Part shown: in pieces, positions 1 through 64,000 of the stretch | Numbering within the stretch: position 1 is the stretch's first letter | How the letters are laid out: every line of letters begins with the position of its first letter | NCBI GenBank assembly: GCA_036745095.1 | Contig: DAIOGT010000001.1 | Location: 26,201 to 90,200 of the forward strand | Reading direction: 5' to 3' | DNA from: Pyrinomonadaceae bacterium | GTDB lineage: Bacteria; Acidobacteriota; Blastocatellia; Pyrinomonadales; Pyrinomonadaceae | Length of the DNA stretch: 64,000 nucleotides | Notes under the pieces: model-generated | What the model was told of the DNA's origin: nothing | The model's database searches: none | What the model saw: the letters and a program-made list of their open reading frames with translations, nothing else | Translations under genes and position numbers: made by a program

Positions 1-218
1 CTGCGGCAAGTTTATGGGTGACGGCGGCGATTGGTATTGCGGTCGGAGTGGGAATGTTTTTGATGTCGGTGGTGACCACGATCCTCGTTTTTGTTTTGCT
101 CCGATTTGGTCCAAAGGTTACGCCCAAAACGGATGGAGGCGATCGAATGCCAACAAGCGCAAGCGACCCAAGCGGCACCGCAAGTAAAGGGGGTGTCTAT
201 GAGCAACATGGGAATTGA
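1..218 (+). CDS. MgtC/SapB-family membrane protein, C-terminal fragment (5' end outside the window)
   Basis: The frame is open from nt 3 and reads AASLWVTAAIGIAVGVGMF..., which resembles the conserved MgtC-family helix. Stop at 216-218. Track ORF 18..218 is only the GTG-trimmed tail. Confidence 0.5.
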   Translation, partial: AASLWVTAAIGIAVGVGMFLMSVVTTILVFVLLRFGPKVTPKTDGGDRMPTSASDPSGTASKGGVYEQHGN

Positions 219-741
219 TCTTTTGTCGTTGTGGTGGAGCATCGGCTGGGAGGCTATGGAACTCTGCGATACGGTCGAGCGCCTGCCGGACGTTTGTGCG
301 TGCGGTGACGCTGAGGCGCATCTCGAAGGCCGCTGTCGTTGTTGCAATAGGCATAGGCCGATAGAAGAAGGTCCCGAGCGCGAAGAAAACTGCAGCGCCA
401 TAATCGCCCGCCTGCGAACGGACCTGAGAATACTCGCCAACGAGTTCAAGTCTACAGCTGGTCCAGTCGAAGCGCTTGCCCTGGTGAAAGGTGATGTTGA
501 ATTGCGTCGAGGGATCTTTCTCACGCCAAATGATCTGCAACAAGTTTTAGTGGTATTCGCACGGATAACCGAGTCTGTCGCCGGATTTCGCATGAATTGC
601 AGTATCACGCAGATGCAGCGCATGAAGCGTTACTGCGTCGAACTGAAAGAAGCTTGCCGACGAATTAACAGGGAACTGCTGGGAGAAGAGAAAGATGAGG
701 GAAGTAATGGCAACAGACCCGGTTTGCCACATGCCGCTTGA
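199..741 (+). CDS. Cys/His-rich helical protein of unknown function, paralog 1 of 3 (CxCGDx3HLxGRCxCC motif)
   Basis: ATG at 199 is preceded by AAAGGGGG (track ORF 91..741 trimmed). Motif VCACGDAEAHLEGRCRCC. It aligns along its whole length with 20975..21445 (IIARLRTDL/IIRRLRTDL, ELRRGIFL, TESVAGFR, CVEL) and more distantly with 13011..13592. Confidence 0.6.
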   Translation: MSNMGIDLLSLWWSIGWEAMELCDTVERLPDVCACGDAEAHLEGRCRCCNRHRPIEEGPEREENCSAIIARLRTDLRILANEFKSTAGPVEALALVKGDVELRRGIFLTPNDLQQVLVVFARITESVAGFRMNCSITQMQRMKRYCVELKEACRRINRELLGEEKDEGSNGNRPGLPHAA

Positions 742-880
742 TGACAAGCACGTCAAGGAGGCTCTCGTTCACGACGGGCGAGAGTACTACTTCTGCTCAG
801 TGGGATGTCGGGCTGAATTCGAGAGGCATGTTGAGGACTACGTTCAGAAGACAGTCGATGGGGTGAACAAAGATGTGTAG
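707..880 (+). CDS. YHS-domain (TRASH-like) small metal-binding protein
   Basis: DPVCHMPLD...GREYYFCSVGCRAEF fits the YHS motif. Start is 695 or 707. It overlaps the 3' end of the upstream gene, and its stop (878-880) overlaps the next ATG (873). Confidence 0.7.
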   Translation: MATDPVCHMPLDDKHVKEALVHDGREYYFCSVGCRAEFERHVEDYVQKTVDGVNKDV

Positions 881-1775
881 GTTTCTCTGCTACATGGGAC
901 CAGAAATTCTTCTTTCGGATTTGCTTTACCGACCGAAGAACTCGCTGATCCTTCAGAGTTACAAGTCAAAGGAGCGCAAAGAGCCGCTCAACGGGGATGG
1001 CTTCGGAGTTGGCTGGTACACGCCTGAAAACGGCCCGACACCCTGCATCTTCACCAGCATCACGCCGGCATGGAGCAACGACAACCTTCTCCGCCTGAGT
1101 GAGCATGTGAAGTCGCCCTGTTTCTTCGCCCATATACGCGCCGCATCACCAGGCATGAAGGTTTCCGAACTGAATTGCCATCCCTTTCAGATCGGCCGCT
1201 ACCTCTGGATGCATAACGGGACGATTCAAGGGTTTTGGCAAATCAGACGGCGTTTGCGCGAATCTTTGCCAGATCATCTCTACAACACAATTGAAGGCAC
1301 GACCGATTCTGAACATGCGTTTGCGGTCTTTCTAAATCTACTTGGCGATACTGACCGTCACCGGACGGCGAAAGAAATCGGCCACGTGTTGGTGAAGACA
1401 GTCAAGCAGCTTGAATTGTGGACAGCAGAGACAAATAACGCAGCGCCATCCTACTACAACTTTGCAGTAACAGACGGACGGAACGTCGCCGCGATTCGCT
1501 ACGTCTCCGACCCGACAGTGGAGCCAGCTTCGCTCTATTTTGCCGCCGGCAGAAAGTACGAATGCGCAGATGGAATTTGCCGAGTGGTCGAATGTGATCC
1601 GCGCGAGAGAGCAGTCGTGATCGCATCCGAGCGACTGAGTGAAGACGTCGATAACTGGTTCCGAGTCGCTCCGAATCATTTGCTGACTGTCAGTGAGGAC
1701 CTTGATGTCGGTGTTGAGTTAATGGAGATCGAGCGGCACGGCTCAAGAGTAGAAATGCCGTCTTTCTACACGTAA
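873..1775 (+). CDS. class II (Ntn-type) glutamine amidotransferase family protein
   Basis: N-terminal MC (catalytic Cys2), then GDGFGVGWY and HIRAASPG...NCHPF, typical of the YafJ/EgtC-like GATase-2 family. Confidence 0.75.
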   Translation: MCRFLCYMGPEILLSDLLYRPKNSLILQSYKSKERKEPLNGDGFGVGWYTPENGPTPCIFTSITPAWSNDNLLRLSEHVKSPCFFAHIRAASPGMKVSELNCHPFQIGRYLWMHNGTIQGFWQIRRRLRESLPDHLYNTIEGTTDSEHAFAVFLNLLGDTDRHRTAKEIGHVLVKTVKQLELWTAETNNAAPSYYNFAVTDGRNVAAIRYVSDPTVEPASLYFAAGRKYECADGICRVVECDPRERAVVIASERLSEDVDNWFRVAPNHLLTVSEDLDVGVELMEIERHGSRVEMPSFYT

Positions 1776-1823
1776 GGTAGTTTGGGTGGTCATCATTTCA
1801 TACGAAACAAGGAACTAGGACTT

Positions 1824-2378
1824 ATGAGTAACAAGACACACAAAAAAGCGAATCATGGTCGCGAGCATAAGAGGCAACAGTTCTCCAAGCCTGCTCGACG
1901 AAATTCTAATTGGCTCATGTTGCTAGTCATCGTGAGTCTCGGCGCTGTTATTGCTTACCTGGTTATTGGTCGTGAGCGGCAGGTCCCGACGATAACGACC
2001 GCCAGTGCTAGAACAATTGACGTCGCTTTGGGGATGAAAGAGATACGCATTCCACTGAGCGAAGTTAGCAGCGGTCAGGCAAAGTTTTTCGAAGCGGCTT
2101 TACCAAGCAATACAACTGCTCGATTCTTTGTTGTCAAAACTTCAGATGGTGTTTACCGCGCGGCCTTAGATGCTTGCGAGGTCTGCTACGGCTCTCACAA
2201 AGGCTACTACCAGGATGGAGACCAAATGGTCTGCAGAAAATGTGGAAGGCATTTCGCCGTCAATACCGTGAACAACGGCACCAGCGGGTGCCATCCGGTC
2301 GGTTTGAGCCGCGGAGTTGAAGGCGAGGAGCTCGTCATTCCGACGGTCGAACTTCAAAGCGGAACCCAATATTTCTGA
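1824..2378 (+). CDS. membrane-anchored Cys-rich protein, DUF2318-like
   Basis: One N-terminal TM (WLMLLVIVSLGAVIAYLVI) followed by FFVVKTSDGVYRAALDACEVC...CRKCGRHF...GCHP, a pattern I recall from DUF2318 proteins that accompany FtsX-type ABC systems. ATG at 1824 (track start 1782 is TTG). Confidence 0.6.
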   Translation: MSNKTHKKANHGREHKRQQFSKPARRNSNWLMLLVIVSLGAVIAYLVIGRERQVPTITTASARTIDVALGMKEIRIPLSEVSSGQAKFFEAALPSNTTARFFVVKTSDGVYRAALDACEVCYGSHKGYYQDGDQMVCRKCGRHFAVNTVNNGTSGCHPVGLSRGVEGEELVIPTVELQSGTQYF

Positions 2379-2397
2379 GACCCTGCAGGAGTGAGTA

Positions 2398-3666
2398 ATG
2401 AGAATTAGTTCCATTGCCTGGGCGAACTTGAAACGGCGTAAGGGCAAGGCTGCGTTCCTGGTCGTAGGCATCAGCATTGGCATCGCCACGGTCGTTGCGC
2501 TGCTGACATTAAGCCGCTTGATCAGAGACGAGATCGGCGCCCAACTCGATCAATACGGCGCCAACATCATCGTCATGCCGCAGTCTAATAGCTTGTCACT
2601 CGATTACGGCGGCATCTCCGTCACCGGAGTCTCGCTTGATGTCAATCAACTAAAAAATGAAGACGCCAAGCGCGTGCTTGAAATCCCTTACCGCAATCGG
2701 ATCAGCGTGGTGGCGCCCAAGATTCTTGGCGTCTCTGATGTTGAAGGTCAACAGGTGCTTCTTGCTGGTGTCGATTTTCCGAGCGAACTGAGACTGAAAC
2801 GTTGGTGGCGGCTGGTTGGGCAGAAGCCTGAAGACGACGGAGACCTGCTGGTTGGATATGACGTGGCGAAACGTCTATCGCTCATTGAGCCGACTGCCGA
2901 CGGACAATCCCAAGCGGTCCCAGTCATGGAAATGTCCGACGTGACAGTCGACATCCGGCCCCATCATATCAACGTAGAGCAAAACAGGTTCAGGCTCGTG
3001 CGCGACCGTCTGCGGATTGCCAGCCGGGAGCATCGCGTAGCGGGAGTGATCACTCCAACGGGTGGAAGCGAGGACCAGATGATCTTCGGCTCGCTTCCTC
3101 ACTTCCAGACACTCTTAGGCAAGCCCGATCAGTTGAGCATGATCGAAGTCAGCGCGCTCTGCATCGGTTGTCCAGTGGAAGACATCGTCAACCAAATCAG
3201 CACGCAGCTTCCGAACGCGAAGGTTTCTGCCTTACAGCAATCCGTCCGAGCCCGAGCAGAGACGGTGGATCGTTTGACGCGTTTCGCTACCGCGGTTTCG
3301 GCGGTTGTGCTTTTGATCGGCGGGCTGATGGTTTTCACCACGATGATGGGATCGGTAGTCGAACGAACCAAAGAAATCGGCGTGTTGCGAGCCATCGGCC
3401 TCCGTAAGAGACAGATCATTAATGAGCTAATGATCGAGGTAGCCGCTATTAGCACGGTCGGCGGTTTGGTGGGTTGGATAGTGGGAATGCTGATCAGTTG
3501 GTTGATTTTGCCTTACTTCAGCCAATCGGGTCTAAAGCTGGAATTTGATCCGAAGATCGCGCTGGGCGCTGTTGGCGTTGCGCTTCTGATCGGCGCGGTT
3601 AGCAGCGTGTATCCGGCGATTCGAGCCTCACGGCTCGATCCGTCGGAAGCGGTTCGTTACGTGTGA
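2398..3666 (+). CDS. ABC transporter permease, FtsX/MacB type with a large periplasmic domain
   Basis: N-terminus IAWANLKRRKGKAAFLVVGISIGIA, a ~250-aa extracytoplasmic loop, then three C-terminal TMs ending RASRLDPSEAVRY (FtsX-family signature). Confidence 0.85.
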   Translation: MRISSIAWANLKRRKGKAAFLVVGISIGIATVVALLTLSRLIRDEIGAQLDQYGANIIVMPQSNSLSLDYGGISVTGVSLDVNQLKNEDAKRVLEIPYRNRISVVAPKILGVSDVEGQQVLLAGVDFPSELRLKRWWRLVGQKPEDDGDLLVGYDVAKRLSLIEPTADGQSQAVPVMEMSDVTVDIRPHHINVEQNRFRLVRDRLRIASREHRVAGVITPTGGSEDQMIFGSLPHFQTLLGKPDQLSMIEVSALCIGCPVEDIVNQISTQLPNAKVSALQQSVRARAETVDRLTRFATAVSAVVLLIGGLMVFTTMMGSVVERTKEIGVLRAIGLRKRQIINELMIEVAAISTVGGLVGWIVGMLISWLILPYFSQSGLKLEFDPKIALGAVGVALLIGAVSSVYPAIRASRLDPSEAVRYV

Positions 3667-3679
3667 AGGAGAGCGAACG

Positions 3680-4384
3680 ATGTCATTTGTAGTCATTAAG
3701 GATGTCGGCAAGGTTTATCAGCCCAATGGGATTGATTCGGCAGTCCGTGTGCTGGCGGACATCAACCTCGAAGTCAAAGAGGGTGAGTTCATTTCTCTAA
3801 TGGGCCCGTCTGGATCGGGCAAGAGCACGTTGCTAACCATCATGGGAGCAATGAATCGACCCAGCGAAGGTCGCGTCCTGGTTGACGACATTGATGTGTA
3901 CGAGTTGCCGGAGGAGCGGCGCGCAGATTTTCGGCTCGAGTATCTCGGCTTCGTTTTTCAGCAACATCATTTGATGCCATATCTCAACGCGCTTGAGAAC
4001 GTGATGCTGCCCATGGTGACGAGTAAGACCAGCGCCAAAGAGAAACGAAGTCGTGCGCTCGCCGTACTGCAAAGCGTTGGACTCGTGAGCAAAGCGGCAC
4101 GGCTTCCCAATCAGCTATCCGGCGGAGAACAAGGTCGTTTGGCAATTGCGCGAGCGCTCGTGAACGAGCCGCCACTCATTCTCGCGGACGAGCCGACGGG
4201 AACACTTGATACGGACACGGGACGAGAAATCATGGACGTCTTTCAGCAGCTTAATGCCGAAGGCCAGACGATATTCATGGTCACGCACAATCCCGACAAC
4301 GCGGCGGTGGCCCATCGGGTCGTGAATATCAGAGACGGCCGCATGTTTGATGAAAGTGAAGGGTGCTCAGTGAGCACCGAATAA
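3680..4384 (+). CDS. ABC transporter ATP-binding protein (MacB/LolD-like)
   Basis: Walker A GPSGSGKST, signature LSGGEQGRLAIARAL, Walker B LILADEPTG. Confidence 0.9.
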   Translation: MSFVVIKDVGKVYQPNGIDSAVRVLADINLEVKEGEFISLMGPSGSGKSTLLTIMGAMNRPSEGRVLVDDIDVYELPEERRADFRLEYLGFVFQQHHLMPYLNALENVMLPMVTSKTSAKEKRSRALAVLQSVGLVSKAARLPNQLSGGEQGRLAIARALVNEPPLILADEPTGTLDTDTGREIMDVFQQLNAEGQTIFMVTHNPDNAAVAHRVVNIRDGRMFDESEGCSVSTE

Positions 4385-4395
4385 GGAGAGGAATA

Positions 4396-5742
4396 GTGAA
4401 AGCGAAGCTAATCCAAAGAGTGCTTACCTACCTCGTGATCGCGATCTTGACGGGAAGCAGTGTTGTCGTGGCCCAACAGCCCAGCACAACAACTTCGGGC
4501 ACTGATGACACGGTTCGCGATCAGCAGACAGTTCCGCAGCGTACATCCGATGGGAGTGCCGGGAGTCCAGCGCTGCAACAGTTGATCGAGCAAGCACTGG
4601 AGAACAATCCAGAGATCAAGGCGATGCAGCGTCGCTTCGACATGATGCGGGCGCGTATTCCGCAAGCGAAAGCGCTCGACGAGCCCATGCTGAGCGTGGG
4701 TTACATGGGCGACATCGTTCCTTTCAAGGTTCAAAAAGGCGATCCATCGAGCGGACGCTCGATTTCAATCAGCCAGGATCTGCCCTATCCAGGCAAGCGA
4801 TCATTGAAAGGCAAGATTGCCAGCACGGACGCGGATGCGGAGTGGTGGAATTTCGAACAGACTCGGCGGAATGTCGTGGCTGAAGTGAAAGATGCCTACT
4901 TCGATCTCTACTACATCACCAAAGCAATCGGCGTGGTCAATAAGACCAAAACGCTGCTTGAGCAATTCACCAAAATCGCCGAAGTGCGATACGCCGTTGG
5001 CCGTGGGATTCAGCAGGACGTTCTCAAAGCCCAGGTTGAGTTCTCAAAGCTGATCGAGCAACAGACCGTGCTGGAGCAGCGTAAGCAGATCGCTGAAGCC
5101 CGGCTGAACAGCCTGCTATATCGCGAGTCAGATTCTCCATTGGGCGTTCCTGAGGAATTGAAGCCGCGCGATTTCCCTTACTCGCTGGCGCAACTCAATG
5201 AAACGGCGGTCGCTAACTATCCTGACCTGAAAGCTCAACGGCGTAAGATCGAAGGCGCGCAGTATTCGATTCAACTGGCGAAGAAAGACTTCTACCCGGA
5301 TTTCTCAGTAGGTTTCACCTACATCAACCGCCCTGCGATGCCGGAGATGTACGGCGTAAACGTCGGCGTCAAGCTGCCGGTTTACGTCTGGCAGAAGCAA
5401 CGCCCGGCGCTTACGGAAGCGACGGCCAGCTTCGAGGCCGAGAAACGAAGTTTGGAGAACAAGACGACGTTGCTGATGTTCAAGATCAGGGACAAGTACC
5501 TGGCGGAGACGACCGCTCAACGTCTGGTCAAGCTTTACAGCACAACGATCGTACCCCAGTCGTCGCTTTCGCTTGAGTCAGCCATTGCCGGATACGAAGT
5601 CGGCAAAGTTGATTTTCTAACGCTCCTGGACAATCTCGTGACGCTGCTCAACTACGAGCTTAGTTATTACGAGCAGCTCAGTAATGAGGAGAAGGCCGTC
5701 GCGGGATTGGAGCCTTTAGTAGGAGTCACGTTGAGACCATAA
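4396..5742 (+). CDS. cusC: TolC-family outer-membrane efflux protein (CusC/CzcC-like)
   Basis: GTG at 4396 follows AAGGAGAGG. Signal peptide ...SSVVVAQQ. The two-repeat OEP architecture is typical (NNPEIKAMQRRFD..., ANYPDLKAQRRKIEGA...). Confidence 0.8.
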   Translation: MKAKLIQRVLTYLVIAILTGSSVVVAQQPSTTTSGTDDTVRDQQTVPQRTSDGSAGSPALQQLIEQALENNPEIKAMQRRFDMMRARIPQAKALDEPMLSVGYMGDIVPFKVQKGDPSSGRSISISQDLPYPGKRSLKGKIASTDADAEWWNFEQTRRNVVAEVKDAYFDLYYITKAIGVVNKTKTLLEQFTKIAEVRYAVGRGIQQDVLKAQVEFSKLIEQQTVLEQRKQIAEARLNSLLYRESDSPLGVPEELKPRDFPYSLAQLNETAVANYPDLKAQRRKIEGAQYSIQLAKKDFYPDFSVGFTYINRPAMPEMYGVNVGVKLPVYVWQKQRPALTEATASFEAEKRSLENKTTLLMFKIRDKYLAETTAQRLVKLYSTTIVPQSSLSLESAIAGYEVGKVDFLTLLDNLVTLLNYELSYYEQLSNEEKAVAGLEPLVGVTLRP

Positions 5743-5784
5743 GGATGCTTCGTCACAGGTTAGTGAATGAGGAAGGACTTGGAC

Positions 5785-7359
5785 ATGACGACGAAAGATA
5801 AATCACAGAACGGAGGGATCGGGCTAATGGAAGAGAGGAAGGAGCAAGAGCACGCCGAAGAAGTGATTTACCCGGCGGTTGACGCGCCGACTCCTAATGA
5901 GCTGGAGAATCTTTACGCGAAGAATGATGTTCCGGCCACTGCTTCGGAAACGCAGACTGAGGCCGAGAAAAAAGAGCCCACTGTGAAAGAGCAGAAGCCT
6001 GCTCGCAGAAGGAGAAAATGGCCTGTGTTAATTGCCGGCTTAGCCGCTGTTGCGATTGGCATCGCAGTCTTTCTTTACCTCCGAAACCAACCAAAGCCTG
6101 TGCCGACGCCGAAGTCCGTGGGTGGGCCGATGGAAACAACGACGACCACGACCGGAATGCCCGAGACTGCTTTCAAGATTAGCCCAGAGAAGCAGCAATT
6201 GATCGGCGTGCAGTACGGTACCGTCGATTATCAAACTATTTCCAAGTCTCTGCGCGCGGTGGGCAAGGTTGCCTTCGATGAAACAAAAATCAGTCGCATC
6301 AACCCTAAGATCGAAGGCTGGATAGAGAACGTTTACGTGGATTTCACCGGAAAATTAGTCCAGAAGGGCCAGCCGCTGCTCACGATCTACAGTCCCGACC
6401 TGGTGCAAACGCAAGAAGAGTATCTGCTGGCCGTCAAGGGCAGAAGGCAACTCGGAGAGAGTCCTTTTCCTGACGCAGTTAACTTTTCCGAATCGCTGCT
6501 GCAATCAGCGCGAAGGCGGCTGGAGTTGTGGGACATCACCGACGCACAGATTAAAGAGCTGGAAAAGCGCGGCGCGCCTTCGCGAACCATGACCCTCTAT
6601 GCGCCGACCAGTGGCTTTGTGACAACACGCAACGCCTTTCCTAAGCAGCGCGTTATGCCGGAGACGGAACTCTATGCCATCGCCGATCTCTCGAACGTTT
6701 GGGTGATTGCCGACATCTACGAGTTCGAAGCCGCGGACATCAAGATGGGCCAGCCCGCGACAGTAACGATCTCTTCCTATCCCGGACGCGAGTTCAACGG
6801 AAAGATCACCTACATCTACCCGCAAGTCGACAACACTACTCGCACACTCAAGGTCAGAGTTGAGCTTGCGAACAAGGGGTTTGCGCTTAAGCCGGATATG
6901 TATGCGGACGTGGTTCTGGACATGAGCTACGGTCGGCGTCTCGTTGTCCCGCAGGAAGCCGTGATGGATTCAGGGTCGGAGCAGTTGGTTTACGTCTCGC
7001 TAAACGACGGTTATTTCGAACCCCGCAAGGTGCAACTTGGAGCCAAAGTCGATAACAAGTTTATTGTGCTTGGTGGGCTTAACGAGGGAGAACGGGTGGT
7101 TACGTCCGGAAACTTCTTGGTCGACTCTGAGAGCAAGTTGAAGTCAGCGTCGGGAGGAATGGGCATGCCAGGGATGGACCATGGTGGTGGTTCCAAGCCA
7201 AAGGAACAGGCAGCTCCCAAGGTCGATCATTCGCAGCATACTGGCGAGCGAAAGATTCTGTTCTGGTACGACCCGATGCACCCGGCATACAAGTCGGACA
7301 AACCAGGCAAAGCGCCCGACTGTGGAATGGACCTCGTGCCGAGGTACGCAGATCAATGA
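5785..7359 (+). CDS. cusB: RND efflux periplasmic adaptor (CusB-like) with a degenerate C-terminal heavy-metal-binding domain
   Basis: HlyD/MFP core (GKVAFDETKISRINPKIEGWI..., LYAPTSGFV, ADIYEFEAADIKMGQPA). C-terminal YDPMHPAYKSDKPGKAPDCGMDLVP. ATG at 5785 has the better SD; 5767 is the alternative. Confidence 0.85.
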   Translation: MTTKDKSQNGGIGLMEERKEQEHAEEVIYPAVDAPTPNELENLYAKNDVPATASETQTEAEKKEPTVKEQKPARRRRKWPVLIAGLAAVAIGIAVFLYLRNQPKPVPTPKSVGGPMETTTTTTGMPETAFKISPEKQQLIGVQYGTVDYQTISKSLRAVGKVAFDETKISRINPKIEGWIENVYVDFTGKLVQKGQPLLTIYSPDLVQTQEEYLLAVKGRRQLGESPFPDAVNFSESLLQSARRRLELWDITDAQIKELEKRGAPSRTMTLYAPTSGFVTTRNAFPKQRVMPETELYAIADLSNVWVIADIYEFEAADIKMGQPATVTISSYPGREFNGKITYIYPQVDNTTRTLKVRVELANKGFALKPDMYADVVLDMSYGRRLVVPQEAVMDSGSEQLVYVSLNDGYFEPRKVQLGAKVDNKFIVLGGLNEGERVVTSGNFLVDSESKLKSASGGMGMPGMDHGGGSKPKEQAAPKVDHSQHTGERKILFWYDPMHPAYKSDKPGKAPDCGMDLVPRYADQ

Positions 7360-7383
7360 CGAAAGTGAAGGTAAAAACAAGAC

Positions 7384-10300
7384 ATGATTAACAAAATCAT
7401 TGAAATCTGTGCCCACAACAAGTTCATGGTCCTGCTCATAGTCGGGGTGTTGACGCTTGCCGGGTTGTGGTCCATCAAGAACATTTCGCTCGATGCGCTT
7501 CCTGACCTCTCAGATACGCAGGTGATCATCTATTCGCGTTGGGATCGGAGTCCGGACATCATGGAGGACCAGGTTACCTACCCGATCATCTCTTCGCTGC
7601 TCGGTGTACCCAACGTAAAGGACATTCGTGGCTTTTCGGACTTCGGCTACTCCTACGTCTACATCATCTTCGAAGATGGCACCGACATCTATTGGGCCCG
7701 TTCACGCACGCTTGAGTATTTGAGCAATATCCTGCCGCGTTTGCCAGAGGGCGTAAACGTCGAGCTTGCCCGCGATGAGACTGCGGTTGGCTGGGTTTAT
7801 GAGTACGCGCTGGTTGATAAGACCGGACAAAACAATTTGGCGCAACTGCGAAGCTTCCAGGATTGGCACATGCGGTACGCCTTGCAGGCTGTGCCCGGAG
7901 TAGCCGAGGTCGCTCCGCTGGGAGGATTTGTCAAGCAATACCAGGTCAATGTCGATCCGAATGCGTTGCTCGCCTACGAGATTCCGATTGAACGCGTGGT
8001 CGAAGCTGTGCGTCAGGGGAACAGCGATGTGGGAGGCCGCCTGATCGAGTTTTCTGGTCGCGAGTACATGGTTCGTGGGCGTGGTTATATAAAGAAAGTC
8101 TCTGACGTGGAAAACATCGTTGTCGGGACCAGCAAGCAGGGCGGCACGCCTATTCTCGTCAGTAATCTCGGAACAGTAACGCTCGGTCCTGACATTCGGC
8201 GGGGCTTGGCTGATCTGGACGGAGAAGGAGATGTCGTCGGCGGAATTGTCATCATGCGTTATGGCGAGAACGCCGAGAAGGTCATCCAACGAGTACGGAC
8301 GAAATTAGATGAACTTAAGCCCTCATTGCCAAAAGGGGTCGAAATCGTCACGACTTATGATCGCGCAGAACTTATAGAGCGTGCGGTCGAAACGCTCAAA
8401 GGCACGCTTATAGAGGAACTGATCATCGTCAGTCTCATCATTATGATTTTCCTCTGGCACATCCCGTCCGCGATCGTGCCGATCATTACCATCCCGATTA
8501 CGATCATCATCTCATTCATTCCTATGTACTGGATGGGAATTACTGCGAACATCATGAGCCTCGGCGGAATCGCTATCGCTATTGGGGCGATGATTGATGC
8601 GGCGATTGTCGTTGTCGAGCAAACACACAAGAAACTCGAACACTGGGATGCCGAGGGCCGACCCGGCAGCTATAAAGATGTTGTCATTACTGCGGTAAAG
8701 GAAGTTGGCGGTCCAAGCTTCTTTGCGCTCCTCGTGATTGCAGTGGCGTTCATTCCCGTCTTCACGCTTGAGGGTCAGGAGGGAAGGCTCTTCAAGCCCC
8801 TCGCCTATACGAAGAACTTCTCCATGGCGATTGCCGCCTTCCTGGCAATCACACTCGACCCCGCGATTCGACTGCTCTTCACGCACATGGATCCTTATAA
8901 GTTCAGGCCAAAGTTCCTCGCAAAGATCACCAATGCGGTGCTGGTTGGCAAGATTCACAGCGAGGAAACCCATCCCATTAGCCGGCCGCTGATGAAGATC
9001 TATCACCCGGTTTGCGAGTTTGTATTACGGCACACATGGGCAGTCATCATTCTGGCAGTGCTGGCAGTTGTTTTGACCATTCCGATCTTCAATCGGCTTG
9101 GCTCAGAGTTCATGCCGCCCTTGAACGAGGGAACGCTGCTTTACATGCCGACGACACTACCGGGTATTTCAGTCACTCAAACCGAGCGTTTGCTCCAGGT
9201 AATGGATAAGAAGCTAAAGAGCTTCCCGGAGGTCGAGCGTGTGTTTGGCAAGGCTGGGCGAGCGGAAACTGCGACGGACCCGGCGCCATTCTCGATGATG
9301 GAGACAGTAATCGAACTCAAACCTGAATCCGAATGGCCCAAAGTACCGCGTTGGTATTCATCCTGGGCGCCAAATTGGGTGCAGGGAATTCTGCGCCGCG
9401 CGTGGCCGGATCATAAGAGCACGGATGAACTCATTTATGGGCCCGGCGGAATGAACGAAGCATTACAACTGCCCGGAGTCTCAAACGCCTGGACCATGCC
9501 CATCAAAGCGCGAATTGACATGTTGACGACGGGCGTGCGCACCCCGGTGGGCATAAAGATTATGGGCGCCGACCTGGCCGAGGTGCAGAAGCTCGGCGAG
9601 CACATTGAGATGTCACTAAAGGACGTACCTGGCACCAAGAGCGTATTTGCCGAACGCGCGGCTGGTGGGTATTTCCTCGATTTCACACTCAAGCGCGAGG
9701 CGCTGGCGCGTTATGGCCTCACTGTCGATCAGGCCAATGCCGTGGTGATGTCGGCAGTCGGGGGTGAGAATGTCACCACGACGGTCGAAGGTCGAGAGCG
9801 TTATCCGGTCAATGTTCGTTACTTGAGGGATTATCGCAGCGATCCGGACAAACTATCGCGAACTTTTGTGATGGCTCCGAACGGCACTCAGATTCCTCTG
9901 GGCCAGATTGCAGAAATCCAACTGGTCACTGGGCCAGCAATGATTCGCGATGAGAATGGTCGGCTTTCCGCGTACGTTACCGTCGACTTCGATACTTCCA
10001 AGCGAGACATTGGTAGCTATGTCGCGGATGCCAAGAAGGTGCTGCGTGAGAAAGTGCAGCTGCCTGCAGGCTATCAACTGATCTGGAGTGGCCAATTTGA
10101 AAGCATGGAACGGGTAAAGGCCCGGCTACTAATCGTCGTGCCAATCACGATCTTTCTCATTTTCATGTTGCTCTACTTTAATACTCGCTCAATTGCCAAA
10201 ACGCTAATTATTCTTCTGGCGGTTCCATTCTCTGCAATTGGAGCGATCTGGTTCCTCTACTTCCTCGACTACAACATGAGCATTGCCGTCTGGGTCGGCC

Positions 10301-10698
10301 TGATCGCGCTTATGGGTGTTGATGCCGAAACTGGCATGTTCATGTTGCTCTATCTCGATATCGCCTTTAAGGACGCGAGAGCTAAAGGCCGAATGAGGAA
10401 CTGGAACGACCTGAAAGAGGCGATTCTACACGGGGCAGTAAAGCGACTTCGTCCGAAGGTCATGACCGTCGGTGTGATGTTTACCGGACTGGTGCCAATC
10501 ATGTGGTCAACCGGCAGCGGAGCCGACGTTATGAAGCGCATCGCAGCTCCGATGATCGGCGGCATCTTCACTTCTTTCATTCTCGAGCTGGTGGTCTATC
10601 CGGCAATCTACGCGATCTGGAAGTGGCACTTCGATGTGAAGAAAAATCCTATGCCGCCGTTGATCCAACCAGAGCCGCAGCCGGCTGATTGGAGGTGA
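7384..10698 (+). CDS. cusA: CusA/CzcA-family heavy-metal RND efflux pump (copy 1)
   Basis: 1104 aa. N-terminus MINKIIE...DALPDLSDTQVII. ATDPAPFSMMETVIELKP and [24 protein letters not shown] are Cu/Ag-type (HME4-like) motifs. Confidence 0.95.
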   Translation: MINKIIEICAHNKFMVLLIVGVLTLAGLWSIKNISLDALPDLSDTQVIIYSRWDRSPDIMEDQVTYPIISSLLGVPNVKDIRGFSDFGYSYVYIIFEDGTDIYWARSRTLEYLSNILPRLPEGVNVELARDETAVGWVYEYALVDKTGQNNLAQLRSFQDWHMRYALQAVPGVAEVAPLGGFVKQYQVNVDPNALLAYEIPIERVVEAVRQGNSDVGGRLIEFSGREYMVRGRGYIKKVSDVENIVVGTSKQGGTPILVSNLGTVTLGPDIRRGLADLDGEGDVVGGIVIMRYGENAEKVIQRVRTKLDELKPSLPKGVEIVTTYDRAELIERAVETLKGTLIEELIIVSLIIMIFLWHIPSAIVPIITIPITIIISFIPMYWMGITANIMSLGGIAIAIGAMIDAAIVVVEQTHKKLEHWDAEGRPGSYKDVVITAVKEVGGPSFFALLVIAVAFIPVFTLEGQEGRLFKPLAYTKNFSMAIAAFLAITLDPAIRLLFTHMDPYKFRPKFLAKITNAVLVGKIHSEETHPISRPLMKIYHPVCEFVLRHTWAVIILAVLAVVLTIPIFNRLGSEFMPPLNEGTLLYMPTTLPGISVTQTERLLQVMDKKLKSFPEVERVFGKAGRAETATDPAPFSMMETVIELKPESEWPKVPRWYSSWAPNWVQGILRRAWPDHKSTDELIYGPGGMNEALQLPGVSNAWTMPIKARIDMLTTGVRTPVGIKIMGADLAEVQKLGEHIEMSLKDVPGTKSVFAERAAGGYFLDFTLKREALARYGLTVDQANAVVMSAVGGENVTTTVEGRERYPVNVRYLRDYRSDPDKLSRTFVMAPNGTQIPLGQIAEIQLVTGPAMIRDENGRLSAYVTVDFDTSKRDIGSYVADAKKVLREKVQLPAGYQLIWSGQFESMERVKARLLIVVPITIFLIFMLLYFNTRSIAKTLIILLAVPFSAIGAIWFLYFLDYNMSIAVWVGLIALMGVDAETGMFMLLYLDIAFKDARAKGRMRNWNDLKEAILHGAVKRLRPKVMTVGVMFTGLVPIMWSTGSGADVMKRIAAPMIGGIFTSFILELVVYPAIYAIWKWHFDVKKNPMPPLIQPEPQPADWR

Positions 10699-12443
10699 CT
10701 TTGATTAACGAATTAGCGCCAGCATTGTTTCTGTTCATAGCTGTACTCCTGATCTTTGGAAGTACAAGGGTGGCCCGTCATCGCGGCTTGCCTGAAGCTC
10801 TGGGTTGCGGAGTGGCGCTCTGCATCATCGCGATAGCTATCGGGTTGTCACCGCCGACTTGGCGGGCCGGATGGGCAGGTGGGCCAGGGGGCGATCGTCT
10901 GCTCACCTCTGCGCGAATTGTGGGAATCAGCGGAATGCTTTTCATCGCGGGAACGCGTTTCGATTTCGGTGGAACGGCGCGCCGCATCGGTTTGCTAGTG
11001 AAAGCGGTAATAGTCGCAGGGGTTCTGTTGGTTGTTGCGATGCTGCTGGCGAAATGGATCGGAATGGAGTCAATACCCACGCTCGTCGTCGCTGTTGCTG
11101 TACTCGCAAGTAGCCTGTGGATACCTGCCGAGTTAGCTCGTTTCAAGAAGAGCGAGAACGATGCTTTGCCTACTTGGCAAACAATGGCCTTGGCGTTCAC
11201 CGGATTTGCAGTCTCAGTTATTTACTTCTTTGACGTTTTGTCTATAACGAATCGCACCCAACTGAGCGTGTTCACCTACGTCATTATTGTTTTATTTGAA
11301 GTAGTAAAGCTGTTTGTTCTATTTGGGTTTGCCTATTTTATCTGCAGCAAGTTTCTTGCGCGGGCGCGAGGCCGTATTTCTACCACACGCACCACCATTG
11401 GCTTTGTCCTCATTAGCGTCCTTGTCTTTATACTGATCGCAATCACGACGAACCAGTTGGCAGCCTTCGCCTGGGCCTTCGTTGCGGGAGCGTTGTGGCA
11501 ACAAAGCGAGAGCGGAAGGAAATTTGGGGACGCCTATAGACCGCTGGCCTCCGCGATGTTGATGTCCCTGGCGTTCGCCCCACTGATGTTGCAAACCCAT
11601 GGTCGAGATTTCCGAGGTTTGGGGTTCTTAGCCCTGTTCGTTGTAATCGCAGTTTTCGCAAAAGGTTTTCTTGCCTGGTTCTTGACGCAATCCGGCTCAC
11701 CGCTCCCGACGAGGGGACGTTTGGCGATTTCACTGGCTTTTCCCGGAGAAATCGCAATCGGGATTTTGGGATTCGCAATCACTAGGTGGCCGATCGCCGG
11801 ATCGCCGTACTTCGCTGTTCTAGGCTACGCAATCATTTCAACAGTCCTGATACCGGTCATGTGGACCGAGACCGCAATTGTAAACAACGAGGGAGTTGCG
11901 AGAAGGAGGAGTGCTATGCAAAAGCACATCGGAAAAGTTTTAGCTGTGGCTGTGTTGTTGCTCATGGTGATTTCAGGAACCGCGATAACAAGTTCTGCTC
12001 AGCAGACGCCAAACGACCCTCCTAATCAGCAGATAGAGCTTGGGCGGGGCATGAGTGCAATGACGCCCGGTCTGATGGAGATTGGATCGAAGACGAAGCT
12101 GTTCCTCGTCTTCGGAGACAAACTTCAACTCTCAACCGAACAAAGGAAAGGTCTCGAGGATCTCTATGTCCGAATTCAGACTTATAGCTTCCAACGCGAG
12201 GCTGACCTCGACGTCGCAGACGCCGAGCTGAAGCGATTGCTGACGAGGGACACCGTCGATCTAGGCGCGGTTAAGGCAAAGATGAAGGAGATCGAGACGA
12301 TCCGAGTCGAAGTGAACATGAAGAAGATCGAGACGCTTTTGCAGGCAATCAATGCCCTGACGCACGAGCAACATACGCAAATCGTCCTGTTGGCTCGCGA
12401 TCTTGAGGAAGCCAGTAAACCGCGTGCGCCGATCTACCAATGA
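10689..12443 (+). CDS. multi-pass membrane protein (cation/H+ exchanger-like N-terminus) continuous in frame with a signal-peptide-bearing LTXXQ (Spy/CpxP/ZraP-like) periplasmic domain
   Basis: About 10 hydrophobic helices in aa 1-400. In-frame ATG at 11916 is preceded by AAGGAGG and followed by a signal peptide (KVLAVAVLLLMVISGTAITSSAQQ) and LSTEQ / LTHEQ motifs. There is no stop between the two parts. Confidence 0.5.
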   Translation: MEVTLINELAPALFLFIAVLLIFGSTRVARHRGLPEALGCGVALCIIAIAIGLSPPTWRAGWAGGPGGDRLLTSARIVGISGMLFIAGTRFDFGGTARRIGLLVKAVIVAGVLLVVAMLLAKWIGMESIPTLVVAVAVLASSLWIPAELARFKKSENDALPTWQTMALAFTGFAVSVIYFFDVLSITNRTQLSVFTYVIIVLFEVVKLFVLFGFAYFICSKFLARARGRISTTRTTIGFVLISVLVFILIAITTNQLAAFAWAFVAGALWQQSESGRKFGDAYRPLASAMLMSLAFAPLMLQTHGRDFRGLGFLALFVVIAVFAKGFLAWFLTQSGSPLPTRGRLAISLAFPGEIAIGILGFAITRWPIAGSPYFAVLGYAIISTVLIPVMWTETAIVNNEGVARRRSAMQKHIGKVLAVAVLLLMVISGTAITSSAQQTPNDPPNQQIELGRGMSAMTPGLMEIGSKTKLFLVFGDKLQLSTEQRKGLEDLYVRIQTYSFQREADLDVADAELKRLLTRDTVDLGAVKAKMKEIETIRVEVNMKKIETLLQAINALTHEQHTQIVLLARDLEEASKPRAPIYQ

Positions 12444-12466
12444 GCCGGGTTGAGGAGGTGAGAGAA

Positions 12467-13027
12467 ATGGTTGACCACAATAATTCGACGGCGACTCAGG
12501 TTGCTGAGACCGTAAACAAGGTGACGAATGACGCACGGATGGAGCAGTTGCGGGCGACCGCTCGCAAACATCAAGTCTGTTACGAAGTTTGGCCAGAGCG
12601 GTCAGTTGCCGAAGGGCGCAAAATTCTGATCGGTTTTGAGTTGCAGCTCTGTGGAACAAACAGCCACATAGCCGCAAAAGGAGCGCATCAGCCGGTCCCT
12701 GGTTGTGAGTACTGCCAGAGCACTTACGAAGACCTGCGACAGATCGCTGAGTGGATACTGCCGCGAGAAGAACGACCTTCGCGCTATGAGATAGGCGGGT
12801 TCGATCGTTCTCTGCACATTGCTCCCCATAGTCGGCAGTTGCGAAACGAGGTTGTCGTCTCTATTCATATCATGCACCGGTCGGACTTTAATCGCGAAGT
12901 AGATGACTGTGAAAACCGATGTCTAAAGGAGATGCGCCAGAGGCTCTTACAACTAGGCATTCGTCAGGACCTCTGGCGCGGGGAAAATCGGGTTGAGAAG
13001 GGAGGAAGCGATGAAACTGCTGGATAA
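12467..13027 (+). CDS. hypothetical protein
   Basis: ORF 12440..13027. ATG at 12467 follows GAGGAGG; ATG at 12440 overlaps the upstream stop (ATGA). I recognise no motif (contains PGCEYC). Confidence 0.4.
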   Translation: MVDHNNSTATQVAETVNKVTNDARMEQLRATARKHQVCYEVWPERSVAEGRKILIGFELQLCGTNSHIAAKGAHQPVPGCEYCQSTYEDLRQIAEWILPREERPSRYEIGGFDRSLHIAPHSRQLRNEVVVSIHIMHRSDFNREVDDCENRCLKEMRQRLLQLGIRQDLWRGENRVEKGGSDETAG

Positions 13028-13592
13028 GTTAGAAGCACTGTTCGTCAATCAACCGGAGAGGAAAAAGAACGAGCACCCAAGCTTGTTTGATCGGTTGCGA
13101 AACGTCTTCTTTGCCGCCGAATTTCTCAAAAAAGACCTGCAAGGCATTCCACCATTCTGCCGTTGTGAGGACGCGATTTCTCATTTGGAAGGCCGTTGTA
13201 GCTGTACCAAACGTCCTGCTGGTTCGCAAGCCGAAGAGGTTAGCGCGAAGGGTTGCCTGGCACATCTTGAAACTCTTCGTTTGGATGTCAGATCGCTGCG
13301 CCAATCGCTGCAGCGCCACAGAAACGAGCTGCGGCCCGAAGAAAAAACCGAAGAGGTAAGGCGTGAGCTCTCTCTGATCGAGAATTTTGCGGAAAACATG
13401 GGGTCCATTGTCGAGGAGATCAGGAATCACGCTTCGGAGTGGGAACTTAGCTGCTCCAACGACGCACTCCAGCGATTGAAGGAAAGCAGTTCTGAGTTGG
13501 AAAAATATTCGACGGAGTTCTTCTGGTCTCTGTTGAAGCAGGATCGGGGAGAGCAGATAAACAGTTCGTCGAAAGTCAAGCGGGTTTCATGA
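13011..13592 (+). CDS. Cys/His-rich helical protein, divergent paralog 2 of 3
   Basis: ATG at 13011 follows GAAGGGAGGA. Motif FCRCEDAISHLEGRCSC, then GCLAHLETLRLDV (compare NCSAIIARLRTDL) and LSCSNDAL (compare MNCSITQM). Confidence 0.55.
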   Translation: MKLLDKLEALFVNQPERKKNEHPSLFDRLRNVFFAAEFLKKDLQGIPPFCRCEDAISHLEGRCSCTKRPAGSQAEEVSAKGCLAHLETLRLDVRSLRQSLQRHRNELRPEEKTEEVRRELSLIENFAENMGSIVEEIRNHASEWELSCSNDALQRLKESSSELEKYSTEFFWSLLKQDRGEQINSSSKVKRVS

Positions 13593-13638
13593 GCCGAGAG
13601 AAGGAATAATGGCTTACCGACACGGAAAGGGAAATGAG

Positions 13639-14370
13639 ATGAGTATTAAGTTCGCAATGCGCCTAGCCGTCTGGAGCGCATGTTTTGTGCTTTTGTTTGC
13701 GCTACGGGTCAACGCGCAGGAGTTCACATACAAAGTCGAACAGGATCGTTTGATTGGCCATCGTGATGGCGAGCTGATCATTTCAGATAAAGCTGTCGAG
13801 TACCGCGCGAAGAGAAACAAGGAAAGCCGCGCGTGGACGTACACAGATATCAGACTCCTGGAAATCCTGTCGCCGACGCGCGTGCGCATCTGGACGTACA
13901 AAGACCGCAAGCTGCGGCTGGGCCGCGATCAAAGTCTGACGCTCAAGATTGTCGAAGGACAAATCGATCAGAAAGTCAGCGACTTCTTACGGGAGCGCAT
14001 CGCGCGTCCGTTCGTTACCTCTTTCGCTGAGGAAGATCAAAACGCCCTGGCGCAAATACCGGTGAAGCACTCTCATCGTCTCGGAGGATGCGAAGGACTG
14101 CTGAGGATTTATCCAGATAGATTGGTGTACGAATCTCAAACTGGACATGACTCGCGTAGTTGGCGTTGGACCGACATTCGGTCAGTTGGGCGCTCAGACC
14201 TTTATCGGTTTGATGTAGAGACGTTCGAGCCTCAGCTTGGCGCGTCAAGTCGCAGCTTCAATTTCACTCTGAAAGAACGAATGGCGGACAAGACTTATGA
14301 CTTGATCTGGAGTCGCGTCTATCGCCCGACTCCGCTGATCAGGGCGGGTGAGGGAGTGACCGGAAAGTAG
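13639..14370 (+). CDS. secreted protein with an internal tandem duplication
   Basis: Signal peptide [28 protein letters not shown]. Two ~100-aa repeats share G.L.I......Y......SR[AS]W.[YW]TDIR. Confidence 0.5.
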
Positions 14371-14393
14371 GAATTCTGAAGGACGCTGGAACC

Positions 14394-16154
14394 GTGGCAG
14401 AAGTCAAGACAAGCGGGCGATCGGATTACGCACTGGCCCAAGCGGCCGGAAAGGGCGATATGCACGCCTTTGAAGAACTCTATCTGCGCCACAACCGTCG
14501 CGTGTATTCGCTCTGCTTGCGGATGACGAGAAATGGTACCGATGCTGAGGACCTCGCACAGGAAGTCTTTATCCAGCTCTCTCGCAAGATCGGAAGCTTT
14601 CGCGGCCAAGCGGCCTTCACAACCTGGCTGCATCGGCTGACGGTCAATCAGGTGCTCATGCACTTTCGCAAACGCGGCGTGCGCTTGGAACACACGACCG
14701 AGGAGGGCGAGACACCCGTACAAATCGTCAAAGGGACTGAGAATCATCGGACGATGCCGATCATCGATCGCATTGCGCTGGACGATGCAATCGCGCAACT
14801 GCCGCCGGGCTATCGACTGGTCTTCACGCTGCACGATATCGAAGGGCATGAGCACGCAGAGATTGCGAGGATGCTGGGCCGCACAGTGGGAACCTCGAAG
14901 TCGCAACTGCATAAAGCGCGAATGAAATTACGTTCTTTGTTAAAGCGAAGAGACAAGCCAGGGTTGCCTGGAGATGATGGTGGCAATGGTTCCCTAAAGG
15001 AAATTATGCAGAAGAAAACAACTACGAGAGCGATCACCCAAGTTACGCCAGTAGGCCTTCAAAGCCAACCGGCTCCGCATTGGAGAAATGTCAGTTGGCA
15101 TTTCTCGCTGCTACTTGGCGCACTGTTGTTCCTTACTTTGAGCGCGCAGGGACAGACAGTCGAGTCAAACATTCCAAAGAGCACGACTGCAGACCAAACA
15201 CAAGCGGTAAACATTGAGCACTACCTGGATCGATTGATTTCCAGTGCAGTCATTGCAGGCGACGCAGCCGATGTAATCAAAGAGGCGGACAGTTATCGCA
15301 CTCAGGCAACCCAGAAATTGAAGAACGGGCGTCGCGACGAAGCACGCGCGTTGTTCAGGCAAGCGGGCGAGGTAATTGCAGCCGCCGCCCCCGATGGAGA
15401 CATTAAACGAGAAGATCCTCTACTGCGTGATTATCTGCGAGAGATCACCAGAGAACTGGTTGCGCTCGACTCCGCGAACAACTCGCCGTCAGCCATGTCA
15501 ATTGAAGGAAGCTCTCTCACTGGGAATTACGCCGCGCAGCCACGCATCGCTGCTTTCCTTAGTTACTTTCAGGGCCGAGGAAGAACACGGCTGGAAATTG
15601 GACGAGCGCGCTTCGCTTTATACCAACCAATGATGACGCGAGTTTTCCGCGAGGAAGGTGTGCCCGAATGGTTGCTTGGAGTTGGCTTTGTAGAAAGCAC
15701 TTATAACTCGACAGCACATTCACCGAAAGAGGCCCATGGTATCTGGCAATTTATACCCGGCACAGGAGCGCGCTATGGACTTCGACGTACCGCGTGGACT
15801 GACGAGAGGAGCGATCCGGAAAAATCAACGCGGGCTGCTGCCCGGTATCTTCGTGATCTACACGCTTTGTTTGGCGATTGGCAGCTTGCTTTGGCGGCTT
15901 ACAACTGGGGTGAGGGTCGAGTCGCCAGAGTCATACGTCGGACTGGTATCCGCGACTTTTGGACCATGGCCGAACGGGGTCTGATGCCGCAAGAGACAGC
16001 CAACTATGTGCCCTCGGTACTCGCAGCTTCGCAACTGTTGCTCGGGGGCAATAAAACAGTCGTTGAGGTAAAACCAGCATCAGGATTTTCCTCCGGTCGC
16101 GGTGCTGAAGCTGAACTGAAGCAGGGAAATGATCGCGGCAGGCCGGCGCACTGA
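14394..16154 (+). CDS. ECF sigma-70 factor continuous in frame with a TM segment and an MltD-like lytic transglycosylase (SLT) domain
   Basis: Sigma region 2 ([13 protein letters not shown]...[14 protein letters not shown]) and region 4 ([44 protein letters not shown]). Then [19 protein letters not shown]. Then [10 protein letters not shown]...[11 protein letters not shown]...[10 protein letters not shown] (SLT catalytic Glu motif). Confidence 0.65.
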
Positions 16155-16226
16155 ATTGCTAAAAGGATCTTTTCGCAAAACGGAGTTGGGTAAATCTTCT
16201 GGAGGATCGGAGGCGAAGGAAAAACA

Positions 16227-16634
16227 ATGACAGTTAGTGATATCGCACGACGAAGCGGCGTTCCCGTACATGTCGTGCGCTACTACACACGAATCGGGCT
16301 GCTTAAGCCTTCGCGTAATCCGCGTAATGGGTACAAACAATACGAGGACTCCGATCTTTCGCGGCTGCGATTTATCCGGCAGGCCAAGAGTCTGGGGTAC
16401 AAACTCGATGAGATCGACCGCATTTTTCGAGAAAGCAGCAGGGGAAAGTCACCGTGTCCGATGGTTCGCTGCATCATCGGAAATCGGATTGAAGAGAATA
16501 GACTCAGGTTGAAGGAACTGGCGGCGCTGCAAAGACGAATGGAGCGAGCGCTGGCTAAATGGGCAAAACTGCCCGACGGTAAGCCCGATGGCCACACAGT
16601 TTGCTATCTCATTGAGTCTACGGCCGGCATGTGA
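16227..16634 (+). CDS. MerR-family transcriptional regulator (heavy-metal-responsive type likely)
   Basis: N-terminal wHTH MTVSDIARRSGVPVHVVRYYTRIGLL, coiled-coil dimerisation helix, and Cys residues (SPCPMVRC, TVCY) in the effector region. Confidence 0.85.
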   Translation: MTVSDIARRSGVPVHVVRYYTRIGLLKPSRNPRNGYKQYEDSDLSRLRFIRQAKSLGYKLDEIDRIFRESSRGKSPCPMVRCIIGNRIEENRLRLKELAALQRRMERALAKWAKLPDGKPDGHTVCYLIESTAGM

Positions 16635-16644
16635 ACAACCGGGA

Positions 16645-16677
16645 CTTGACTTGTAAGTTACGCACTGGTTCTAGACT
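16645..16677 (+). promoter_or_regulatory. promoter-like element CTTGAC-N16-GGTTCTAGACT (TTGACT, 20-nt spacer, TAGACT)
   Basis: Lies 11 nt after the merR-family stop and 39 nt before the VWA gene ATG. The same architecture, including an internal CGCAC, recurs at 26523..26555. Confidence 0.5.
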
Positions 16678-16715
16678 TGCTCCTATCGCTAAGGACAAGC
16701 AAGGAGGTCAAGAAG

Positions 16716-17666
16716 ATGTTGAGCAAAAAGAGTCGACTTCTTTGGATGATTTGGGTTGCCTTGGCGGTCACGACGAGCACTCACGCGCAGCAAGACCCTC
16801 CGCTGGAAACCATAAAGATTGATACCAACCTTGTTGTCTTGAGAGTCGCGGTTAACGATCTACAGGGTCGTGCAGCCATTAGCCTCAAACAGGATGGATT
16901 CAAGATCTACGAGGATGGAGTTGAGCAGCAGATAGGCTTCTTCAGCGCGGAAGAGTCACCGGTGAGTTGGGGCCTCGTCTTAGATCGCAGCGGCAGCATG
17001 ATGGGGATGATGAGCGACGTTTATGACGCGGCGTTACACGTTATTGACGAAGGTACAACGCGAGATGAAACCTTCATTTTGACGTTCAACAAGCGTCCCG
17101 ATTTGATTAGTGACTTCACCTCTGATCGACATCGCTTGGAGAACTCGATTCTCGGTTTGCGGGCTGATGGTGAAACCGCTTTGTTCGACGCAATTGAGGT
17201 CGCACTGGATCGGATGAAGCACGCCAGGAACCGCAAGAAAGTACTCGTTGTGGTTACCGACGGCGAGGACAACGCAAGTCGGTTGAAATTTCGCGAATTG
17301 ATCGAGCGCGCGGAAGAAGAAGAGGCAGTGATCTATACCGTTGGCATGTTTGAATCGTCGATGAGTGTCGTGTCGTCACTCATGGGCCGTGGCGATCGGG
17401 ATGCGCAATCTGAATTAAGGAAGCTTGCTGAAGTAACTGGTGCTTCGGCTCACTTCCCAAGGAACGTCGATCAATGCAAGAGCGTGATGCGAGAGATCGC
17501 TCGCGAAGTCAGTCAGCAATACAGCCTGGGCTACTACCCTTTGAATAAGACACGCGACGGCAGGTGGAGAAAGATTCAAGTGAAGGTGAACGAAAGCGGA
17601 GGCCACAAGTATGTAGCCAGGACGCGGTCCGGCTACTACGCTCGCAAAGAGGAACCGCAGAACTAA
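16716..17666 (+). CDS. secreted VWA-domain protein (acidobacterial VWFA-related type)
   Basis: AAGGAGG precedes ATG at 16716. Signal peptide ...TSTHAQQ. MIDAS LVLDRSGSM, then TALFDAI and VVTDGEDNASR. Confidence 0.8.
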   Translation: MLSKKSRLLWMIWVALAVTTSTHAQQDPPLETIKIDTNLVVLRVAVNDLQGRAAISLKQDGFKIYEDGVEQQIGFFSAEESPVSWGLVLDRSGSMMGMMSDVYDAALHVIDEGTTRDETFILTFNKRPDLISDFTSDRHRLENSILGLRADGETALFDAIEVALDRMKHARNRKKVLVVVTDGEDNASRLKFRELIERAEEEEAVIYTVGMFESSMSVVSSLMGRGDRDAQSELRKLAEVTGASAHFPRNVDQCKSVMREIAREVSQQYSLGYYPLNKTRDGRWRKIQVKVNESGGHKYVARTRSGYYARKEEPQN

Positions 17667-17689
17667 AGAAAGGTATCGAGGCTAAGGCA

Positions 17690-18700
17690 ATGATGGATCG
17701 TCGAGCCAGCTCCAAACATATCAAGCGTCTTGTGGCCATTTGCTGTGCCGCTTTCTCGATCATGATTCCCGGAGTGATTGCTCCAGCCCAACAGCAATCA
17801 ACGAGAGATTCTCAGCGATCGGGACAAGGCGTGTCCGCGCGTACCAATTCAGGAAATGATGGTCAGGTAATTGTCAACACGGATTTGGTGACTTTGACCG
17901 TGAGTGTGGTGGACGCTCATGGCCACTACGTGCCCGGCCTCAGCAAGAAGAACTTCACGATTACGGATAACAAAGCTCCGCAGGAGATCACCTTCTTCAG
18001 CGACGCAGACCTGCCCGTGAGCGTGGCTATTGTTTTCGATGTCTCTGGTTCAATGAGCGGCAAGAAGATTGAGCAGGCGAAAGAAGCGCTATCAACCTTC
18101 ATTCAAACCAGTCATCCACAGGATGAGTATTTCCTCATTGGCTTCAACTCGGACCCGGAACTTCTGATTGATGGCTCTCGTGATGGTGACGCAGTCATCA
18201 GAAAACTTTCCTTTGTGGAGCCTCACGGTTCGACCGCACTGTACGATGCGAGCTATCTGGCTCTGGAGCGCGTTATGCGGGGCGCACATATGAAACGGGC
18301 AATCCTAATCATCAGTGATGGTCAGGACAACAACTCGCGCTACAAATTCAGTCAGCTTCGTCGAGCCGTCATGGAGTCTGACGTCATTATGTATGCCATT
18401 GGCATTCAGGGTGGTGTGGGCGGAGTGCTAGCGATGTACGGCAGCCTACTACTTGAAGAGTTGGTCTCGGTTTCCGGTGGTAGGGTCTTCTTCCCGAGAA
18501 AGTCAAGTGGGATGAATGAGGCGCTTGAGCAGATTGCCTTGGAATTGCGACATCAGTATTCAATTGGTTACCGACCGTCGAATTTTACAGCCGATGGCAA
18601 GTGGCATCGTGTCAGAGTCAAGGTGGCGCCACCGCCTGGATTAAATCGTGTGTTCGTGCGCAACCGCGAGGGCTATTACGCGGTTGGATCGCTGCGCTGA
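17690..18700 (+). CDS. secreted VWA-domain protein (second copy)
   Basis: Signal peptide ...[21 protein letters not shown], then TALYDAS and [11 protein letters not shown]. Paralogous to 16716..17666. Confidence 0.8.
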
Positions 18701-18860
18701 CCAAGGAGAGGGCTTTATGACTCGCGAGAATGACTTGTGCACCCGGTCGCGAGGTGGGGAGCGGCACCAGGGTGTGCACAGGCTATCAGCGGTCTCGCTG
18801 GCAAGGGGAGGCCAGAGTTGGGCCGCTGATAGCCGGGTTTCCAGACGCAAAGAGCGAAAC

Positions 18861-19343
18861 ATGAAAAACGTTGAAGTGGAAAAATCGGCACACAGTTTTG
18901 GATCATCTGGTTTGGCCCGACCGAGTAGGCGAAGTTTCTTCGACTACCTGTTGGGAACCAGCGTGGTCGCGACCCTGGGTGCGATCCTTTATCCCATATT
19001 CAAGTTCATGTCTCCGCCCCAAGTGATCGAATCGACCGAAACTTCAGTGGTGGCTGCAAAGATAAGCGAGGTGCCAATCAACTCCGGCAAGATATTCAAG
19101 TTCGGTAGCAAGCCGGGCATCATCATTCGGACTGCCTCAGGAGAGCTAAAAGCGTGCTCGGCGGTATGCACTCACCTCGACTGCATCGTGCAGTATCGCC
19201 CTGACTTTAAGCATATCTGGTGCGCTTGTCACAACGGACATTACAACGTAGATGGTGCAAATATCAGTGGACCACCGCCGCGGCCACTCGAACAATACAC
19301 AGTGAACACTCGGGGCGACGAGATTGTGGTTAGCAAGTCATAA
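18861..19343 (+). CDS. Rieske [2Fe-2S] domain protein with a Tat-like RR signal/anchor
   Basis: [11 protein letters not shown], a TM segment, and CTHLDC...CACHNGHY (CxH...CxxH Rieske ligands). ATG at 18861; the longer track ORF start is rejected. Confidence 0.8.
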
Positions 19344-19358
19344 ATTGGGGTAAGAGCT

Positions 19359-19973
19359 ATGGACAACGCAGTTGCACTCGTCCAAACGTACTTGCAGGTA
19401 AATGGCTACTTCACGATTGCTGAATATCCGATCGTTGGAAGTGGCCGCCACGGAGGTTACCGCACAGTGACGGATCTCGACATACTCGCGTTTCGCTTTC
19501 CCGCCGCCACTCGGTTAGTCCCCAGACTCCACGGGAAAACAGATAAGGTCGATCGAGAAGAACCAGACCCGGTGCTTGGCGTTCCGTCTGATCAAGCAGA
19601 CATGCTGATCGGAGAAGTAAAAGAAGGAGCCGCTCAAATGAATGAAGCGGCAACCGATCCAGCTGTGCTTGAAGCGGCGCTGGCCCGCTTTGGCTGCTGT
19701 CCTTCAATGAACACTCGGCAACTCGCTGAGACGCTGATCAGGAAAGGGCGAACTATTCTCCCTTCACGGCACCATCTGCGGATGGTGGCGTTCGGTCGCG
19801 TGGAGGAAGATGAACGTCATGCCGTCTATCTAACCATCTCGATGGGCCATGTGATCCGGTTTCTGCAGGATTATTTGCGGGGGCATTGGGACGTGCTGCG
19901 ACACGCGCAGTTCAAGGATCCAGCTTTTGGGTTTCTGGCGACCCTCGAAAAAGCCAGACAAGGACTCATATGA
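19359..19973 (+). CDS. hypothetical protein, possible PD-(D/E)xK nuclease-like fold
   Basis: TDLDILAF ... IGEVKEG resembles a D...(D/E)xK core. Motif-level evidence only. Confidence 0.4.
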   Translation: MDNAVALVQTYLQVNGYFTIAEYPIVGSGRHGGYRTVTDLDILAFRFPAATRLVPRLHGKTDKVDREEPDPVLGVPSDQADMLIGEVKEGAAQMNEAATDPAVLEAALARFGCCPSMNTRQLAETLIRKGRTILPSRHHLRMVAFGRVEEDERHAVYLTISMGHVIRFLQDYLRGHWDVLRHAQFKDPAFGFLATLEKARQGLI

Positions 19974-20047
19974 CCGACAAAGTCGGGCGTATTGGCAAGA
20001 CTAACCGACTCCGAAAAGGAGCCGCTTATATATAAAGGAGAGAAGCA

Positions 20048-20464
20048 ATGAAATCGAGAACGAATTTGTTAGCAAAGGCAGCGGCGCTCGCTTTGCTAAT
20101 GGGGGCTTTCAGCATTCCGTTGTTAGCCCAAGACAAACATGAAGGCATGATGAAGATCGGCAAGAAAGGAGAGGTCACATTCGACTCACCCGTGCGTGTC
20201 GGCGACCAACTCCTTGAAAAGGGGACGTACCAAATCCAACACATAATGGAAGGTGCAGATCACGTCATCGTGTTCAGGCAAATGTCGCGCGACTACTACC
20301 GGCAACTGAGGAGCGGGAAGGAAGTCGCACGTGTGAAATGCCGCGTGGAGCCTCTCGGTGAGAAGGCAAAGCACGGCGGCATGCGCTTCGGTACTAACGC
20401 GGCTGGCGAAACAACCGTTGAAGAAGTTCACGTGCGAGGTGAGAACGTCAAACACCTCATCTGA
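20048..20464 (+). CDS. secreted hypothetical protein
   Basis: Good SD (AAAGGAGAG) and signal peptide ...SIPLLAQD. No motif recognised. Confidence 0.55.
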   Translation: MKSRTNLLAKAAALALLMGAFSIPLLAQDKHEGMMKIGKKGEVTFDSPVRVGDQLLEKGTYQIQHIMEGADHVIVFRQMSRDYYRQLRSGKEVARVKCRVEPLGEKAKHGGMRFGTNAAGETTVEEVHVRGENVKHLI

Positions 20465-20521
20465 GCCGTTTACGCGGGCGGTTGGGCTGTTGAAGCGGCA
20501 TAAGTCAGGTTAATCAGCGGC

Positions 20522-20553
20522 GAGCCGGCGCGGCGCGAACGCCGCGCTGGCTC
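20522..20553 (+). terminator. GC-rich hairpin (terminator-like, no clear U-tract)
   Basis: GAGCCGGCGCGGCG-cgaa-CGCCGCGCTGGCTC, 58 nt after the stop of 20048..20464. Confidence 0.4.
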
Positions 20554-20596
20554 AGTCGCAAGTCAATGTTCCGAGGATTCAGAAGGAGGCTTAACA

Positions 20597-20890
20597 ATGA
20601 GCGAACATAAATTAGAAAACCCCGGCGATGAACCGCTGGGCAGTGTCGATGTGAGCGAGTTGATTGCTACACGAGCGCACGAGATATTTCAAAGCCGCGG
20701 TGGCGAGCACGGGCACGATCTTGACGATTGGCTCCAAGCGGAACAAGAGGTCCGGGGATCGTTGAGTACCGAAAACCTTGTATCAGCCGCCGATCAGCAA
20801 CTCGCGGCAAGAGCGGGCGCGGCAACAAGCCTGTCTGCGAGTGAACCCCAAGCGTCCGAGCCAAGTGCTCGCAGTGGCAAGAAGAGGTGA
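20597..20890 (+). CDS. DUF2934-domain protein
   Basis: RAHEIFQSRGGEHGHDLDDWLQAEQEV matches the DUF2934 signature as I remember it. Strong SD GAAGGAGG. Confidence 0.6.
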   Translation: MSEHKLENPGDEPLGSVDVSELIATRAHEIFQSRGGEHGHDLDDWLQAEQEVRGSLSTENLVSAADQQLAARAGAATSLSASEPQASEPSARSGKKR

Positions 20891-20974
20891 CGGACCGCGC
20901 AAGGCCGCTTTGGTCACGCAGTCTCGATCTCGCCTTAGCGCGCTTGCTTTGGCGCGGGGAGGAGGCGTCTGCAA

Positions 20975-21445
20975 ATGGACTTGTTACAGCTTTGGCAAAA
21001 CATCGGTCAGGAAGCGAGAGATCTGGCAACAGCCGTCGAGCGGCTTCCCGATGAGTGCGAATGCGGCGACGCGGATGCTCATCTGAGCGGCAGGTGTGCC
21101 TGTTGCGGCGGACATACTCATGGTCATCATCCCACTGACAGTCAGGACTGTGTAGAGATAATCCGTCGTCTGCGAACGGATCTAACAGTGTTGGGCCAAG
21201 ACCTGTCAGTTGCGGGTCCAGCGCTTGGCGCCTCTGCGCTTGAGACTCAACGTCTGGAACTGCGGCGGGGCATCTTTCTCGCGGCTGCCGATTTGGAGGC
21301 GATCCTTGAATCGTTCAAGCGACTGACCGAGTCCGTGGCGGGGTTTCGACGGGAATGCACGATCACTCGCATGCGGACGGTCAAGCGCCGGTGTGTCGAA
21401 CTGCGTGATCATTGCGACCGTGTTAATGCGGAGTTGCTCGATTAG
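20975..21445 (+). CDS. Cys/His-rich helical protein, paralog 3 of 3 (CxCGDx3HLxGRCxCC motif)
   Basis: ECECGDADAHLSGRCACCGGHTHGHH. Collinear with 199..741. SD GGGGAGGAGG. Confidence 0.6.
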   Translation: MDLLQLWQNIGQEARDLATAVERLPDECECGDADAHLSGRCACCGGHTHGHHPTDSQDCVEIIRRLRTDLTVLGQDLSVAGPALGASALETQRLELRRGIFLAAADLEAILESFKRLTESVAGFRRECTITRMRTVKRRCVELRDHCDRVNAELLD

Positions 21446-21562
21446 AGACCGACCAACGATTAAATGATGACCGTTGACAACAACACGCATCGAGACTGTC
21501 GTCCTTATATATAAGGCGAATGCCCATGCTGTCAGGATTCTTGAAAGTAGGTTGCAAGACGA

Positions 21563-21733
21563 ATGGTTATAAGAATTATCGGGACGCTTATAGCTTTGGT
21601 AAGTCTTTATTTCTATATCTTCCATCTCGCGAAGCGCGGGCAAGAGCCGCATACTTTCTTGGCGCTGCTCGCCGGCATAGTCCTTATGATTGGTCTCTGG
21701 CTTGCGCTCCCGGGACGGCGGACGAAGAAGTAA
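21563..21733 (+). CDS. possible 56-aa two-TM membrane protein (below the ORF-track cutoff)
   Basis: Hand translation: MVIRIIGTLIALVSLYFYIFHLAKRGQEPHTFLALLAGIVLMIGLWLALPGRRTKK*. Two hydrophobic helices with a basic tail. It is more protein-like than the overlapping track ORF 21520..21747. The SD is weak. Confidence 0.3.
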   Translation: MVIRIIGTLIALVSLYFYIFHLAKRGQEPHTFLALLAGIVLMIGLWLALPGRRTKK

Positions 21734-21784
21734 TAAAGCAGAGTTGAGCGTGCATGGGCGATGAAGTTACGGCAAAGCTGAAGT

Positions 21785-22876
21785 ATGAGAGACCACCGGT
21801 TCAAATTCGGATTGCGTTGGAAGCTGAATCTGCTGATCGGCGTGATAGTGATTCTTACTATGAGTCTCTTCGAGGGGCTCAGCCTTTATCGCGAACGGCA
21901 AATGCTTATCTCCGCTCGCTCCCAGCACCTGGAAGAGTTAGCCCACCACTTGGGCTGGGTGGTGAGGAATTCAGGCGGACAGGACCAGCAGAATGTGATT
22001 TTCAATTACGAGCGCGCCATCAACAGTGACGGTGCGTACGGGTACCGGGCGCTGATCCTCAACGATCGGTCCCAGGTTGTTGCTGCCACTAACCCTCAGT
22101 TGGTGGGCACGGTAATGGATGAGCGAAGATTGCTGCAGAGTTACAAGAAGATAGGCACCGATACTCCCGCGCAAGTGTATCTCGAAGACACCGCACAGAT
22201 GGCGGTGACACTACCGATCGTTGTGCGCTCCGACGAGCCAGGCACCGGAGACAAATCCCTTACGGTTTTGATCTCTGCACCGCTCGATGACATCTGGAAG
22301 AGTTTGAACACCTCCCTGATAACACACGCCTTTCATCTCCTCTTTACAGTTCTAGCGCTCGCCCTCGTCACCAACCTCGCCCTGTCAGTCTTCGTACTTC
22401 AACCAATTCGCAAGCTATTGGCTGGGATGAGGCGGATGGAGAGAGGAGAGTGGACCAACGAACTTCCGGTCAGGACTAGCGACGAGATTGGCAGATTGAC
22501 GAGGGGCTACAACGCTCTGGGACGGAATTTGGAGACGAAGGTTCGCTGTCTAGTGAGAGCCGAGAAACTAGCTTCGGTCGCGCTGGTGGCTATTCAGTTG
22601 AACCGGGAACTGAAAAAACCGATCGAGCGAATCCGCGGCAGCGCTGACTATCTGTGCCGGCACAACGCCTTCGATAGCGAATCAGCACACGCGATCGGCA
22701 GAATCTTCGATCAGACGGAAAGAATTTTGGGGCTGAGTGATAAGTTTAACCGGGATTTCTCCGCGCAGTTTGAATCGGAGGAGAATCATGATGAGAAACG
22801 CAACGGCGCAAGTCGGGAACCTAACGGCGGGCCACGAAAGCCACCGGCAGGAGGATCGGCGGTCGCTCATCTTTAG
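21785..22876 (+). CDS. membrane sensor with HAMP and a degenerate DHp-like helix, but no ATPase domain
   Basis: Two TMs flank a ~150-aa extracytoplasmic region. HAMP: PIRKLLAGMRRMERGEW...SDEIGRLTRGYNALG. Then ALVAIQLNRELKKPI where kinases carry the H-box, and the protein ends ~90 aa later. Confidence 0.65.
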   Translation: MRDHRFKFGLRWKLNLLIGVIVILTMSLFEGLSLYRERQMLISARSQHLEELAHHLGWVVRNSGGQDQQNVIFNYERAINSDGAYGYRALILNDRSQVVAATNPQLVGTVMDERRLLQSYKKIGTDTPAQVYLEDTAQMAVTLPIVVRSDEPGTGDKSLTVLISAPLDDIWKSLNTSLITHAFHLLFTVLALALVTNLALSVFVLQPIRKLLAGMRRMERGEWTNELPVRTSDEIGRLTRGYNALGRNLETKVRCLVRAEKLASVALVAIQLNRELKKPIERIRGSADYLCRHNAFDSESAHAIGRIFDQTERILGLSDKFNRDFSAQFESEENHDEKRNGASREPNGGPRKPPAGGSAVAHL

Positions 22877-23276
22877 TTGTGGTGACTGCCTGTTTCTGAT
22901 TCTCGTGGGCGTGGCAACCAGTCTGATGATGTATTTCGTTCACAGTCTGACGATGCATGTCGTTTACAGTCCGGTCTGGCACTTCACTTTATCCCTGGTT
23001 GTCGGGATGAGTCTCGCGATGATCATTCAACCTCTGCTGGCCTTGGGTGTCGCGCCCATTCTGGGCTCTATCGAGAGCATGGTTCCGTCGATGGTAGCGG
23101 CGATGGGCATCCCGATGATGATTTGTCTACTTGATCTGGTGGGAATCAACGTGAGTCGAACTGGAATTCTAGCATTGGGAGCAGCCGGAGGGATTACCAG
23201 CTTTGTTCTGCTCAAGGCGTATGGGTACAGGTGTAGAAAATGTTTTTGCTGCGAATTTCCGCGGAAGGAAGGTTAG
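22788..23276 (+). CDS. hypothetical integral membrane protein
   Basis: GGAGGAG lies 4 nt before ATG at 22788. Four or five hydrophobic helices. Overlaps the 3' tail of the upstream ORF by 89 nt. Confidence 0.45.
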   Translation: MMRNATAQVGNLTAGHESHRQEDRRSLIFSCGDCLFLILVGVATSLMMYFVHSLTMHVVYSPVWHFTLSLVVGMSLAMIIQPLLALGVAPILGSIESMVPSMVAAMGIPMMICLLDLVGINVSRTGILALGAAGGITSFVLLKAYGYRCRKCFCCEFPRKEG

Positions 23277-23278
23277 TG

Positions 23279-23920
23279 ATGTCGGCGGTCTGGGACAAGC
23301 GGGCAAGATTCTATGATCTTTTTGAAGGTTCAGACTTGCGACGAGGGCCGGCCAAAGCCGCGCTCTTTCGAGAGATGGTTGGCCGCGTGCTCTTCGTCTC
23401 TGTGGGAACTGGGGTTGACATCAGGCACTTTCCGCCCGCCGGTCAGATTGTGGCTATTGATGTTAGCGCGGAAATGCTGCGAAGAGCCGAAGATCGCCGA
23501 AAGCGCTATCGGGGCGTTCTCAGCTTCGTGCAGGCAGATGCACTTAGCTTGTGCTTTCCCGATGCCTCGTTTGACACCGTCGTCACCTCCTGCACGATGT
23601 GCTCGGTGCCTAATCCCCCGCGAGCGTTCCGAGAACTCCGCCGCGTTCTACGTCCCAGCGGACAGCTTCTCATGTTTGAGCACATGAGGAGCCGCAACCC
23701 CATTCTTGGCCTGGCGCTGGATCTGATGACGCTGACGTTGCGGCACGCCGGGACCGAGATGAACCGCGATACCCTCGGCAATGCAACGAGCGCAGGGTTT
23801 CGCATCACGCAGGTGGACAGTGTGTTTCTGGACATCATCCTGTCAGTCCGTGCAGTGAAGGCGGAGGAGAAGGAAGCGTATTGGTACGAGAGAAGAACAT
23901 GCATGGAGCAACATGATTGA
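23279..23920 (+). CDS. class I SAM-dependent methyltransferase
   Basis: Motif I VLFVSVGTGVD, post-I IDVSAEML, and LRPSGQLLMFEH (Methyltransf_11-like). Confidence 0.8.
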   Translation: MSAVWDKRARFYDLFEGSDLRRGPAKAALFREMVGRVLFVSVGTGVDIRHFPPAGQIVAIDVSAEMLRRAEDRRKRYRGVLSFVQADALSLCFPDASFDTVVTSCTMCSVPNPPRAFRELRRVLRPSGQLLMFEHMRSRNPILGLALDLMTLTLRHAGTEMNRDTLGNATSAGFRITQVDSVFLDIILSVRAVKAEEKEAYWYERRTCMEQHD

Positions 23921-25439
23921 CACTGTTTCCACTCAAGGAGTTCACTCCTTAAAGCTGCGCCGTGTCGGCATCGACACACACCAGGAGCACGTAATCTTCA
24001 TGCGGAGCGATTGTCATGTATGCCGTGCCGAGGGTTTTGCGGCTCAGGCGCGCATTCAGGTTCGGAACGGTGAGCACTCGATAATCGCAACTCTCAATGT
24101 GGTCACCGGCGATTTGCTGGCGCACGGCGAAGCGGGTTTGTCGGAGGTGGCATGGCTAATGTTGGGCGCGAGGGAAGGCGACAGGATTACACTGTCGCAT
24201 GCACCACCACTCGAATCTCTCAGTCAACTCCGGACGAAGATATATGGCAAAAGGTTAGGCGCATCCGCAATGTCCGCCATACTCCGTGACGTGGCGGCTG
24301 GTCTTTATTCTGACATCCATCTTTCTTCGTTTGTTACCGCTTGCGCCGGCGACCGCATGGATCTTCAAGAAATAGTTGATCTCACGCGAGCTATGATCGA
24401 CGTAGGCGAACGACTTGATTGGGAGATAAGTCCAGTTGTGGATAAGCACTGCGTTGGCGGCTTGCCAGGGAATCGCACTACGCTTTTGGTCGTACCGATC
24501 GTGTCAGCATTTGGAATGGTCATGCCAAAGACCTCATCGCGGGCGATTACTTCTCCAGCAGGCACTGCCGACACGATGGAGACACTAGCGCCGGTAAACC
24601 TCGACCTCTCGCAAATGCGGTCCGTCGTTGAACGCGAAGGAGGCTGTATTGCTTGGGGTGGCTCCATACGGTTAAGTCCTGCCGATGATGTTTTGATAAG
24701 AGTGGAGAGGGCGCTTGATCTCGACAGCGAAGGGCAGTTGGTTGCCTCCGTTCTCTCGAAGAAGGCTGCAGCCGGATCGACTCACGTTGTGATTGACATT
24801 CCGGTAGGCCCGACGGCGAAGGTGAGAACTCTAAAGTCAGCTGAAACGCTCGAGGATCACTTGGTCGGGGTCGGCAGAGCCGTAGGCCTCAAAGTGCAGG
24901 TAGCAATTACCGACGGCTCGCAGCCGGTGGGCCGCGGAATTGGGCCGGCACTGGAAGCGAGAGATGTCGTTGCAGTCTTGCATGGCTGGCCTGATGCGCC
25001 GGCGGACCTCCGTGAACGGGCACTCGTATTGGCAGGGCACGTATTGGAGTTCTCGCCTGAAGTTCCAAAGGGCACAGGAAAGGCCTTGGCCCAATCCATA
25101 CTCGATTCAGGGCAAGCGCTGCGAAAGTTTCAGGCCATCTGCGAAGCCCAAGGCGGCATGCGCGAGCCGCCTCGCGCGGCCTACACCAACGAGGTGTTAG
25201 CAAGAAGCGCGGGCCGGATTGCAGGCATTGATAACCGGCGACTGGCGCGAGTTGCCAAACTCGCCGGGGCTCCAACGGCTCCTGCTTCAGGTCTTGATCT
25301 GCACACCTCGCTCGAAGCGCGCGTTGATAAGGGGCAGCCGCTTTTCACTGTTCATGCGGAAGCGCCGGGAGAACTGGCCTACGCACTCGACTACGTAAAA
25401 GCCAATCCGGACATCGTGCAAATTCAGGAGGCGAGATGA
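23913..25439 (+). CDS. thymidine phosphorylase family protein (long N-terminal-extension type)
   Basis: DKHCVGGLPGNRTTLLVVP, SSRAITSPAGTADTME and SVLSKKAAAG are pyrimidine-nucleoside phosphorylase motifs. Confidence 0.85.
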   Translation: MIDTVSTQGVHSLKLRRVGIDTHQEHVIFMRSDCHVCRAEGFAAQARIQVRNGEHSIIATLNVVTGDLLAHGEAGLSEVAWLMLGAREGDRITLSHAPPLESLSQLRTKIYGKRLGASAMSAILRDVAAGLYSDIHLSSFVTACAGDRMDLQEIVDLTRAMIDVGERLDWEISPVVDKHCVGGLPGNRTTLLVVPIVSAFGMVMPKTSSRAITSPAGTADTMETLAPVNLDLSQMRSVVEREGGCIAWGGSIRLSPADDVLIRVERALDLDSEGQLVASVLSKKAAAGSTHVVIDIPVGPTAKVRTLKSAETLEDHLVGVGRAVGLKVQVAITDGSQPVGRGIGPALEARDVVAVLHGWPDAPADLRERALVLAGHVLEFSPEVPKGTGKALAQSILDSGQALRKFQAICEAQGGMREPPRAAYTNEVLARSAGRIAGIDNRRLARVAKLAGAPTAPASGLDLHTSLEARVDKGQPLFTVHAEAPGELAYALDYVKANPDIVQIQEAR

Positions 25440-26413
25440 GGTCAATCGTTCTGCCGTTACCTGGCAACGAACAGTTGGCGGGCTCACTTGTCGCTCAGCT
25501 TGACGCAGAGCTTGGCAAATTCACTATTCGTCGATTTCCCGACGGCGAAACCTACGTGCGCATCGAAACTCCTATTGCCGATCACTCTATCATTCTGGTC
25601 GCTACTCTTGATCGTCCAGACGAGAGAATCATGCCGTTAATCTTGCTGGCCGCCACCGCCAGAGATCTTGGCGCCGCGCAAGTGGGATTGGTCGCTCCTT
25701 ATCTCGCTTACATGCGCCAGGACCATCGCTTCAATGCTGGTGAAGGAGTCACGTCGGTTTACTTTGCGAAGCTGCTCTCTTCTTTTGTTGACTGGCTGGT
25801 GACGGTCGACCCGCATCTGCACCGGCGTAGCTCCCTCGCTGAGATTTATCCGATCCCCACTACTGTTGTGCACGCTGCGCCACGGATTTCAGAGTGGATT
25901 CGCGCCAATGTGAAGAATGCAGTCCTGATTGGTCCGGACAACGAAAGCGCTCAGTGGGCGTCTGCTGTCGCCAGAGAGGCAGGCGCTCCGTGTGTCGTTC
26001 TCGAAAAATTCCGTCATGGTGATCGTGAAGTAGAAGTGACAGTCCCCAGCGTTGAAGGGCTCCGCGATTACACGCCAGTTTTGGTTGACGACATAATCTC
26101 TACCGCCCGCACGATGATCGAAACTATCGAGCACCTGAAACGCGCGGGCCTAACGCCGCCGGTGTGCATCGGAGTGCATGCCGTCTTCGCCCGTGCTGCA
26201 TATGAGGAACTACTTGCGGCGGGACCCGCGCGAATAGTTACGTGCAACACGATAACGCATTCATCCAACGCCATCGACATCGCGGACTTATTGGCCGATG
26301 GCGTTCGCGAGACACAAGGGTCTTTCCAAGCAGCTATGAATCTCTTAAGTGAAAAGAAGTATTCTCATGAACAAGTCATTGGCTCAGATGCGTCAGGAAG
26401 TAAGGACAGGTGA
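25436..26413 (+). CDS. prs: ribose-phosphate diphosphokinase (PRPP synthase family)
   Basis: FPDGETYVRI, then VLVDDIISTARTM (PRPP-binding loop). ATGA-coupled to the upstream gene. Confidence 0.8.
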   Translation: MRSIVLPLPGNEQLAGSLVAQLDAELGKFTIRRFPDGETYVRIETPIADHSIILVATLDRPDERIMPLILLAATARDLGAAQVGLVAPYLAYMRQDHRFNAGEGVTSVYFAKLLSSFVDWLVTVDPHLHRRSSLAEIYPIPTTVVHAAPRISEWIRANVKNAVLIGPDNESAQWASAVAREAGAPCVVLEKFRHGDREVEVTVPSVEGLRDYTPVLVDDIISTARTMIETIEHLKRAGLTPPVCIGVHAVFARAAYEELLAAGPARIVTCNTITHSSNAIDIADLLADGVRETQGSFQAAMNLLSEKKYSHEQVIGSDASGSKDR

Positions 26414-26522
26414 GGCCACTAGCTTTTGATTCGAATACCGACTACGTGTTGCGCCAGAGTCGGGCGCAGTACCGATCGCGTCCCGTCTTAGTTCAAGGCC
26501 TGTTTCCGGCTTTCAAAAAAAG

Positions 26523-26555
26523 CTTGACCTATCACCAGCGCACAGGTTCTAGACT
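26523..26555 (+). promoter_or_regulatory. second copy of CTTGAC-N16-GGTTCTAGACT (TTGACC, 20-nt spacer, TAGACT)
   Basis: Identical flanks and spacing to 16645..16677, with the shared internal CGCAC. About 230 nt upstream of the decahaem cytochrome start. Confidence 0.45.
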
Positions 26556-26784
26556 GCCGTCCTAAGAGCTGACAACGAAGTATTGCGAAAGCATCTCCAA
26601 AGGGTAACCAGAAACGCTGGATACAGAGAAGGCTGTTAGGCACGGCTGGGAGACTCGTGATTGGCAACCCAAGTACCTAGCTCCGGGTCAACTACTTGGG
26701 GCGATAAGTGAAATGGCTTCTGTAACTAGGTCCGCGTTACAGTCCGCTGGTTTCAGCCCCGAAGATCATTAAGGAGGTAAGGTG

Positions 26785-27804
26785 ATGTCGCGCGCAAAGG
26801 CGTTCAAATTTCTGGCGATCTGCGGCGTTCTTCTGTCGGCCTTCTCGTGGGTTAGTTTGAAATCGTTGTCTAATTCATCCGCGAGCGCGATGAACGACGT
26901 ACCTTCGGTCGGAGCGGTTAACATCAGCGATGACTACGTCGGCAGCGATGCGTGCAAGGACTGCCACGAAGATCAATTCAAGAACTTCTCTCATACCGCG
27001 CATGCCAAGCTCGCGACTCTCGGGTCCTGGAAGGGCAAAGTGACTGGCTGCGAGCAATGTCATGGCCCTGGTAAAGCACACATTCAAGAGGGCGATAAAA
27101 CGAAGATCCTCTCCTTTGCGAACAAGTCGCCGAAGGCGATCTCCGAGACATGCCTGACCTGCCACGCTGGCAAAGATGAACACAACAACTTCCGTCGTGG
27201 CGAGCACTGGCGCAACGATGTCGGCTGCACCGACTGTCACTCGTCACATAGTCCCGAACCAACCACCGGTAATCCCAGATCGAATACTTTCGTGTCCGAA
27301 GCCGCGCGGCGCAATACCGATACGTTGGTGGCGCACATGTTGCGCAATAGCGAACCACAACTCTGCCTAAATTGCCACACAGAGATGAAGGCGCAGTTCA
27401 ACATGCCCTTTCATCACCGCGTGCTCGAGGGCACGATGAAGTGCACCGATTGCCATAACGCGCATGGCGGCTTCGAACTCAAACAGACGAGACTTTCGGT
27501 TGGCGCTGATTCGGGTTGTCTCAAGTGTCATGTAGATAAGCAAGGCCCATTCGTCTTCGAGCATGCGCCGCTCAAGATCGACGGCTGTGCCATATGTCAC
27601 TCGCCGCACGGTTCCGCTAACCCGAAATTGCTGGTGCGATCACAGATCAGGCAGTTGTGTCTGGAATGCCACAGCAACGTCGCTGAGATAGGTGCGCCGA
27701 ACACCCCTAGTTTCCATAATCAGGCGACCGTCCGATTCCAGAATTGCACGACGTGTCACGTCAAGATTCACGGATCGCAGGTGGATCCTACCTTCTTCCG
27801 ATAG
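26785..27804 (+). CDS. periplasmic decahaem c-type cytochrome, MtrA/DmsE/PioA-like
   Basis: Ten CxxCH motifs by hand count (CKDCH, CEQCH, CLTCH, CTDCH, CLNCH, CTDCH, CLKCH, CAICH, CLECH, CTTCH) in ~340 aa. Signal peptide present. C-terminal CHVKIHGSQVDPTFFR. AAGGAGG SD. Confidence 0.9.
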   Translation: MSRAKAFKFLAICGVLLSAFSWVSLKSLSNSSASAMNDVPSVGAVNISDDYVGSDACKDCHEDQFKNFSHTAHAKLATLGSWKGKVTGCEQCHGPGKAHIQEGDKTKILSFANKSPKAISETCLTCHAGKDEHNNFRRGEHWRNDVGCTDCHSSHSPEPTTGNPRSNTFVSEAARRNTDTLVAHMLRNSEPQLCLNCHTEMKAQFNMPFHHRVLEGTMKCTDCHNAHGGFELKQTRLSVGADSGCLKCHVDKQGPFVFEHAPLKIDGCAICHSPHGSANPKLLVRSQIRQLCLECHSNVAEIGAPNTPSFHNQATVRFQNCTTCHVKIHGSQVDPTFFR

Positions 27805-27852
27805 GGTAGCGTCGAGATAGGGTCGCAGTCCTATTGAGCGAGGATCGTTGAT

Positions 27853-29952
27853 ATGAAGAACAGAACCGCGTTGAGTCTGCGTTTGTTGGCATGCTTGCTG
27901 ATGTTGGTCTTTGGCATAATCACTGCCGGCGCGCAAACTCCCACGCCTTCCCCCAGTCCCAAGGACCAGAAAGCGGCGGCCAGCCAACAGTCAAGCGCCA
28001 CGAACGAGGCTCAAGTATTAGGAAGTTACAACGTAACTTCAAGTATAGAAGTTGGTGTTCGTGGTCTCTCGGTTGATGGCAATAACAACAAGTATCAGAG
28101 CGATCTGAACTACAGACCGGGCTTGCGCGTCTTTGATTCCAGCTTCTTACTGCAGCATAAGGATCGTCGTGGCACGCTCTTCGATGAATTTCTCGTTAAT
28201 ACTTCAGGATGGGGTGGGGATCCGCAGGGCTACACCCGCATCATGGCTGAGAAATCAGGAATTTATCGCTTTGACGCAAATGTCCGCCGTGTGAAGTACT
28301 TCAATAACCTTTCAAATCTTGCCCTCGGACAGCACACCAATAATACGCGAATAAACGTTGGCGATTATGACCTGACGTTGCTCCCTGAAAATCAGAAACA
28401 CAAGTTCTATCTCGGCTATTCACGAAATACTTTGAACGGGCCAGGAATAACCACCTATGACTTCTCGCGCGACGAATACGCGATCAACACGAATCAGGAA
28501 ACTCGCGCAAATAATTTCCGCGTCGGAATGGACGCCCGGCTCGGCCCGATTGATATCTCACTCCTTCAGGGCGCGCGCTACTTCAAGGACGATACCACCT
28601 ACAATGTGCAATTCACGAATGTGGGCAACAATCCAACGAACACTTCGCGGATTGATAGGCTGTTTCGCGAGCTGCCGACAGGCGGTCGCCATTTCTTTAC
28701 GCGTGTTAGTGCTCATACGCTGCTGGCAAAAAGGCTCGACGTCACCGCCCGCTACATCTACACCAGCTCCACCACCAGGTTCTCGTTCTTCGAACAGCTT
28801 TCAGGTCGTTCTGGAATTTCTCCGGGCAATATCATAAATCAGGAGACGTTTACCACCAGCGGAAAGGTCACACGGCCGTACGCGCTGGGAGAACTGGGCG
28901 TCACCTTCATGGCCACAGACAAGTTCAGAATCTCTAACACGTTCCGCTTCGACAACTTTCGTATCAATGGCGCGGACGTACTTTCCGACTTCCTGCGCCA
29001 ATCAACCCCCGCCGGCGTTCCCCTCCCACCGACGACAACCCTTACCACTTTCGTGCGCTCGACAAAGTATCGCCGCATCCTGAACACGATTGAGGGGGAT
29101 TACCAGTTCAGTCCGCGCTTCGCTGTCCATGGGGGATTTCGTATTTCACATCGAGACATTGAACACTTCGAAGTCACCGACGACGAGGTAGAGAACCCGG
29201 TGTTTGACAATAACACCCATTCCGTCATCTTCGGTTTCAAGGCTCGGCCCGCTTCGAGCTGGAACATCTATTTCGATGGCGAGCGCGGTACCTCGGACAG
29301 CGTGTTCACGAGACTGGAAAGTAACAGGTATACGAACTTTCGCGCTCGCACCCGCTATGCGCCGAACGGCAAAGTCTCACTGAACGCCTCGGTCATAACA
29401 AGAGACAACAGGAATCCTTCCGAAGTAATCACAGAGATTTCGGGGTTGCCGGCAAATCTTCTGCCGAACAGTTTGGACGTTGACATCAAGAGTCGAGTTT
29501 TCACTTCGACTATCGATTGGACACCCAAGCCAAAATTCTCCTTGAGCGGGGGCTACACGCATTTGCGGGTAACGAGCAACGCGGGAATCATCCTGTTTCT
29601 GGCTAACGTAAGCACGCTGGGCCAGAGCCAGTACTTCATGAGGGACAACTTCTTCTTCATCAACACGCTCATCAATCCGATTCCTCGCTTGACGGTGTTC
29701 GCGAGTTACCGCATCAACCGGGATCCGGGCCAGGGTAATTTGGTGGCGCCCTCCAACAACCTGATCATCAGCTCGTATCCTATGACGTTCCAATCTCCCG
29801 AAGCACGAGCCACTCTTAAAGTAACGAATCGCATTGATTGGAACATCGGCTACCAGTATTACAACTACCGCGACTGGTTTGTGCCGGGACAGAACTACCA
29901 CTCCCACCAGCCCTACACGTCGTTGCGCATATATTTCGGCCGTAAAGGTTAG
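27853..29952 (+). CDS. outer-membrane beta-barrel, MtrB/PioB-like porin partner (tentative)
   Basis: 699 aa. Signal peptide ...ITAGAQT. Alternating-hydrophobicity, Y/F/N/R-rich sequence throughout. Lies immediately downstream of the decahaem gene, and its size matches MtrB-class barrels. Confidence 0.7.
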   Translation: MKNRTALSLRLLACLLMLVFGIITAGAQTPTPSPSPKDQKAAASQQSSATNEAQVLGSYNVTSSIEVGVRGLSVDGNNNKYQSDLNYRPGLRVFDSSFLLQHKDRRGTLFDEFLVNTSGWGGDPQGYTRIMAEKSGIYRFDANVRRVKYFNNLSNLALGQHTNNTRINVGDYDLTLLPENQKHKFYLGYSRNTLNGPGITTYDFSRDEYAINTNQETRANNFRVGMDARLGPIDISLLQGARYFKDDTTYNVQFTNVGNNPTNTSRIDRLFRELPTGGRHFFTRVSAHTLLAKRLDVTARYIYTSSTTRFSFFEQLSGRSGISPGNIINQETFTTSGKVTRPYALGELGVTFMATDKFRISNTFRFDNFRINGADVLSDFLRQSTPAGVPLPPTTTLTTFVRSTKYRRILNTIEGDYQFSPRFAVHGGFRISHRDIEHFEVTDDEVENPVFDNNTHSVIFGFKARPASSWNIYFDGERGTSDSVFTRLESNRYTNFRARTRYAPNGKVSLNASVITRDNRNPSEVITEISGLPANLLPNSLDVDIKSRVFTSTIDWTPKPKFSLSGGYTHLRVTSNAGIILFLANVSTLGQSQYFMRDNFFFINTLINPIPRLTVFASYRINRDPGQGNLVAPSNNLIISSYPMTFQSPEARATLKVTNRIDWNIGYQYYNYRDWFVPGQNYHSHQPYTSLRIYFGRKG

Positions 29953-30223
29953 GAATTCACGTAATAATTCAAGACCGGTTATCATTGTTCGTCCCGACCT
30001 CTAGAGGGAACTGAAACCGGGAACATGAAATGGGAGCGCCGAAACTCTCACTCGAAAAGCGTCTCTTGATCAGCACGTTAGGAGATTGCGCGCGAGAAGC
30101 AAGTGCCATAACGCTGCCACTCCATCTGGTATTACTTCGGTGGCCTGACGCTGTTTCTCTTTAGGTGGTAGGCTGACGGATCCATACAACCGCGCTCTCG
30201 AGGCGCAAAGGAGAAGAAAAACA

Positions 30224-30793
30224 ATGATACGAACTGCAACTCTTTCCACTCTAATCTTCGTTTCAATCCTCTTGGTCGGTTGTGCGCAGACGAATACAAA
30301 CAACGCGAACGTCGTAAGCAATGCTAACGTTGCGACAAACACCGCGAACGCTAACGCCAGCCCCCTAAGTAATACGAATGCCAGTCCCACCAGTAATGCT
30401 AACGTCAACACGCAGCGAGAAGGCGAAACAGGCATGGAGACAATGGACAAGGGCATGGAGGAGATGAAGCATGGCGCCGAGCAGATGGATGAGGCCGAGG
30501 AAAAGATGGATAAGGACATGATGAGTCACGGCATGCAGATGGCCAAGAACGGCCAAGAGATGGTCAAGAAAGGCATGGATATGGAATCGGACATGGACAT
30601 GTCTCAACATAAGGAGATGATGGATAAAGGGATGGACATGATGGATCAGGGCATGCAGATGATGAGCAAGGGGATGGACGCCAAGGATAAGAAGATGATG
30701 CATCAGGGCATGAACATGATGAAGAACGGCATGGACATGATGAACAAACGCAAGGATATGATGAAGAAGGGGATGGGAATGAAGCACATGTAA
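30224..30793 (+). CDS. lipoprotein with an Asn/Ala/Thr-rich linker and an extremely Met-rich C-terminal domain
   Basis: Lipobox ILLVGC. NANV/NTANANAS low-complexity linker. Then ~119 aa with ~37 Met by hand count (GMDMM, GMQMM, GMNMM repeats). Confidence 0.8.
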   Translation: MIRTATLSTLIFVSILLVGCAQTNTNNANVVSNANVATNTANANASPLSNTNASPTSNANVNTQREGETGMETMDKGMEEMKHGAEQMDEAEEKMDKDMMSHGMQMAKNGQEMVKKGMDMESDMDMSQHKEMMDKGMDMMDQGMQMMSKGMDAKDKKMMHQGMNMMKNGMDMMNKRKDMMKKGMGMKHM

Positions 30794-30824
30794 AGGCGGG
30801 AAAGATAAAGTCTGAACAACGCGC

Positions 30825-30842
30825 AAGCACTCCATAGTGCTT
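30825..30842 (+). terminator. short hairpin after the Met-rich gene
   Basis: AAGCACT-ccat-AGTGCTT, 32 nt after the stop. No strong U-tract. Confidence 0.3.
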
Positions 30843-30891
30843 CGAATTAGTTACTGGTATTTCATCTGAATCTGACAAGGAATCCGCTGTT

Positions 30892-32796
30892 ATGAATTAC
30901 GGATTAGGGAGGCGCGCGCGTCCAGGCAACCGCTTTCTGCCAGCGGTGATGGTGGGTTGCATTTTGTTATGGTCTGGCGCCGCTCTTCCGCAGTCTGAGC
31001 ACGATGTCCATCACCCTGGTCAGAATGCCAATTCTCAAATGCCCCAACAGTCACCTTCACCGACAAGCATGGCCTCTCCGATGACCAGTCCTTCCTCAAG
31101 TGGGATGATGGGTGAGGGCGGCATGGAGGGAATGAAGGGGATGGAGGGAATGATGGGACAGCCGCGCAAGGAGCTCTATCCATCATTAATCGACTTACCC
31201 AATCTGTCCCCAGATCAGCGCGCCCAGATAGAACGGTTGGCTCAAGAACGCATGGAGTCGGGTCGGGCGTCAATGGCCGTCGCACTAGAACGACTGTCCG
31301 CCGCTTCCGCAAAACAGGATTACGCAGCTATGCAGGAAGCGTCGGCACAGCTGCGTGAGGCGCTCGCCCAATATGAGAGCGGGCTGGCGGCGCAGCGGGC
31401 ACTTAGAGACGGAAAAGTACCTAGCGACGTAGCACTTCAATGGTTTCAGCGCAACATGAATCTGCTGCCTGAGATCGGCACCGAAACTCCGCATGGAATC
31501 TTCGGGCTATCGTGGTTCCACTACATCACCATGATCATCCTGATCGCGTTTGCCGTCACGATGATCTGGATGTACTTCCACAAGATGCGGCGTGCGAACG
31601 CGCTGCTCTCCAGACTGGCGACCGCTACTTCGGACGCCAGTCTTATAGTTAGTCCGGCTACTTCTTCCGTCTCCCCTGCCACTACTGGCGGCGCACCAAC
31701 TTACGCACCTCCGAGCGAACCGATACCCGTCAGCTCTGATATCGCGCCATCGAAGTCGAATTCCTGGTCTGGTTCGTTACGAGTTGTCCGAATATTTCAG
31801 GAGACACCAGACGTTAAGACGTTTCGTTTTGTCGATCCGGATGGTGGCAAACTGCCGTTCACTTACCTGCCCGGTCAGTTCATAACTGTTACCATTGTCT
31901 CAGATGGAGTACCAGTAAGACGGTCCTACACTATTGCCTCATCTCCAACAAGACGGGACTCATGTGAAATCACGGTCAAGCGTGAGCAATATGGAGTTGT
32001 ATCTCAGTATCTGCATGATCAAGTCCATATAGGTGATCTGGTCCAGCTCATCGGCCCCTCAGGGAAGTTCACGTTTACTGGGCAGGAATCGGACAGCCTG
32101 GTGCTGATCGCCGGCGGTGTCGGTGTTACGCCGATGATGAGCGTTATTCGTTACCTGACTGATCGTTCGTGGTCTGGCGAGATCTTCTTCCTGTTCGGTT
32201 GCAAATCTGAAATCGACATTATCTTTAGAGAAGAGATTGAATATTTGCAGAAGCGGCACGCAAATCTACACGTCACGATTCTTCTCAATAAGAAACCTGA
32301 CGATGCGAAGAGTCCTTACCTGAGTGGCTACATTACCAAAGAGGTGGTTACTGAACGCGTGCCAGCGATCGTTTCGCGGCGCGTGCATATTTGCGGACCA
32401 CCACCAATGATGGAAGCCGTGAAACGAACACTTCTCGAATTGGAAGTGCCTGAAGAAAACATTAAGACCGAAATTTTTGCTGGAAAAACTCCGCCACCGA
32501 AAACTTCTCTGGGCGGCGCCAACGCAACGGCGACGTCGGCGATCTGTACTTTTGCTCGGTCAAAAAAAACCGCAGTGCTGCCGCCTGACAAAACAGTTTT
32601 GGAGGCATCGGAAGATGTTGGCGTGAACATTGGCTACTCGTGCCGAATAGGCGTTTGCGGGATTTGTAAAACAAAACTCCTTTCAGGCTCCGTGACCATG
32701 GAAGTGCAGGAAGCCTTAACGGATGACGATAAGGCGCAGAACATCATTCTCGCTTGCCAAGCCAAAGCGGTTGCGGATGTCGCAGTCGATGCATAA
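30892..32796 (+). CDS. fusion protein: signal peptide + Met-rich/LTXXQ-like periplasmic domain + one TM + FNR-type FAD/NAD(P)H reductase + plant-type [2Fe-2S] ferredoxin domain
   Basis: MASPMTSPSSSGMMGEGGMEGMKGMEGMMG. LSPDQRAQIERL. TM WFHYITMIILIAFAVTMIWMYF followed by HKMRRAN. RRSYTIASSP (RxYS FAD motif). LIAGGVGVTPMMS (NAD(P) binding). CRIGVCGICKTKL...ILACQA ([2Fe-2S] ligands). Confidence 0.8.
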   Translation: MNYGLGRRARPGNRFLPAVMVGCILLWSGAALPQSEHDVHHPGQNANSQMPQQSPSPTSMASPMTSPSSSGMMGEGGMEGMKGMEGMMGQPRKELYPSLIDLPNLSPDQRAQIERLAQERMESGRASMAVALERLSAASAKQDYAAMQEASAQLREALAQYESGLAAQRALRDGKVPSDVALQWFQRNMNLLPEIGTETPHGIFGLSWFHYITMIILIAFAVTMIWMYFHKMRRANALLSRLATATSDASLIVSPATSSVSPATTGGAPTYAPPSEPIPVSSDIAPSKSNSWSGSLRVVRIFQETPDVKTFRFVDPDGGKLPFTYLPGQFITVTIVSDGVPVRRSYTIASSPTRRDSCEITVKREQYGVVSQYLHDQVHIGDLVQLIGPSGKFTFTGQESDSLVLIAGGVGVTPMMSVIRYLTDRSWSGEIFFLFGCKSEIDIIFREEIEYLQKRHANLHVTILLNKKPDDAKSPYLSGYITKEVVTERVPAIVSRRVHICGPPPMMEAVKRTLLELEVPEENIKTEIFAGKTPPPKTSLGGANATATSAICTFARSKKTAVLPPDKTVLEASEDVGVNIGYSCRIGVCGICKTKLLSGSVTMEVQEALTDDDKAQNIILACQAKAVADVAVDA

Positions 32797-32802
32797 AAAA
32801 CG

Positions 32803-33564
32803 ATGAAAAGAGAGCGTATCCTTGTCGGTGGGTTACTGTTGCTCCTGCTAATTCTGTGGCTGGGGTTCCTGATCCACCGCTCGCCACGCTTTCCTGGAAG
32901 CCTATTCGGTAACGTACTCGCGATAACAGGCGCTCTGCTGATGCTGGTATTCCCTCTCGCCTATGCTGCTGCTAAACGAATTCCTCCCGTCAAGAGAATC
33001 CTGACGCGGCGAATCTCAATCGCGACTTTGCTGACCTGGCATCTCTACACAGGAATAGTCGGTTCCATCCTTGCGATCATCCACACCGGTCATCGGTTTG
33101 AAAGCAATCTTGGCATTGTTCTGACTGCAATGATGCTGCTGACGGTATTGAGCGGCTATGTCGGGAGACACTTCTTGAGCTACGTGACACTCGAACTTCA
33201 CGAGAAACAAACCCTGCTCAACAAGCTCGCGACGATTTACAACCAGACTGTTGCCGAACTAGGACGTCAACCCAATGTAACCGTAACTGCAGTGGCGTCG
33301 CACGGATTCTTTACGCCGATATTCAGCGGGTATGTTGCGCCTGGACCTTCGGCGAGCGAGAGCACGACACCAGTTTCTTATCGCGCCATTCACCTGGCAG
33401 AGTCAATTGCGGATGTGGAGTATGCGATTAAAACTCACGAGCTGTTTAAGCGCAGATCCGCGGTTTGGCTGAAAGTACACATCGCAACGTCAGCAGCGTT
33501 TTATGTCCTGTTAATTTTGCACGTCTGGAGCGAGATCTATTTCGGCCTGCGATGGCTGTCCTAG
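32803..33564 (+). CDS. five-TM membrane protein with two intramembrane His pairs (candidate di-haem b, ferric-reductase-domain-like)
   Basis: TM3 WHLYTGIVGSILAIIH and TM5 VHIATSAAFYVLLILH each carry His at i and i+14. Confidence 0.55.
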   Translation: MKRERILVGGLLLLLLILWLGFLIHRSPRFPGSLFGNVLAITGALLMLVFPLAYAAAKRIPPVKRILTRRISIATLLTWHLYTGIVGSILAIIHTGHRFESNLGIVLTAMMLLTVLSGYVGRHFLSYVTLELHEKQTLLNKLATIYNQTVAELGRQPNVTVTAVASHGFFTPIFSGYVAPGPSASESTTPVSYRAIHLAESIADVEYAIKTHELFKRRSAVWLKVHIATSAAFYVLLILHVWSEIYFGLRWLS

Positions 33565-33574
33565 AGACGGGGTT

Positions 33575-34369
33575 ATGAAGAAACCTTTATTAGGTTCCCT
33601 AATCGCTATTGCGCTTGTGGTGTTGACCTTTGCCGCAATTCGAGCTACGACGTGGCAGAAGCACGTGAGCCCCGGGCAACTATCAGCCGCGCACGCGTCA
33701 ATGGCCCAAAACTGCGCAGCATGCCACACACCATACGAAGGTGCTGAAAACAGCAAGTGCATCAGTTGCCATGCAAACAATCAAGCACTGCTGCAACGTC
33801 AGCCGACTGCATTTCACGCCAGCATTGGAAACTGCACGCAATGCCACTTCGAACATCAAGGCATAAACGCACGGCTCGTCACCATGGACCACAACAAGCT
33901 GGCTGAAATCGGGTTCGATCTTATGGCGGCCGCGGCTTCTGACTCTGAGCAAATGAAGGTGAGAACACAGCTCAAGGGATGGTTAAGAATGCATGAGGGA
34001 ACACTTCCCACTATCAGCCACCCCCGCGTCACCTCGCTTGAGGCGACCCTTGACTGTGTCTCCTGCCATGGTACGAAAGACCGGCACCAGGGACTCTTCG
34101 GAAAGGGTTGCGTTTCTTGCCATGAGACGACGCAATGGACCATTGCAGATTTTCAGCATCCCTCTCCACGCTCGACCGATTGCGCTCAATGTCACCAAGC
34201 GCCACCGAGCCACTATATGATGCACTTTGAAATGGTTTCCAAAAAGATCGCCGCTCAAGGCCAAGGAAATGGGTGTTGCGAGGGCGTCCAGGTAAATCAA
34301 TGCTATCGCTGCCACCGGACAACTTCCTGGAATGACATTCAAGGCGTCGGTTATTACAAGCATCATTAA
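33575..34369 (+). CDS. membrane-anchored heptahaem c-type cytochrome
   Basis: N-terminal TM LLGSLIAIALVVLTFAAI. Seven CxxCH motifs by hand count (CAACH, CISCH, CTQCH, CVSCH, CVSCH, CAQCH, CYRCH). Confidence 0.85.
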   Translation: MKKPLLGSLIAIALVVLTFAAIRATTWQKHVSPGQLSAAHASMAQNCAACHTPYEGAENSKCISCHANNQALLQRQPTAFHASIGNCTQCHFEHQGINARLVTMDHNKLAEIGFDLMAAAASDSEQMKVRTQLKGWLRMHEGTLPTISHPRVTSLEATLDCVSCHGTKDRHQGLFGKGCVSCHETTQWTIADFQHPSPRSTDCAQCHQAPPSHYMMHFEMVSKKIAAQGQGNGCCEGVQVNQCYRCHRTTSWNDIQGVGYYKHH

Positions 34370-34966
34370 GGTACATCTCTTAAGCCTCCCCGCGCCTGGA
34401 GATGCGCCTCAATGTCATAAGGTCATAAAGGTCACGATTAGAAATAAAAGTCAAGAAATTGAAAAGAGCCAGGGACAGAAGTTCGGATAAACTGAATCCC
34501 TATTCAGAGAGTCAGACGAGGCTAAGCAACCGGCCGCAGGTTCGCGTGCTTGGCATCGCTTAACTATTTAAGGGGGGCTGCTGATGAAACTACCAACTCG
34601 CGGTTCATGCCCTTTCTTCAGCCGAATTAGTGCGGACAAGTGTCGCGGCGCGACCGTGGGCGTCCGGCACTCGCGCCCGCGCGCTCACGGTGATTGACTA
34701 TGCCCCTCATTCCGCTTTGACTAGGAAACGCAACGGGAGGGAGATGAAACTGATTCGACCGGAGATAGAGAGGCGTACGCGGGGGTGACGTGACCGCCGC
34801 CGACCGCTGGGCCTCCGCTGAACCGCCTGGGATTCCCCACGACAGGCAGCCCGTTGCAAGCTCAGCCGAGCAACGCCGTCAGGAGCAGTGGGGAGATTAG
34901 GGTTGCCGAATACCTTTCGATGGCTGTCGGCAGCGACACTGACAAGCCGTAGAAACGGGAGGCCAA

Positions 34967-36871
34967 ATGGAGACCGAACTTATTTCCAGGCGTTCGCTGT
35001 TGCAGGGCACCGGCGCGCTGGTCCTGTTGGCGGCGATAGAACACCTTTTACCTTCGTATGCCCGGGCGAGCGCCGCCGGACCCGCAGCGCAACAGTTGTC
35101 GGCACTGAGCGGCAACACGATTGAGTTAACCGTCGCAGAGACGCCGTTCCGCGTCGGCAACCGCACGGGGAAGGCGGTCACGATTAACGGCACTGTGCCC
35201 GGGCCCCTGATCCGTTTGCGTGAGGGCCAGGACGTCACGCTCCGCGTGACGAACCGCCTGCGGGAGACCTCTTCGATCCACTGGCACGGGATACTACTGC
35301 CGCCCGAGATGGACGGTGTGCCCGGCGTGAGCTTCGCGGGCATCAAGCCGGGGACGACCTTCACCTACCGCTTCCCGGTCAAGCAGTACGGCACCTACTG
35401 GTATCACAGCCACTCGGGCGGACAAGAGCAGAAGGGGATGTACGCCCCGATGATCATCGACCCGCGCGAGGACGATCCCGTAGAGTACGACCGCGAGTAC
35501 GTGGTGGTGCTCTCGGACTGGACCTTCCGGTCTGGGGTGGGAATAATCGGCGACCTCAAAAAGCAGGCGGGCTTCTTCAACTTCCAGCAGCGCACGATGG
35601 GCGAGTTCATCTCTGACGTGTCCGAGTATGGGTGGGCGCCGACTTGGGACAACTACCTGACGTGGGCGCGCATGCGAATGGATCCGACCGACTTCCTGGA
35701 CGTGACCGGCCGAGAGTACACCTACCTGATGAACGGCCTGTCGCCCGAAGCCAACTGGACGGGATTGTTTCGTCCGGGCGAGCGCGTGCGCCTACGCTTC
35801 ATTAACTCGGGCTCTATGACTTTTTTTGACGTACGGATTCCGGGCTTGAAGTTAACAGTCGTCCAGGCCGACGGGCAGAACGTGCACCCAGTGGAGGTGG
35901 ACGAGTTCCGCATGGGACCGGCCGAGACCTACGACGTGGTCGTCATGCCGGCCGCGGAGCGAGCCTACACGGTCTTCGCCGAGGCGCTTGACCGCAGCGG
36001 CTACGCGCGCGGCACCCTTGCTCCCCGCAGCGGGATGAGTGCGGAAGTCCCGACGCGTCGTCCGCGCCCGCTGCGCACAATGGAAGAGATGGGCATGAGC
36101 ATGGAAGGCGAGATGCCGGGCATGGCGCTCGAGATGGACAAGAATGTTAAGGCCGGCGGCAGGCCGATGTCCGGGATGGATCACGGCGCGGGGGCGGGCG
36201 CCGGCGGGCACCAGACGCCGGCCCCGCAGCCGCCGGGCGGCGGGCAGCCGACGCCGACTCCGCAGCAGCACGACATGAAGAACATGGCAGGAGCGGGGGG
36301 AAGCTCGGTGATCCCGGGCGCGACACCCGTTCGGCACGGGCCCGACAAGCACGGTTCGGGCAACCAAGCGGTGCCCGACTCCACGCGCAGCCGACTGGAC
36401 GACCCCGGCACTGGGCTCGGGGGGAGCGGCCGGCGCGTGCTCGTCTACACCGACCTCAAGGCGCTTGAGAAGTTTTTTGACACGCGGCCGCCGGAACGCG
36501 AACTCGAACTCCACGCGACCGGACACATGGAGCGCTTCATCTGGTCCTTCGACGGCAAGAAGTTTTCGCAGGACCCTCGCCCCGTGCACTTCCGCCACGG
36601 CGAGCGGCTGCGCTGGACGTTTGTCAACGACACGATGATGGAGCACACGTTCCACCTGCACGGGATGTGGATGCACCTCGATAACGGAGCCGGCGAGTAT
36701 CTGCCGCGCAAACACACGGTCATCGTCAAACCAGCTGAACGGGTCTCGGTCGCTGTCACCGCGGACGCGCCCGGCCGGTGGGCCTTCCACTGCCACCTAC
36801 TGGTGCACATGGAGACGGGTATGTTCCGCATAGTCGAGGTGTCGGCCGGGGCGACGGGAGGGCCGTCATGA
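34967..36871 (+). CDS. copA: copper-resistance multicopper oxidase (CopA/PcoA type)
   Basis: Tat signal ISRRSLLQGTG. Copper ligands HWHG, WYHSH, HLHGMW, HCHLLVHMETGM. Met-rich insert MEEMGMSMEGEMPGMALEMD...MSGMDHG. Confidence 0.9.
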   Translation: METELISRRSLLQGTGALVLLAAIEHLLPSYARASAAGPAAQQLSALSGNTIELTVAETPFRVGNRTGKAVTINGTVPGPLIRLREGQDVTLRVTNRLRETSSIHWHGILLPPEMDGVPGVSFAGIKPGTTFTYRFPVKQYGTYWYHSHSGGQEQKGMYAPMIIDPREDDPVEYDREYVVVLSDWTFRSGVGIIGDLKKQAGFFNFQQRTMGEFISDVSEYGWAPTWDNYLTWARMRMDPTDFLDVTGREYTYLMNGLSPEANWTGLFRPGERVRLRFINSGSMTFFDVRIPGLKLTVVQADGQNVHPVEVDEFRMGPAETYDVVVMPAAERAYTVFAEALDRSGYARGTLAPRSGMSAEVPTRRPRPLRTMEEMGMSMEGEMPGMALEMDKNVKAGGRPMSGMDHGAGAGAGGHQTPAPQPPGGGQPTPTPQQHDMKNMAGAGGSSVIPGATPVRHGPDKHGSGNQAVPDSTRSRLDDPGTGLGGSGRRVLVYTDLKALEKFFDTRPPERELELHATGHMERFIWSFDGKKFSQDPRPVHFRHGERLRWTFVNDTMMEHTFHLHGMWMHLDNGAGEYLPRKHTVIVKPAERVSVAVTADAPGRWAFHCHLLVHMETGMFRIVEVSAGATGGPS

Positions 36872-37758
36872 AAGCCTACTTACGAGCCGCCCCTACCTTT
36901 GTGCTCCTCTGTCTGTTGAGCGTGGCGACCGCCTCCGCGCAAACCAACCCGCACGCATCTCACGCCCCGAGTCCATCTCCGAGTTCGAGTCCGAGTCCCA
37001 CTCCGAGCGCGATACCCTCCCCCGCCGCTTCGGCGCAGACGGGCGGGAAGGGGAGCGGGCAAGAGAACCTGTTACCCAAGAAGGACTGGCCCAGCCCGGT
37101 GGACGACGAGATGCAGCACACCTACGTGCTCGCCGACGTGCTGGAGTTCCGCCCGGCGCATGACGGGGGCGACTTCCGGTGGGACGTCGAGGGCTGGCGC
37201 GGGGGCGACTTCAACCGGCTGTGGTTCAAAAGCGAGGGGGAGCGCGGCACCGCCTTTAAGGCCGAGTACGACATAGACCTGCAACTGCTCTACGGGCGCT
37301 TCGTCAAGAGATATTACGACTTTCAGGTCGGCGTCCGCGCCGAGACGCACAGCTTTCGCGGTGCCAACGTGACGCGCGCGCACGCCGTCGTCGGGATAGA
37401 GGGGCAAATTCCTTACCGCTACGAGCTCGAGACTGCCCTGTTCGTTAGCCACCAGGGCGACGTCTCGGGGCGCGTCTCGCTTACCAGGGATTATCTGATG
37501 ACCCAGCGCTGGATTCTCCAGGGGCGCTTTGAAACCAACATCGCGGCACACCGCGTTGAACGGTTCGGAGTCGGCAGAGGCCTGAACAACGTCGAGGCGG
37601 GCTTGCGCCTGCGCTACGAATTCCGCCAGCGCAAGGTCGGGCCGTACTTCGGCGTCTCGTTCGAGCGCAGTTTCTTCGGAACAGCGGACCTCGTGCGGCA
37701 GGACGGCGGCGACCCGAGCCAAGTGCGCTTCGTGGTGGGCGTGCGGCTGTGGCGCTAA
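36868..37758 (+). CDS. copB: copper resistance protein B (CopB/PcoB outer-membrane protein)
   Basis: ATGA-coupled to copA. Signal peptide ...ATASAQ. Motifs YVLADVLEFR, WDVEGWRGGDFNRLWFKSEGE and a GVRLWR end are typical of PcoB. The N-terminus is Ser/Pro-rich instead of Met-rich. Confidence 0.85.
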   Translation: MKAYLRAAPTFVLLCLLSVATASAQTNPHASHAPSPSPSSSPSPTPSAIPSPAASAQTGGKGSGQENLLPKKDWPSPVDDEMQHTYVLADVLEFRPAHDGGDFRWDVEGWRGGDFNRLWFKSEGERGTAFKAEYDIDLQLLYGRFVKRYYDFQVGVRAETHSFRGANVTRAHAVVGIEGQIPYRYELETALFVSHQGDVSGRVSLTRDYLMTQRWILQGRFETNIAAHRVERFGVGRGLNNVEAGLRLRYEFRQRKVGPYFGVSFERSFFGTADLVRQDGGDPSQVRFVVGVRLWR

Positions 37759-37774
37759 TAGGCGGCAACGTCCG

Positions 37775-39016
37775 ATGTGCGGGAAGTTGTCGTTGGTTTG
37801 GGTGGTGGCCACCACGACTTCCATCACGGCAGTACGCCTTACGGCTACCGGCTTGGCGTTGGCATGTTACCCCGTAGCTGTCGAGCGCGGATTTATGCCG
37901 CGCGCCGCAGCGGTTGAACGCACGCTGACAACGCTGCGTTTTTTCTGGAACAGCCCGCAAGGCCCCGAACTGAACGCGACTGGTTACCAGGGCTTTTACT
38001 ATCATTTTCTCGACATGCAGACCGGACGGAGAGCCTGGCAATGCGAATTGTCGACTGTTGACAGCGCGTTTCTGCTGGTGGGTGCGTTAACTGCAGGAAT
38101 GTATTTCGGTGCCGAAACGCTGGACGAACATGAAATCCGCGTGCTCGCCGATGCGCTTTATCGACGAGCCGATTGGCAGTGGGCGCAAAACGAAGGTGCG
38201 ACGCTTACGCACGGCTGGAAGCCCGAAAGCGGATTTCTTGAATACCGCTGGGAAGGCTACGATGAGGCACTGCTGCTGTACATCCTCGGGCTTGGTTCCC
38301 CTACTCATCCGCTGCCGGAGAGTAGCTATGCGGCATGGACTTCCACTTACCGGTGGGAACACTCTTACGGGTACGACTATCTGTATGCTGGGCCGCTATT
38401 CACGCACCAGCTCTCCCATATCTGGGTCGACTTTCGCGGTATCCAGGATGCCTTTATGCGCGCGAAGGGAATCGACTATTTTGAGAACAGCCGACGCGCT
38501 ACCCATGTACAACGTCAGTACGCCATCGCTAACCCTCTTGGGTTTGCGCACTATGGAGGGCACTGTTGGGGACTGACCGCGAGCGAAGGCCCCGGACCGG
38601 CCATCCTCAACGTCGGCGGCATCGAACGCCAGTTCTTCGATTACGTAGCGCGCGGCGTACCGTATGGACCAGACGACGGTACGATCGCGCCCTGGGCTTT
38701 GGCTGCCTCGCTTCCATTCGCTTCGGAGATTGTGCTGCCCGTGCTTGATTACTGCATTCATGACGTTAAGTTAACAGAGGCGAACCGCTACGGGTTCAAA
38801 GCGTCCTTCAATCCGACCTATCCTGTGACATCGGGCAATCCCCACGGCTGGGTGTCGCCCTGGCATTTCGGGCTTAATGAAGGTCCGACCGTTCTCATGA
38901 TCGAAAACTATCATACGGGATTATTGTGGCGGCTGATGCGGAACTGCCCATACATCGTTGGCGGCTTGCGTCGGGCGGGTTTTGACGGAGGTTGGTTATG
39001 CTCTGTCGAAGGATGA
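37775..39016 (+). CDS. glucoamylase-family (GH144-like beta-1,2-glucanase fold) protein, apparently 5'-truncated
   Basis: [14 protein letters not shown]...[16 protein letters not shown] fits the PF10091-type family from memory. No signal peptide or N-terminal conserved segment. The ORF opens only ~4 codons after the copB stop. Confidence 0.55.
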
Positions 39017-39056
39017 CAGGAAAGCTCAAGGCAACCAGAAACGAGTTATTACGAAG

Positions 39057-41432
39057 ATGCCTACGATTGAATTGAAAGACCCACTACCTCTGACGGCCGA
39101 AGAAGTCCAACGGATGAATGCTTACTGGCGCGCGGCAAATTATCTTTCGGTCGGTCAGATTTACCTGTACGACAATCCGCTGCTGCGCGAGCCGCTGCAA
39201 CTCAAACATGTAAAACCCAGATTGCTCGGTCACTGGGGTACAACACCAGGTTTGAACTTTATCTATGTGCATCTCAATCGTCTGATCAAAATACATGATC
39301 TGAGTGTGATCTATGTGGCGGGGCCGGGACATGGTGGACCTGGACTGGTTGCAAACACCTATCTCGAAGGCACTTACAGCGAGTTCTACCCGAGCATATC
39401 GCAGGATGAGGAGGGAATGAAAAAACTGTTCAAGCAGTTTTCCTTTCCTGGCGGTATCCCGAGTCATGTTGCTCCTGAAACACCAGGCTCAATTCACGAG
39501 GGCGGAGAATTAGGCTATGCAGTGGTTCATGCTTATGGTGCCGTCTTTGATAATCTTGAACTTATTGCGGCTTGTGTCGTCGGGGATGGTGAGGCCGAGA
39601 CTGGGCCATTGGCGGCGAGCTGGCACTCAAACAAGTTCGTAAATCCTGTTCGTGACGGCGCGGTTCTTCCGATTCTTCATCTCAATGGTTACAAGATCGC
39701 TGGTCCAACGGTGCTGGGCCGGTTGAGTAATGAAGAACTCAAGAGCTTATTCGTCGGGTACGGTCATAAACCGTATTTCGTTGAAGGCGATGAGCCTGAA
39801 GCGATGCATCAACTAATGGCTGCAAATCTCGACCAGGCGCTGGCTGATATCCGAGCGATTCAATCAGATGCGCGCGAGAATGGGTTAAAGAAACGGCCAC
39901 AGTGGCCCATGATCGTGCTGCGGACACCGAAGGGATGGACCGGACCGAAGATGGTGGACGGTAAACCGACCGAAGGCTCATTCCGCTCTCATCAAGTACC
40001 GCTTTCGAATCTTGCGACAAAGCCTGAACACGTACAGCAGCTTGAAGAGTGGCTGCGCAGTTACAAACCGGAAGAACTATTCGATGAGAAGGGAGGATTA
40101 AAACCGGAACTGGCAGAGATCGCCCCAAAGGGCGAGCGTCGCATGGGGAACAATCCGCATGCAAACGGGGGCGTGTTGTTGAAAGAATTGAAGCTTCCAG
40201 ACTATCGTGATTACGCTATTGACGTTCCACAGTCCGGGGTGGTTGAAGCTGAAGCGACACGCGTGATGGGCCGTTTGCTTCGCGACGTAATGAAATTCAA
40301 CCAACGGAGTTTTCGACTGATGGGACCGGATGAGACTTCCTCTAATCGGCTCGATGCGGTCTTTGAAGTTACCGATCGAGCCTGGATGGAACCGATATAC
40401 CCCGGTGATGAACACCTGTCCGCTGATGGTCGCGTGATGGAAGTGCTGAGCGAACACATGTGTCAAGGTTGGCTTGAAGGGTACTTGCTCACGGGACGTC
40501 ACGGTTTCTTCTCGTGTTACGAAGCGTTTATCCACATCGTCGACTCTATGTTCAATCAGCATGCAAAATGGTTAAAAGTAACTAACAACATTCCCTGGAG
40601 GCTTCCGATTGCTTCCCTTAACTACTTGCTGACGTCACACGTATGGCGACAGGATCACAACGGCTTTAGTCATCAAGATCCAGGCTTCATCGATCATGTG
40701 GTTAACAAGAAGGCCGAAGTTGTCAGAGTCTATCTCCCACCAGACGCAAACACTTTGCTCTCAGTGACCGATCACTGCTTGCGCAGTCGTCATTATGTCA
40801 ACGTGATCATCGCCGGCAAGCAGCCTGCTCTCCAATACCTAAGTATGGATGCCGCCGTGAAGCATTGTTCTGAAGGCATCGGTATTTGGGCCTGGGCCAG
40901 CAACGATGAGGGAGAAGAGCCGGATGTCGTAATGGCGTGCGCTGGCGATGTGCCAACGCTGGAGACTCTCGCGGCAGTGGACCTTCTTCGTCAGCATTTT
41001 TCCGAACTAAGAATCCGAGTAGTCAATGTGGTCGATCTGATGACCCTTCAACCGCAAAGCGAACATCCACATGGTCTGTCAGACAAAGAATTCGACATTC
41101 TGTTCACCACAGACAAGCCAATCATTTTCGTGTTCCATGGTTACCCCTGGTTGATTCATCGACTTACCTACCGCCGCACAAATCATAAAAACCTTCATGT
41201 GCGTGGATATAAAGAGGAGGGAACCACAACGACTCCGTTTGATATGTGCGTGCTGAATGATCTGGATCGTTTTCATCTGGTGATGGATGTCATCGAGCGG
41301 GTTCCGAAAGTGACCGCGATGGGCGCGCATGTATTGCAGAAGATGCGCGATAAGCTAATTGATCACAAGCAATACATCGTCGATCACGGTGAAGACATGC
41401 CCGAGATCCGCGATTGGAAGTGGCGCTATTAG
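39057..41432 (+). CDS. xfp: phosphoketolase (xylulose-5-P/fructose-6-P)
   Basis: [35 protein letters not shown] and GFSHQDPGF over ~790 aa. ATG at 39057; the longer track start is rejected. Confidence 0.9.
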
Positions 41433-41479
41433 CTGATTGAAGCTGCAGAGCTTGTCAGCATCGGAAGGAATTTGCCTCA

Positions 41480-43897
41480 ATGTTGAATCATATAGACGAG
41501 CACTCTTCTGCTGGAAGCAAGTCGGTAATCGAGGTCGATCTAAAAAACGCGTATAACGCAAGCGAATACGCAAGTCTTGAGAACTACCTGAGCAAGCTCG
41601 CCGGCATCCAAGCGGTTCACCTTGATCGTACACGAGGTGTGGCCCACCTGACGTACGACCCTTCTGTAACAACGGCCGATGCAATTGCTGCTGATCTGCA
41701 TGGCTGTGGTTATAAGTGTGATTGCCAAAGTCGCGGAGCGTCGAAATGCCAACCGGGCCATCCGACCGTTGGAGCCACAGATGAAGCAGGCCCAGGCCTG
41801 GTTAGTGCAAAACCGCTTGAGACCGGCGCTCACGTCATCCATGAGAAGGCCCACCACCCGATAGAACCGTCGCGACCACCCGATACCGCCCATGCCCAAA
41901 TGAAGCATGACGAGCATGCCGGGCACGGAGCAGAAATGGTCCGCGATCTTCTGCGCCGTTTCATCGTCTCTATCATACTTTCAATTCCCATTATTCTATT
42001 CTCTCCCATTGGGTCAATCCTCGGATTGTCGGGAATGCCGCCGTTCGGTATTCCGATGGACCTCTTCGGCTTTATTTTTGCCACTCCGGTTGTCTGGTGG
42101 GGAGGATGGCCGTTTATTTCGGCCGCTTGGCGCGCGCTCCGACGGGGCGAAGTAAACATGATGACGCTGATCGCGCTGGGAATTCTTGTCTCATACACCT
42201 ATTCGGTTGCCGCAACGTTCATTTTTAAAGGCGAAGTATTTTATGAAGCGGCGGCAATGCTCACCTCGTTCAGTCTCGCAGGCCACTGGCTGGAGATGCG
42301 CAGCCGGTTCGCCACCGGAAAAGCGGTTGAGGCATTATTGAAACTCGCTCCCGCGACCGCCCGCGTAAGGCGGGCGGGCGTTGAAACAGAAGTCCCGCTT
42401 GAACAAGTTGTCGTGGGGGACGAAATAGTTGTGCGACCAGGCGATCGGGTTGCCGTTGATGGGAAAGTCATCTCGGGCTCCTCTTACGTTGATGAGTCGA
42501 TGATCAGCGGTGAGCCGATACCAGTAGCAAAGACGGAAGGTGCGCGCGTCATTGGTGGTACTGTGAATCAAACCGGCGCATTTAACTTTACAGCAACCGC
42601 CGTAGGCGCCGACACAGCACTCGCCCGGATCGTTCAGATGGTCCAGAATGCCCAGGCAAGCAAAGCCCCGGCGCAACGCATCGCTGACACGGCGGGAAAG
42701 TATCTCGTCTTCGTAGCCCTGGGCTCTGGTCTTCTCGCGTTCTTAATTTGGTACCTTGTTGGTGGCGAAGGCTTTCTGTTTGCGCTTACTGCTGCAGTAT
42801 CAACCATAGTAATTGCCTGTCCTGACGCGCTTGCGCTGGCCACTCCTACGGCGATCACCGTGGGTGTAGGCAAAGGCGCACGCGAAGGAGTGCTGTTCAA
42901 GAACGCAACCGCACTTGAGGCAACTGCAGCAGTTGATACAGTGATTTTCGATAAGACTGGCACACTGACCGAGGGCAAGCCAGCGTTGACCGACGTCGTT
43001 GCTGCAAACAGTTTCAGTGAAGGTGAGTTATTACACTTTGCAGCTTCTGCCGATCAGCCGTCGCAGCATCCCCTGGCTCAGGCGATTGTCGCTGCAACTC
43101 AGGCCCGAGGTATTAAACTGTCGGCACCCGAAAATTTTGATTCGATACCTGGTCATGGTGTTGAAGCAAACGTTGATCAGCGGCGGGTACTCATCGGAAA
43201 CAAGAAACTAATGGTGCGCGAGAAGATTCCGCTGGATGGACTTGAGGAACGGGTCAGCAGTCTTGCAGCCGACGCTAAGACGGCGATGTATGTTGCAGTC
43301 GATGGGCAAGCAGCAGGCCTGGTTGCAGTTGCGGACACGATTCGCGAGAGCGCCCGACGGGCTGTGAAGTTACTTCACGAGGCTGGTGTTGAGACCGTGA
43401 TGTTGACCGGAGATAACAAGTTCACGGCCGATGCAGTGGCCAGACAACTTGGAATGGATACCGTGCTTGCAGAGGTTTTGCCGGAAGACAAGGCCAACGA
43501 GGTCAAGAAACTCCAGGCGAAAGGTCGCAAAGTTGCGATGGTCGGGGATGGAGTCAACGATGCTCCTGCCCTTGCGCAGGCAGACGTTGGCATTGCTATC
43601 GGTGCGGGAACGGATGTCGCCGTTGAAACAGCAGATGTTGTTCTGGTTAAGAACGATCCATCAGACGTGGCGGGCTCGATTCAACTTGCGCAGAAGGTGC
43701 GCAGCAAGATCAAACAGAATCTCTTCTGGGCGGTTATCTACAACCTGATCGCCATCCCGATCGCTGCGGGAGCCCTTTATCCTTCGTTTGGGTTGCTGCT
43801 ACGCCCGGAGTGGGCCGCTCTCGCAATGAGCGCCTCAACCATTACGGTGACACTAAATGCATTGCTGCTCAATCGTGTGCGCCTTCGCACCAATTGA
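41480..43897 (+). CDS. P1B-type heavy-metal ATPase with atypical CPD TM motif, His-rich N-terminus and a Cys-less HMA-like fold
   Basis: [18 protein letters not shown]-region GEPIPV. TM4 IACPDAL, TM5 IYN, TM6 AMSAST. N-terminal HEKAHHP...[13 protein letters not shown]. Confidence 0.9.
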
Positions 43898-44353
43898 ACA
43901 GCAACATAACGAAGTACCTCGCAGAGAAACTACGATTATTTTGTAATGCTGTTTCCAAACCGCGCCGACCCGGTTTTATTGAGCGGTGAGCTACGGTTGG
44001 TGTTGCTAAGGCTCTTACCTATGGGTCAGGCGGTCGTCGTGCCATTGGATGGTTATTGGCTTGAGCCATATGGTGCAATAATTCGATCACCTATCTGCTC
44101 AAAGTTTGTTTCTCTCTTTTTTGAGGACCGTACGCCATCAATGCCTCAATAATACATATTTGCCGCAGTCTTCAGCGTGACTGTCTTCAAATCAGCTGAA
44201 CTTTGCGACCAGCTGGCCCAAGATAAATTTAGGCCCCCTAAGCAGAAACGTTGATCCAAGCACTTAAAGCCCTCTAATTGAGTGGCGTCTTGGGCCATGT
44301 GACGGCGAGATCGACTGTATTTGCGTGATGTCATCCGGCTATCATGGATGGCA

Positions 44354-44548
44354 CTATCGCTTGATAAGCCTATCAACTTCATCTATCAACCGTTTAATAC
44401 CTATTGGTTTTATGCTGTAGCCATGTGCGCCTTCGGTACCACTGTCCACGGGGGCTACCTCAAAGCCCATCCCTTCGAAGCGTGAAGATAACCAGTTCGA
44501 CAATCATAATCGTCCTCCGGTAGAGGATACAGCCTTTGGGGGATGCAT
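44354..44548 (-). pseudogene. decayed single-domain response-regulator gene (paralog of 54039..54419)
   Basis: On the reverse strand, three frames together give M..K..ILY / EDDYDCR / ELVIFTLRRDG / EVAPVDSGTEGA // HGYSIKPIGIKRLIDEVDRLIKR*. Compare MSFLKGRILYTEDDFDCREMVLFMLRESGYEVTCVETGTEA...GYLIKPCGIEELATEVDRLI. There are several 1-2-nt indels and a ~190-nt internal deletion. Confidence 0.55.
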
Positions 44549-44728
44549 TGGGACTCCCTTGATCTGTCAGGCTTTGCCTTACTCTGAAGTGGACCAACTG
44601 AACTCTTGTGGGGAAAAGAAATCAAGCAAAGCCTGCTGCCGAACTGGCTGCTCAACCTGATGTAAGTGTCAGCGAGGCCGCTTCGCGGGATCCTTACGCA
44701 GATGTTTCGCGGCTTTCACCGCGAGCAG

Positions 44729-45078
44729 CCACCCCGCGTGACGTCGCTTGAGGCAACCCTTAATTGTGCGGCCTGCCACAGCACGAAAGACAGGCATAAA
44801 GGACTCTTCGGCCAGGGTTGCGTTTCCTGCCATGGTACTACGCAATGGACGATTGCTGATTTTCAGCATCCGTCTCCGCGATCAACCGATTGCGCTCAAT
44901 GCCACCAAGGCCCACCAAGCCATTACATGATGCACTTTGAAATGGTTTCCAAGAAGATTGCGGCGGCAGGTCAGGGCAGCGAGTGTTGTGAGGGAGTTCA
45001 GGTTAATCAATGCTATCGGTGTCATCAGACAACCTCCTGGAATGACATCAGGGCTTCGGTTATTACAAGCATCATTAA
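44729..45078 (+). pseudogene. 5'-truncated, 3'-frameshifted copy of the heptahaem cytochrome gene (homologous to 34018..34369)
   Basis: Roughly 80% nt identity by eye over ~350 nt. Retains four CxxCH motifs but has no signal/anchor. A 1-nt deletion before GYYKHH* changes the tail (track ORF 44666..45085). Confidence 0.7.
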
Positions 45079-45374
45079 AAGCTGATACTCACGTTAATTC
45101 ACTCAAATTGGGATTCTAAATTAATCGAAATTGCTAGCAGATTTGCTGTTCCATGACAGCCATTTTTATGGTGCCTATTAATGTATTTGGGATGCCTTGG
45201 AATTGTTTTTTGGCTTTGCTGCGGCCGTCAAACCGACGGAACTGGGCCCTGTTAAAACTAACAGTGGCAGCCGAGAACATAATCTACGATGCTAGCATTG
45301 GACGCCAACACCGGCTGCACGCTCTGAACCAAAGCGGGTGTCGCGATATCGTTGACAATGAAGGAGAGATTGAG

Positions 45375-45743
45375 ATGTGGTTTTCCAGAACTACAGTAAT
45401 GTTCGTACTCGTTGGAGGGCTTGTCGTTACTTGCCTTTCCACGGGCGTTGCTCAGAACAGCAATAGCAAGCCACGTCCGGAGACTTCAGTCATTGGCTTT
45501 ATAGGCGACAGCTTGTGTGGACTCCACCACATGCGGAGCATGGAAAACGAGACGGAATGCACGCTCACGTGTGTTAAGGCGGGCAGCAAGTTCGTGCTAG
45601 TTGATAAAAATGGCCACAAGGTTTACACCCTTGATAAGTCAGGGCAAGAGAAGGCGCGCGCTTTTGCCGGTAAAAAAGTGAAAGTTACAGGACGCGTGAA
45701 AAAAAAGACAATCTACGTAACCGCTATTGAACCAGAAGCCTAA
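45375..45743 (+). CDS. small secreted Cys/His/Met protein, paralog A (DSxCGLxHM ... [ED]CTLxC ... KVKxTGRV)
   Basis: GAAGGAGAG precedes ATG at 45375. Signal peptide ...STGVAQN. Collinear with 47245..47613. Confidence 0.65.
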   Translation: MWFSRTTVMFVLVGGLVVTCLSTGVAQNSNSKPRPETSVIGFIGDSLCGLHHMRSMENETECTLTCVKAGSKFVLVDKNGHKVYTLDKSGQEKARAFAGKKVKVTGRVKKKTIYVTAIEPEA

Positions 45744-45934
45744 CGAGCATCACGGTGAGAGACTCTACCCAGACGGATGTGGGGAAATTCGCAACGATCG
45801 GCACACGGGCACCAAAAGAACCGCAATTGGAAACGGCACACCCGTTGCAAAATTGACCATGCTGGTGATTTGAGGCTGCACAGCGTACGAAGATGAGGTT
45901 TAGCACCACAACCAGACACTCATCGCAACAGCGC

Positions 45935-45976
45935 TGGAATGACATAAAGGGTTTTGGTAATTACAAGCATCATTAA
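45935..45976 (+). pseudogene. third remnant of the cytochrome gene 3' end
   Basis: tggaatgacataaagggttttggtaattacaagcatcattaa encodes WNDIKGFGNYKHH* (compare WNDIQGVGYYKHH* at 34369). Sequence just after the stop resembles that after the 45078 copy (taaRRgctgaYactc). Confidence 0.45.
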
Positions 45977-46120
45977 GGGCTGACACTCCGTGGGGAGTCC
46001 TGTGCTCATTGTCCTGTGCTCAGCACGGAGGCAGGTAAGTTGCGGGAGCAATCCTATCCTTCGACGGTCATCGGGCTGGCAAGGCAAATCTGAATCGTCC
46101 TGCTTCTGGCCCAAGTCCAG

Positions 46121-46151
46121 CTTGACAGGGTAAACGATCCGTTCTTAGAGT
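46121..46151 (+). promoter_or_regulatory. sigma-70-like promoter TTGACA-18 nt-TAGAGT
   Basis: CTTGACagggtaaacgatccGTTCTTAGAGT sits 9 nt before the GTG/ATG at 46160/46163, so the mRNA would be leaderless or have a very short leader. Confidence 0.4.
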
Positions 46152-46159
46152 AAGCGACA

Positions 46160-46552
46160 GTGATGCGGATACGGCTGACATCTCTGGTACTGGTGTTGAT
46201 GCTCGGTGGTAGCGCGTTTGCTGGCGTTCCGGTGCAATTTGGCGAGCAATCCTGCAACATGGATCATGCTATGGGCGACATGGATTGTTGCAAAGTGGCG
46301 CTCATGCCAAGTAAAGATGCGCAGACTGCGACCGCTCGCCTATGTTGTGCGCTGAGTTGCTCGAAGGAGGGAACGTCCCCAACAAACGGAGTTCGCTTTA
46401 CTCCGCAATTGCAGCTCAAGCTCATATCGTATCCGCCCAGTCCGCAAGCGCTTCTGACCTCACACTTTAGGAATCAGCTATTCGGTCCCTCGCATGGACC
46501 GCCCGGCGACTCAAACCCCGCGTACATCCGAAATCTTGCACTCCTGATTTAA
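46160..46552 (+). CDS. small secreted Cys/Met-rich hypothetical protein
   Basis: Signal peptide ...GGSAFAG. Then SCNMDHAMGDMDCCKV ... LCCALSC. Confidence 0.5.
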   Translation: MMRIRLTSLVLVLMLGGSAFAGVPVQFGEQSCNMDHAMGDMDCCKVALMPSKDAQTATARLCCALSCSKEGTSPTNGVRFTPQLQLKLISYPPSPQALLTSHFRNQLFGPSHGPPGDSNPAYIRNLALLI

Positions 46553-46772
46553 CTTCGCAACGCGGCAGTGTGTCTTCTTCCCGTTGAGCGTTCAGCGATA
46601 GAGGAACGTGTACGTCTATTTAAACGGACAGCATTGGACTTCTTAATTCGCAGATACGATCACCGAAGAATAGAACGTTGCTGCGATTACTTATCTGTAC
46701 ACTGAGCACAGGGTTACTTCAAACCTTGTGCTCGGATTCGGTAATCCGTGTTTCGTTTTGGAGGATCAGGAC

Positions 46773-47192
46773 ATGAAGAAGCTTGTATTCGTGTTGAGTT
46801 TGATAGCCCTTACCCTAATCACCGCGGCCTGCGGTTCTAAAACCACTGACACAGTAAAAGTGATTAAGACCGCGCCTGCCGGAAACAATCTTTCAGTCGC
46901 GCTGGCAACGAGCGACGGTGTGCTCAAGCATGGCAACAGTGAGTTCATACTCACGTTCAGCGACTCCGCTGGCCAGCCTTTGGACGTCGGCGCAGTCGCT
47001 TTGACTTTTCACATGCCGCAGATGGGAACTATGGCAGAGATGAACGATACCGCTACATTCACCACAACCGAAACACTCGGAGTCTATCGTGGGAAGGCGA
47101 ACATCGAAGTCGCAGGGGAATGGCAAGTCAGGATCACTTACGACGGACCAAAGGGACGTGGTCAAGCGACCTTTCCGGTAACGGCTCAATGA
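46773..47192 (+). CDS. FixH/YtkA-like lipoprotein
   Basis: Lipobox LITAAC. LTFHMPQMGTMAEM...GVYRGKANIEVAGEWQVRITY fits the YtkA/FixH Ig-like family often seen next to Cu efflux genes. Confidence 0.65.
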   Translation: MKKLVFVLSLIALTLITAACGSKTTDTVKVIKTAPAGNNLSVALATSDGVLKHGNSEFILTFSDSAGQPLDVGAVALTFHMPQMGTMAEMNDTATFTTTETLGVYRGKANIEVAGEWQVRITYDGPKGRGQATFPVTAQ

Positions 47193-47244
47193 TGGGAATA
47201 GATATCGAGAGGGCAAGCCTCTCTTAACCTAATGGAGTAAAGGA

Positions 47245-47613
47245 ATGAAAAGAGTCTTGATAAATCTCGGGATGGGTGCAACGCTTTCGCTAAGCATGCT
47301 TTCAGTCTTAGCCACAACGGCAACTGCTCAGAAAGCAAAGGCGAAGACAGCCGCACCGAAAACCGTCGTGGGCTATATCAGCGATAGTTCATGCGGTCTT
47401 CAACACATGGCCGGCATGAATGAGAAGGACTGTACTCTCATGTGCGCAAAGAACGGCAAGTTCGTGCTTGCAGACCCCGATAACAAGGTTATCTATCAGC
47501 TTGATAAGGTGGGCCAGGAAAAGGCTGGCGAGTTTGCTGGTCAGAAGGTCAAGATCACCGGCCGCGTTAGTGGAAAGACGATTCGTGTGACCACAATTGA
47601 AGCTGCTACTTAA
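47245..47613 (+). CDS. small secreted Cys/His/Met protein, paralog B
   Basis: Signal peptide ...ATTATAQ. GYISDSSCGLQHMAGMNEKDCTLMCAKNGKFVLAD...GQKVKITGRVSGKTIRVTTIE. Ends 29 nt upstream of cusA copy 2. Confidence 0.7.
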   Translation: MKRVLINLGMGATLSLSMLSVLATTATAQKAKAKTAAPKTVVGYISDSSCGLQHMAGMNEKDCTLMCAKNGKFVLADPDNKVIYQLDKVGQEKAGEFAGQKVKITGRVSGKTIRVTTIEAAT

Positions 47614-47641
47614 GGACGAAAGTCGCTAATTCGGCAACGTC

Positions 47642-50600
47642 ATGATTCATCGCCTGATCGAAATCTGCTTACGCAATCGGGGCCTCGTAGTTGTGTTCTA
47701 TCTCGCCCTTGCTGTCTGGGGTTACTGGGCCCTGTTGCGTACGCCGATTGATGCTATTCCTGATCTTTCGGATAACCAGGTAATTGTCTTTACCGATTGG
47801 GCCGGCCGTTCACCTCAGGAGGTTGAGGACCAGGTTACTTATCCGCTTGTAACCAATCTTCAGGGGCTGGCTGGCGTGCGCGTTGTGCGTGCGAGTTCGG
47901 CGTTTAGCTTCTCAATGATCAACGTCATCTTTGAAGACAACGTTGATCTCTATTGGGCTCGCACGCGGGTTCTCGAACGACTGAATCTGGTTACGAAGCA
48001 ATTACCCGAAGGCGTGGTGCCAACACTTGGTCCAGACGCTACGGGCATAGGTCAAATCTTCTGGTACACGATTGAAAGCGATCAGATGAACCTGCGCGAT
48101 CTGCGGACGCTGCAGGATTGGTTTGTTCGCTATCAACTCAACTCAGTTCCTGGTGTTGCTGAAGTGGCGTCTGTGGGTGGCTACGTTCAGCAGTATCAGG
48201 TGGACGTGGATCCAAACAAGCTGCGAGCTTATGCAATTCCTTTATCAACGGTAGTCGAAGCCGTGCAGCGATCTAACAATAACGTCGGCGGCAATGTCGT
48301 TGAACAAGCGGGCGAGTGGGCGGTAGTGCGCGGCGTGGGACTGATAGAGTCGGTAGCGGATGTAGAGAACATCGTCATAGGTGCTGCGAACGGAATTCCG
48401 ATCTACGTACGCAACGTAGCTGACGTGAAACTTGGCAATGCGTTTCGTACAGGGGTTCTCGATAAGAACGGTAAGGAAGCCGTCGGGGGCGTCGTTATCG
48501 CGCGTTACGGCGTCAACACGTTGGAAGTGATCGACGCTGTGAAGCAAAAGATCGCGGAACTACAGTCTGGTTTACCACAGGATTCGCGCGTGGTTCCTTT
48601 TTATGATCGCACCCAGCTCATCAATCGGGCCACAGGCACATTGAAGCGAGCATTGATTGAGGAGTTGTTACTCGTAACACTGGCCCACATTGTTTTCCTC
48701 CTTCACTTTCGCTCCATCCTTATCGTCACAATTCCATTGCCACTCGCGGTGCTGATCTCTTTCTTGTTCATGAAATACATGGGAATCGGCTCCAACCTCA
48801 TGTCGCTTTCTGGAATCGCGATCGCGATTGGGGTGCTGGTTGACGCAGGTATTGTTGTTACAGAAAACGCTTTTCGCTTTCTCGAGAAGAACAAGGTGGA
48901 TACAAGAGATAGGCGTCTTGTTTGGCAGACCGTGCTGGCGTCTACAAAACTTGTAGCGAGACCCGTCTTCTTTTCGATGGCGATAATTATTCTCGCCTTT
49001 ATTCCCGTATTTGCTTTGACAGGGCAGGAAGGCAAGCTCTTCCATCCGTTGGCTTTTACTAAGACGTTTGCCATGGCTGCAGCGACGATAATCGCCGTCA
49101 CACTGGTTCCAGTACTTTGCACGTTTCTTCTGGGCGGTAAGTTTCACTCGGAGCAAGCAAATCCAGTGATGCGTTTTCTCCAGGCCCTCTATCGGCCCGT
49201 GCTTTCCTTTGCTCTCAATCATCGCATTATCACGATTTCACTGGCAGCTGTCCTTTTCTGCGGCGCACTGATACTCGCCACCGGCATTGGCAAAGAGTTT
49301 ATGCCGCCACTGAATGAGGGCGATCTGATGTACATGCCGGTTACCGATCCGGCGATCTCAATCGACGAAGCGCTCAAAATAACAAGCAAACAGGACGAGA
49401 TTTTGAAGAGCTTTCCCGAGGTCGAGTGGGCAGTGGGAAAATCAGGGCGGGCAGAGACTTCTACTGATCCCGCGCCGGTGAACATGAATGAGACTATCGT
49501 CCATCTGAAATTACCCGAGCAGTGGCGGCCGGGAATGACGCGCGAGAAGCTAGTCGCGGAGATGGATGAGAAATTGCGAATGCCGGGCGTAACGAACATC
49601 TGGACACAACCGATTATCAATCGCATCGACATGCTGACCACCGGCATTCGCTCGCAAGTGGGAATAAAGATCTTTGGCAACGATCTCAAATCGCTCGAAG
49701 AGACTTCTCGCCGTATTGCGGAAGTGGTGAAGACGGTGCCAGGCGCGGTAGACGTTTATCCAGAACAGATCAGCGGTGCGCCGTATGTCGATATAAAGAT
49801 TAACCGCACTGCGGCGGCGCGATACGGAATAGATGTCAGCATGATCCAGAATGCCATTGAAAAAGGAATTGGCGAAACGAATCTAACTGTGACGATCGAG
49901 GGGCGGAGACGATTTCCTGTTCGTGTGCGCTATGCGCCGCAGTTTCGTGGCAGTGCTCAATCCATCGGGGAGATTCCAATTTCATCATCAACGGGAGCAC
50001 CGATCCCTCTAGCTCAGTTGGCGGAGATTCGGACGGTTGAAGGTCCAACGATGATCTCCAGCGAGAACGGGTTGTTGCGCGGTACGGTGCTCCTGAATGT
50101 GCGCGGGCGCGACGTAGGAAGTTTTGTCGATCAAGCCAAAGCGACAATTGCCCGTCAAGTACAGCTTCCTACTGGCTATTACATTTCCTGGAGCGGCCAA
50201 TACGAAAACCAACAGCGCGCGCGACAACGCTTATTGATTGTGATTCCAATCGTTCTGCTCGTCATTTTTGGATTGCTCTACATCACCTATCACTCAGTGC
50301 TGGAAGCTGCTCACGTCTTGATGGCCGTACCTTTTGCGCTTACGGGTGGCGTATATCTGATCTGGCTGCTTGGTTACAACTTCTCCGTTGCGGTGTGGGT
50401 TGGATTCATCGCGCTGTTTGGCACAGCAGTGCAGACGGGCGTGGTGATGGTTATTTATCTCAACGAAGCAGTCGAGAAAAAGACGGAGAAACTAGGAACA
50501 TTAACCCGCGAAACATTAAGAGAGGCAGTCACAGAGGGTGCGTTGTTACGTCTGCGGCCCAAGGTAATGACGGTGTCCACAGTAGTAGCTGGCCTCTTGC

Positions 50601-50842
50601 CCATCATGTGGAGCACGAGTGCAGGGTCCGAAATCATGAAACCACTCGCAACCCCCGTCTTGGGAGGAATGGTTTCGAGCCTTCTGCATGTGCTTATTGT
50701 GACGCCGGCAATCTTTTATTCACTGCGCGCTCGGGAATTACGGAGAGAAGAAAAGCAGCGCGTCTCTGAGAAGCCGCGACTCAAGGGTCAATATAGCAGC
50801 GATGCTGATGGCGATGATTCTGTTGCGATCAATCGACCTTGA
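47642..50842 (+). CDS. cusA: CusA/CzcA-family heavy-metal RND efflux pump (copy 2)
   Basis: 1066 aa. Motifs [32 protein letters not shown] and [24 protein letters not shown]. Confidence 0.95.
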
Positions 50843-50883
50843 GCAACGACGAGAAGCTAGTCAACGGCCCAAAAAGGTGTCTT

Positions 50884-52245
50884 ATGATTCAGAAGTTATT
50901 GATTGTTCTCTTGATACTAGGCGGCCAGGTAGTTGGCGCTCCAGACTCAGCGCAGGGGCAGGGATCATCTCCGACAACTCCGCAACGCAAGCCCCAATCG
51001 TCAATTTCTCGCTACTACGATTCGAGCACCGGATTGTCTGCTGATGAAGCCGTTGTTTACGCGCTCTCCCATAACGGCGAATTGGCGGCTTTTCGCAGCG
51101 AGGTCGAAGCTGCGCGCAGCCTTGTACAGCAGGCCGCCCTCCGGCCGAACCCTCAACTCGAAATAGAACGGAAGGAACAGGTCAACGGTTCCGACAACGA
51201 CACGATGGTTGGTGCCATGTTGCCACTCGAGTTGGGCGGGCGCCGCTCGTCGCGCATTTTGGTGGCACAACGCGAATTGGAGTTGAAGGAAAGTCTGCTC
51301 GCCGACCGAGAGCGGCTACTCGCGGCTGAGGTCCGCGCAAAATTTGGTGAAGCTTTGGGTGAGTTGTTGAAACTAGGATTCACCGAAGACTTGCTATTAA
51401 CGACGGATCAGGGATACCGGCTGGTCGCTGCTCGCGTTACGGAAGGTCGCACGGCGCCTCTGGAACAGAACATGGTCCTAGTCGAGGTGAATCGCATTCG
51501 TTCGATGAGAGAAAGCAATCAAGGCAAAGTCGAAGTTGCAATGCTTGAGCTGCGCAATCTTATGGGCATGCGACCGGAAGAGCCTTTGCGGTTGCGGGGA
51601 GACTTGGACCACTTAATTGAGCCGGTTCCTTCAGTTGCTATTGTGAAAGATGTAGCGCTTCGTGAGCGGCCCGATCTGCGGGCAGCGCGTGCTCTCGAAG
51701 CGTTGGCCGAAGCTCGGATATCACAAGCGGGCAGTGAAGGGCGGCTGGATGCGAGTTTGACGGGGAAGTATGAACTGATGAACTTTGGCTTTCCTCAGCA
51801 AGGGTTCAATTCGAACGGGCAGTTGGTTCCGATACATGGAAGATTTCATTCTCTGGTTGTGGGTGTCACTCTCAATCTTCCAGTTCGGAATCGTAACCAA
51901 GGCGCGGTTGCCGCAGCGGTCGCGGAGAAAACTGCCGCAACACAGCGCCGTGAGTTTGCGGAGTTGACAGTGCAGCGGGAGGTCGCCTCAGCTCTGGTGC
52001 GCTATCAAAGCGCGGCGCGGGCTGCCGAGATATACCGAGTCGGCGTTCAGGGACAAGCGAACGCTAATCTCGATGTCGTAAGACAAACTTACGAGCTCGG
52101 CTCCAAAACTTTGCTGGATGTTATTGCTGAACAGAGACGTTTCATTGAAACGCAGACTGGTTATATCGAAGCACTGGTTAATACCTATCAGGCGCGCGTC
52201 GAAATTGACCGTGCAACCGCTTCGCCGAATCTAATCAAAAAATGA
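50884..52245 (+). CDS. cusC: TolC-family outer-membrane efflux protein
   Basis: Signal peptide LLIVLLILGGQVVGA and OEP repeats (HNGELAAFRSEVEAA..., ERPDLRAARALEALA...). ATG at 50884 is preferred over TTG at 50839. Confidence 0.8.
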   Translation: MIQKLLIVLLILGGQVVGAPDSAQGQGSSPTTPQRKPQSSISRYYDSSTGLSADEAVVYALSHNGELAAFRSEVEAARSLVQQAALRPNPQLEIERKEQVNGSDNDTMVGAMLPLELGGRRSSRILVAQRELELKESLLADRERLLAAEVRAKFGEALGELLKLGFTEDLLLTTDQGYRLVAARVTEGRTAPLEQNMVLVEVNRIRSMRESNQGKVEVAMLELRNLMGMRPEEPLRLRGDLDHLIEPVPSVAIVKDVALRERPDLRAARALEALAEARISQAGSEGRLDASLTGKYELMNFGFPQQGFNSNGQLVPIHGRFHSLVVGVTLNLPVRNRNQGAVAAAVAEKTAATQRREFAELTVQREVASALVRYQSAARAAEIYRVGVQGQANANLDVVRQTYELGSKTLLDVIAEQRRFIETQTGYIEALVNTYQARVEIDRATASPNLIKK

Positions 52246-53549
52246 GCAACAATCCTGAAGAAAAACCAGACACGGGAAACGTTAGCGGAGACTCCCCTAA
52301 TCGGCGAAGAAACCGAACTGCGATTGTTGCGATGGTCGGTGTTTTAGCCATAACTGCCATCGCCATTATTCTTTGGTTGCTGCTGCGGTCTGGTTCAAGC
52401 GGTGCTGGACGGCCAGTGCCAACGCCGCGCAATATCGGAGCCGAACCGTCAGCTTCAACATCACCAACTTCAGAAGCCACCATATCCATCGATCCTGAAG
52501 CAGCAAAACGCGCAGGGATTAAGACTCAAACAGTCGGTGAAGCGATGCTTGCAGGAAGCGCTGCACCTGGGCAAGTGACGACCGGAGTAGTTCAAGCCAA
52601 TGCATACCGGACCACGCCGGTCGTTTCACTTGTAGGTGGCATTCTTCGGCGGGTGTCGGCCGAACTGGGCCAAAACGTAAGCCAGGGACAGACAGTAGCC
52701 GTAGTATTTAGTGACGAATTGGCGACGGCCCAGTCTCGTTATCTCAACGCCTTGGCAGACTTGGATGAGCATCACAAACACCATGTGCGTACGATTCGGT
52801 TGGTGGAAATTGGCGCTGCAAGCCGTGAGGAGCTGGAACAGGCGACCACCAAACTGCGGACCGCAGAGTCGGAAGTAGCCTCACAACGTCAGCGACTAAT
52901 GTTATTGGGTCTTGGCGAAAGGCGAATCGCTCAACTCAAAACACCCGCCCAAGTGAGTTCCGAAGTGAGTCTGCCAGCCCCGGTGTCGGGAAACGTCATA
53001 AGCCGAACGGCAAATCCTGGTGAAGTGATTCAAGCCGACAAAGAGATTCTGCGGATCGCTGATCTATCCAGCGTGTGGGTGATGGGCCAAGTCTATGAGA
53101 AGGATCTCGGGAAAGTAGTTGTTGGCAGTGGAGCAAGTATTACGAGTGATGCTTATCCGGGACGCGTTTTTCGCGGGCGCGTGTCTTACGTCGATCCGAC
53201 TCTTGATCCCGCTACGCGTACGGCGCAAGCAAGAATTGAATTGGCTAATCCGGGTCAAGCCTTGAAGATTGGAATGTTTGTGAATGTCGCGTTCGCTGTA
53301 CTAGGTGGAGCGGAATCAACGACTGCCGTGATACCGAAAAGCGCCGTTCAAAATATCAACAATCAGCAGGTTGTGTTCGTTGAAACCGCAACCCCAAATA
53401 CTTACGCAATGCGGCCCGTGAAGATTGGTTTTGAGGTCAATGGCCAATATCCCGTGCTTGAGGGCTTGACTGTGGGCGAGCGAATAGTGACCGACGGAAG
53501 TTTTCTGCTCCGCGCTGAATGGCTGAAGACCGGAGCCGCGCATCACTAG
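52242..53549 (+). CDS. cusB: RND efflux periplasmic adaptor (CusB/HlyD family)
   Basis: ATGA-coupled to the upstream gene. One TM. Motifs VSLVGGILRRV, LPAPVSGNV and ADLSSVWVMGQVYEKD. Confidence 0.85.
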   Translation: MSNNPEEKPDTGNVSGDSPNRRRNRTAIVAMVGVLAITAIAIILWLLLRSGSSGAGRPVPTPRNIGAEPSASTSPTSEATISIDPEAAKRAGIKTQTVGEAMLAGSAAPGQVTTGVVQANAYRTTPVVSLVGGILRRVSAELGQNVSQGQTVAVVFSDELATAQSRYLNALADLDEHHKHHVRTIRLVEIGAASREELEQATTKLRTAESEVASQRQRLMLLGLGERRIAQLKTPAQVSSEVSLPAPVSGNVISRTANPGEVIQADKEILRIADLSSVWVMGQVYEKDLGKVVVGSGASITSDAYPGRVFRGRVSYVDPTLDPATRTAQARIELANPGQALKIGMFVNVAFAVLGGAESTTAVIPKSAVQNINNQQVVFVETATPNTYAMRPVKIGFEVNGQYPVLEGLTVGERIVTDGSFLLRAEWLKTGAAHH

Positions 53550-54038
53550 AGTGACACAAACTAGGATTGCTCCTCGCCTTTACTTTGACGGTCGCTTATA
53601 ACGGCTCATGGCCGCTACTGACAAAGTTTTGATCCTTACAGCTTCGCTGCCAAAGACGATGTGGCCGTGCTGCTTCCTTTGAAGCCTCTGAGTGATGCGA
53701 CGCTCTTGTATGTCGCCGCGCTCTTGAATCGGATGATCTGGCCCTACAGCTTAAGGGTGCAAGTGCTTCCTCGCCAAACTGCAAAAGGTGACAATCCCGA
53801 TCCCGATGCTTGACGGTGAGATTGACGAACAGGCCATTGCAAAGCACTGCCCTCCGAACCTGAACAGGTTTTGGGATTCGATTAGAGTAGCGGGACAGGC
53901 TTTAAGCGCCACGAAAGCAGCGTAGGTCAATTCGATCTCTTGCCTTTCCCTTTTACGGAAGCGTAAATTTGTCACGGTCCAACCCGTGCGGTCCAAGTTC
54001 GACTAACAACCCGATTAATCTACGCGAAGGGAAATGCT

Positions 54039-54419
54039 ATGAGTTTCCTTAAAGGCCGTATCCTCTACACCGAGGATGATTTTGACTGCCGCGAAATGGT
54101 TCTGTTCATGCTTCGAGAGAGCGGGTATGAGGTAACTTGCGTAGAAACGGGCACCGAGGCACTGTCTCTCGCCAAGACGGAACGCTTCGATCTGTTCCTT
54201 GTGGATAATTGGTTGCCGGGACTCACAGGCCCGGAGCTTACCCGACACATCAGAGAGTTTAATCGGACCACCCCGATCCTCTTTTATTCCGGCGTCGCCT
54301 ATGAACACGACAAACAGGGGGCGCTCAAAGCGGGAGCACAAGGCTACCTAATCAAGCCCTGCGGGATCGAAGAACTAGCAACCGAAGTCGATAGGCTGAT
54401 CGCGGAGACTAAGAGCTAA
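54039..54419 (+). CDS. single-domain response regulator (CheY-like receiver)
   Basis: ILYTEDD (acidic pocket), FDLFLVDNWLPGLTG (phospho-Asp), and YLIKP. Confidence 0.85.
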   Translation: MSFLKGRILYTEDDFDCREMVLFMLRESGYEVTCVETGTEALSLAKTERFDLFLVDNWLPGLTGPELTRHIREFNRTTPILFYSGVAYEHDKQGALKAGAQGYLIKPCGIEELATEVDRLIAETKS

Positions 54420-54455
54420 CAAACTTCTTTTTGGGCAGAGCTTTGACTTTTTGCG

Positions 54456-55592
54456 TTAGCCATTGATGACTGCCCTCTTGTTCAAAATGTTACGAGCCTT
54501 GTCGAGGGTGCCTTTCGTTAGATTATAGTATCTGTAACTCATACTCACGTCGCTGTGGCCCAGGAGACGAGCAAGCTCCGGCAGTTCCATACCCTTATTT
54601 GCCATGTCAGTCGCATATGCGTGGCGCACCGAATAAAACAATCTGACACCCTTCGGCACACCTGCTTCAGCATACGCGGCAAGCCAGACCTTACGCAGGT
54701 TAACCTTCGCTTCCTCAAAAACCAGTGCCTCAGGATTGTTGTGTTTAAGTCGCAGTTGTAGTTTCAACAACTCCATTTTCAACCGATTGGTCATCGGCAC
54801 CGGCCAGCATTGCTTGTTTCTGTTCTTGCCTTTGTAAGCGGTGAGTATAATGATCTCCTCATCAAACTTGATGTCCTTCCATTTCAGGTAGTCGACTAAG
54901 CTAGATTTTCTTGCGCCGGTATCTAAGGCGGCAATGAACAGCGGAATCGTATGACGACGTTCAGGAGTATCGAGGGCAGTCATCACTCGCTGCGCCTCAT
55001 CATTGCGAAGCTCACGAATCGATATTGCTGATGGAGTTTCGTCGCCCTCTTGAATTAGTTCCTGCGATACTTCTTTAGTGAAGGGCGAACTAACAAGCCA
55101 TCGTTTACTCACCGCAACATTGAATAGCCTACGCAGTTTTGACAGTTCGCGATCGACGGTAGCAAGTTTGACCTTACTCAGCTTGTTGGTTCCCGTTAAG
55201 CGGGCTACTTTGTAATCACGTAAGGCGTCCGCATCGATCTTTCTGATGTCCTTATCGCCATAAAACTTCACTAGGGCGTCGAGCGCGTAATGCGCTGGTT
55301 TGACGCTTTTCACTCCTTTAATTCTAGTGCCGTTCTCGTCAAAGACGGCGGGCACGTAAATGTTGTCTTTGGCATGTTGAACAAGCTGCCTAAATGTAAC
55401 TTTACCGGCGACGAGTTGTGCTGGTCCGTTTTCTAGGAGTTCGGTTACCAGTTTTGCTGTTAAGTTTTCAGCGTCAGACTTGCCCTCAGCCGCACGCAGT
55501 AGCTCTGCCTTTTTCCCGTTGGCGTCTTCGTAGCGAATGCGGGCGTACCAGTGACCGTTGATTTTGCGGGTGGTGCGACTTAGTATTTTCAT
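54456..55592 (-). CDS. tyrosine-type site-specific recombinase/integrase
   Basis: C-terminal catalytic region TGARKSS..., VRHAYATDMANKG, LLGHSDVSMSYRYY (R..H..R..Y). Confidence 0.9.
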   Translation of the reverse strand: MKILSRTTRKINGHWYARIRYEDANGKKAELLRAAEGKSDAENLTAKLVTELLENGPAQLVAGKVTFRQLVQHAKDNIYVPAVFDENGTRIKGVKSVKPAHYALDALVKFYGDKDIRKIDADALRDYKVARLTGTNKLSKVKLATVDRELSKLRRLFNVAVSKRWLVSSPFTKEVSQELIQEGDETPSAISIRELRNDEAQRVMTALDTPERRHTIPLFIAALDTGARKSSLVDYLKWKDIKFDEEIIILTAYKGKNRNKQCWPVPMTNRLKMELLKLQLRLKHNNPEALVFEEAKVNLRKVWLAAYAEAGVPKGVRLFYSVRHAYATDMANKGMELPELARLLGHSDVSMSYRYYNLTKGTLDKARNILNKRAVING

Positions 55593-55731
55593 TTGGCCAC
55601 TCCGACTTTTGCTCGCGCTTTATATGGCTTACTCGCTGGTTCTTTCTTCCTCGTTTGAATAGGGCTGTCGCATGTTTCTTGCTTCGCCATAGCCTAGATA
55701 CTCTCCGTTTCTGTGGCCCAAAGCCAATTTA

Positions 55732-55756
55732 GTTTACCCCTTTGGTTTACCCCTTT
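55732..55756. repeat. tandem direct repeat GTTTACCCCTTT x2 (13-bp period)
   Basis: Read as aGTTTACCCCTTTgGTTTACCCCTTT, located between the integrase start and the tRNA fragment. Confidence 0.7.
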
Positions 55757-55770
55757 CTACGTGGTTTTCA

Positions 55771-55806
55771 GGACACATCAGGACACTACGTGACACCGAA
55801 GGACAC
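55771..55806. repeat. four (G)GACAC repeats with exact 10-bp phasing
   Basis: GGACACatca GGACACtacg tGACACcgaa GGACAC at 55771, 55781, 55791 and 55801. Candidate arm-type recombinase/RDF binding sites. Confidence 0.65.
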
Positions 55807-55860
55807 CAAAAACCGGCGTCTTTATTGAGCATTTGCGAATTTGTTAGGAATGTTTAAACC

Positions 55861-55908
55861 GTTTAAGCCGTGTGTGAAACGAGAACTCTACCACTGAGCT
55901 AAGCGGGC
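55861..55908 (-). tRNA. tRNA 5'-half fragment (anticodon loop TTCACAC would make it Val-CAC); not a complete gene
   Basis: The reverse strand reads GCCCGCT-TA-GCTC-AGTGGTA-GAGT-T-CTCGT-TTCACAC-ACGGC, giving an acceptor 5' strand, a D-arm and an anticodon arm. No T-arm or acceptor 3' strand follows. Confidence 0.5.
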
Positions 55909-56229
55909 CTTAAATCAATAGTTTACAGCAACGTTTGGACCAGCGAATTGAAGCAAATCATGCTGTAAATGCGGTCATCTTAAACTATGAACGCCCGCTT
56001 GCGCCAGCAAAGGGGACACCCAAGGGCCAAACTGTAGAGATAATCGTGCTCCTCAGCACTGTTGCTGTCGCTTCCGCAGGCTGTTTGACGCCTAGCATCA
56101 TTTTGCGCTCCATGATGAAGTAGGCGGGTTCAAAGATGCGACGGAAATAAATGAAATTCAGCAACGCATTCTTGAAATCCGGATAGTAGACCTCCCGCCC
56201 CCATCTTTATGCCTTGTTAGGTTCTGATC

Positions 56230-57954
56230 TTAACTGCACGCGCCAGTCCGGCCCTCGTAGACTTCGCGGGCGCGCGACAGCGCCGCTTCGACGTGTGGAA
56301 GCATGTTTGCTTCGCCCAGATACTGCAGGAAAGGCGACTGCCTCAAGAACTGTGCCGGTTGGCTGCGAGCGCCACACAAAAGCAGCGTACGGCCCGTCTG
56401 CCGCAGACGCTCAGTGAGTCTCTCCAACTCGTGTAACCCTGTAGCATCGATGGCCGTCATGTTTCTCAAACGCAATATGATGATGGGTGGGAGTGAATCT
56501 ATATCGGCTGTCGCCTCAGACAGCTTCTCTGTCGCCCCGAACAGAAACGGACCGTGTATGCGGAGCACCAGAACGTAGGGAGGCAGCAGTTTGTCTTGCA
56601 GCACGTGCGGACGACCATCCTCGATATACTCCTCCGTCACCGGGGCCACTGTAGTTGTCTGCGAGACCCGGTAAATGTAAAGCAGTGCAGCAAAGAGCAT
56701 CCCTATCTCGACCGCAACCGTTAGGTCTGCCAATACGGTCAGCGCGAAGGTCATGACCCATACCACTATGTCGGCTTTTGACAGCTTGAGTATGGTCCTT
56801 ACTTCGCGCCATTCACTCATGTTGTAGGCCACCACGAAAAGGATGGCAGCCAGTGTAGCGAGCGGAATGAAACGCGCGAGCGGTGCCGCTACCAGTAAGA
56901 TGACGAGCAATGTCAGTGAATGGACCATTCCGGAGACTGGTGTGCGAGCGCCTGACTTGATATTGGTGGCCGTGCGCGCGATCGCTCCGGTGGCCGGTAT
57001 ACCGCCCACGAAAGGAACCGCGAGGTTGGCAATGCCTTGAGCGAGCAGTTCCACATTGGAGTTATGCTTATCGCCGCTCATGCTATCTGCGACTACGGCA
57101 GAAAGAAGGCTTTCGATGGCAGCCAACATGGCTACTGTAACTGCGGCGGGCAGCAGCGGGACAATCAGATCGGGTCGAGCCTCTGGTAAGGAAATGTGTG
57201 GTAAACCGTTTGGAATGCCACCAAATTTACTGCCGATGGTCTCCACGGGAACTCCAAAAACAGCCACCGCTAGCGTAGAAATCACCAGGGCGACGATTGA
57301 GCCTGGAACACGCTTCGTCAGTTTTGGTAACAGCAGAATGATGAGGAGTGAACCGATGGCAAGCAGAACTGCCGACCAGCGTACGCTGCCAAGGTTATCT
57401 ACCAGAAGGCGCATGCGCAATAGAAACTCGCTTGGTACGGTACCGGTCTCGAGACCCAGGAAGTCTTTGATCTGTGTCGAAGCGATCAAGACGGCGATAC
57501 CATTCGTGAAGCCAATCGTGACCGGGCGAGGAATATACTTTACGGCCGAACCCAAACCAGTCACTGCCATGAGCAAGAGGATTACGCCTGCCATGATCGT
57601 GATGATTAACAGGCCCGGGACGCCGTGCGTCGCGACAATTCCTGCTACGATCACAACGAAGGCGCCGGTGGGACCTCCGATCTGAAGACGCGAACCGCCC
57701 AAAGCAGATATAAGAAAGCCGGCGACGACTGCTGTGTAAATCCCCGCTTGCGGGGTGACACCAGAAGCTATCCCAAACGCCATAGCCAGCGGAAGAGCCA
57801 CTAACCCGACGGTAACACCGGCGATCAGGTCCGAGATGAGGTCCTGCCTGGTGTAGCCCTTTCGCAAATACAAGAGAGATTTTGGAATCCATTTTTCAAT
57901 AAGCGCTGTCACGATTTTTCTTTGAAACGGAGAAGAAACTTTCCCCGGGTGCAC
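56230..57954 (-). CDS. SulP-family anion (sulfate) permease with C-terminal STAS domain
   Basis: DLIAGVTVGLVALPLAMAFGIASG, about 11 TMs, and a STAS-like tail (ILRLRNMTAIDATGLHELERL). Confidence 0.9.
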   Translation of the reverse strand: MHPGKVSSPFQRKIVTALIEKWIPKSLLYLRKGYTRQDLISDLIAGVTVGLVALPLAMAFGIASGVTPQAGIYTAVVAGFLISALGGSRLQIGGPTGAFVVIVAGIVATHGVPGLLIITIMAGVILLLMAVTGLGSAVKYIPRPVTIGFTNGIAVLIASTQIKDFLGLETGTVPSEFLLRMRLLVDNLGSVRWSAVLLAIGSLLIILLLPKLTKRVPGSIVALVISTLAVAVFGVPVETIGSKFGGIPNGLPHISLPEARPDLIVPLLPAAVTVAMLAAIESLLSAVVADSMSGDKHNSNVELLAQGIANLAVPFVGGIPATGAIARTATNIKSGARTPVSGMVHSLTLLVILLVAAPLARFIPLATLAAILFVVAYNMSEWREVRTILKLSKADIVVWVMTFALTVLADLTVAVEIGMLFAALLYIYRVSQTTTVAPVTEEYIEDGRPHVLQDKLLPPYVLVLRIHGPFLFGATEKLSEATADIDSLPPIIILRLRNMTAIDATGLHELERLTERLRQTGRTLLLCGARSQPAQFLRQSPFLQYLGEANMLPHVEAALSRAREVYEGRTGACS

Positions 57955-57965
57955 CAGGTCAGACG

Positions 57966-58358
57966 CTACGCGGCCATCAGATCAATTCGTTGGCGACATG
58001 AAGGAGTGCGACACTGACACACCGTGGAATCCTCTGCGAAAGAGTTTAAATAGTCGACTGTGATCTCTTCGCCAGCCCGGATCTCCCGTAGCGCGAAAAC
58101 GATCATGAATCGATCAATAATGAACACGTCAGCGTTTGGTTCGCAGGAGTGGTTGATATATTGAGTCTCGTTCCCCCCGACGCTTCCGTCGATGTAACAG
58201 TCCGCGCCTAGTTCACTGATGCGTTGGCCGTCGGGTCCTCTCATCCTCTGCATAGCTTCTGCGTGACAAATCCTTTCGCCGGAGTATTCGGCTATCGAGC
58301 TATGTTTTGGAAAGCGAACGGCCGCGAAACAGCCTGAGCCGTGGAGTGGTGACTTCAT
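57966..58358 (-). CDS. SET-domain protein (putative lysine methyltransferase)
   Basis: KSPLHGSGCFA, YINHSCEPNA, and post-SET CQCRTPSCR. ATG at 58358 is preferred; the track TTG at 58484 would add 42 aa. Confidence 0.7.
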   Translation of the reverse strand: MKSPLHGSGCFAAVRFPKHSSIAEYSGERICHAEAMQRMRGPDGQRISELGADCYIDGSVGGNETQYINHSCEPNADVFIIDRFMIVFALREIRAGEEITVDYLNSFAEDSTVCQCRTPSCRQRIDLMAA

Positions 58359-58480
58359 GACGAACAGCGCGCGGCTGCACCTTGAGATCGAACCTCGGTT
58401 CCTTTGGCGAACGGTCAGTGATAACGACAAGTAGCCAAACTCCTCCTGTTGCGAGCAAAGTGCCGGCATGATCCTGACGC

Positions 58481-58822
58481 TCAAAAGGGAGTGGGGTGCG
58501 CGGACCGCGGGCGTCCGGGGCCGGACACGGATAACTGGCAGTAGAGGAAACGTGAGCAGTTAGCACAGTTGATGAATCCACCTGCCTTCGCTGCCTGTTC
58601 TCGCGCAGTTGCAATTGTCACGTTGCAAGCTGAACAACGTCCATCGCGAACGGGAGCAAAGGGCCGGCCAGATCGCGCAAGTAACCGCTTTAACAATGGC
58701 TCAGATTGTGGCTGCTGGCTAAGCAATTGCTCACTAAGGGTCTCTACATCTTGCGTGTCGGCGTGCCCGTCTAAGTTCATCATAATCATTTGCTCAGGAG
58801 CGCCTTCTCTCTCGGTGAGCAT
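58481..58822 (-). CDS. C4 zinc-ribbon domain protein
   Basis: RCSACNVTI...INCANCSRFLY resembles the zf-RING_7/DUF164 C-terminus. Confidence 0.45.
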   Translation of the reverse strand: MLTEREGAPEQMIMMNLDGHADTQDVETLSEQLLSQQPQSEPLLKRLLARSGRPFAPVRDGRCSACNVTIATAREQAAKAGGFINCANCSRFLYCQLSVSGPGRPRSAHPTPF

Positions 58823-58892
58823 TTGTTTTCTTTTCTTGCGGGTTTTGCAACAATCAGGTGGACCATGTCTTTAAGTTACCCGTTGGAACAAG

Positions 58893-59243
58893 TCATCGAC
58901 GCGCGGCCTTACCTGGCAGGCCTCCGCCCATTTCTTCGAGCATGCTGCGCACGCCGATCAACTGGTGGTTGAAAAACTCCTTTGCCGCATCAAGCACCTT
59001 GAATATGCTTTTGTCGCTTACGGAGTAATAGACGTTCGCACCCTCTTTGCGCGTGAGGACGATATTTCTGTTGCGTAATACGGCAAGTTGTTGCGAGGCG
59101 TTTGCCTGCTCAACATCAAAACGTTGGCTGATCTCGTTGACGGTCAGTTCGCCCTCCCGCAAAGCATCAAGAATAGATATTCTCAATGGGTGTGCCAGGG
59201 CTTTGAAAAACTCCGCTTTGAAGTCGCTCAGTTGCTGTCTCAT
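58893..59243 (-). CDS. ArsR/SmtB-family metalloregulatory transcriptional repressor
   Basis: FKALAHPLRISILDALREGELTVNEISQRFDVEQANASQQLAVLRNRNIV is an HTH_5 wHTH. Confidence 0.85.
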   Translation of the reverse strand: MRQQLSDFKAEFFKALAHPLRISILDALREGELTVNEISQRFDVEQANASQQLAVLRNRNIVLTRKEGANVYYSVSDKSIFKVLDAAKEFFNHQLIGVRSMLEEMGGGLPGKAARR

Positions 59244-60939
59244 TCAGAAGCTCCCATTCTTCAGCTGCTCAGGCACCCGGGTATGCGCATCTGCACATCC
59301 TTGCATATTCTAGAGTCCCTCGTGCATCCCGTCAAGCAATCCGCTTCTCTAATGAGCAGCCTGGTCACCGTGGACGTCGCGGGTGAGTGATAGAGAACCG
59401 AAAGCTTTATTACAGCATCCCCTCCGCTCCTGAACTTGTTGGGTGGTGTTAACTGAAAAAGTCGGTCGATAGCTTCATAGAACTCCTCTCAATCTCCCCG
59501 ACTCAGTAACTCAAAATTGACGATATTGCGAGCTTGGTCCATTTGCGCAACCGGAAGGCGGGTGGGAAGGTAAGTTATGATCGACGCAATATAGGAATGA
59601 CTCCCCTATTGCTGAGCCAATTGGGCAAACGCAGGAACCATTGGGTCTTAGTGTGGGTAAATTGAACCCAGTTACTTGAATCGCGCATGCGACCTTATTG
59701 ATTTGCGTCAGTGATCTAACGTAAGTCGTGACTTCTGTCTGTTTCTGGAGGCGAACGACTTATTGTGCCGCCGGCGTGCACGCTGATCGGCGTAGTGGGT
59801 GCTGAATGGGGATGAGTCTATGTTGTATCATACTTGAAATGTATCGAGCTGAAGTACAACCAATGCCGACTAATCCTCTAGACAGAGTACCTCGTACTGG
59901 ACTTTGGAAAGTTGTAATTTATGAAGGCAACCGTTTTGTAAGGACGGATAAGGAGTACCTAATTATTTCAGTGGCAGAGCGGTTCGCTGCGGAACTGAAT
60001 TATCAATTTAGTGGCAAACGAAGAGCCAAAGAGCGTGATGGCGAAGGGGGTGCACTCGAGTGACTACGTTGGAATGGCAACGGGTCGATATTGCTTGATC
60101 CATAGTCTCTCATCGATATCAATCTTTAGCTGGGTGAGTACACTTTTAGTTGGTATCACGGGGGGAGTTATAGCTTTAAATGGTAAGGACTTCAGCTTTA
60201 CAGCGCTTCACAAGATCGCTCTTACATTCGCGGTTATTTTGTTATCGACGTTTTTCTTCTATACGAATCTATAACGACTCAACTGTGGCATTGGCTTACT
60301 CCAAAGTAATCTACAAACTTGATGCGGAGTAGAAACTAAAGTTCACGGATGGAGCTTATAAGAATGGCATCTCGGTAACATTGGTTTCACTGTACTTCTC
60401 ATGATTGCCGCAATTTTTGTCCTGTGGACTTCACCATACATCAGTGGCATTTAGACTAACGGAGTCTTCCATGCACTGACCACGAACAGCGTGGCTTCAA
60501 CCGAACAAGCTGGCTGATGCGTTGCTTTTGCGGTGGGAGATAACGCAAGACGAGACGATTTCGCTAGTCATCCTCATCTACCTTGTTTGTGTATCGATCA
60601 ACCCAGTTTAGATCACTGGTCCAATACCCCAGAATGCAATTGGGTTCAGTTATTCAAAACGAAGCTCGTGCAGATCGATCGTTGCCCTCCAGATTGGTAG
60701 CGTCCAGCCTCTGTAGGATCCCAAACGTACGCTGGAAATTCGGTGCCGAATAGCGTGTTAACACTCAAGAATGACAGGTGTTAACACTTCAAAGGTGGTT
60801 CCGGATTATCCGTTCAGAGTTTCCGAAGGAAAGGACGTTGAAAACACCTGCCATGCGCGCGTGATAACACGCTTTCGTCGTCTTTGAATCGACCATATGC
60901 TGGTAATCGTAATGCTGAGCAATTGAGCAATGAATTCAA

Positions 60940-61305
60940 GTGAAGGCACTCACCAATTTTAAGAGGCGAGGAAGAAGCACCGACATGAGTGCACCATCAA
61001 AACAAACGAAAGAGGTTGGTTCAATGAGACACCAAGACAAAATCAAAATACAGAGACGACGTCGTAGAAAGCTCTTTTGGCTATTTGCAGCGGCTGCGGT
61101 TTGTGCGCTGTTGTTGGAGGAACAAGTAGCTGTCCTCTACGTGGTGTCGGCCCTGGCGATATGCGGGCTAATGATGGTGTTAGCTTTTTCGAATTTGCAA
61201 GCCAGAGATGTGGAGATGCAGACCGCCGCCATCAGAGAAGCCGCTAACGACGACATGAGTAGATACTCCAGGAATTTGAGTAGAGGCAAAAGAAGAGCTG
61301 CGTAA
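60940..61305 (+). CDS. hypothetical small membrane protein
   Basis: An Arg-rich stretch, then two hydrophobic helices (LFWLFAAAAVCALLL, LYVVSALAICGLMMVLAF). The start is uncertain. Confidence 0.3.
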   Translation: MKALTNFKRRGRSTDMSAPSKQTKEVGSMRHQDKIKIQRRRRRKLFWLFAAAAVCALLLEEQVAVLYVVSALAICGLMMVLAFSNLQARDVEMQTAAIREAANDDMSRYSRNLSRGKRRAA

Positions 61306-61397
61306 CGATCGACGGCCCGGGCGAAACGCAAAGAATGAACGATTGACTGAATGTTTTTCCAAGGAAATCATTCGAACGCATATAAGAGGAGGTTCAA

Positions 61398-62120
61398 ATG
61401 TCGATTTACAAAACCATATTGCAAAGAAAAGAGGAAGTTGCCGATGGAACAATGGCATTCCATTTTGAAAAGCCAGCAGGTTTTGCATTCAAAGCTGGAC
61501 AATTTGGTGACTTTACTCTGATCAATCCAGCCGAAACCGACGCCGAAGGCAACATACGGGGGTTCTCGTTGGCGAGCGCTCCCTATGAAGGCGACCTCAT
61601 GTTTGCGACTCGAATGCGTGATACCGCATTCAAGCGAGTATTAAAAACAATGGAGATTGGAACAGAAGTTTCCCTGGATGCTCCTTATGGCTCATTCACG
61701 CTCCATAACAACGCGCGCATTCCCGCAGTCTTTCTCACCGGCGGCATCGGCGTAACGCCTGTCAGAAGCATCATCCTTCAAGCCACTCACGACCATCTTC
61801 CTCATAAGATTTTTCTTTTCGATTCGAACCGCAGGCCGGAAGATGCTGCGTTTCTGAACCAACTGATGGAAGCACAGGAGAAAAATCCAAACTACACGTT
61901 TGTCGGCACGATGACGGAGATGGAAAAATCAAGCCAGAAGTGGAATAGTGAAACCGGATACATCACGAAGCCCATGCTCGTTAAATACATTGGTGATCTC
62001 ACCGTTCCCATTTTTTACCTCGCCGGCCCAGCAGCAATGGTGACTGCGATGCGTAAAACGCTGAACGAAGCAGGAGTCGACGATGACAATATTCGAACAG
62101 AGGAATTTTCAGGCTACTGA
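61398..62120 (+). CDS. FNR-like FAD/NAD(P)-binding oxidoreductase
   Basis: RGFSLASAP (RxFS FAD motif), FLTGGIGVTPVRS, and YLAGPAAMV. Confidence 0.8.
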   Translation: MSIYKTILQRKEEVADGTMAFHFEKPAGFAFKAGQFGDFTLINPAETDAEGNIRGFSLASAPYEGDLMFATRMRDTAFKRVLKTMEIGTEVSLDAPYGSFTLHNNARIPAVFLTGGIGVTPVRSIILQATHDHLPHKIFLFDSNRRPEDAAFLNQLMEAQEKNPNYTFVGTMTEMEKSSQKWNSETGYITKPMLVKYIGDLTVPIFYLAGPAAMVTAMRKTLNEAGVDDDNIRTEEFSGY

Positions 62121-62141
62121 GCCAGGCGTCAAGGGGGAGAG

Positions 62142-62492
62142 ATGAATATCAAGGTAAAAAGAGCGTACGAACAACCGCACAAGGATGATGGGTTGCGTAT
62201 TCTCGTGGACAGGCTTTGGCCCCGCGGTCTAACTAAGGAAAAGGCGAGTGTTGATCTATGGCTGAAAGAGATCGCTCCGAGTACGGAACTGCGAAAATGG
62301 TTTGCGCATGATCCGGACAAGTGGAAAAGGTTCCGCGGACGGTACGAGACGGAGATTGGTCATCACCATGATCTGATAAAAGTGCTGAAGGAAAAAGCCA
62401 GGAAAGGAACAATTACGCTAATCTATGGAGCTCGAGATGAAAAGCACAATGAGGCATTGGTTCTGAAACAGTTCCTGGAAAGAAACCAATAG
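62142..62492 (+). CDS. DUF488-family protein
   Basis: [45 protein letters not shown] is the typical DUF488 (YeaO-like) sequence. Confidence 0.75.
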
Positions 62493-62525
62493 CATCGCGA
62501 TTCTTCCTCAAAACTTTTTCTGCCT

Positions 62526-63439
62526 TTACTCCTGGTAGATACGGACCATCTCATCAAGGAGGCGCAGAGCAGCCGCTTTGTCCCGCTGGAAGGAATTCCG
62601 CCCAATAATTGAGCCGGATCCACGGCCGTCGCGGATCGCGTGCGCTTCGGCGAAAAGGGCTTCATCGCTTTCTTTTGGTCCACCGGAGAAGAGGACAATG
62701 CCCCGTCCGTTGAAAGCGCTTTGTACGACGTGACGAACACGATCCGCCGCGGTGTCGCGCGGAATATTTTGATCTTCGTAAACTTTCCGGGCATCGGGCA
62801 GTTCAAGGTGCGCGGTAGGCATTTTGACCTTGATGACGTGCGCTCCGAGTAGTGCGGCGATTTGCGCGCCGTAAGCGATCACGTCAAGGGCAGTTTCGCC
62901 GTCTTTGCTAAGGCCGCCGCCGCGCGGATAACTCCACCCACGACGACGAGTCCGGCGGCTCTAGCTTCACTTGCCAGTTCGCGCAACTGCTCGTATTGCA
63001 GACGCCGCTCTGCCGTGCCGGGATAGATTGTGTAGCCGATGGCGACGACCCCAGACGCAGAGCATCGGAGACCGAAGCTGTCAACGCACCGAGTGGGTCC
63101 TTTTCTTCGTGCAGCAGATCGTGGGCATTCAGTTTGAGAATCAACGGCGATTTCGCCTGCGAAGTCAGCGGCGCTCGCTTCGAGAAATCCAAGCAACGAC
63201 GCGTAAGCGTTGAGGCCGGCGTCAATGGCAAGTTGGAAATGGTAGGCGGGATCGTAAGCGGGAGGATTTGGCGCAAAACTGCGCGCTGGACCATGCTCGA
63301 AACCCTGGGCCACCGGCAGAATAATCACCCGGCCCGTTCCTCCCAGCCTACCGTGATTGATTATCCTGGCCAGGTTGGTCAGAACGCCTGGATTTTCGCT
63401 CCGATAACAACCAAGAATCTTAAGAACCTGGTCAGTCAT
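62526..63439 (-). pseudogene. class I (FbaB/DhnA-type) fructose-bisphosphate aldolase gene with at least three frameshifts
   Basis: The homologous reading is split over track ORFs 62879..63598 (from MTDQVLKILG...; AAGGAG SD), 62908..63294 (PLILKLNAHD...ALRLG), back to AIGYTIYPG...AAGLVVV, then shifted to WSYPRGGGLSKDGETALDVIAYGAQ... (62526..62882). Confidence 0.65.
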
Positions 63440-63473
63440 ACCGCTCCTTCGTCGTGCTCTTAAGGAAACCAGC

Positions 63474-64000
63474 TTAGGCAACGGCATCGCTGACGAATGT
63501 TTGTGCCTCATCCAAAATGCGCCTAAGGTGATCCGTTCCCCGAAAGCTTTCCACATAAATCTTGTAGATGTCCTCAGTACCGGAGGGACGCGCCGCAAAC
63601 CATCCGCTTTCTGCCACGACCTTCAGCCCGCCGAGGGGTGCCCCATTACCTGGAGCATGCGTCAGGATGGTCTGAATTTGTTCACCCGCAAGCTCATTCA
63701 AGCGAACCTGCTGCGGAGAAAGTTTCCTTAGAGTCTCTTTTTCTTGCGCTGTGGCTGGAGCTTCCGTGCGCGAGTAGACCGACTCTCCGAACTGGCTTGT
63801 TAGGTCCTGATAAATCTGACCAGGATCGCGATCCATGCGAGCAGTGATCTCAGCCGCGAGCAAGGCCGGAACAATTCCATCTTTATCCGTAGTCCAGACG
63901 GTGCCATCGAGACGCAGGAAAGATGCACCCGCGCTTTCCTCTCCAGCAAAACCGAGCGTGCCCTCGAGCAAGCCATCCACGAACCACTTGAAGCCGACCG
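63474..64000 (-). CDS. pgm: phosphoglucomutase, C-terminal part (5' end outside the window)
   Basis: FKWFVDGLLEG..GEESAGASFLR...FAARPSGTEDIYKIY. The frame stays open to the window edge. Confidence 0.85.
   Translation of the reverse strand, partial: VGFKWFVDGLLEGTLGFAGEESAGASFLRLDGTVWTTDKDGIVPALLAAEITARMDRDPGQIYQDLTSQFGESVYSRTEAPATAQEKETLRKLSPQQVRLNELAGEQIQTILTHAPGNGAPLGGLKVVAESGWFAARPSGTEDIYKIYVESFRGTDHLRRILDEAQTFVSDAVA

Follow-up and report, generated by a model that had tools for sequence, protein, structure and literature searches.

Our analysis of a 64,000-nt stretch of the genome of a Pyrinomonadaceae bacterium (here referred to as the window) revealed an ECF sigma factor and an MltD-type lytic transglycosylase (SLT) encoded in one open frame, with zero stop codons between the two domains. 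The 586-aa fusion is genuine and not an assembly error. ECF sigma factors are normally restrained by a separate anti-sigma protein, and in a small number the regulator is part of the sigma polypeptide as an extension; what is new here is that the extension appears to be a secreted enzyme joined via its own export signal, not a regulator. The explanation that we prefer, and to which we give about an even chance, is that selection has maintained a gene fusion whose product acts as a polyprotein, the SLT being exported and the sigma factor released by proteolysis. Synthesis of the sigma factor would then probably take place at the membrane, and export would set it free; a role as a wall sensor is less likely. 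A preliminary description of this DNA had read the frame as an uninterrupted 586-aa protein consisting of sigma factor, hydrophobic helix and SLT, and ORF analysis, Pfam and NCBIfam bear this out. The protein strings quoted there (a hydrophobic stretch at aa 235-253, VESTYN, GIWQF and AAYNWG) were all found, as was the in-frame ATG (15006-15008) with its AAAGGA (14996-15001). The features of the locus are as follows.

14394..16154, forward strand: whole sigma::SLT ORF, 586 aa, with a GTG start and a TGA stop; ORF reading, with the same protein in independent assemblies
14478..14678, forward strand: ECF sigma region 2, aa 29-95 (Pfam PF04542, Sigma70_r2, E value of 8e-19)
14775..14933, forward strand: ECF sigma region 4, aa 128-180 (Pfam PF08281, Sigma70_r4_2, match at aa 128-179, E value of 5e-18)
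14958..15101, forward strand: linker, aa 189-236, a new bridge of ~16 aa followed by the ancestral cytoplasmic N-tail of the SLT
14983..14992, forward strand: conserved 10-mer GGCAATGGTT, marking the frame change that made the fusion
14996..15008, forward strand: AAAGGA and in-frame ATG (codon 205), the ancestral SLT gene start and a possible internal start today
15102..15152, forward strand: signal-peptide-like segment with a putative h-region (F237-A251), a c-region (A251-Q252-G253) and a predicted signal peptidase I cut before Q254
15192..15473, forward strand: periplasmic helical N-domain, aa 267-360 (AF2 helices 267-310, 314-330 and 342-360)
15540..16043, forward strand: MltD-type SLT catalytic domain, aa 383-550 (Pfam PF01464, match at aa 423-524, E value of 7e-25)
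13609..14370, forward strand: 253-aa secreted protein of unrecognised family, present 5′ of the SLT at every locus, whether fused, split or sigma-less
16227..16634, forward strand: MerR-family regulator directly downstream, also found 3′ of the split loci L054-L057

A false indel that joined two genes in this particular assembly might be suspected, since the source genome is a MAG of 403 contigs and two-gene relatives exist, one of which (L055) has both genes in the same frame with a single TAA between them. We consider such an artefact extremely improbable. Public assemblies derived from different runs and pipelines contain the identical 586-aa protein (P0241) in 51 indexed blocks, which makes a stop or an indel at the junction (14.93-15.01 kb) very unlikely to appear on resequencing, and in the 24 contigs with the exact protein that we inspected (e.g., ENA ERZ27257050 and Logan SRR11108980) the neighbouring genes were the same. 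The homologue search yielded 22 further, diverged fused clusters (67-82% identity) from NCBI, JGI, ENA and Logan. Furthermore, the fused and split linkers differ by a net length change of 23 nt and not by one base. The layout of sigma factor, membrane segment and extracytoplasmic domain in a single polypeptide is kept in all 23 fused clusters, whose shared setting is a copper-efflux island of Pyrinomonadaceae; the synteny of the fused locus is common to L015-L019 and L050. When orthologues were compared, 23 clusters were fused and 4 were split, and a consistent stop codon after the sigma domain was not seen.

The N-terminal part of the protein belongs to the ECF (group 4) sigma factors: its Pfam content is limited to PF04542, PF08281 and PF04545, σ3 and σ1.1 being absent, and it scored 101 bits with the NCBIfam model TIGR02937 (sigma70-ECF; cut-off of 42.9). 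Its fold matched AlgU, SigE, SigW and SigH, with confident AF2 helices in region 2, and for this sigma factor the nearest NCBIfam models (PRK11922, SigM and SigE) all fell under their own equivalog cut-offs. The fused sigma factor is a lineage-specific paralogue of the zinc-anti-sigma-controlled envelope-stress sigma of the family. The type-A sigma of the same genome (G000:C27:3622-4200), ~78-79% identical to it and its probable parent in the sigma tree, is a stand-alone protein of 192 aa that is followed by a membrane ZAS-type (zf-HC2) anti-sigma gene (G000:C27:2780-3466). In contrast to this operon, the fused copy has neither the stop codon nor the anti-sigma, whereas the promoter-recognition helices are alike, the region 2.3/2.4 helix and the region 4.2 recognition helix being identical in the two paralogues. 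The preliminary description had also noted that no separate anti-sigma gene follows, and this holds, as the next gene encodes the MerR-family regulator (Pfam). Between σ4 and the membrane segment, Pfam and NCBIfam searches found no anti-sigma domain of the FecR, zf-HC2/ZAS or RskA type, and the linker contains no Cys/His (zinc) motif. The upstream regions of the type-A sigmas have a TTGAAA..CGTGA block in common; a genome-wide search for this type of pattern gave zero convincing copies in the window, and an Rfam scan of the conserved block returned zero matches.

The linker, ~50 aa in total, is predicted to be disordered (pLDDT of ~40 in the AF2 model), and its N-tail part aligned with the N-tails of stand-alone SLTs as a homologous segment. 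The AF2 model as a whole resembles beads on a string, in which the extension makes zero contacts with σ2 or σ4. We considered the SLT N-tail as a short anti-sigma domain and rejected it because tail-bearing SLTs occur without any sigma factor (L013, L044, L046, L047 and L051) and because the tail is predicted to be disordered. A match of aa 190-229 that ran through stop codons (G009 and G003:C13), and that would have placed a homologue of the linker 3′ of the parental sigma, was judged spurious, since an ordinary zf-HC2 anti-sigma gene occupies that place.

The C-terminal part carries the motifs of an active enzyme, with the catalytic Glu at E434 (nt 15693-15695) in VE434STYN and with GIWQF and AAYNWG also present. 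Its best matches were the structures of P. aeruginosa MltD (PDB 8rhe/8rhf), with an E value of 1e-31 in the sequence comparison and 38-41% identity when the folds were aligned, and it shares with MltD of Pseudomonas aeruginosa and E. coli (PDB 8rhe, 8rhf and 8rhi) the catalytic SLT domain with the ES, GxWQF and AYNxG motifs. The MltD model PRK10783 gave 105 bits against an equivalog cut-off of 508 bits, and of its 457 positions only 117-252, which represent the catalytic part, were aligned. Unlike MltD, the protein has neither a lipobox Cys nor a C-terminal LysM match, and it carries instead an ~95-aa helical N-domain for which the Pfam search returned no family match. The genome contains this SLT in a single copy, and a functional periplasmic enzyme must therefore come from the fused gene.

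The hydrophobic segment, which the preliminary description had taken for a transmembrane helix, reads instead as the SLT's own, ordinary signal peptide. Sec-type signals combine a positive n-region, an h-region of ~7-15 residues and small residues at -3/-1, and the segment follows this pattern (R-N-V-S-W, then F237-A251, then A-Q-G↓Q) as judged by a heuristic. Its uncharged stretch has a median length of 15 residues in fused and stand-alone orthologues alike (ranges of 13-17 and 11-19 in fused and unfused proteins, respectively), and the small-x-small↓Q signal peptidase site, A-x-G↓Q in this protein, is kept in 23/23 fused and 85/85 unfused proteins. Because the segment keeps ordinary signal peptide length and the cleavage-site rule, the periplasmic domain is more likely to be removed by cleavage than to stay attached as a sensor. 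That the signal peptide is cleaved behind an n-region of 236 aa is assumed from precedent.

These data bear on the proposal of the preliminary description that the protein constitutes a direct cell-wall-sensing device, for which we found no specific support. According to this proposal, an intact type II membrane protein would use its periplasmic SLT domain to bind or cut peptidoglycan, and a wall signal would trigger the proteolysis that frees the sigma factor; in a variant, access of signal peptidase could be ligand gated, as in RsiV. The layout of sigma factor, membrane segment and periplasmic domain without an anti-sigma gene fits such a sensor, and precedents exist in IutY and in ECF52, ECF48 and ECF53 with their membrane-spanning C-terminal extensions (PMC8999054). 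Moreover, signal peptidase acts on RsiV and RsiP only once ligand is bound (PMC4183432, PMC6066255, PMC8844934), and the helical N-domain, which is without known function, adjoins the cut site. However, the hydrophobic stretch has not been lengthened to a true transmembrane helix, most relatives have this SLT as a plain secreted enzyme, and the linker, which lacks an anti-sigma domain and a zinc motif, is not conserved. In addition, the sigma part was repeatedly deleted while the SLT was kept, which indicates that sensing for the sigma factor is not the primary role of the SLT. We therefore regard a one-component envelope sensor as improbable.

The relatives keep the states before and after the fusion as well as decayed ones, so that the mutational step could be identified. 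Some loci with the same synteny lack the sigma gene (L002, L013, L014, L044-L049 and L051), and other relatives carry intact, adjacent sigma and SLT genes (L054-L057; P0121-P0124). In the sigma tree, the SLT-linked clade is supported by values of 100/92; the split forms P0123 and P0124 branch at its base, and the 23 fused forms group together in one clade (100/99). All fused DNAs have in common a 23-nt net gap relative to the two-gene forms, and GGCAATGGTT is read as G-N-G-S in the fusion and as A-M-V(-W-stop) in the two-gene relatives. The reconstructed event, which took place in a group of soil Acidobacteria, is thus a net 23-nt loss through which translation of the sigma bypasses the sigma stop codon and continues in frame with the SLT, and the fusion is shown to have a single origin from the two-gene state. 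Consequently, the alternative raised in the preliminary description, two genes with a lost sigma stop codon, stands as evolutionary history, with the two-gene loci L054-L057 basal in the sigma tree, and falls as an error in the data. The SLT-domain tree of 116 homologues was set aside for counting origins, being poorly resolved with the fused forms scattered; its well-supported branches force at least 4 changes, which in part reflect truncation by gene callers and in part real loss of the sigma. None of the best 150 HMMER matches among 1.84 billion representatives had an ECF+SLT architecture; as the fused clade is itself subsumed there under a representative with the SLT alone, this negative result is weak.

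Both halves of the fusion are under strong purifying selection, dN/dS being 0.09 in the sigma part and 0.10 in the SLT part; the value for the helical N-domain is 0.33. This matters for a further explanation, namely that the fusion is a nearly neutral by-product of operon compaction, in which the SLT would come mainly from the internal start and the full-length protein would be a minor species with its sigma part tethered or unspecifically released. In its favour, an SD-like AAAGGA and an ATG mark the ancestral SLT start, and in L020, a relative from which the sigma was deleted, the SLT begins at exactly the ATG that matches 15006. A second stop-less junction (10689-12443) lies in the same operon and co-occurs with the sigma::SLT fusion, an exchanger-like protein is fused to the same SLT in distant relatives, and split, deleted and frameshifted variants are all found. 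On the other hand, the sigma is translatable only within the fusion, yet its low dN/dS persists across lineages down to 67% identity. Every linker indel among the fused homologues is in frame at ~33% amino acid identity of the linker, and neither the internal Met nor the SD keeps its position, P0020 having no Met before the h-region at all. On this balance, we consider a by-product unlikely. The AAAGGA-N4-ATG start could nevertheless supply the SLT independently, in which case conservation of the signal peptide would tell nothing of what becomes of the full-length protein. The fusion is evolutionarily labile: we found three independent deletions of the sigma (L020, L021 and P0025) and one frameshift (L022), and two-gene forms persist, so that being fused may bring little benefit.

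The polyprotein explanation that we prefer would run as follows. The main envelope-stress ECF sigma of the lineage would have been duplicated, and the additional copy would have inserted at the end of a copper-efflux (cus-type) operon, between the conserved gene for a secreted protein and the gene for an MltD-type SLT. It would at first have been a separate, translationally coupled gene, and the later net 23-nt loss would have carried its frame into that of the SLT. The resulting product would begin with a cytoplasmic sigma, continue through a disordered linker and the cleavable signal peptide that belongs to the SLT, and end in the mature SLT. We infer that the signal peptide would bring the nascent chain to the Sec machinery, that the SLT domain would be exported and that signal peptidase I would cut after A-Q-G253, freeing the enzyme. 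The sigma would be left anchored by an h-region of ~15 residues without a periplasmic stub, a type of substrate that site-2 proteases or signal-peptide peptidases may clear, and would then be free to bind RNA polymerase. Since the promoter-recognition helices of its anti-sigma-controlled paralogue are kept, it would need no anti-sigma of its own and would feed the type-A regulon at any time when the operon of the copper island is active and its product is being exported. The stricter form of this mechanism, in which one sigma is freed per exported enzyme by signal peptidase I and then a site-2 or signal-peptide protease, is possible, and we advance it only tentatively. The polyprotein explanation as such has precedents: signal peptidase is the site-1 protease for RsiV and RsiP (PMC4183432, PMC6066255, PMC8844934), RseP clears signal peptide remnants (PMC8144685, PMC10470546), and IutY is freed by Prc and RseP (PMC8999054).

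If the sigma is freed by general secretion-processing enzymes, this would constitute a simple and portable coupling of transcription to protein export, and an anti-sigma-free report that the operon is expressed and its product is across the membrane. Release of this kind would offer a part for synthetic biology and a model for intramembrane-proteolysis circuits that arise from one small deletion. At this locus, an additional input to the envelope-stress regulon would be linked with a mobile copper-resistance island. As for polyproteins in general, Thöny-Meyer et al. reportedly described in 1991 the cytochrome b/c1 polyprotein FbcH of Bradyrhizobium japonicum, which yields two proteins via cleavage of an internal signal sequence; the products of FbcH are both membrane or periplasmic respiratory subunits, however, and neither is a transcription factor.

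Among sigma factors, one of the closest likenesses in layout is to IutY of Pseudomonas putida (ECF243), also a single chain with an N-terminal ECF sigma, one membrane segment and a periplasmic C-terminal part, which is a sigma/anti-sigma hybrid active only after proteolytic release, with Prc and then RseP freeing it (PMC8999054). The extension of IutY is nonetheless a FecR-type anti-sigma/sensor of cell-surface signalling, whereas here it is an SLT enzyme with an intact catalytic motif and, as predicted, its own signal peptide. ECF52 (SCO4117), ECF48 and ECF53 of Actinobacteria also have a long C-terminal extension with membrane helices, which in ECF52 includes an extracytoplasmic carbohydrate-binding domain, and activation by processing has been proposed (PMC8999054, PMC5826349). 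They differ in that a zinc-finger (ZAS-like) segment precedes the membrane helix and in that their sigma core forms an ECF group of its own, in contrast to the zinc-less protein described here, whose sigma core is a recent paralogue (~78%) of an ordinary anti-sigma-controlled sigma. With RsiV/SigV and RsiP/SigP, our proposal has in common that signal peptidase I makes an initial cut beside a membrane segment and that release of the sigma is then left to a site-2 protease, and since the ligand of RsiV is a muramidase, a cell-wall theme is shared as well (PMC4183432, PMC6066255, PMC8844934). RsiV and RsiP are, however, separate anti-sigmas with ligand-gated cleavage, while here the sigma itself would sit on the signal peptide and nothing suggests gating.

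A scan for sigma-70 promoters and terminators around the gene gave none above shuffled controls, which fits an internal operon position. Genes for the proposed processing steps are present in the genome, with 2 encoding signal peptidase I and at least 7 M50 loci. One of the latter, an island-linked M50+CBS gene on the same contig and 33 kb from the fusion, is 70% identical to the orthologue that adjoins the SLT in L014; M50 proteases are ubiquitous.

The preliminary description had reported a single uninterrupted frame joining an ECF sigma factor to an MltD-like lytic transglycosylase, and the domain searches bore this out.

Features of the fused gene (sigma::SLT)
14394..16154, + strand: uninterrupted frame of 586 aa with a GTG start
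aa 29-95: Sigma70_r2 (Pfam, far above cut-off)
aa 128-179: Sigma70_r4_2 (Pfam, far above cut-off)
aa 423-524: SLT (Pfam, far above cut-off)

The product also passed the cut-off of the NCBIfam ECF superfamily model, and the NCBIfam MltD model matched the catalytic core alone, with a score far under equivalog level. Fold and sequence searches grouped the sigma half with AlgU/SigE/SigW and the SLT half with MltD of P. aeruginosa. The AlphaFold2 model was confident for the σ2, σ4 and SLT domains, showed the linker as disordered (pLDDT about 40) and the hydrophobic segment as a short helix, and predicted no contacts between the sigma and its extension. Every motif string cited in the preliminary description was found in the protein, the in-frame ATG at 15006 is present with AAAGGA 4 bases upstream of it, and, as had been noted, no separate anti-sigma gene follows; the downstream gene encodes a MerR-type regulator.

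The fusion is genuine. Public assemblies contain the exact protein (P0241) in 51 indexed blocks, and the 24 contigs read, including ENA ERZ27257050 and Logan SRR11108980, show it with the same neighbours as in the window. Sigma and SLT are likewise joined in 22 further, diverged 90%-identity clusters (67-82% identical, 563-645 aa) from NCBI, JGI, ENA and Logan. Seven fetched loci (L015-L019, L050 and L043) have in common the order RND pump, exchanger-like membrane protein, two to three small unknowns, a secreted unknown of ~245 aa, sigma::SLT, VWA genes and cytochrome/Rieske genes. Given this recurrence, a sequence artefact is for practical purposes ruled out, and the chance that one explains the junction is negligible.

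The alternative reading, two separate genes whose intervening stop codon had been lost, proved true as history but not as a sequencing error. Comparison of orthologues yielded 23 fused clusters and four split ones (P0121-P0124), the latter comprising sigmas of 200-209 aa in the SLT-linked clade that were retrieved by using just the sigma part as query. At the split loci, an intact sigma gene ending in ...GLIAAMVW-stop is followed immediately 3' by the SLT gene: the two overlap in L054 and, stop on start, on the P0124 contig, and in L055-L057 they lie in the same frame across an 8-nt gap, with TAA alone between them. In the sigma tree, rooted with other families, P0123 and P0124 are basal and 23/23 fused forms fall with P0121 and P0122 into one clade (100/99). 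The two-gene state is thus ancestral, with the fusion having arisen once or very few times. The frame change is directly readable at the conserved 10-mer GGCAATGGTT, whose codons are GCA-ATG-GTT in the split forms (A-M-V, then W-stop) and GGC-AAT-GGT-T (G-N-G-S) in the window. A net 23-nt gap between the σ4 end and this 10-mer is common to all fused DNAs, its exact indel boundaries being uncertain because the flanking sequence has diverged. The ENA metagenome sample ERZ27257050 contains a split P0122 locus (L056) and the exact fused form (L058) on separate contigs, so that both states coexist within one community.

The hydrophobic segment had been described as a transmembrane helix; its features instead match a cleavable Sec signal peptide rather than a stable membrane anchor. 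The uncharged stretch spans 15 residues (F237-A251) and is followed by A-Q-G|Q. A small-x-small site precedes a conserved Q in 23/23 fused forms and 85/85 scorable unfused orthologues, and the median length of the stretch is 15 in both sets (range, 13-17 fused and 11-19 unfused); these features have not drifted since the fusion. Together with the ordinary secreted orthologues of the SLT and the unconserved linker, they speak against the proposed cell-wall-sensing device, in which the intact tethered protein would answer a wall signal by regulated proteolysis. Such a sensor would be compatible with a gated, RsiV-like signal-peptidase cut, but nothing specific favours it and we consider it unlikely.

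Across five fused genes, dN/dS (NG86) was 0.09 for the sigma domain, 0.10 for the SLT catalytic domain and 0.33 for the periplasmic helical N-domain; the fused linker retains about 33% identity, and its every indel is in-frame. Since no stop follows σ4, the sigma can be translated solely as part of the fusion, and it is evidently functional in that form. The arrangement is also labile: three independent deletions (L020, L021 and P0025) took most of the sigma and left recognisable remnants, L022 carries one frameshift, inside region 4.2, and the SLT of L020 starts at exactly the ATG matching 15006. This lability would fit a near-neutral fusion with the SLT made from an internal start, as would another stop-less junction in the operon; however, the strong constraint on a fusion-only sigma would be left unexplained, and we regard this account as rather unlikely. 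This second junction (10689-12443) joins a multi-pass membrane protein of exchanger-like type to a periplasmic protein of the LTXXQ/Metal_resist kind (Pfam PF13801, aa 419-563 of the product). These two are fused in L015, L017 and L019, where sigma::SLT is fused, and split in L055, L013 and L014, where it is split or absent.

We give about even chances to a polyprotein whose cleavage, coupled to export, would release the sigma. The internal signal peptide would target the chain, signal peptidase I would cut off the exported SLT part, and the sigma would stay at the cytoplasmic face, anchored by the short h-region, until a site-2 protease or signal-peptide peptidase cleared the stub and released it. 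Each step has a precedent: the site-1 cut of RsiV and RsiP is made by signal peptidase (PMC4183432, PMC6066255, PMC8844934), remnant signal peptides are removed by RseP (PMC8144685, PMC10470546), and Prc and RseP free IutY, a sigma/anti-sigma hybrid (PMC8999054). The protease ingredients exist but are not specific: the genome has two genes for signal peptidase I and seven or more M50 loci; one M50 locus, which this contig carries 33 kb upstream, is a 70%-identity orthologue of the M50+CBS gene adjoining the SLT gene in L013 and L014. As this SLT is encoded nowhere else in the genome, any working periplasmic enzyme must derive from the sigma::SLT gene.

Reviews on how ECFs are classified and on the non-canonical members describe C-terminal extensions with membrane helices for ECF243 IutY, ECF48/52/53 and ECF263. 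The overall layout of sigma::SLT is like theirs, but none of those listed carries a lytic transglycosylase or other catalytic secreted enzyme, and the word "transglycosylase" is absent from both papers. Sigma/anti-sigma hybrids also have this layout, but sigma::SLT lacks their defining anti-sigma domain. The best 150 HMMER matches among 1.84 billion representatives included no other ECF+SLT protein, a weak negative because the fused clade itself is hidden under an SLT-only representative.

The fused sigma is a paralogue with three related copies elsewhere in the genome: type A (contig C27, 79% identical, with a zf-HC2 anti-sigma gene following it), type B (C40, 78%) and a third (C39, 65%). All SLT-linked sigmas form a single clade, supported at 100/92, next to types A and B. 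The fused sigma and type A have identical helices in regions 2.4 and 4.2, so the released sigma would probably drive type A's regulon, with an input from the sigma::SLT operon that bypasses the anti-sigma. Shortly 5' of the type B start lies a conserved sigma-54-like -24/-12 element, GTGGCC-N6-TTTGCT, kept in 11/11 aligned genomes (C40 about 9700-9760 and L023-L032), which suggests that RpoN transcribes this ECF sigma gene. Upstream of type A, a ~45-nt block (GGTAAGGCAACGACGCGC...AAGCGCCGCATCACA; C27 about 4290-4450 and L003-L012) is nearly invariant in 12 genomes and had no Rfam match. A 578-aa SLT-domain protein is encoded ~2 kb from the type A sigma/anti-sigma operon (C27, 6309-8045), and similar sigma-SLT proximity occurs in at least nine same-genus genomes.

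Stand-alone SLT orthologues number in the hundreds (68-83% identity, 330-450 aa). Sigma-less SLT loci keep synteny, directly 3' of the same 245-aa gene, for example in L013 and L014, in L002, whose genome is of the same genus, and in seven GTDB MAGs that are labelled Pyrinomonadaceae or Blastocatellia. The fusion is absent from all 24 other species of the genus, just one of which has this SLT, and this places the locus in a sporadic island. The two genes upstream in the window (12993-13592, 199 aa, and 13609-14370, 253 aa) match no Pfam family and correspond to one gene of 437-439 aa in L002 and L013; the 253-aa part always adjoins the SLT gene on its 5' side. In the distant 50%-identity representatives P0251, P0253 and P0322 (729-752 aa), the exchanger-like membrane protein is fused straight to this SLT family, and the segment that links them resembles a signal peptide and retains an A-x-A-type site. 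Alongside sigma::SLT, this means that the SLT has been joined, each time at its signal peptide, to two or more different upstream partners.

Follow-up and report, generated by a model that had tools for sequence, protein, structure and literature searches.

A narrowly distributed Cys/His-rich protein family, predicted to form four-helix bundles, is linked to Cus-type metal-efflux islands of Acidobacteriota

The 64,000-nucleotide stretch of Pyrinomonadaceae DNA analysed here (the window) carries three genes for small proteins rich in Cys and His (A, B and C, Table 1) among genes for metal efflux. Their presence raises the question of which family these proteins belong to, with which partners they are associated, and what part they might play in the handling of metal. 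An earlier note on this DNA had pointed out the three open reading frames and the motifs that they share, all of which were found where it had placed them, on the + strand. An HMM scan of all six frames showed that the window holds exactly three copies of the family, namely A, B and C.

Table 1 Features of the window discussed in the text
Feature	Coordinates	Strand	Description
Family member A	199..741	+	180 aa, A/C subtype
CusCBA-like heavy-metal RND efflux operon	4363..12443	+	OEP, CusB-like adaptor with HMBD, CusA/CzcA-family pump, 11-TM and CpxP-like protein
X	12440..13027	+	195 aa from ATG 12440; the database gene call starts at ATG 12467 (186 aa)
Family member B	13011..13592	+	193 aa, divergent B subtype; P0081
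unk253	13609..14370	+	Exported or anchored; two internal repeats; no Pfam family
ECF sigma, TM segment and SLT lytic transglycosylase fusion	14394..16154	+	SLT part constant downstream of the module; sigma part in some loci only
DUF2934 protein	20597..20890	+	Recurrent upstream neighbour of family members
Family member C	20975..21445	+	156 aa, A/C subtype; P0001
Membrane HAMP pseudo-kinase	21785..22876	+	DHp-like segment without phospho-acceptor His; no ATPase domain

Each of the three ATGs is preceded by a Shine-Dalgarno sequence, GGAGGAGG in the case of C and GGGAGGAAG in that of B. The starts of B and C agree with the gene calls in the protein database (193 and 156 aa, respectively), and ATG 199 of A matches the start of the A-type homologs, which open with MSNMQIDLL. 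The start of A overlaps the 3' end of an upstream MgtC-like open reading frame (read by eye), while the ATG of B lies within the 3' end of the gene for X, with a 17-nt overlap. All three proteins are mildly acidic, with pI values of 5.5–6.5, and neither a TM segment nor a signal peptide was found in any of them, consistent with the earlier reading that they lack export signals.

In pairwise comparison, A and C are 54% identical over 157 aa (E = 4e-54), B and C 30% over 71 aa (E = 2e-7), and B and A 25% over 159 aa (E = 1e-9). Alignment of the A/C-type profile with the B-type profile by hhalign gave a probability of 98.4% (E = 5e-15, 154 columns). These comparisons show that A, B and C are homologues, with B joining the other two at the profile level. 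The earlier note had taken A and C to be collinear homologues, which stands, and had put their identity by eye at about 45–50%, slightly below the measured value; its view of B as diverged but related is borne out by the same alignments. It had also described the family as amplified inside a metal island. The setting is as described, but the word amplified is imprecise: the three genes are old paralogs (23–54% identity), each occupying a separate slot that is syntenic in other genomes.

A word-indexed search of the protein database returned 80 clusters with C as the query and 64 with B. All of them are annotated as hypothetical, none carries a Pfam domain, and those with a named source come from Blastocatellia, Pyrinomonadaceae or Acidobacteriota MAGs; a genome scan added Chloracidobacterium and further acidobacterial MAGs as carriers. 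An exhaustive HMM search with the merged alignment (E ≤ 1e-3) found only 133 relatives among 1.84 billion representatives, including a distinct high-GC clade with the pattern LLGGWRD...P[DE]xCxCGxGxAHLxGxCxCC...CxDC...FRxGC. The earlier proposal depended on the Cys residues being conserved outside this genome, and they are kept across the 133 representatives. The family is therefore genuine, unannotated and taxonomically narrow, and consists of proteins of about 150–190 aa.

No characterised relative came to light. A, B and C had no significant match in Pfam or NCBIfam, and when 49 aligned members were compared with Pfam at E ≤ 1, the matches amounted to no more than scattered coiled-coil noise. 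DUF7169 matched 7 of the 49 members (best E = 3e-4) and was set aside, the match not being reproduced in the distant clade. PCYCGC (PF13798) was likewise rejected, with a few weak matches (E about 0.02–0.05) and an hhalign probability of 2.9% over 24 columns against the PCYCGC protein of locus L006; PCYCGC proteins carry export signals, whereas the family proteins have no signal peptide. Among the best 60 of 98 matches in a PDB sequence-profile search there was only noise (DC-SIGNR neck repeats, haemagglutinin HA2, apolipoprotein and HPt), and a Foldseek search of the PDB with the family model found only generic four-helix bundles (FAT domains and de novo designs, best E = 0.23). Neither the family nor X nor this operon architecture was described in the literature that we searched. 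The family thus remains assignable to no named family, as had been concluded from the letters of the sequence.

Ligand conservation was counted in 94 diverse sequences drawn from clusters at 50% identity, using the residue numbering of C. Seven positions form the family-wide set: C28 (88/94), C30 (90/94), H36 (76/94, missing in 19% of members), C41 (88/94), C43 (90/94), C59 (88/94) and C128 (85/94). C44 (57/94), C147 (18/94) and C140 (8/94), which C carries in addition to the common set, are subtype-specific, and the His-rich loop of C shows no family-wide conservation in the same 94 sequences. A and C have nine Cys in common, and B retains C50, C52, H58, C63, C65, C82 and C148, together with an invariant H140. 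The seven to eight conserved Cys plus His counted in the earlier note are thus fewer than A and C share and more than the six Cys and one His that hold across the family.

An AlphaFold2 model of C, built from a 37-sequence alignment, is a four-helix bundle with a pLDDT of 85 and a pTM of 0.79, and agrees with the earlier view that these proteins are all-helical. Its helices span residues 3–22, 59–91, 94–127 and 130–155. Residues 23–58 form an excursion between helix 1 and helix 2 with two short helices, modelled with a pLDDT of about 87 up to residue 40, and disorder is limited to the variable residues 49–54. The core motif C-x-C-G-D-A-x2-H-L-x-G-R-C-x-C lies in this excursion, C59 is the first residue of helix 2, and C128 lies in the turn between helices 3 and 4. 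Because the end of helix 1, the start of helix 2 and the helix 3–helix 4 turn co-locate in an up-down-up-down bundle, the Cys6His set, with two CxC pairs among its six Cys, would be grouped at one pole of the bundle, a placement read from the model topology only.

Directly upstream of B lies a second unannotated family, X, with 183 clusters in the protein database. Its invariant residues are H35, C80-x2-C83, H137 and C148-x3-C152 (Cys4His2), and C38 is nearly invariant. The AlphaFold2 model of X is of moderate quality (pLDDT 70), with a long N-terminal helix followed by a beta-beta-alpha-beta-beta-alpha arrangement in which each Cys pair is carried at the N-terminus of a helix. Pfam and NCBIfam hold no model for X, a PDB search gave zero sequence-profile matches, and Foldseek against the PDB found nothing meaningful (best E = 0.18, TM < 0.35). 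Neighbourhoods were counted from tblastn maps of about 20 non-redundant loci. X lies immediately beside a family member in about 12 of the 20, in either order and with both A/C-type and B-type members, and the junctions overlap stop and start codons in both gene orders; at L006, the stop of the C-type gene and the start of X have one base in common. Moreover, five separate 50%-identity clusters (P0287, P0296, P0305, P0330 and P0362), one from a Pyrinomonadaceae MAG, consist of fusion proteins in which the family domain is N-terminal and X C-terminal (X match E = 1e-50 to 1e-55), and two of these fusions occupy the same genomic slot as the separate pair. By adjacency, coupling and fusion, X is the main and apparently obligate partner of the family.

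A second kind of natural fusion concerns unk253, which follows B in all B-type loci. In the P0271 cluster, a B-type domain leads through a basic linker and a TM segment into an unk253-homologous domain. Five full-length versions of this fusion (436–441 aa) come from independent samples, and at L027 it lies after X and before SLT. Because the linker preceding the TM segment is positively charged, the Cys-rich domain is predicted to be cytoplasmic and joined through the membrane segment to a periplasmic domain. X, both kinds of fusion and the links to signalling-type membrane proteins described below had been overlooked in the earlier note.

The X–B module is translationally coupled to the 3' end of the CusCBA-like operon, and in the window the genes of operon and module overlap or sit ≤24 nt apart. 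The B-type gene order is OEP, CusB-like adaptor with HMBD, CusA/CzcA-family pump, polytopic membrane/CpxP-like protein, X, B, unk253 and SLT, and the OEP-CusB(HMBD)-CusA order is also found upstream of the module in L021, L023, L024, L025, L026 and L027. In L015–L017, an A/C-type gene comes straight after the pump gene, and A itself heads a string of EgtC-like, FtrD-like, FtsX, ABC and Cus genes. The co-localisation with Cus-type genes that the earlier note had suggested checking is thus seen in other genomes, where Cus-type pumps lie beside homologs, with CopB at L026 as an extra copper marker. Its description of the region as a metal island is confirmed; RND pumps, a P1B ATPase and a multicopper oxidase are encoded there. 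The family is tied to acidobacterial Cus-type metal-efflux islands, except for one distant member at L022, whose surroundings are unrelated and include neither X nor an RND pump.

Other neighbours recur as well. SLT is constantly downstream of the module, with a sigma part only in some loci. In the window and in L025, the second gene downstream of B encodes the sigma-SLT fusion, and in L001 the fusion is found about 7 kb away from C; at the remaining ~17 loci, SLT occurs without a sigma domain. The HAMP pseudo-kinase is a conserved downstream neighbour of C-type members, and in the distant clade (L028) the stop of the family gene overlaps the start of a gene for a DUF4118-HisKA kinase, with DUF2934 again upstream of the family gene. 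Further recurrent neighbours are the FtrD-like/FtsX/ABC genes, VWA pairs, an EgtC-like amidohydrolase, Rieske with a 204-aa unknown, DUF2911 and PCYCGC, and the island has many electron-transfer genes (Rieske, multihaem cytochromes and a 2Fe-2S reductase). The island edges are marked by neither a tRNA nor a sharp compositional boundary, and a promoter and terminator scan of 10–24 kb was uninformative, with counts at or below shuffle expectation.

As to the metal, the window holds two CusA/CzcA-family pumps, an adaptor whose best named match is CusB, under the cut-off (204.8 vs 390 bits), and a P1B ATPase that exceeds the cut-off for the Cu type (592 vs 397 bits), as well as a YtkA-like protein in addition to the multicopper oxidase. 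In gut Firmicutes, FtrD-like/DUF2318 proteins have been assigned to a copper regulon predicted for CsoR (PMC4938975). Copper or silver is our best guess for the metal of the island because of the Cu-type P1B ATPase, the Cus-type pumps and adaptor, the multicopper oxidase, CopB and the FtrD-like regulon. The MerR-family regulator in the window is atypical and fits none of Hg, Cu and Zn specifically; apart from it and the ECF sigma, the scanned island proteins, which cover all but a few small open reading frames, include no canonical Cu sensor.

The closest parallels to the ligand set come from proteins that respond to metal. In dMTF-1, Ace1, Mac1 and Amt1, Cu4S6 sensor clusters are built by CxC-rich domains with six Cys, which arose convergently (PMC2396432). 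The family is like these sensors in having six Cys with CxC pairs, which by model topology would be gathered in one compact site, in being cytoplasmic and in its probable association with the copper response. It differs from them in showing no homology, in having no DNA-binding domain and in having the partner X, and its Cu binding is something we infer; moreover, four of its Cys and the His fall within one 16-residue stretch, with two Cys supplied by distant helices of the four-helix bundle. In CorE-type sigma factors, which lie beside metal-efflux genes, a six-Cys domain together with an essential CxC motif sets the response to metal, Cu or Cd/Zn (PMC4937300). CorE and CorE2 (ECF44) are like the family in being bacterial and cytoplasmic, with six Cys, with CxC and with metal-efflux neighbours. 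However, the Cys-rich domain of CorE is a 28–38-residue tail of the sigma factor itself, whereas the family is a separate four-helix-bundle protein, and the sigma near the family, unlike CorE, has one Cys, is fused to SLT and is absent from most loci.

ZAS domains (RsrA, ChrR and RslA) likewise are small helical cytoplasmic domains with a Cys/His metal site, which in the family is predicted, and the P0271-type fusion resembles ZAS proteins in its succession of cytoplasmic domain, single TM segment and periplasmic domain, with an ECF sigma nearby in some loci. Yet ZAS has three Cys in H-x3-C-x2-C, whereas the family has six, with H36-x4-C41-x-C43(-C44) following C28-x-C30. ZAS (zf-HC2) was rejected on this motif mismatch, on the absence of a Pfam match at E ≤ 1 in 49 members, and on the absence of an anti-sigma chain among the best 60 of 98 PDB profile matches or the Foldseek top 50. 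Csp1 and Csp3 share with the family a Cys-containing four-helix bundle and a copper context, and Csp3 is also cytoplasmic. Csp proteins have about 13–18 Cys on helices that line the whole bundle core. The family gave no match to Csp (DUF326) in Pfam; its six conserved Cys are modelled at one pole and mostly in loops, and conservation does not extend to C140 and C147 on the helices.

CsoR and RcnR resemble the family as all-helical bundles with Cys/His ligands in copper operons. They have an x-C-H-C ligand signature and a three-helix protomer of ~100 aa; the family has 156–193 aa, four predicted helices and a loop-borne Cys6His set, and matches CsoR/RcnR (PF02583) neither in Pfam nor in the PDB. 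Bacterial metallothioneins (SmtA/BmtA, MymT) are shorter than 80 aa and Cys-dominated, with no stable apo fold. The family, at 150–190 aa with a confidently predicted helical bundle and no Pfam match, has only the CxC/CC motif type in common with them. The signature of CDGSH/mitoNEET proteins is C-x-C-x2-(S/T)-x3-P-x-C-D-G-(S/A/T)-H; the order and spacing in the family, C-x-C-x5-H-x4-C-x-C, differ from it, and again there was no Pfam match. HPt bundles matched in the PDB only at noise level (E = 0.014 over 43 residues), and no helix-borne His is common to all subtypes, H140 being confined to the B type. We rate the family as what may be a structurally new form of a known kind of system, one that senses or handles metal through thiolate clusters.

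We tentatively propose, with confidence that stops short of even, that the family is a cytoplasmic Cu(I)-thiolate cluster switch that acts with X. A soft metal would bind at the Cys6His pole. Cu(I) is the most likely candidate and might be held there in a cooperative polynuclear thiolate cluster of the Cu4S6 type, and metal loading would alter how the bundle engages X and signalling-type partners at the membrane. The partners besides X would be unk253, the HAMP pseudo-kinase, the histidine kinase in the distant clade and, in some genomes, the ECF sigma-SLT protein. The module would thereby report, or hand off, cytoplasmic thiophilic metal for its own Cus-type efflux island. A sensor is preferred over a plain carrier because fusion or coupling of the domain to signalling-type proteins recurs and because there are few canonical sensors among the scanned island proteins; X, the two kinds of fusion and the signalling-type neighbours therefore tilt the reading towards a switch or sensor module. 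A storage role looks least likely, since only six or seven ligands are modelled at one pole and these do not line the core as in Csp. Several points weigh against a switch: the proteins are mildly acidic and have no recognisable DNA-binding or sigma-binding domain, only about 3 of 20 loci have an ECF sigma, the L022 member has its unrelated context, and H36 is not universal.

The genes also lie within structural operons and are coupled to pumps, which fits an accessory or chaperone equally well. Such a cytoplasmic metallochaperone or buffer, which we regard as rather unlikely, would capture Cu(I)/Ag(I) (or Cd/Zn) at the Cys6His pole and at the Cys4His2 site of X and pass it to the CusA-type pump, to the FtrD-like/FtsX/ABC proteins or to the P1B ATPase, with no regulatory output. 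Besides this embedding in, and translational coupling to, the efflux operon, it would account for the three paralogs each lying next to a different transport module and for the lack of a DNA-binding domain detectable with Pfam, and CxC/CxCC Cys-rich motifs are typical of Cu(I) carriers. The dMTF-1 peptide, too, chelates Cu in vivo (PMC2396432), which counts in its favour. However, six or seven ligands per 17-kDa protein give a low buffer capacity, adjacency to the P1B ATPase is inconsistent, and fusion or coupling to a TM-periplasmic domain, a pseudo-kinase, a HisKA kinase and a sigma would be unexpected for a simple carrier.

Nor is Cu(I) the only candidate for the Cu(I)-thiolate switch proposed above: Zn(II), Cd(II) or Fe-S clusters are equally possible at CxC/Cys6 sites, and the abundance of electron-transfer genes in the island counts against the switch and for an Fe-S or redox protein. 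Here, the family pole and the CxxC...CxxxC of X would bind [2Fe-2S] or [4Fe-4S], for electron transfer or as a sensor of redox state or Fe-S damage tied to the Rieske, cytochrome, ferredoxin-reductase and FtrD-like proteins. FtrD-like proteins have been described as iron-sulfur proteins of the membrane, labile 2Fe-2S clusters with 3Cys-1His ligation are known in CDGSH proteins, and the two Cys pairs at helix N-termini in X resemble Fe or Zn Cys4 sites. We nevertheless hold this explanation to be quite improbable: CxC spacing is unusual in Fe-S ligation, the CDGSH signature is not followed, no Fe-S family is among the Pfam matches at E ≤ 1, and the tightest linkage is to Cus-type pumps, not to redox genes. 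Just as doubtful is a purely structural role for metal, in which one or two Zn(II) would staple the helix 1–helix 2 excursion of an adaptor or scaffold that works independently of metal, perhaps an unconventional anti-sigma, a pseudo-kinase partner or an assembly factor for a trans-envelope pump with SLT. Structural Zn sites are common among small Cys-rich modules of the cytoplasm, the succession of B-type domain, TM segment and periplasmic domain mimics single-pass anti-sigma factors, an ECF sigma follows in the window and L025, and SLT is a constant neighbour. But the ZAS motif H-x3-C-x2-C is absent, with H-x4-C-x-C in the family, no anti-sigma domain emerged from Pfam or from the PDB sequence and fold searches, the sigma is missing from most loci, and the metal-island context would be left unexplained.

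Of the readings set out here, we retain the Cu(I)-thiolate switch acting with X, and a bolder form of it can be stated, which we think unlikely. The bundle and X would together constitute a new cytoplasmic metal-sensing unit with an intermolecular metal-thiolate cluster, which would signal across or along the membrane through a TM-anchored tandem-repeat protein, a His-less pseudo-kinase and a membrane-tethered ECF sigma-SLT protein, and so control the expression or assembly of Cus-type efflux. If this were true, bacteria would have a third type of system for sensing Cu/Ag, in addition to one-component repressors or activators and two-component systems of the CusRS type.

Acidobacteriota are among the most abundant soil bacteria, and their metal homeostasis is almost unstudied. 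The analysis defines two co-evolving families without a Pfam or NCBIfam model that are fixed accessories of the Cus-type islands of this phylum, and family models for both would annotate several hundred 'hypothetical proteins'. If the Cys6His pole does bind Cu(I), the family would represent a new structural route to copper sensing or hand-off, in which a bundle-templated thiolate cluster is combined with a Cys4His2 partner, and would also offer a handle on the regulation of acidobacterial Cus-type islands.

The gene for protein X, which lies immediately upstream of B, one of the three island members (A, B and C) of the Cys-rich four-helix-bundle family, defines a family of at least 183 clusters in the protein database, with no match in Pfam, PDB sequence search or Foldseek. 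An invariant Cys4His2 set in X is borne on a predicted beta-beta-alpha-beta-beta-alpha core. The preceding gene overlaps the CusA stop at one end and the X start at the other, and its product comprises ~11 TM helices (Na/H-exchanger-like) followed by a C-terminal CpxP/Metal_resist domain. Downstream of B, the protein designated unk253 contains two internal repeats (GELIIS...W.YTDI and GLLRIY...WRWTDI) and belongs to no Pfam family. Its gene always has the B-type gene on one side and SLT on the other; in one clade unk253 and the B-type domain are fused.

Features in the window and in related loci (L numbers denote loci with family members in other genomes)
Feature	Location	Strand	Remarks
MgtC/SapB-like membrane protein, C-terminus only	window 1..218	+, frame 3	read by eye (…AAIGIAVGVGMF…)
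EgtC-like class-II amidotransferase	window 873..1775	+	also L013, L019, L020, L026
584-aa TM + CpxP/Metal_resist protein	window 10689..12443	+	
Protein X	window 12440..13027	+	own unannotated family
unk253, exported or anchored, 253 aa	window 13609..14370	+	
ECF sigma-SLT fusion	window 14394..16154	+	also L001, L025
MerR-family regulator	window 16227..16634	+	
Histidine-kinase-like membrane protein	window 21785..22876	+	TM-sensor-TM-HAMP-DHp-like
Conserved redox gene block	window 26782..36871	+	also L021, L026
Phage-type integrase	window 54456..55592	-	3' end of co-directional metal gene string
MobL relaxase	L001 15438..16489		near homologous island

The fusion protein consists of ECF sigma regions 2 and 4, one TM-like segment and a C-terminal SLT lytic transglycosylase. 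Its predicted domains would make it a membrane-tethered sigma factor bearing a peptidoglycan-cleaving ectodomain, an uncommon arrangement; SLT orthologues at other loci either lack the sigma portion or are joined to an Na/H-exchanger-like membrane domain. The MerR-family protein displays an atypical ligand pattern (C76, C81, H123, C126), and scored near-equally, always under the cut-off, against the MerR, CueR, ZntR and CadR models. Conserved immediately 3' of C-type members is the gene for the histidine-kinase-like protein, an apparent pseudo-kinase with another residue at the phospho-acceptor His position (AIQLNRELKKPI) and no ATPase domain.

The MgtC/SapB-like frame runs into the start of A, terminating at about 216-218. 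Given the integrase and the relaxase, the metal island may be mobile; neither a tRNA nor a compositional boundary was found within the window.

The EgtC-like protein scores 194.7 bits, slightly under the 218.65 equivalog cut-off, and the recurrence of its gene beside family members hints at low-molecular-weight thiol chemistry (gamma-glutamyl-Cys-type) in the island. The redox block encodes multihaem c-type cytochromes, a membrane FAD/NAD/2Fe-2S reductase, a ferric-reductase-like membrane protein and a multicopper oxidase. Such a conserved block points to redox reactions of metals coupled with the efflux island.

Follow-up and report, generated by a model that had tools for sequence, protein, structure and literature searches.

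Six genes within a copper-resistance island

The window analysed here is a stretch of 64,000 nucleotides from a Pyrinomonadaceae bacterium (contig DAIOGT010000001.1). Positions 26785–34369 carry six open reading frames, g1 to g6, all on the forward strand and separated by gaps of 48, 271, 98, 6 and 10 nt; the gene content proposed in a sequence-only reading of this DNA was recovered in full, and the density of motifs and the model scores above cutoff lie far beyond chance. The copper-island setting described in that reading was also borne out: copA, coding for a multicopper oxidase, and copB (34967..37758, +; Pfam Cu-oxidase_3/2/1 and CopB) come straight after g6, metal-resistance genes lie around them, and the island includes a MerR-family regulator of the heavy-metal-responsive type (16227..16619, +).

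A porin-cytochrome pair probably severed from its partners

The first gene, g1 (26785..27804, +), encodes a secreted decahaem c-type cytochrome of the MtrA/DmsE/PioA type, as had been read from its sequence: 10 CxxCH motifs were counted, the TIGR03508 model for DmsE-family decahaem proteins gives 234.3 bits (cutoff 192.2), and the top sequence match among solved structures is MtrA (6r2q chain A, E 2.6e-29). By the TIGR03508 score, g1 belongs to the same family as the cytochromes of MtrAB (Shewanella), PioAB (Rhodopseudomonas) and MtoAB (Sideroxydans). The next gene, g2 (27853..29952, +), follows directly and encodes an outer-membrane beta-barrel of 699 aa, the size of MtrB. Its AlphaFold model is a large barrel of about 26–28 strands (pLDDT 83.9), for which the top Foldseek match is MtrB (6r2q_B; E 8.6e-15, TM 0.60/0.64), whereas 22-strand TonB-dependent receptors reach TM values of 0.34–0.47. 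The fold is thus MtrB-like, in agreement with the earlier proposal, but the profile check suggested along with it was silent: g2 has no match in Pfam or NCBIfam, and in this it differs from MtrAB and PioAB, as no MtrB/PioB sequence model recognises it. Homologues of g2 number more than 1000, none of them named, and the few with an organism label are from Pyrinomonadaceae or Acidobacteriota. A g1 homologue (51–73% identity) lies directly 5′ of the g2 homologue in 72 of the 81 g2 loci, and most of the other nine are truncated by a contig end. The g1–g2 pair is an MtrAB/PioAB-type porin-cytochrome pair common in Acidobacteriota, a phylum from which PioAB homologues have already been reported (PMC10654088).

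What sets the pair apart from MtrAB, PioAB and MtoAB is its company. An MtrC-like surface cytochrome, already noted as missing, is absent from the whole window, which also lacks a CymA, NapC or bc-type partner apart from a Rieske gene lying out of place and the dead stub of a cytochrome b gene. Relatives of g1–g2 are partnered either by Rieske and cytochrome b genes (L006, L143, L113, L161 and others) or by a NapC/NirT-type cytochrome of 521–537 aa together with multihaem cytochromes (L005, L007, L093). The Rieske [2Fe-2S] gene of the window (18648..19343, +; Pfam Rieske and TM_PetC) is 58–78% identical to Rieske genes found downstream of g2 in the loci of 12 relatives, immediately downstream in most of them, and is the displaced native partner of g1–g2. 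The cytochrome b stub (30030..30162, +) lies behind g2; a stretch of 24 residues of this remnant aligns with 23 residues at the N-terminus of the cytochrome b encoded after g2 and Rieske in L143, L106 and L161 (tblastn, E 1e-7 to 5e-7), and the remnant has two in-frame stops and one frameshift and ends after about 44 codons. Here, g1 and g2 have probably been severed from their native partners, the dead stub alone being left behind g2. Both are intact ORFs.

Genes g3 to g6 and their predicted cofactors

The product of g3 (30224..30793, +) is a lipoprotein (lipobox LLVGC) and, as first described, Met-rich, with 38 Met in 189 aa (20%); it is a probable periplasmic Cu(I) binder. A g3 homologue (64–73% identity) lies directly 5′ of g4 in L008–L011 and L092.

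The g4 gene (30892..32796, +) encodes a bitopic reductase in which Pfam FAD_binding_6, NAD_binding_1 and Fer2 match across residues 297–626, confirming the FNR (FAD/NAD(P)H) plus plant-type [2Fe-2S] assignment. These domains are preceded by an N-terminal extension of 290 aa with a single TM helix (about residues 202–230), which puts the N-terminal domain in the periplasm and FNR/Fer2 in the cytoplasm. The family conserves RxYT, GxGxTP, CG and CX4CX2CX29C, as well as a His and a Met in the TM helix; HxxHH is present in 61 of 62 N-terminal domains, whose median Met content is 16. The best NCBIfam and PDB similarities are to FNR-[2Fe-2S] reductases of oxygenase systems; the same three domains occur in phthalate dioxygenase reductase, BenC, PaaE, GbcB and Hcr, with the order of g4 in GbcB, Hcr and PaaE. 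However, the 290-aa periplasmic domain and TM extension are found in no solved relative, and g4 has no oxygenase partner, its conserved partners being g5 and g6. Since all scores against NCBIfam equivalogs are below cutoff (226 < 500, 216 < 383, 184 < 421), g4 lies outside every characterised FNR-Fer2 family, and the suggestion that it might prove to be a member of a well-characterised unrelated one found no support.

The g5 gene (32803..33564, +) encodes a DUF4405-type membrane protein, a predicted dihaem cytochrome b, with five TM helices in its structural model (pLDDT 72.9). DUF4405 is matched by 30 of 34 family members, and H25, H80, H94, H97, H226 and H240 are invariant in all 34 sequences. 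Across phyla, g5 is 47–65% identical. The His pairs are spaced by 14 residues and lie on TM3 and TM5. Both pairs named in the sequence-only reading, His80/94 and His212/226, are present, but His212 is only about 90% conserved and conservation favours His226/240 as the second ligand pair. Two bis-His b haems may accordingly be held by His80/His226 on the inner side and by His94/His240 on the outer side. It is from this His pattern that we infer haem b binding, because the fold is not tied to a solved haem protein (best Foldseek E 0.28; no match in a profile search of PDB sequences) and the Ferric_reduct match is weak, below the Pfam cutoff.

The last gene, g6 (33575..34369, +), encodes a periplasmic c-type cytochrome with seven CxxCH motifs, a number kept by 63 of 65 family members; the heptahaem assignment therefore stands. 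The N-terminal hydrophobic segment, previously taken as an anchor, could be that or a cleavable signal peptide. Seven further His residues are conserved in the family, consistent with bis-His ligation of the haems. The NrfH model gives 22.5 bits (cutoff 134), and there is no Cytochrom_NNT match in Pfam.

A widespread and mobile gene trio

Homologues of g5 were found in 124 species-level genomes, and 80 loci were examined over 10 kb on each side. These loci come from at least eight phyla, with representatives in Bacteroidota, Acidobacteriota, Planctomycetota, Gammaproteobacteria, Nitrospirota, Nitrospinota, Hydrogenedentota, Binatota and Verrucomicrobiota. Homologues of g4 (g4C), g5 and g6 are same-strand neighbours in 70 of the 80, nearly all others being truncated by a contig end; g6 is immediately 3′ of g5 in 78, and the remaining two stop at a contig edge. 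A Met-rich g3-like gene is often found 5′ of the trio (Met-rich ORFs occur in 34/80 loci). Homologues of g5 also occur on plasmids (54, of which 27 are conjugative). Together with g3, the gene of the Met-rich lipoprotein, g4-g5-g6 make up a self-contained, widespread and horizontally mobile unit (module B; g1–g2 being module A). It is undescribed as a system, and a literature search for the trio returned neither a paper nor an experiment.

In 43 of the 51 long trio loci, copper or metal genes lie no more than 10 kb away; the other eight have no recognisable metal gene close by. A multicopper oxidase within 10 kb and a nearby P1B-ATPase were each found in 29 of the 80 loci. MerR-type or HMA-like AraC regulators lie near the trio in 12 loci, and the MerR regulator of the window is 46% identical to a MerR-family gene 3.1 kb 5′ of the g4 homologue in L004. 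On the Sphingomonas plasmid pNXO2 the order is similar (trio, copA, copB, P-type ATPase), with two dehydrogenase genes separating the trio from copA and a phosphoketolase gene upstream.

Two modules probably joined by a recent rearrangement

In the loci surveyed elsewhere, modules A and B do not occur together. None of the 80 trio loci has a g1 or g2 homologue in the 10 kb to either side, and none of the 81 g2 loci has g3–g6 or cop genes; synteny of the six genes in related genomes, a check proposed beforehand, was thus not found. The closest relatives of g4 likewise lack g1 and g2: at 87% identity the order is CusBA...SLT-VWA-g3-g4-g5-g6, from which a pair at 78% differs in having no VWA gene upstream, and at 90% it is CzcA-OEP-CzcB-g3-g4, where the contig stops. 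Similarity to L176 (92.5% DNA identity) ends at 29972, 20 nt past the g2 stop, and that to the island relatives begins at 30336, with the cytochrome b remnant as the scar between the modules. The two are in all likelihood separate, brought together by a recent rearrangement, and the region is a junction of independent modules within an integrative metal-resistance island of about 50 kb.

A candidate periplasmic cupric reductase

Taken as a whole, the reading that we favour, of an orphaned g1–g2 pair beside an electron exporter whose most likely acceptor is Cu(II), has a probability of about 0.75. As to its parts, module B is likely to be an NAD(P)H-driven exporter of electrons to the periplasm, and Cu(II) can be named tentatively as its physiological acceptor; the direction and order of flow that follow are inferred. 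Electrons from cytoplasmic NAD(P)H would enter the FAD of g4, pass to its [2Fe-2S] cluster and cross the inner membrane through the b haems of g5 (His80/His226, then His94/His240); on the periplasmic side they would enter g6 with its seven bis-His c haems. Such an inner-membrane route, already put forward from the sequence, fits a strictly co-conserved trio in which all cofactor motifs are conserved. Cu(II) would be bound at the conserved HxxHH of the g4 periplasmic domain, and the Cu(I) product would move to the adjacent Met-rich stretch of g4, then to g3 and from there to Cus-type RND pumps, Met-rich proteins and the CopA oxidase. Module B is a candidate periplasmic cupric reductase. Making Cu(I), the more toxic form, from Cu(II) beside a multicopper oxidase that oxidises Cu(I) would seem futile if the Cu(I) were not passed on.

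An exporter with an acceptor other than copper is unlikely, yet it is the alternative that fares best. The acceptor might be Fe(III) or some other metal or metalloid (Ag, Au, Hg, Cr or Te, for example); it might also be a periplasmic enzyme of repair or redox buffering that, like Fre-MsrQ-MsrP or Scs/DsbD, counters copper-induced oxidative damage. Multihaem cytochromes reduce many metals non-specifically, other metal genes, such as those for RND pumps of the Czc type, also lie in the islands, the eight loci mentioned above have no copper gene near, and some g5 homologues are labelled 'iron reductase' in UniRef and RefSeq, a name that no NCBIfam model supports. Against this, the conserved HxxHH, the Met-rich periplasmic domain and the Met-rich partners are copper-type ligand sets, and the genes most often found near the trio are specific to copper: multicopper oxidase, CopB, Cu-type P1B-ATPase and CusB, the last carrying a heavy-metal-binding domain. 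MsrP, thioredoxin-fold or siderophore genes were not consistent neighbours around the trio loci.

It is improbable that g5–g6 form a quinol-linked cytochrome like CbcL, ImcH or CymA, drawing on the quinone pool, with g4 unrelated or regulatory. Quinone binding is common among b cytochromes of the DUF4405 and Ni_hydr_CYTB types, g6 is weakly NrfH-like, and a CbcL-like fusion adjoins the trio in one locus (L004). Nevertheless, g4 is immediately 5′ of g5 in effectively every locus and has its own TM helix with the conserved His and Met, g6 falls far short of the NrfH cutoff and has no Cytochrom_NNT match, and the CbcL-like gene that L004 has in addition speaks for another function of the trio.

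Least probable of all is the single trans-envelope conduit of the sequence-only reading, from NAD(P)H through g6 to g1 in the g2 barrel and on to extracellular Cu(II)/Fe(III), or running backwards to oxidise metal: six intact same-strand genes with complementary predicted locations, the MtrA/MtrB likeness of g1/g2, the loss of their usual partners, so that g6 is the sole nearby periplasmic multihaem donor, and the same adjacency of g1–g2 and module B on a 100%-identical metagenome contig (L177) speak for it, but nil co-occurrence in the 80 trio and 81 g2 loci, even next to 78–90% identical g4 relatives, the pseudogene in the 271-nt g2–g3 spacer and the divergence of L176 just past g2 speak against it. 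Moreover, to pass electrons from Cu(I)/Fe(II) to NAD(P)+ would cost energy, and the system has no device for energy coupling. Within the two-module reading, the intact g1–g2 may still have been functionally captured beside module B.

Relation to known reductase systems

The logic of module B, as we read it, is that of the eukaryotic NOX enzymes, of the metalloreductases FRE1 and STEAP and of the bacterial NOX-like proteins: NAD(P)H reduces a flavin, and two bis-His b haems, stacked across the membrane, relay the electrons to an acceptor outside. FRE1 and STEAP turn Cu(II) into Cu(I) upstream of Met-motif transporters. The 14-residue spacing on TM3/TM5 and the weak Ferric_reduct match of g5 recall enzymes with that domain. 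Module B differs in being split among separate proteins, in having a [2Fe-2S] cluster between flavin and haem and a heptahaem c cytochrome on the outer side, and in that g5 is a five-TM, DUF4405-type protein below the Ferric_reduct cutoff. In Fre-MsrQ-MsrP of E. coli, a periplasmic methionine sulfoxide reductase system for defence against envelope stress, electrons likewise go from a cytoplasmic flavin reductase of the FNR family to a haem b membrane protein and on to a periplasmic redox partner. In contrast, g4 is tethered to the membrane and has both a [2Fe-2S] domain and, in the periplasm, a metal-binding domain; a heptahaem cytochrome takes the place of the molybdoenzyme, and the context is copper resistance.

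CcoG is a [4Fe-4S] protein of cbb3 oxidase assembly that acts on the cytoplasmic side. The reaction proposed for the trio, reduction of Cu(II) to Cu(I) at the membrane, is the same as that of CcoG/FixG, as given in a passage of PMC11213822 citing Marckmann et al. (2019, PNAS), and as a side activity of NDH-2. No sequence relationship of the trio to CcoG/FixG or NDH-2 was detected and, in contrast to CcoG, the trio would release electrons on the periplasmic side and is found in the company of resistance genes, with which it moves.

A conserved and mobile three-gene unit

Many full-length homologues of g4, the FNR/[2Fe-2S] fusion, share its N-terminal extension, and they come from both Bacteroidota and Acidobacteriota. 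In Ilyomonas, in Pontibacter and in one metagenome contig, an unannotated membrane protein of 253–256 aa always comes after the g4 homologue, with a multihaem cytochrome of ~255 aa next; metal-resistance genes lie around these loci, with no decahaem cytochrome and no barrel. A scan with an alignment of g5, the membrane protein, using one genome per species, found relatives in no fewer than 124 species-level genomes, which span at least 8 phyla; 80 loci were retrieved from Bacteroidota, Acidobacteriota, Planctomycetota, Gammaproteobacteria (including Legionella, Tahibacter and Lysobacter), Nitrospirota, Nitrospinota, Hydrogenedentota, Binatota and Verrucomicrobiota. The identity of g5 across these phyla is 47–65%. 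By tblastn with the window proteins, g4C, g5 and g6 (the heptahaem cytochrome) were found adjacent, on the same strand and in the same order, in 70 of the 80 loci, and nearly all of the remaining loci without the full set end at contig edges. Neither g1, the decahaem cytochrome, nor g2, the barrel, was detected in any of the 80 within 10 kb on each side. Thus, the co-occurrence across relatives that the sequence-only reading looked for in all six genes is found for g4–g5–g6, but does not extend to g1 and g2.

Homologues of g5 are also present on 54 PLSDB plasmids, 27 of which are conjugative, and the adjacent trio is seen on plasmids too. On pNXO2 of Sphingomonas sanxanigenens, the order begins with a phosphoketolase, a heavy-metal regulator and a hypothetical protein, followed by the trio (annotated as 'FAD-binding oxidoreductase', 'iron reductase' and 'cytochrome c3 family protein') and then by two dehydrogenases, CopA, CopB, a DUF2933 protein and a P-type ATPase, an order that closely echoes the window downstream of g6. 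Full-text searches of the literature returned nothing relevant that describes the trio or its context. The database names of its homologues are generic (the three just cited, or 'hypothetical'), and for a RefSeq g5 homologue called 'iron reductase' no NCBIfam model stands behind the name. In L091 (9995–11632) and eight other Planctomycetota loci the C-terminus of g5, predicted to be periplasmic, is fused to DUF547, with g6 after the fusion. In one metagenome locus, L004 (6228–8000), a 590-aa CbcL-like fusion of a multihaem cytochrome c and Ni_hydr_CYTB lies directly upstream of the g4 homologue.

The MtrAB-like pair and its neighbours in relatives

All six plus-strand ORFs proposed between 26785 and 34369 were confirmed in the window; the intergenic gaps from g1 to g6 are, in order, 48, 271, 98, 6 and 10 nt. 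With 10 CxxCH motifs and a score of 234.3 bits against TIGR03508, the DmsE-family decahaem model (cutoff 192.2), g1 (26785–27804, +) is a decahaem cytochrome of the MtrA/DmsE type, as first read; its top match among the sequences of solved structures is chain A of 6R2Q (E = 2.6e-29), which is MtrA. The assignment of g2 (27853–29952, +; 699 aa) to MtrB/PioB-like barrels stands for the fold and the strand count, but not at the level of sequence models: no Pfam or NCBIfam family is matched at E ≤ 0.1, and no MtrB/PioB model matches. An AlphaFold model built with 34 homologues as input (pLDDT 83.9) is a barrel with roughly 26–28 strands, and in Foldseek searches of the PDB its top match is MtrB, 6r2q_B (E = 8.6e-15; TM 0.60/0.64); 22-strand TonB-dependent receptors reach a TM of just 0.34–0.47. 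The two adjoining genes therefore share with MtrAB, PioAB and MtoAB a DmsE/MtrA-family decahaem cytochrome and an MtrB-like fold, and are a further instance of the MtrAB/PioAB kind. Homologues of this g1–g2 (PioAB) type have been noted before in Acidobacteria (PMC10654088). More than 1000 homologues of g2 were found, all of them unnamed; where an organism is given, in a few cases, it belongs to Pyrinomonadaceae or Acidobacteriota.

A scan of metagenomes with the g2 alignment gave 80 further loci, which together with L093 make 81. In 72 of these g1 is directly upstream of g2, and most of the other nine end at a contig edge; g3 (the Met-rich lipoprotein), g4, g5, g6, copA and copB are absent from all 81. 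On long contigs, two kinds of neighbour lie downstream of the pair: L005, L007 and L093 have more multihaem cytochromes, some of which match MtrC/F domains, and then a monohaem cytochrome c and a NapC/NirT-type cytochrome of 521–537 aa; L006 has a Rieske protein and a cytochrome b. A Rieske gene 58–78% identical to the one at 18648–19343 in the window is found downstream of g2, mostly immediately, in 12 loci; in those inspected in detail, the next gene encodes a cytochrome b of 353–368 aa. In contrast to the MtrAB, PioAB and MtoAB systems, the cluster in the window is without an intact inner-membrane quinol-dehydrogenase or bc-type partner, and the bc-type material of the window consists only of a cytochrome b remnant (30030–30162) and the displaced Rieske gene. 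The latter is intact, with a true start likely near 18858, and sits 7.4 kb upstream of g1, amid island genes. No remnant of a Crp-type regulator and none of the missing multihaem or NapC-type partners was found elsewhere in the window.

A rearrangement breakpoint between g2 and g3

The cytochrome b remnant lies in the 271-nt spacer between g2 and g3. It corresponds to about the first 44 codons of the gene, which are interrupted by one frameshift and two in-frame stops, and its sequence is '[24 protein letters not shown]', against '[23 protein letters not shown]' in intact cytochrome b genes. The remnant marks the breakpoint of a rearrangement. On one side of it, L176 is 92.5% identical to the window over 27183 to 29972 and has no similarity beyond, that is, 20 nt past the g2 stop; on the other, the DNA match to copper-island relatives starts no earlier than 30336. 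The closest relatives of g4 are all without g1 and g2: at 87% identity the order is CusB–CusA–…–SLT–VWA–g3–g4–g5–g6, with the VWA gene upstream of g3 missing from a 78%-identical pair, and at 90% it is CzcA–OEP–CzcB–g3–g4, with the contig ending at g4. Outside the window the six genes are adjacent only in L177, which is 100% identical and hence represents the same population. Together, these observations establish the g1–g6 order as a recent, lineage-specific juxtaposition.

The proposal that g1–g6 form a single trans-envelope conduit thus does not hold in the light of this scar and of the two surveys, in which neither unit accompanies the other, and the MtrAB-like pair is here a bystander left by the rearrangement. 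Adjacency of genes within mosaic resistance islands can look like an operon. A search for IS-like or att-like repeats around g1–g2 gave just chance pairs and the Met-codon repeats within g3, and a scan of 26300–35100 for promoter and terminator consensus sequences gave fewer matches than shuffled sequence and so carries no information on operon boundaries. The ORF o204 (19359–19973) was considered as a chimeric cytochrome b start and rejected: it belongs to the island and has homologues in loci that carry the trio.

Although the g1–g2 pair is intact, it is orphaned. Its working partners may be encoded at other sites in the genome, or the pair may be decaying; that it takes electrons from g6 is the least likely of the three options. 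We regard it as very improbable that in this particular lineage the pair has been functionally captured by the copper-island exporter, with NAD(P)H-derived electrons passing from g6 to g1 inside g2 and on to the cell surface. Such a capture, if true, would mean that a trans-envelope conduit independent of quinones has newly come together for the reduction of extracellular Cu(II) or another metal, and is seen at its origin.

Organization of the g4, g5 and g6 proteins

In g4 (30892–32796, +), FAD_binding_6, NAD_binding_1 and Fer2 domains occupy residues 297–626 and are preceded by a 290-residue extension. At the N-terminus the family has a signal peptide and then the conserved motif P(D/E)EHAxHHP, whose HxxHH is found in 61 of 62 members. 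A Met/Gly-rich stretch follows (the median Met count of the N-terminal domain is 16), and after it the motif KELYPSLM and a helical region. A single TM helix (~202–230) with conserved His210 and Met214 comes next, with basic residues after it. Conserved RxYT, GxGxTP and CG motifs in the FNR module, and a plant-type ferredoxin with four Cys (CX4CX2CX29C), bear out the initial reading of an FNR-type FAD/NAD(P)H reductase joined to a plant-type [2Fe-2S] domain. In this predicted topology of g4, the His/Met-rich domain faces the periplasm, and the flavin and iron–sulfur cofactors lie on the cytoplasmic side. These domains and cofactor motifs are shared with the GbcB, Hcr, PaaE and BenC reductases, but g4 falls under the cutoff of every characterized FNR–Fer2 equivalog in NCBIfam (226.5 against 500, 216 against 383, 183.9 against 420.8 and 155 against 430), so that it is not simply a known oxygenase reductase. 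No stand-alone paralogues of its periplasmic domain were found.

The His pairs first noted in g5 (32803–33564, +) are present in the sequence, and all of 34 diverse members share six invariant His residues (H25, H80, H94, H97, H226 and H240). A model with five TM helices and a cytoplasmic helical insert (pLDDT 72.9) has H80/H94 on TM3 and H226/H240 on TM5, and this fits two bis-His sites, which are formed by His pairs 13–14 residues apart on two TM helices. This is the layout expected for an inner haem (H80 and H226) and an outer haem (H94 and H240). DUF4405 matches 30 of the 34 members. The bis-His pattern is shared with the NOX/FRE/YedZ superfamily, but Pfam Ferric_reduct scores 17.9 bits, below its gathering cutoff of 28, and matches, weakly, 5 of the 34. 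Searches with Foldseek (best E = 0.28; Dcytb and cytochrome b561 only at E ~1 and TM ~0.26) and with a profile against the PDB found no significant match, so that it is from the sequence pattern that g5 is predicted to bind haem b. His210 and Met214 of g4 (window 31519 and 31531), in its TM helix, and the invariant His25 and His97 of g5 (window 32875 and 33091), at the periplasmic face, could form an extra metal or haem site at the g4–g5 interface.

Seven CxxCH motifs are present in g6 (33575–34369, +) and in 63 of 65 family members, along with seven further conserved His, a pattern consistent with seven bis-His haems. The NapC/NirT/NrfH/CymA quinol dehydrogenases have four or five haems, whereas g6 has seven; it has no match to Cytochrom_NNT, scores 22.5 bits with the NrfH model (cutoff 134.2) and has no match among PDB sequences.

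A candidate periplasmic cupric reductase

The setting of the cluster in a copper island next to copAB, as originally described, holds: copA (a multicopper oxidase gene) and copB are directly downstream of g6, and copper or metal genes are recognizable within 10 kb in 43 of the 51 trio loci of at least 15 kb. Within the same distance, the 80 trio loci have an ORF with ≥10% Met (34), a multicopper oxidase (29), a P1B-ATPase (29), an outer-membrane efflux protein (13), an RND pump (11) or DUF326, of the four-helix-bundle copper-binding type (9). MerR-type or HMA-like AraC regulators occur in 12 trio loci, and a MerR-type gene is also present in the window. In the closest relatives a g3-like Met-rich gene lies directly upstream of g4; g3 itself (30224–30793, +) contains 38 Met among its 189 residues and carries the lipobox LLVGC.

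An inner-membrane chain from NAD(P)H through FAD, [2Fe-2S] and haem b to haem c, drawn by the sequence-only reading, agrees with the gene content, motifs, topology and co-conservation of the trio. We infer that the trio exports electrons, which would pass from NAD(P)H to the FAD and then the [2Fe-2S] cluster of g4, to the inner and the outer haem b of g5, and to the seven haems c of g6. Because the NAD(P)+/NAD(P)H potential is far lower than those of the Cu(II)/Cu(I) and Fe(III)/Fe(II) couples, flow must be outward; the reverse direction, once held equally possible, is not feasible for this trio. Cu(II) is the likeliest acceptor, with a probability that we put tentatively at about 0.4. Cu(II) would be bound at the HxxHH of the g4 periplasmic domain, and the Cu(I) produced would pass to the neighbouring Met-rich segment of g4 and to g3, and from there to Cu(I)-specific systems. 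FRE1 and STEAP act ahead of Met-motif transporters, and offer a functional analogy for this proposed reduction. Iron, other metals or a periplasmic repair enzyme are the other acceptors to be considered.

The trio is similar in logic to NOX/FRE/STEAP and Fre–MsrQ but different in composition, with three separate proteins, an added [2Fe-2S] cluster, a heptahaem cytochrome c, a metal-binding periplasmic domain and a DUF4405-type membrane subunit. To our knowledge, the conversion of periplasmic Cu(II) to Cu(I) for Cus pumps, CusF-type chaperones and Met-rich proteins is poorly resolved, and we know of no dedicated periplasmic cupric reductase that has been established. With its highly conserved sequence, its His/Met metal-binding domain and its copper-resistance neighbours, the trio is a concrete candidate. 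If confirmed, it would be a new bacterial route from pyridine nucleotides to the periplasm that bypasses the quinone pool, and a prokaryotic counterpart, divided among several proteins, to the NOX/FRE/STEAP metalloreductases. The significance of the locus rests on this widespread, uncharacterized copper-island electron exporter rather than on a six-gene conduit.

Other features of the island

The window is a metal-resistance island, with two RND efflux sets (one including a CusB with a heavy-metal-binding domain), a P-type ATPase, the MerR-type regulator and a tyrosine recombinase. The recombinase gene (54456–55592, −; phage-integrase family) lies just beyond the second RND set and probably marks the edge of an integrative metal-resistance element. 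The GC content of copA–copB (34967–37758) is markedly higher than that of the flanking genes (0.60–0.66 versus 0.51–0.54), which suggests a separately acquired segment within the island. In L012 (12958–15225) and other Bacteroidota loci, a fusion of the CopA multicopper oxidase and CopB (~755 aa) is encoded downstream of the trio. A thymidine-phosphorylase-like gene (window 23913–26413) recurs beside the trio in L004, L013, L014, L044 and L045, usually with a PRPP-synthetase-like gene; the phyla concerned are unrelated, and a species of Legionella is among the carriers. Phosphoketolase (window 38958–41432; also on pNXO2), glycogen phosphorylase, succinate-semialdehyde dehydrogenase, alcohol dehydrogenase and DeoC likewise travel in the trio copper islands. 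Rfam and tRNA scans of the whole window returned nothing. In a single ORF of 586 aa (14394–16154), ECF sigma-factor regions 2 and 4 are joined to an SLT lytic transglycosylase domain; its close relatives have the SLT part alone (345–355 aa).

Follow-up and report, generated by a model that had tools for sequence, protein, structure and literature searches.

A gene that joins a His- and Met-rich periplasmic module, a transmembrane (TM) helix and a cytoplasmic flavoprotein reductase with a [2Fe-2S] domain in one polypeptide raises the question of which process may require such an arrangement. The gene lies in a 64,000-nucleotide stretch of DNA from a Pyrinomonadaceae bacterium (contig DAIOGT010000001.1), which is termed the window in the following.

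Architecture of the fusion protein

The open reading frame comprises 634 amino acids in one frame without interruption and is composed as follows:

30892..32796, forward strand: whole fusion gene, with periplasmic His/Met-rich helical module, TM helix, linker, FNR and [2Fe-2S] domains
30892..30990, forward strand: N-terminal charged region and hydrophobic segment (aa 1-33), signal peptide or uncleaved anchor, from hydropathy and AlphaFold2
31000..31014, forward strand: HxxHH motif (H37, H40, H41), candidate Cu(II) site with putative metal binding
31069..31158, forward strand: Met/Gly-rich disordered stretch (aa 60-89) with MxxMxxM (M81, M84, M87), candidate Cu(I) site
31168..31461, forward strand: helical hairpin and short amphipathic helix (aa 93-190), predicted to be periplasmic, from AlphaFold2, conservation and a weak hhalign link
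31495..31599, forward strand: TM helix and cytoplasmic KMRRA motif (aa 202-236), from hydropathy and conservation
31600..31779, forward strand: low-complexity Ser/Thr/Pro/Ala linker (aa 237-296) without in-frame start codon
31780..32424, forward strand: FNR-type module, FAD_binding_6 and NAD_binding_1, best PDB match BenC (1KRH, 3e-27)
32557..32769, forward strand: plant-type [2Fe-2S] ferredoxin domain (aa 556-626), from Pfam Fer2 and Cys positions

Three Pfam families exceed their gathering scores in the C-terminal half, namely FAD_binding_6 (aa 297-394, 57.6 bits, cut-off 21.1, E 1.7e-15), NAD_binding_1 (aa 405-511, 70.5 bits, cut-off 22, E 2.2e-19) and Fer2 (PF00111, aa 556-626, 55.4 bits, cut-off 21, E 5.7e-15). 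The FNR signature motifs are all present (RRSYT, 343-347; GGVGVTP, 408-414; CGPPPMM, 501-507), and the cysteines of the [2Fe-2S] domain, C584, C589, C592 and C622, follow the spacing C-X4-C-X2-C-X29-C. By domain and motif assignment, aa 295-634 is an FNR-like flavoprotein reductase with a plant-type [2Fe-2S] ferredoxin domain. Every motif quoted in a preliminary description of this DNA was located in the open reading frame: MASPMTSPSSSGMMGEGGMEGMKGMEGMMG (aa 60-89), LSPDQ (aa 105-109), HKMRRAN (aa 230-236), RRSYTIASSP (aa 343-352), GGVGVTPM (aa 408-415) and CRIGVCGIC (aa 584-592).

Kyte-Doolittle hydropathy reveals exactly two hydrophobic segments, aa 14-33 and aa 202-232, for which AlphaFold2 predicts helices at 15-29 and 208-249. 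Positively charged residues are located ahead of the first (R7, R8, R10, R14) and past the second segment (K231, R233, R234), and this placement predicts an in-out-in topology with aa 34-201 in the periplasm. The first segment had been taken for a signal peptide; it is either that or an uncleaved anchor. The overall proposal of a periplasmic His/Met-rich helical part, a single TM helix and a cytoplasmic FNR plus [2Fe-2S] reductase is borne out by Pfam, hydropathy, AlphaFold2 and the continuous frame.

Two objections had been foreseen, a translation start downstream of the TM helix and a frameshift or assembly error. Since neither ATG nor GTG nor TTG occurs in frame between aa 237 and aa 300, a separate soluble reductase cannot begin in the linker. 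Although the two parts are adjoining separate genes in 13 of 80 related loci, an artefact that joins a small periplasmic gene to an ordinary soluble reductase gene is virtually impossible, given the continuous frame without stop codon, the linker devoid of in-frame starts and the recurrence of the fusion in 61 independent assemblies that include complete plasmids and isolate genomes.

The N-terminal module

The N-terminal module represents a family without Pfam entry that comprises 509 clusters at 50% identity. Its HxxHH motif is 99-100% conserved among 72 homologues. The Met/Gly cluster noted earlier could be placed at aa 60-89, a region modelled by AlphaFold2 with pLDDT < 50, and M81, M84 and M87 of its MxxMxxM motif are identical in 92-99% of the same 72 homologues. 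The cluster holds 9 Met in 33 residues (binomial P ~1.5e-7 against the remainder of the protein); we attach more weight to its conservation than to this value. The hairpin region carries the motif L-S/T-P-x-Q together with the invariant residues R110, R120, M147, S163, G164, W184 and F185, and its AlphaFold2 helices (107-140, 144-173 and 177-188) reach pLDDT > 90. In the TM helix, H210, M214, M224, Y228, M232, R234 and A235 are near-invariant. HxxHH, MxxMxxM and the TM helix are all conserved to at least 92%, and for the helix, as judged from the alignment, this is far more than is seen in a plain anchor.

The preliminary description had likened this domain to the LTXXQ proteins of periplasmic metal stress. 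CpxP, Spy and ZraP (LTXXQ, PF07813; Metal_resist, PF13801) are likewise periplasmic helical hairpins with an LTXXQ-type motif, and a Met-rich, Metal_resist-like and paralogue-like gene is found directly 5' of the fusion gene in most loci. What stands of the likeness is the L-S/T-P-x-Q motif on a helical hairpin and a weak hhalign match (65% probability) with the Metal_resist-like family encoded alongside, which extends over 34 columns at the L-T-x-x-Q helix. Against it, HMM scans of 46 members of the N-terminal family gave no match to PF07813 or PF13801 at E<=0.1, a PDB profile search gave none to CpxP, Spy or ZraP, and Foldseek against the PDB with the N-terminal AlphaFold2 model (pLDDT 74) returned nothing below E=0.2. 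The resemblance is a hint that does not establish membership in the LTXXQ/Metal_resist families, and no relatives of known function were detectable by HMM, PDB profile or fold searches.

A conserved three-gene module

Two genes for predicted haem proteins follow downstream, the first beginning only 6 bp behind the fusion gene:

32803..33564, forward strand: 253-aa 5-TM protein, probable di-haem b cytochrome, with HX13H at 80/94 and 226/240, SGxxG at 117-121, H25 and H97
33575..34369, forward strand: membrane-anchored periplasmic cytochrome c with 7 CXXCH motifs, from motif count, Pfam and conservation

In the 253-aa protein, which also shows WX3HX13H, the histidines H80/H94 and H226/H240 as well as H25 and H97 are 100% conserved among 74 sequences. 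AlphaFold2 and hydropathy place the pairs, with spacings of 13-14 residues, on two TM helices, as expected for a di-haem b protein, and positive-inside analysis of the sequence locates one pair near either membrane face. The window protein remains below Pfam gathering scores for Ferric_reduct (PF01794, 17.9 versus 28) and DUF4405 (PF14358, 17.1 versus 26.7). Within the family, DUF4405 matches 31 of 38 members (best E 4.8e-6, mostly sub-threshold) and Ferric_reduct five of 38. The AlphaFold2 model is mediocre (pLDDT 68) and gave no significant Foldseek match, with b561/Dcytb at E ~1; a PDB profile search had the NOX5 TM domain (5O0T) as its best, non-significant hit (E 0.5). As fold assignment by the model is not usable, the di-haem b reading is built on motifs and sub-threshold Pfam matches. 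The same HX13H, SGxxG and WX3HX13H motifs have been described for the PCC3/PCC4 di-haem inner-membrane proteins and the FRD domain (PMC5566968), and haem b binding has been demonstrated for one DUF4405 protein (PMC11334425). The 253-aa protein is thus probably a DUF4405/ferric-reductase-like di-haem b cytochrome with predicted haem b. Homologues are named 'iron reductase' in UniRef and PGAP, and in some Planctomycetota the protein is fused to a DUF547 domain.

The product of the third gene is, by its sequence features, a multihaem cytochrome c: it has CXXCH motifs, distal histidines and a predicted export to the periplasm. It starts with a hydrophobic anchor (aa 1-27) and scores 32.1 for Cytochrom_c3_2 (cut-off 25), and all seven CXXCH motifs plus ten further histidines are 99-100% conserved in 68 sequences.

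The order N-terminal module (with or without FNR-Fer2), 253-aa membrane protein and 7-haem cytochrome c is retained in all 80 genome loci, with the 253-aa gene identified in at least 76 of them. These loci stem from Acidobacteriota, Planctomycetota, Nitrospirota, Verrucomicrobiota, Bacteroidota, Legionella and Methylobacter, and the module spreads over about ten phyla or classes; the same gene order is seen in Dyadobacter, Geothermobacter, L. pneumophila and on Sphingomonas plasmids. At least 54 plasmids carry it, 27 of them conjugative and one from Legionella pneumophila. The fusion that had seemed unusual and unrecognised turns out to be the prevailing arrangement, seen in 61 of 80 loci, within a widespread and often plasmid-borne family, and in 13 loci N-terminal module and FNR-Fer2 are encoded by two adjoining genes. 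Variants with an incomplete reductase combine the N-terminal module with Fer2 alone (loci L003 and L004) or consist of the N-terminal module only (locus L009). Taken together, the fused, split and incomplete forms suggest that Fer2 interacts with the membrane protein, and an N-terminal module that keeps its TM helix in operons without FNR, or without FNR and Fer2, resembles a core subunit of the membrane cytochrome complex and not a flavoprotein regulator.

Full-text literature searching retrieved no description of the module, nor is it mentioned in a study of the nickel transcriptome of Sphingobium or the supplement thereof. Database labels are generic ('2Fe-2S iron-sulfur cluster-binding protein', 'iron reductase' or 'hypothetical', 'cytochrome c3 family'). 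A check of the window for a further copy revealed no second module, only a truncated remnant of the gene for the cytochrome c. Searches for promoters, terminators and MerR-operator-like inverted repeats between 26.3 and 35.1 kb yielded nothing above shuffled expectation, and no inverted repeats were found upstream of the genes in this region.

Genetic environment

The module is surrounded by genes of copper homeostasis:

30224..30793, forward strand: Met-rich (20% Met) lipoprotein-like gene, immediately 5' of the fusion gene
34967..36871, forward strand: CopA/PcoA-type multicopper oxidase (MCO; Pfam Cu-oxidase_3, Cu-oxidase_2, Cu-oxidase)
36868..37758, forward strand: CopB outer-membrane copper resistance protein (Pfam CopB, E 2.8e-67)

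As read from the translation, copB likely starts at an ATG that overlaps the copA stop codon. Further copper genes near the module in the window encode a Cus-like system and a second P1B-ATPase. The gene at 30224..30793 occupies a slot that is held by a Met-rich Metal_resist/LTXXQ-like periplasmic protein in 58 of the 80 loci. Neighbouring genes encode an MCO in 37, a P1B-ATPase in 30, CopB in 16 and RND components in 16 of these loci, and at least one copper-type gene (MCO, CopB, P1B-ATPase, Cus or Met-rich Metal_resist) resides within 10 kb in 75 of the 80, or in 49 of the 50 loci that span at least 15 kb. On a Sphingomonas plasmid, the module is flanked by genes for a MerR-type heavy-metal regulator, copA, copB and a P-type ATPase. 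Only a few loci, e.g., those of Geothermobacter and L063, have no copper genes nearby. Genes for NAD(P)H-generating dehydrogenases (G6PD, GDH, ADH and ALDH) recur in the islands. By gene association, the module most likely belongs to mobile copper-homeostasis/resistance islands.

Upstream of the Met-rich gene, the window contains a pair of genes that adjoins the module here only:

26782..29952, forward strand: decahaem cytochrome of the DmsE/MtrA family and 699-aa barrel-like protein

The decahaem protein (26782-27804) belongs to TIGR03508 (DmsE/MtrA; 234.3 bits, cut-off 192.2). For the barrel-like protein (27853-29952), neither a Pfam family nor a PDB match at E<=1 was found that would identify it as MtrB/PioB. 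In 19 related loci, the barrel-like gene is always partnered with a decahaem gene; the pair is absent from the 80 module loci, and the module is absent from the 19 pair loci. We have therefore discarded the pair as a conserved part of the system; a coupling in this organism may exist.

An electron-exporting complex as the preferred reading

At a probability of roughly 0.55, we take the fusion protein to be the input subunit of an electron-exporting inner-membrane complex within copper islands that likely serves the reduction of Cu(II). As part of this best explanation, the same protein would double as a membrane/periplasmic subunit. The earlier idea of an 'electron-input module of the cluster' is retained with one correction: the cluster consists of the two downstream haem-protein genes and not of the upstream MtrA-like/barrel pair. 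Electrons would travel from NAD(P)H via FAD to the [2Fe-2S] cluster, all inside the C-terminal half of the fusion protein, then to the two predicted b haems of the 253-aa protein, stacked from one membrane face towards the other, and from there to the 7-haem membrane-anchored cytochrome c. The conserved N-terminal TM helix probably packs against the cytochrome b, and the variable linker, 19 to 160 aa long among homologues, would be a mere tether of the flavoprotein to its membrane partner. On the periplasmic side, the hairpin would present a flexible arm with Cu(II)-type ligands in HxxHH and Cu(I)-type ligands in MxxMxxM. The complex would most likely bring cytoplasmic reducing power to periplasmic copper: Cu(II) on the His arm may be reduced to Cu(I), for which Met-rich carriers, efflux systems and the MCO are possible recipients, and this would make the complex a bacterial functional analogue of the eukaryotic Fre/STEAP/Dcytb cupric reductases. 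With potentials of about -320 mV for NAD(P)H and about +150 mV for Cu(II)/Cu(I), and an inside-negative membrane potential, outward electron flow is favoured.

Some observations sit uneasily with a cupric reductase. Production of Cu(I), the more toxic form, next to a Cu(I)-oxidizing MCO is counter-intuitive, and a 7-haem cytochrome lacks explanation where one-electron metal reduction occurs at the membrane surface. The 'iron reductase' names of the membrane protein and the few loci without copper genes are further points to be considered with regard to copper.

These last points lead to iron. The complex could be a ferric or ferric-chelate reductase, or serve general electron export in iron acquisition or extracellular respiration, with the copper genes as co-travelling cargo; its combination with an MCO would then parallel yeast Fre1/Fet3. 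Besides the UniRef and PGAP names of the 253-aa homologues, the weak matches to Ferric_reduct and to the NOX5 TM domain 5O0T, the presence of the module without copper genes in the Fe(III) reducer Geothermobacter and the MtrA-like decahaem/barrel pair directly 5' in the window are consistent with this. We nevertheless regard it as unlikely: copper-type neighbours (CopB, His-rich/HMA P1B-ATPases, Cus with HMBD and Met-rich Metal_resist proteins) accompany the module in 75 of 80 loci, siderophore, TonB and Feo families are not among the recurrent neighbour clusters, HxxHH and MxxMxxM are copper-type ligand sets, and the decahaem/barrel pair is never joined to the module elsewhere.

The chain might also feed periplasmic protection or repair under copper or oxidant stress instead of reducing copper itself, e.g., by keeping Met-rich scavengers reduced, detoxifying O2-derived species or supplying an MCO or another periplasmic enzyme. 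Very Met-rich periplasmic proteins are encoded directly 5' in most loci, and MsrQ/Fre/MsrP, in which an FRD-type haem protein carries cytoplasmic electrons to periplasmic repair, provides a precedent; the NAD(P)H-generating G6PD, GDH, ADH and ALDH of the islands and the DUF547 fusion of the membrane protein in some Planctomycetota would also fit. However, the conserved neighbours include neither an MsrP-type molybdoenzyme nor a peroxidase or thiol-disulfide protein, c-type multihaem proteins are not known for Met-sulfoxide reductase chemistry, and an MCO needs no external electron feed. We regard such a function as unlikely.

Finally, the periplasmic domain had been called 'sensor-type' and the enzyme possibly 'metal-gated', which amounts to a metal sensor akin to CpxP/ZraP that controls, from the other side of the membrane, the activity of the cytoplasmic reductase. 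The L-T/S-P-x-Q motif at the head of the helical hairpin, the weak profile likeness to the co-encoded Metal_resist-like family and the conserved His and Met ligands would suit a sensor, whereas the blank LTXXQ/Metal_resist scans of 46 members and the missing structural match speak against one. Moreover, a low-complexity linker of 19-160 aa is a poor conduit for conformational signalling, and the halves are separate proteins in 13 loci. Specific support for gating was not found, and the N-terminal module persists in operons without FNR (L003/L004) and, in L009, without any reductase. We consider gating improbable.

Comparison with known systems

The electron-exporting complex that we prefer resembles reductases of the FRD superfamily (eukaryotic Fre1/FRO/STEAP/NOX, with Dcytb as a functional analogue) in the same flow from a cytoplasmic reductant via flavin and two bis-His b haems stacked across the membrane to an extracytoplasmic acceptor, and the 253-aa protein has in common with them two helices that each carry a His pair with HX13H spacing. 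Several of them reduce both ferric and cupric ions, with Met-rich Cu(I) acceptors such as Ctr1 downstream. In contrast, the flavoprotein of the module is an FNR of the PDR/BenC type that additionally carries a [2Fe-2S] domain, and not of the FAD_binding_8/NAD_binding_6 type (NAD_binding_6 at 21.1 bits lies below the cut-off of 22.2, and FAD_binding_8 gave no match). Flavoprotein and haem protein are separate polypeptides, the haem protein has five TM helices and marginal PF01794 likeness, and the module comprises two further components, namely a 7-haem cytochrome c and a His/Met-rich periplasmic subunit. In E. coli, MsrQ (YedZ), Fre and MsrP are alike in that an FRD-type haem b protein passes electrons of an FNR-like NAD(P)H reductase to a periplasmic acceptor. 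The module differs by the absence of a molybdoenzyme, a membrane-tethered reductase with [2Fe-2S] cluster, a multihaem cytochrome c partner and the copper context.

The inner-membrane proteins of PCC3/PCC4 (He et al. 2017, PMC5566968) and the DUF4405 cytochromes (PMC11334425) can be likened to the 253-aa protein by motif (five TM helices, WX3HX13H, SGxxG), and they too are predicted di-haem b proteins with an adjoining periplasmic multihaem cytochrome. For these, electron exchange with quinones and a role in Fe(II) oxidation or with flavinylated proteins have been proposed (PMC5566968, PMC11334425), and none has been reported with a tethered FNR-[2Fe-2S] protein or a His/Met-rich subunit.

The FNR-[2Fe-2S] reductases of oxygenases (PDR, BenC, GbcB, Hcr, PaaE) and NqrF are homologous to aa 295-634. 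Scores stay far below the NCBIfam equivalog cut-offs (GbcB 226 versus 500, Hcr 216 versus 383, PaaE 184 versus 421, BenC 155 versus 430), and the predicted partner of the fusion protein is a membrane cytochrome, not an oxygenase. NqrF is likewise the membrane-anchored NADH/FAD/[2Fe-2S] input of a transmembrane electron chain; its order, however, is TM-Fer2-FNR, and it has no periplasmic domain.

Among bacterial proteins of copper metabolism, CcoG, NDH-2 and RclA share the proposed conversion of Cu(II) to Cu(I), and CopC, like the N-terminal arm, combines Cu(II)-type His with Cu(I)-type Met ligands. None of the four is related to the fusion protein in sequence. CcoG contains [4Fe-4S] clusters, the flavoproteins NDH-2 and RclA act at or within the cytoplasm, and a haem wire to the periplasm is absent from all three reductases.

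Implications for bacterial copper resistance

The issue touched upon is what determines the redox state of copper in the oxic periplasm, ahead of efflux systems and chaperones that are strictly specific for Cu(I). A 2020 review of bacterial copper homeostasis names CcoG and NDH-2 as the sole bacterial cupric reductases (PMC7558416), and neither of these sends electrons to the periplasm via haems. Tentatively, and at less than even odds, the mobile complex of three to five components may represent the first bacterial enzyme dedicated to reducing periplasmic Cu(II) at the expense of NAD(P)H, a counterpart of the eukaryotic Fre/STEAP enzymes that works through a haem wire. Its parts would be the His/Met-rich TM subunit, the fused or adjacent FNR-[2Fe-2S] protein, the di-haem b cytochrome, the heptahaem cytochrome c and the Met-rich Metal_resist carrier, and the conversion of incoming Cu(II) to Cu(I) would make the metal accessible to Cu(I)-specific Met-rich carriers as well as to RND pumps and MCOs. 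The module occurs in cultured hosts and is thus open to direct testing. If copper, silver or gold is indeed reduced, the complex would supply a missing enzymatic step for metal-resistance islands and provide bacteria with another route to spend NAD(P)H outside the cytoplasm.

Frame and topology of the fusion protein

Translation of the window yields a single uninterrupted ORF on the forward strand (30892-32796) for a protein of 634 amino acids, in which the motif strings quoted in the preliminary description were all found where it had placed them. A Pfam scan assigned FAD_binding_6 to residues 297-394, NAD_binding_1 to residues 405-511 and Fer2 to residues 556-626, all well over the gathering scores, and made no assignment within residues 1-290; the cysteine ligands of the [2Fe-2S] cluster are Cys584, Cys589, Cys592 and Cys622. 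Hydropathy reveals exactly two hydrophobic segments (residues 14-33 and 202-232), both of which were modelled as helices by AlphaFold2 on an alignment of 46 sequences. AlphaFold2 further rendered residues 34-90 as disordered, residues 107-173 as a helical hairpin at good confidence and residues 177-188 as a short helix. Arginine and lysine residues stand ahead of the first hydrophobic segment and behind the second (HKMRRAN), and by the positive-inside rule this placement of charge predicts a periplasmic location for the region in between. The protein also contains a cluster of nine methionines within 33 residues (P ~1e-7 against the remainder of the protein).

It had been considered that translation might start downstream of the transmembrane helix. 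As the frame is uninterrupted and inspection of the linker found no in-frame ATG, GTG or TTG across residues 237-300, both a separately terminated small protein and a soluble reductase initiating in the linker are ruled out in the window sequence, and the fused frame stands.

The N-terminal family and its forms

Residues 1-290, when used as a query, retrieved 164 matching proteins, none of which has a Pfam domain in that part, and 509 clusters (E ≤ 1e-3) emerged when a profile was run against 1.84 billion representatives. Scanning a single genome from each species gave 409 loci; taxa with loci include Acidobacteriota, Planctomycetota, Nitrospirota, Verrucomicrobiota, Bacteroidota, Legionella, Methylobacter and others, and the best match to the N-terminal half (54%) comes from a Blastocatellia MAG (Acidobacteriota). 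From these 409 loci, 80 were fetched for comparison and their forms assigned by phmmer.

Table. Forms of the N-terminal family in the 80 loci
N-terminal region, FNR and Fer2 in one frame: 61/80
The same form, interrupted by a contig end: 4/80
Frameshifted: 1/80
N-terminal gene followed directly by a separate FNR-Fer2 gene: 13/80, mostly PVC bacteria (gap of 2 bp in locus L001)
N-terminal region without partner domains: 1/80 (locus L009)

The fused form is the commonest form of the family. Two metagenome contigs (L003 and L004) encode an N-terminal-Fer2 fusion without FNR. The source records use generic names ('2Fe-2S iron-sulfur cluster-binding protein', 'ferredoxin-NADP reductase', 'FAD-binding oxidoreductase'). 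Among homologues, the linker between the transmembrane helix and the FAD domain varies from 19 to 160 residues, and it is therefore a tether.

Across 72 homologues of the N-terminal module, HxxHH (His37, His40, His41) is conserved at 99-100% and MxxMxxM (Met81, Met84, Met87) at 92-99%. The transmembrane helix is unusually constrained in the same set, with His210, Met214, Leu217, Phe220, Met224, Tyr228, Met232, Arg234 and Ala235 conserved, and conservation this strong speaks for a structural role of the helix in the membrane complex and against a passive anchor.

Partner genes

In the window, two genes follow that of the fusion protein:
32803-33564, +, 253-aa membrane protein
33575-34369, +, cytochrome c with an N-terminal anchor and seven CXXCH motifs

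A homologue of the 253-aa protein is encoded 3' of the N-terminal(-FNR-Fer2) gene in 80/80 loci, and throughout this set it is accompanied in the same order by a homologue of the cytochrome c on the same strand, the gene ends usually overlapping or nearly touching. The 253-aa protein is highly conserved: that of the window shares ~60% identity with Bacteroidota sequences and has more than 1000 matches. Six of its histidines (His25, His80, His94, His97, His226, His240) are invariant in 74 sequences; His80/His94 and His226/His240 form two HX13H pairs on two transmembrane helices, with SGxxG on the helix between them and WX3HX13H on the last helix. He et al. (PMC5566968) described exactly these motifs for the ferric-reductase domain and for those inner-membrane proteins of PCC3/PCC4 that are presumed to carry two haems. 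Sub-threshold Pfam matches were to DUF4405 in 31 of 38 family members and to Ferric_reduct in 5 of 38, and haem b binding has been demonstrated for one DUF4405 protein (PMC11334425). The AlphaFold2 model was mediocre, and structure and PDB searches yielded no significant match. Basic residues are found at the N-terminus (MKRER) and in a KR-rich loop (residues 58-71); with the N-terminus inside, each membrane face would have one His pair nearby, and a conserved helical insert of 85 residues could face the cytoplasm and allow docking of the ferredoxin domain. In several Planctomycetota, a DUF547 domain (E 1e-14 to 1e-18) extends the di-haem-like membrane protein C-terminally on the predicted periplasmic side (L042, 1980-3599; L052, 11805-13520; L076, 2037-3701; L077, 11760-13574).

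In the cytochrome c, the seven CXXCH motifs and ten further histidines are 99-100% conserved (68 sequences). The truncated remnant of another copy of its gene lies at 44726-45078 of the window, within an ORF on the forward strand (44666-45085) that closely follows a P1B-type ATPase gene (41480-43897); it is 84% identical in nucleotides to 34015-34369 and retains only the four C-terminal CXXCH motifs, and its C-terminus is altered.

The upstream decahaem cytochrome and barrel genes

26782-27804, DmsE/MtrA-family decahaem cytochrome (TIGR03508, 234 bits, over the cut-off)
27853-29952, 699-aa barrel-like protein without a match in Pfam or PDB

Both genes are absent from 80/80 module loci. Conversely, in 19 loci from soil metagenomes that carry the barrel gene (L090-L108), the decahaem gene is its partner in 19/19 and the module adjoins it in none, even where 10 kb of flank is available. 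On these two grounds the pair is rejected as a component of the module; it is an independent porin-cytochrome unit. That the pair is coupled to the module in this organism is an unsupported possibility. The 699-aa protein may represent an undescribed family of porin partners for MtrA-like cytochromes.

Copper islands and plasmids

To define neighbours, every ORF in the 80 loci was assigned to a cluster. Directly upstream of the module, 58 loci encode a secreted protein of ~310 residues, a frequent fifth member, which combines a long Met/Gly-rich stretch with a C-terminal Metal_resist/LTXXQ-like domain (27.8 bits, slightly below the cut-off).

Table. Copper-linked genes ≤10 kb from the module
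Multicopper oxidase: 37/80 loci
P1B-ATPase: 30/80
CopB: 16/80
RND: 16/80
OEP: 13/80
Any of the copper-linked genes: 75/80 (49/50 among loci ≥15 kb)

The corresponding genes beside the module in the window are:
30224-30793, 189-aa lipoprotein-like protein with 20% Met, filling the upstream slot
34967-37758, copA and copB, 3' of the module

The GC content at 34000-38000 is 0.60-0.66 versus 0.51-0.54 on both sides, a jump that suggests a separate horizontal origin of copAB within the island. The stretch 4363-12443 holds a Cus-like efflux set (OEP, 4363-5742; CusB-like protein with HMBD, 5767-7359; RND, 7384-10698), followed by a 584-aa protein (10689-12443) whose C-terminus resembles Metal_resist (PF13801) and matches the family that precedes the module in 58 other loci. 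A stand-alone second FNR-like ORF is present at 61386-62117, which phmmer aligns with the FNR portion of the fusion protein at E 4e-19.

PLSDB holds 54 plasmids that encode the 253-aa protein, 27 of them conjugative, with Sphingobium (17), Alteromonas (7) and Legionella (5, including L. pneumophila pH3-D-14) among the hosts. On Sphingomonas pNXO2, the module is flanked by a MerR-type heavy-metal regulator on one side and by copA, copB and a P-type ATPase on the other. The conjugative pH3-D-14 (locus L109, NZ_CP114577.1 24796-43479) carries a complete F0F1-type ATP synthase operon directly upstream of the module; DUF2933/DUF2231 genes and the gene of a 1028-aa protein with a multicopper-oxidase domain are also near the module.

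The islands and plasmids repeatedly carry genes for G6PD, Glu dehydrogenase, ADH, ALDH, GAPDH, phosphoketolase and a PF10091 glycoamylase-like protein. Such NAD(P)H-generating and carbon-shunt genes are compatible, as circumstantial evidence, with a reductant-consuming function of the module. The PF10091 gene accompanies the module in no fewer than 10 loci and G6PD is found in 9; oleate hydratase also recurs. Sites with PF10091 or metabolic cargo include 37775-39016 and 38958-41432 of the window and loci L001, L005, L011, L013, L017, L028 and L110. These recurrent genes may be cargo for reductant supply or stress metabolism. Immediately 5' of the N-terminal gene, 25 loci (e.g., L065, 5883-6197) encode a 105-aa CBM_48/AMPK1_CBM-like protein whose C-terminus is rich in Cys (CCEPGC...CSKCC); it is missing from the window.

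Proposed function

The fused, split, Fer2-only and N-terminal-only variants, together with the strict gene order, point to an electron chain from NAD(P)H to the periplasm. Within the fusion protein, electrons would pass from NAD(P)H via FAD to [2Fe-2S], then to the inner and outer haem b of the 253-aa protein, and from there through the seven-haem cytochrome c to a periplasmic acceptor. Standard potentials and the membrane potential suggest an outward direction. The best explanation overall is an electron-input subunit of a copper-island redox complex that conveys electrons from NAD(P)H to the periplasm, to which we assign a probability of roughly 0.55. The preliminary description had proposed a metal-gated reductase or the electron-input module of the cluster; the observation is confirmed and this interpretation is supported in part: the architecture and the electron-input reading hold, but the fusion is not rare and the decahaem/barrel pair lies outside the module.

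A putative electron-export role is well supported by this anatomy, whereas copper as the target is a matter of association only. Genetic context and the ligand chemistry of the conserved HxxHH/MxxMxxM arm would fit a cupric reductase in which His captures Cu(II) and, after reduction, Cu(I) is released to Met-rich carriers, Cus-type pumps or the multicopper oxidase. A step producing Cu(I) would be odd beside a Cu(I) oxidase, and the cupric-reductase reading does not account for seven c haems. We regard this specific reading as less likely than not. Other metals (Ag, Au), Fe(III) or a protein partner are possible acceptors. In its action the proposed module would resemble eukaryotic cupric reductases (Fre/STEAP/Dcytb) with the Mets motifs of Ctr1 behind them, and it would be wired like bacterial Fre/MsrQ, but by sequence it is a member of neither group. 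The only bacterial cupric reductases named in a 2020 review (PMC7558416) are CcoG and NDH-2, and full-text searches of the literature found no description of the module.

The building blocks are all of known kinds, and the module as a whole would belong with transmembrane NAD(P)H-to-haem reductase systems. New are the N-terminal family, which has neither a Pfam model nor a PDB relative, its obligatory pairing with a heptahaem cytochrome c and a putative cytochrome b of the DUF4405/FRD-like type, and the consistent setting in copper islands and on plasmids. The module is real, conserved, mobile and uncharacterised.
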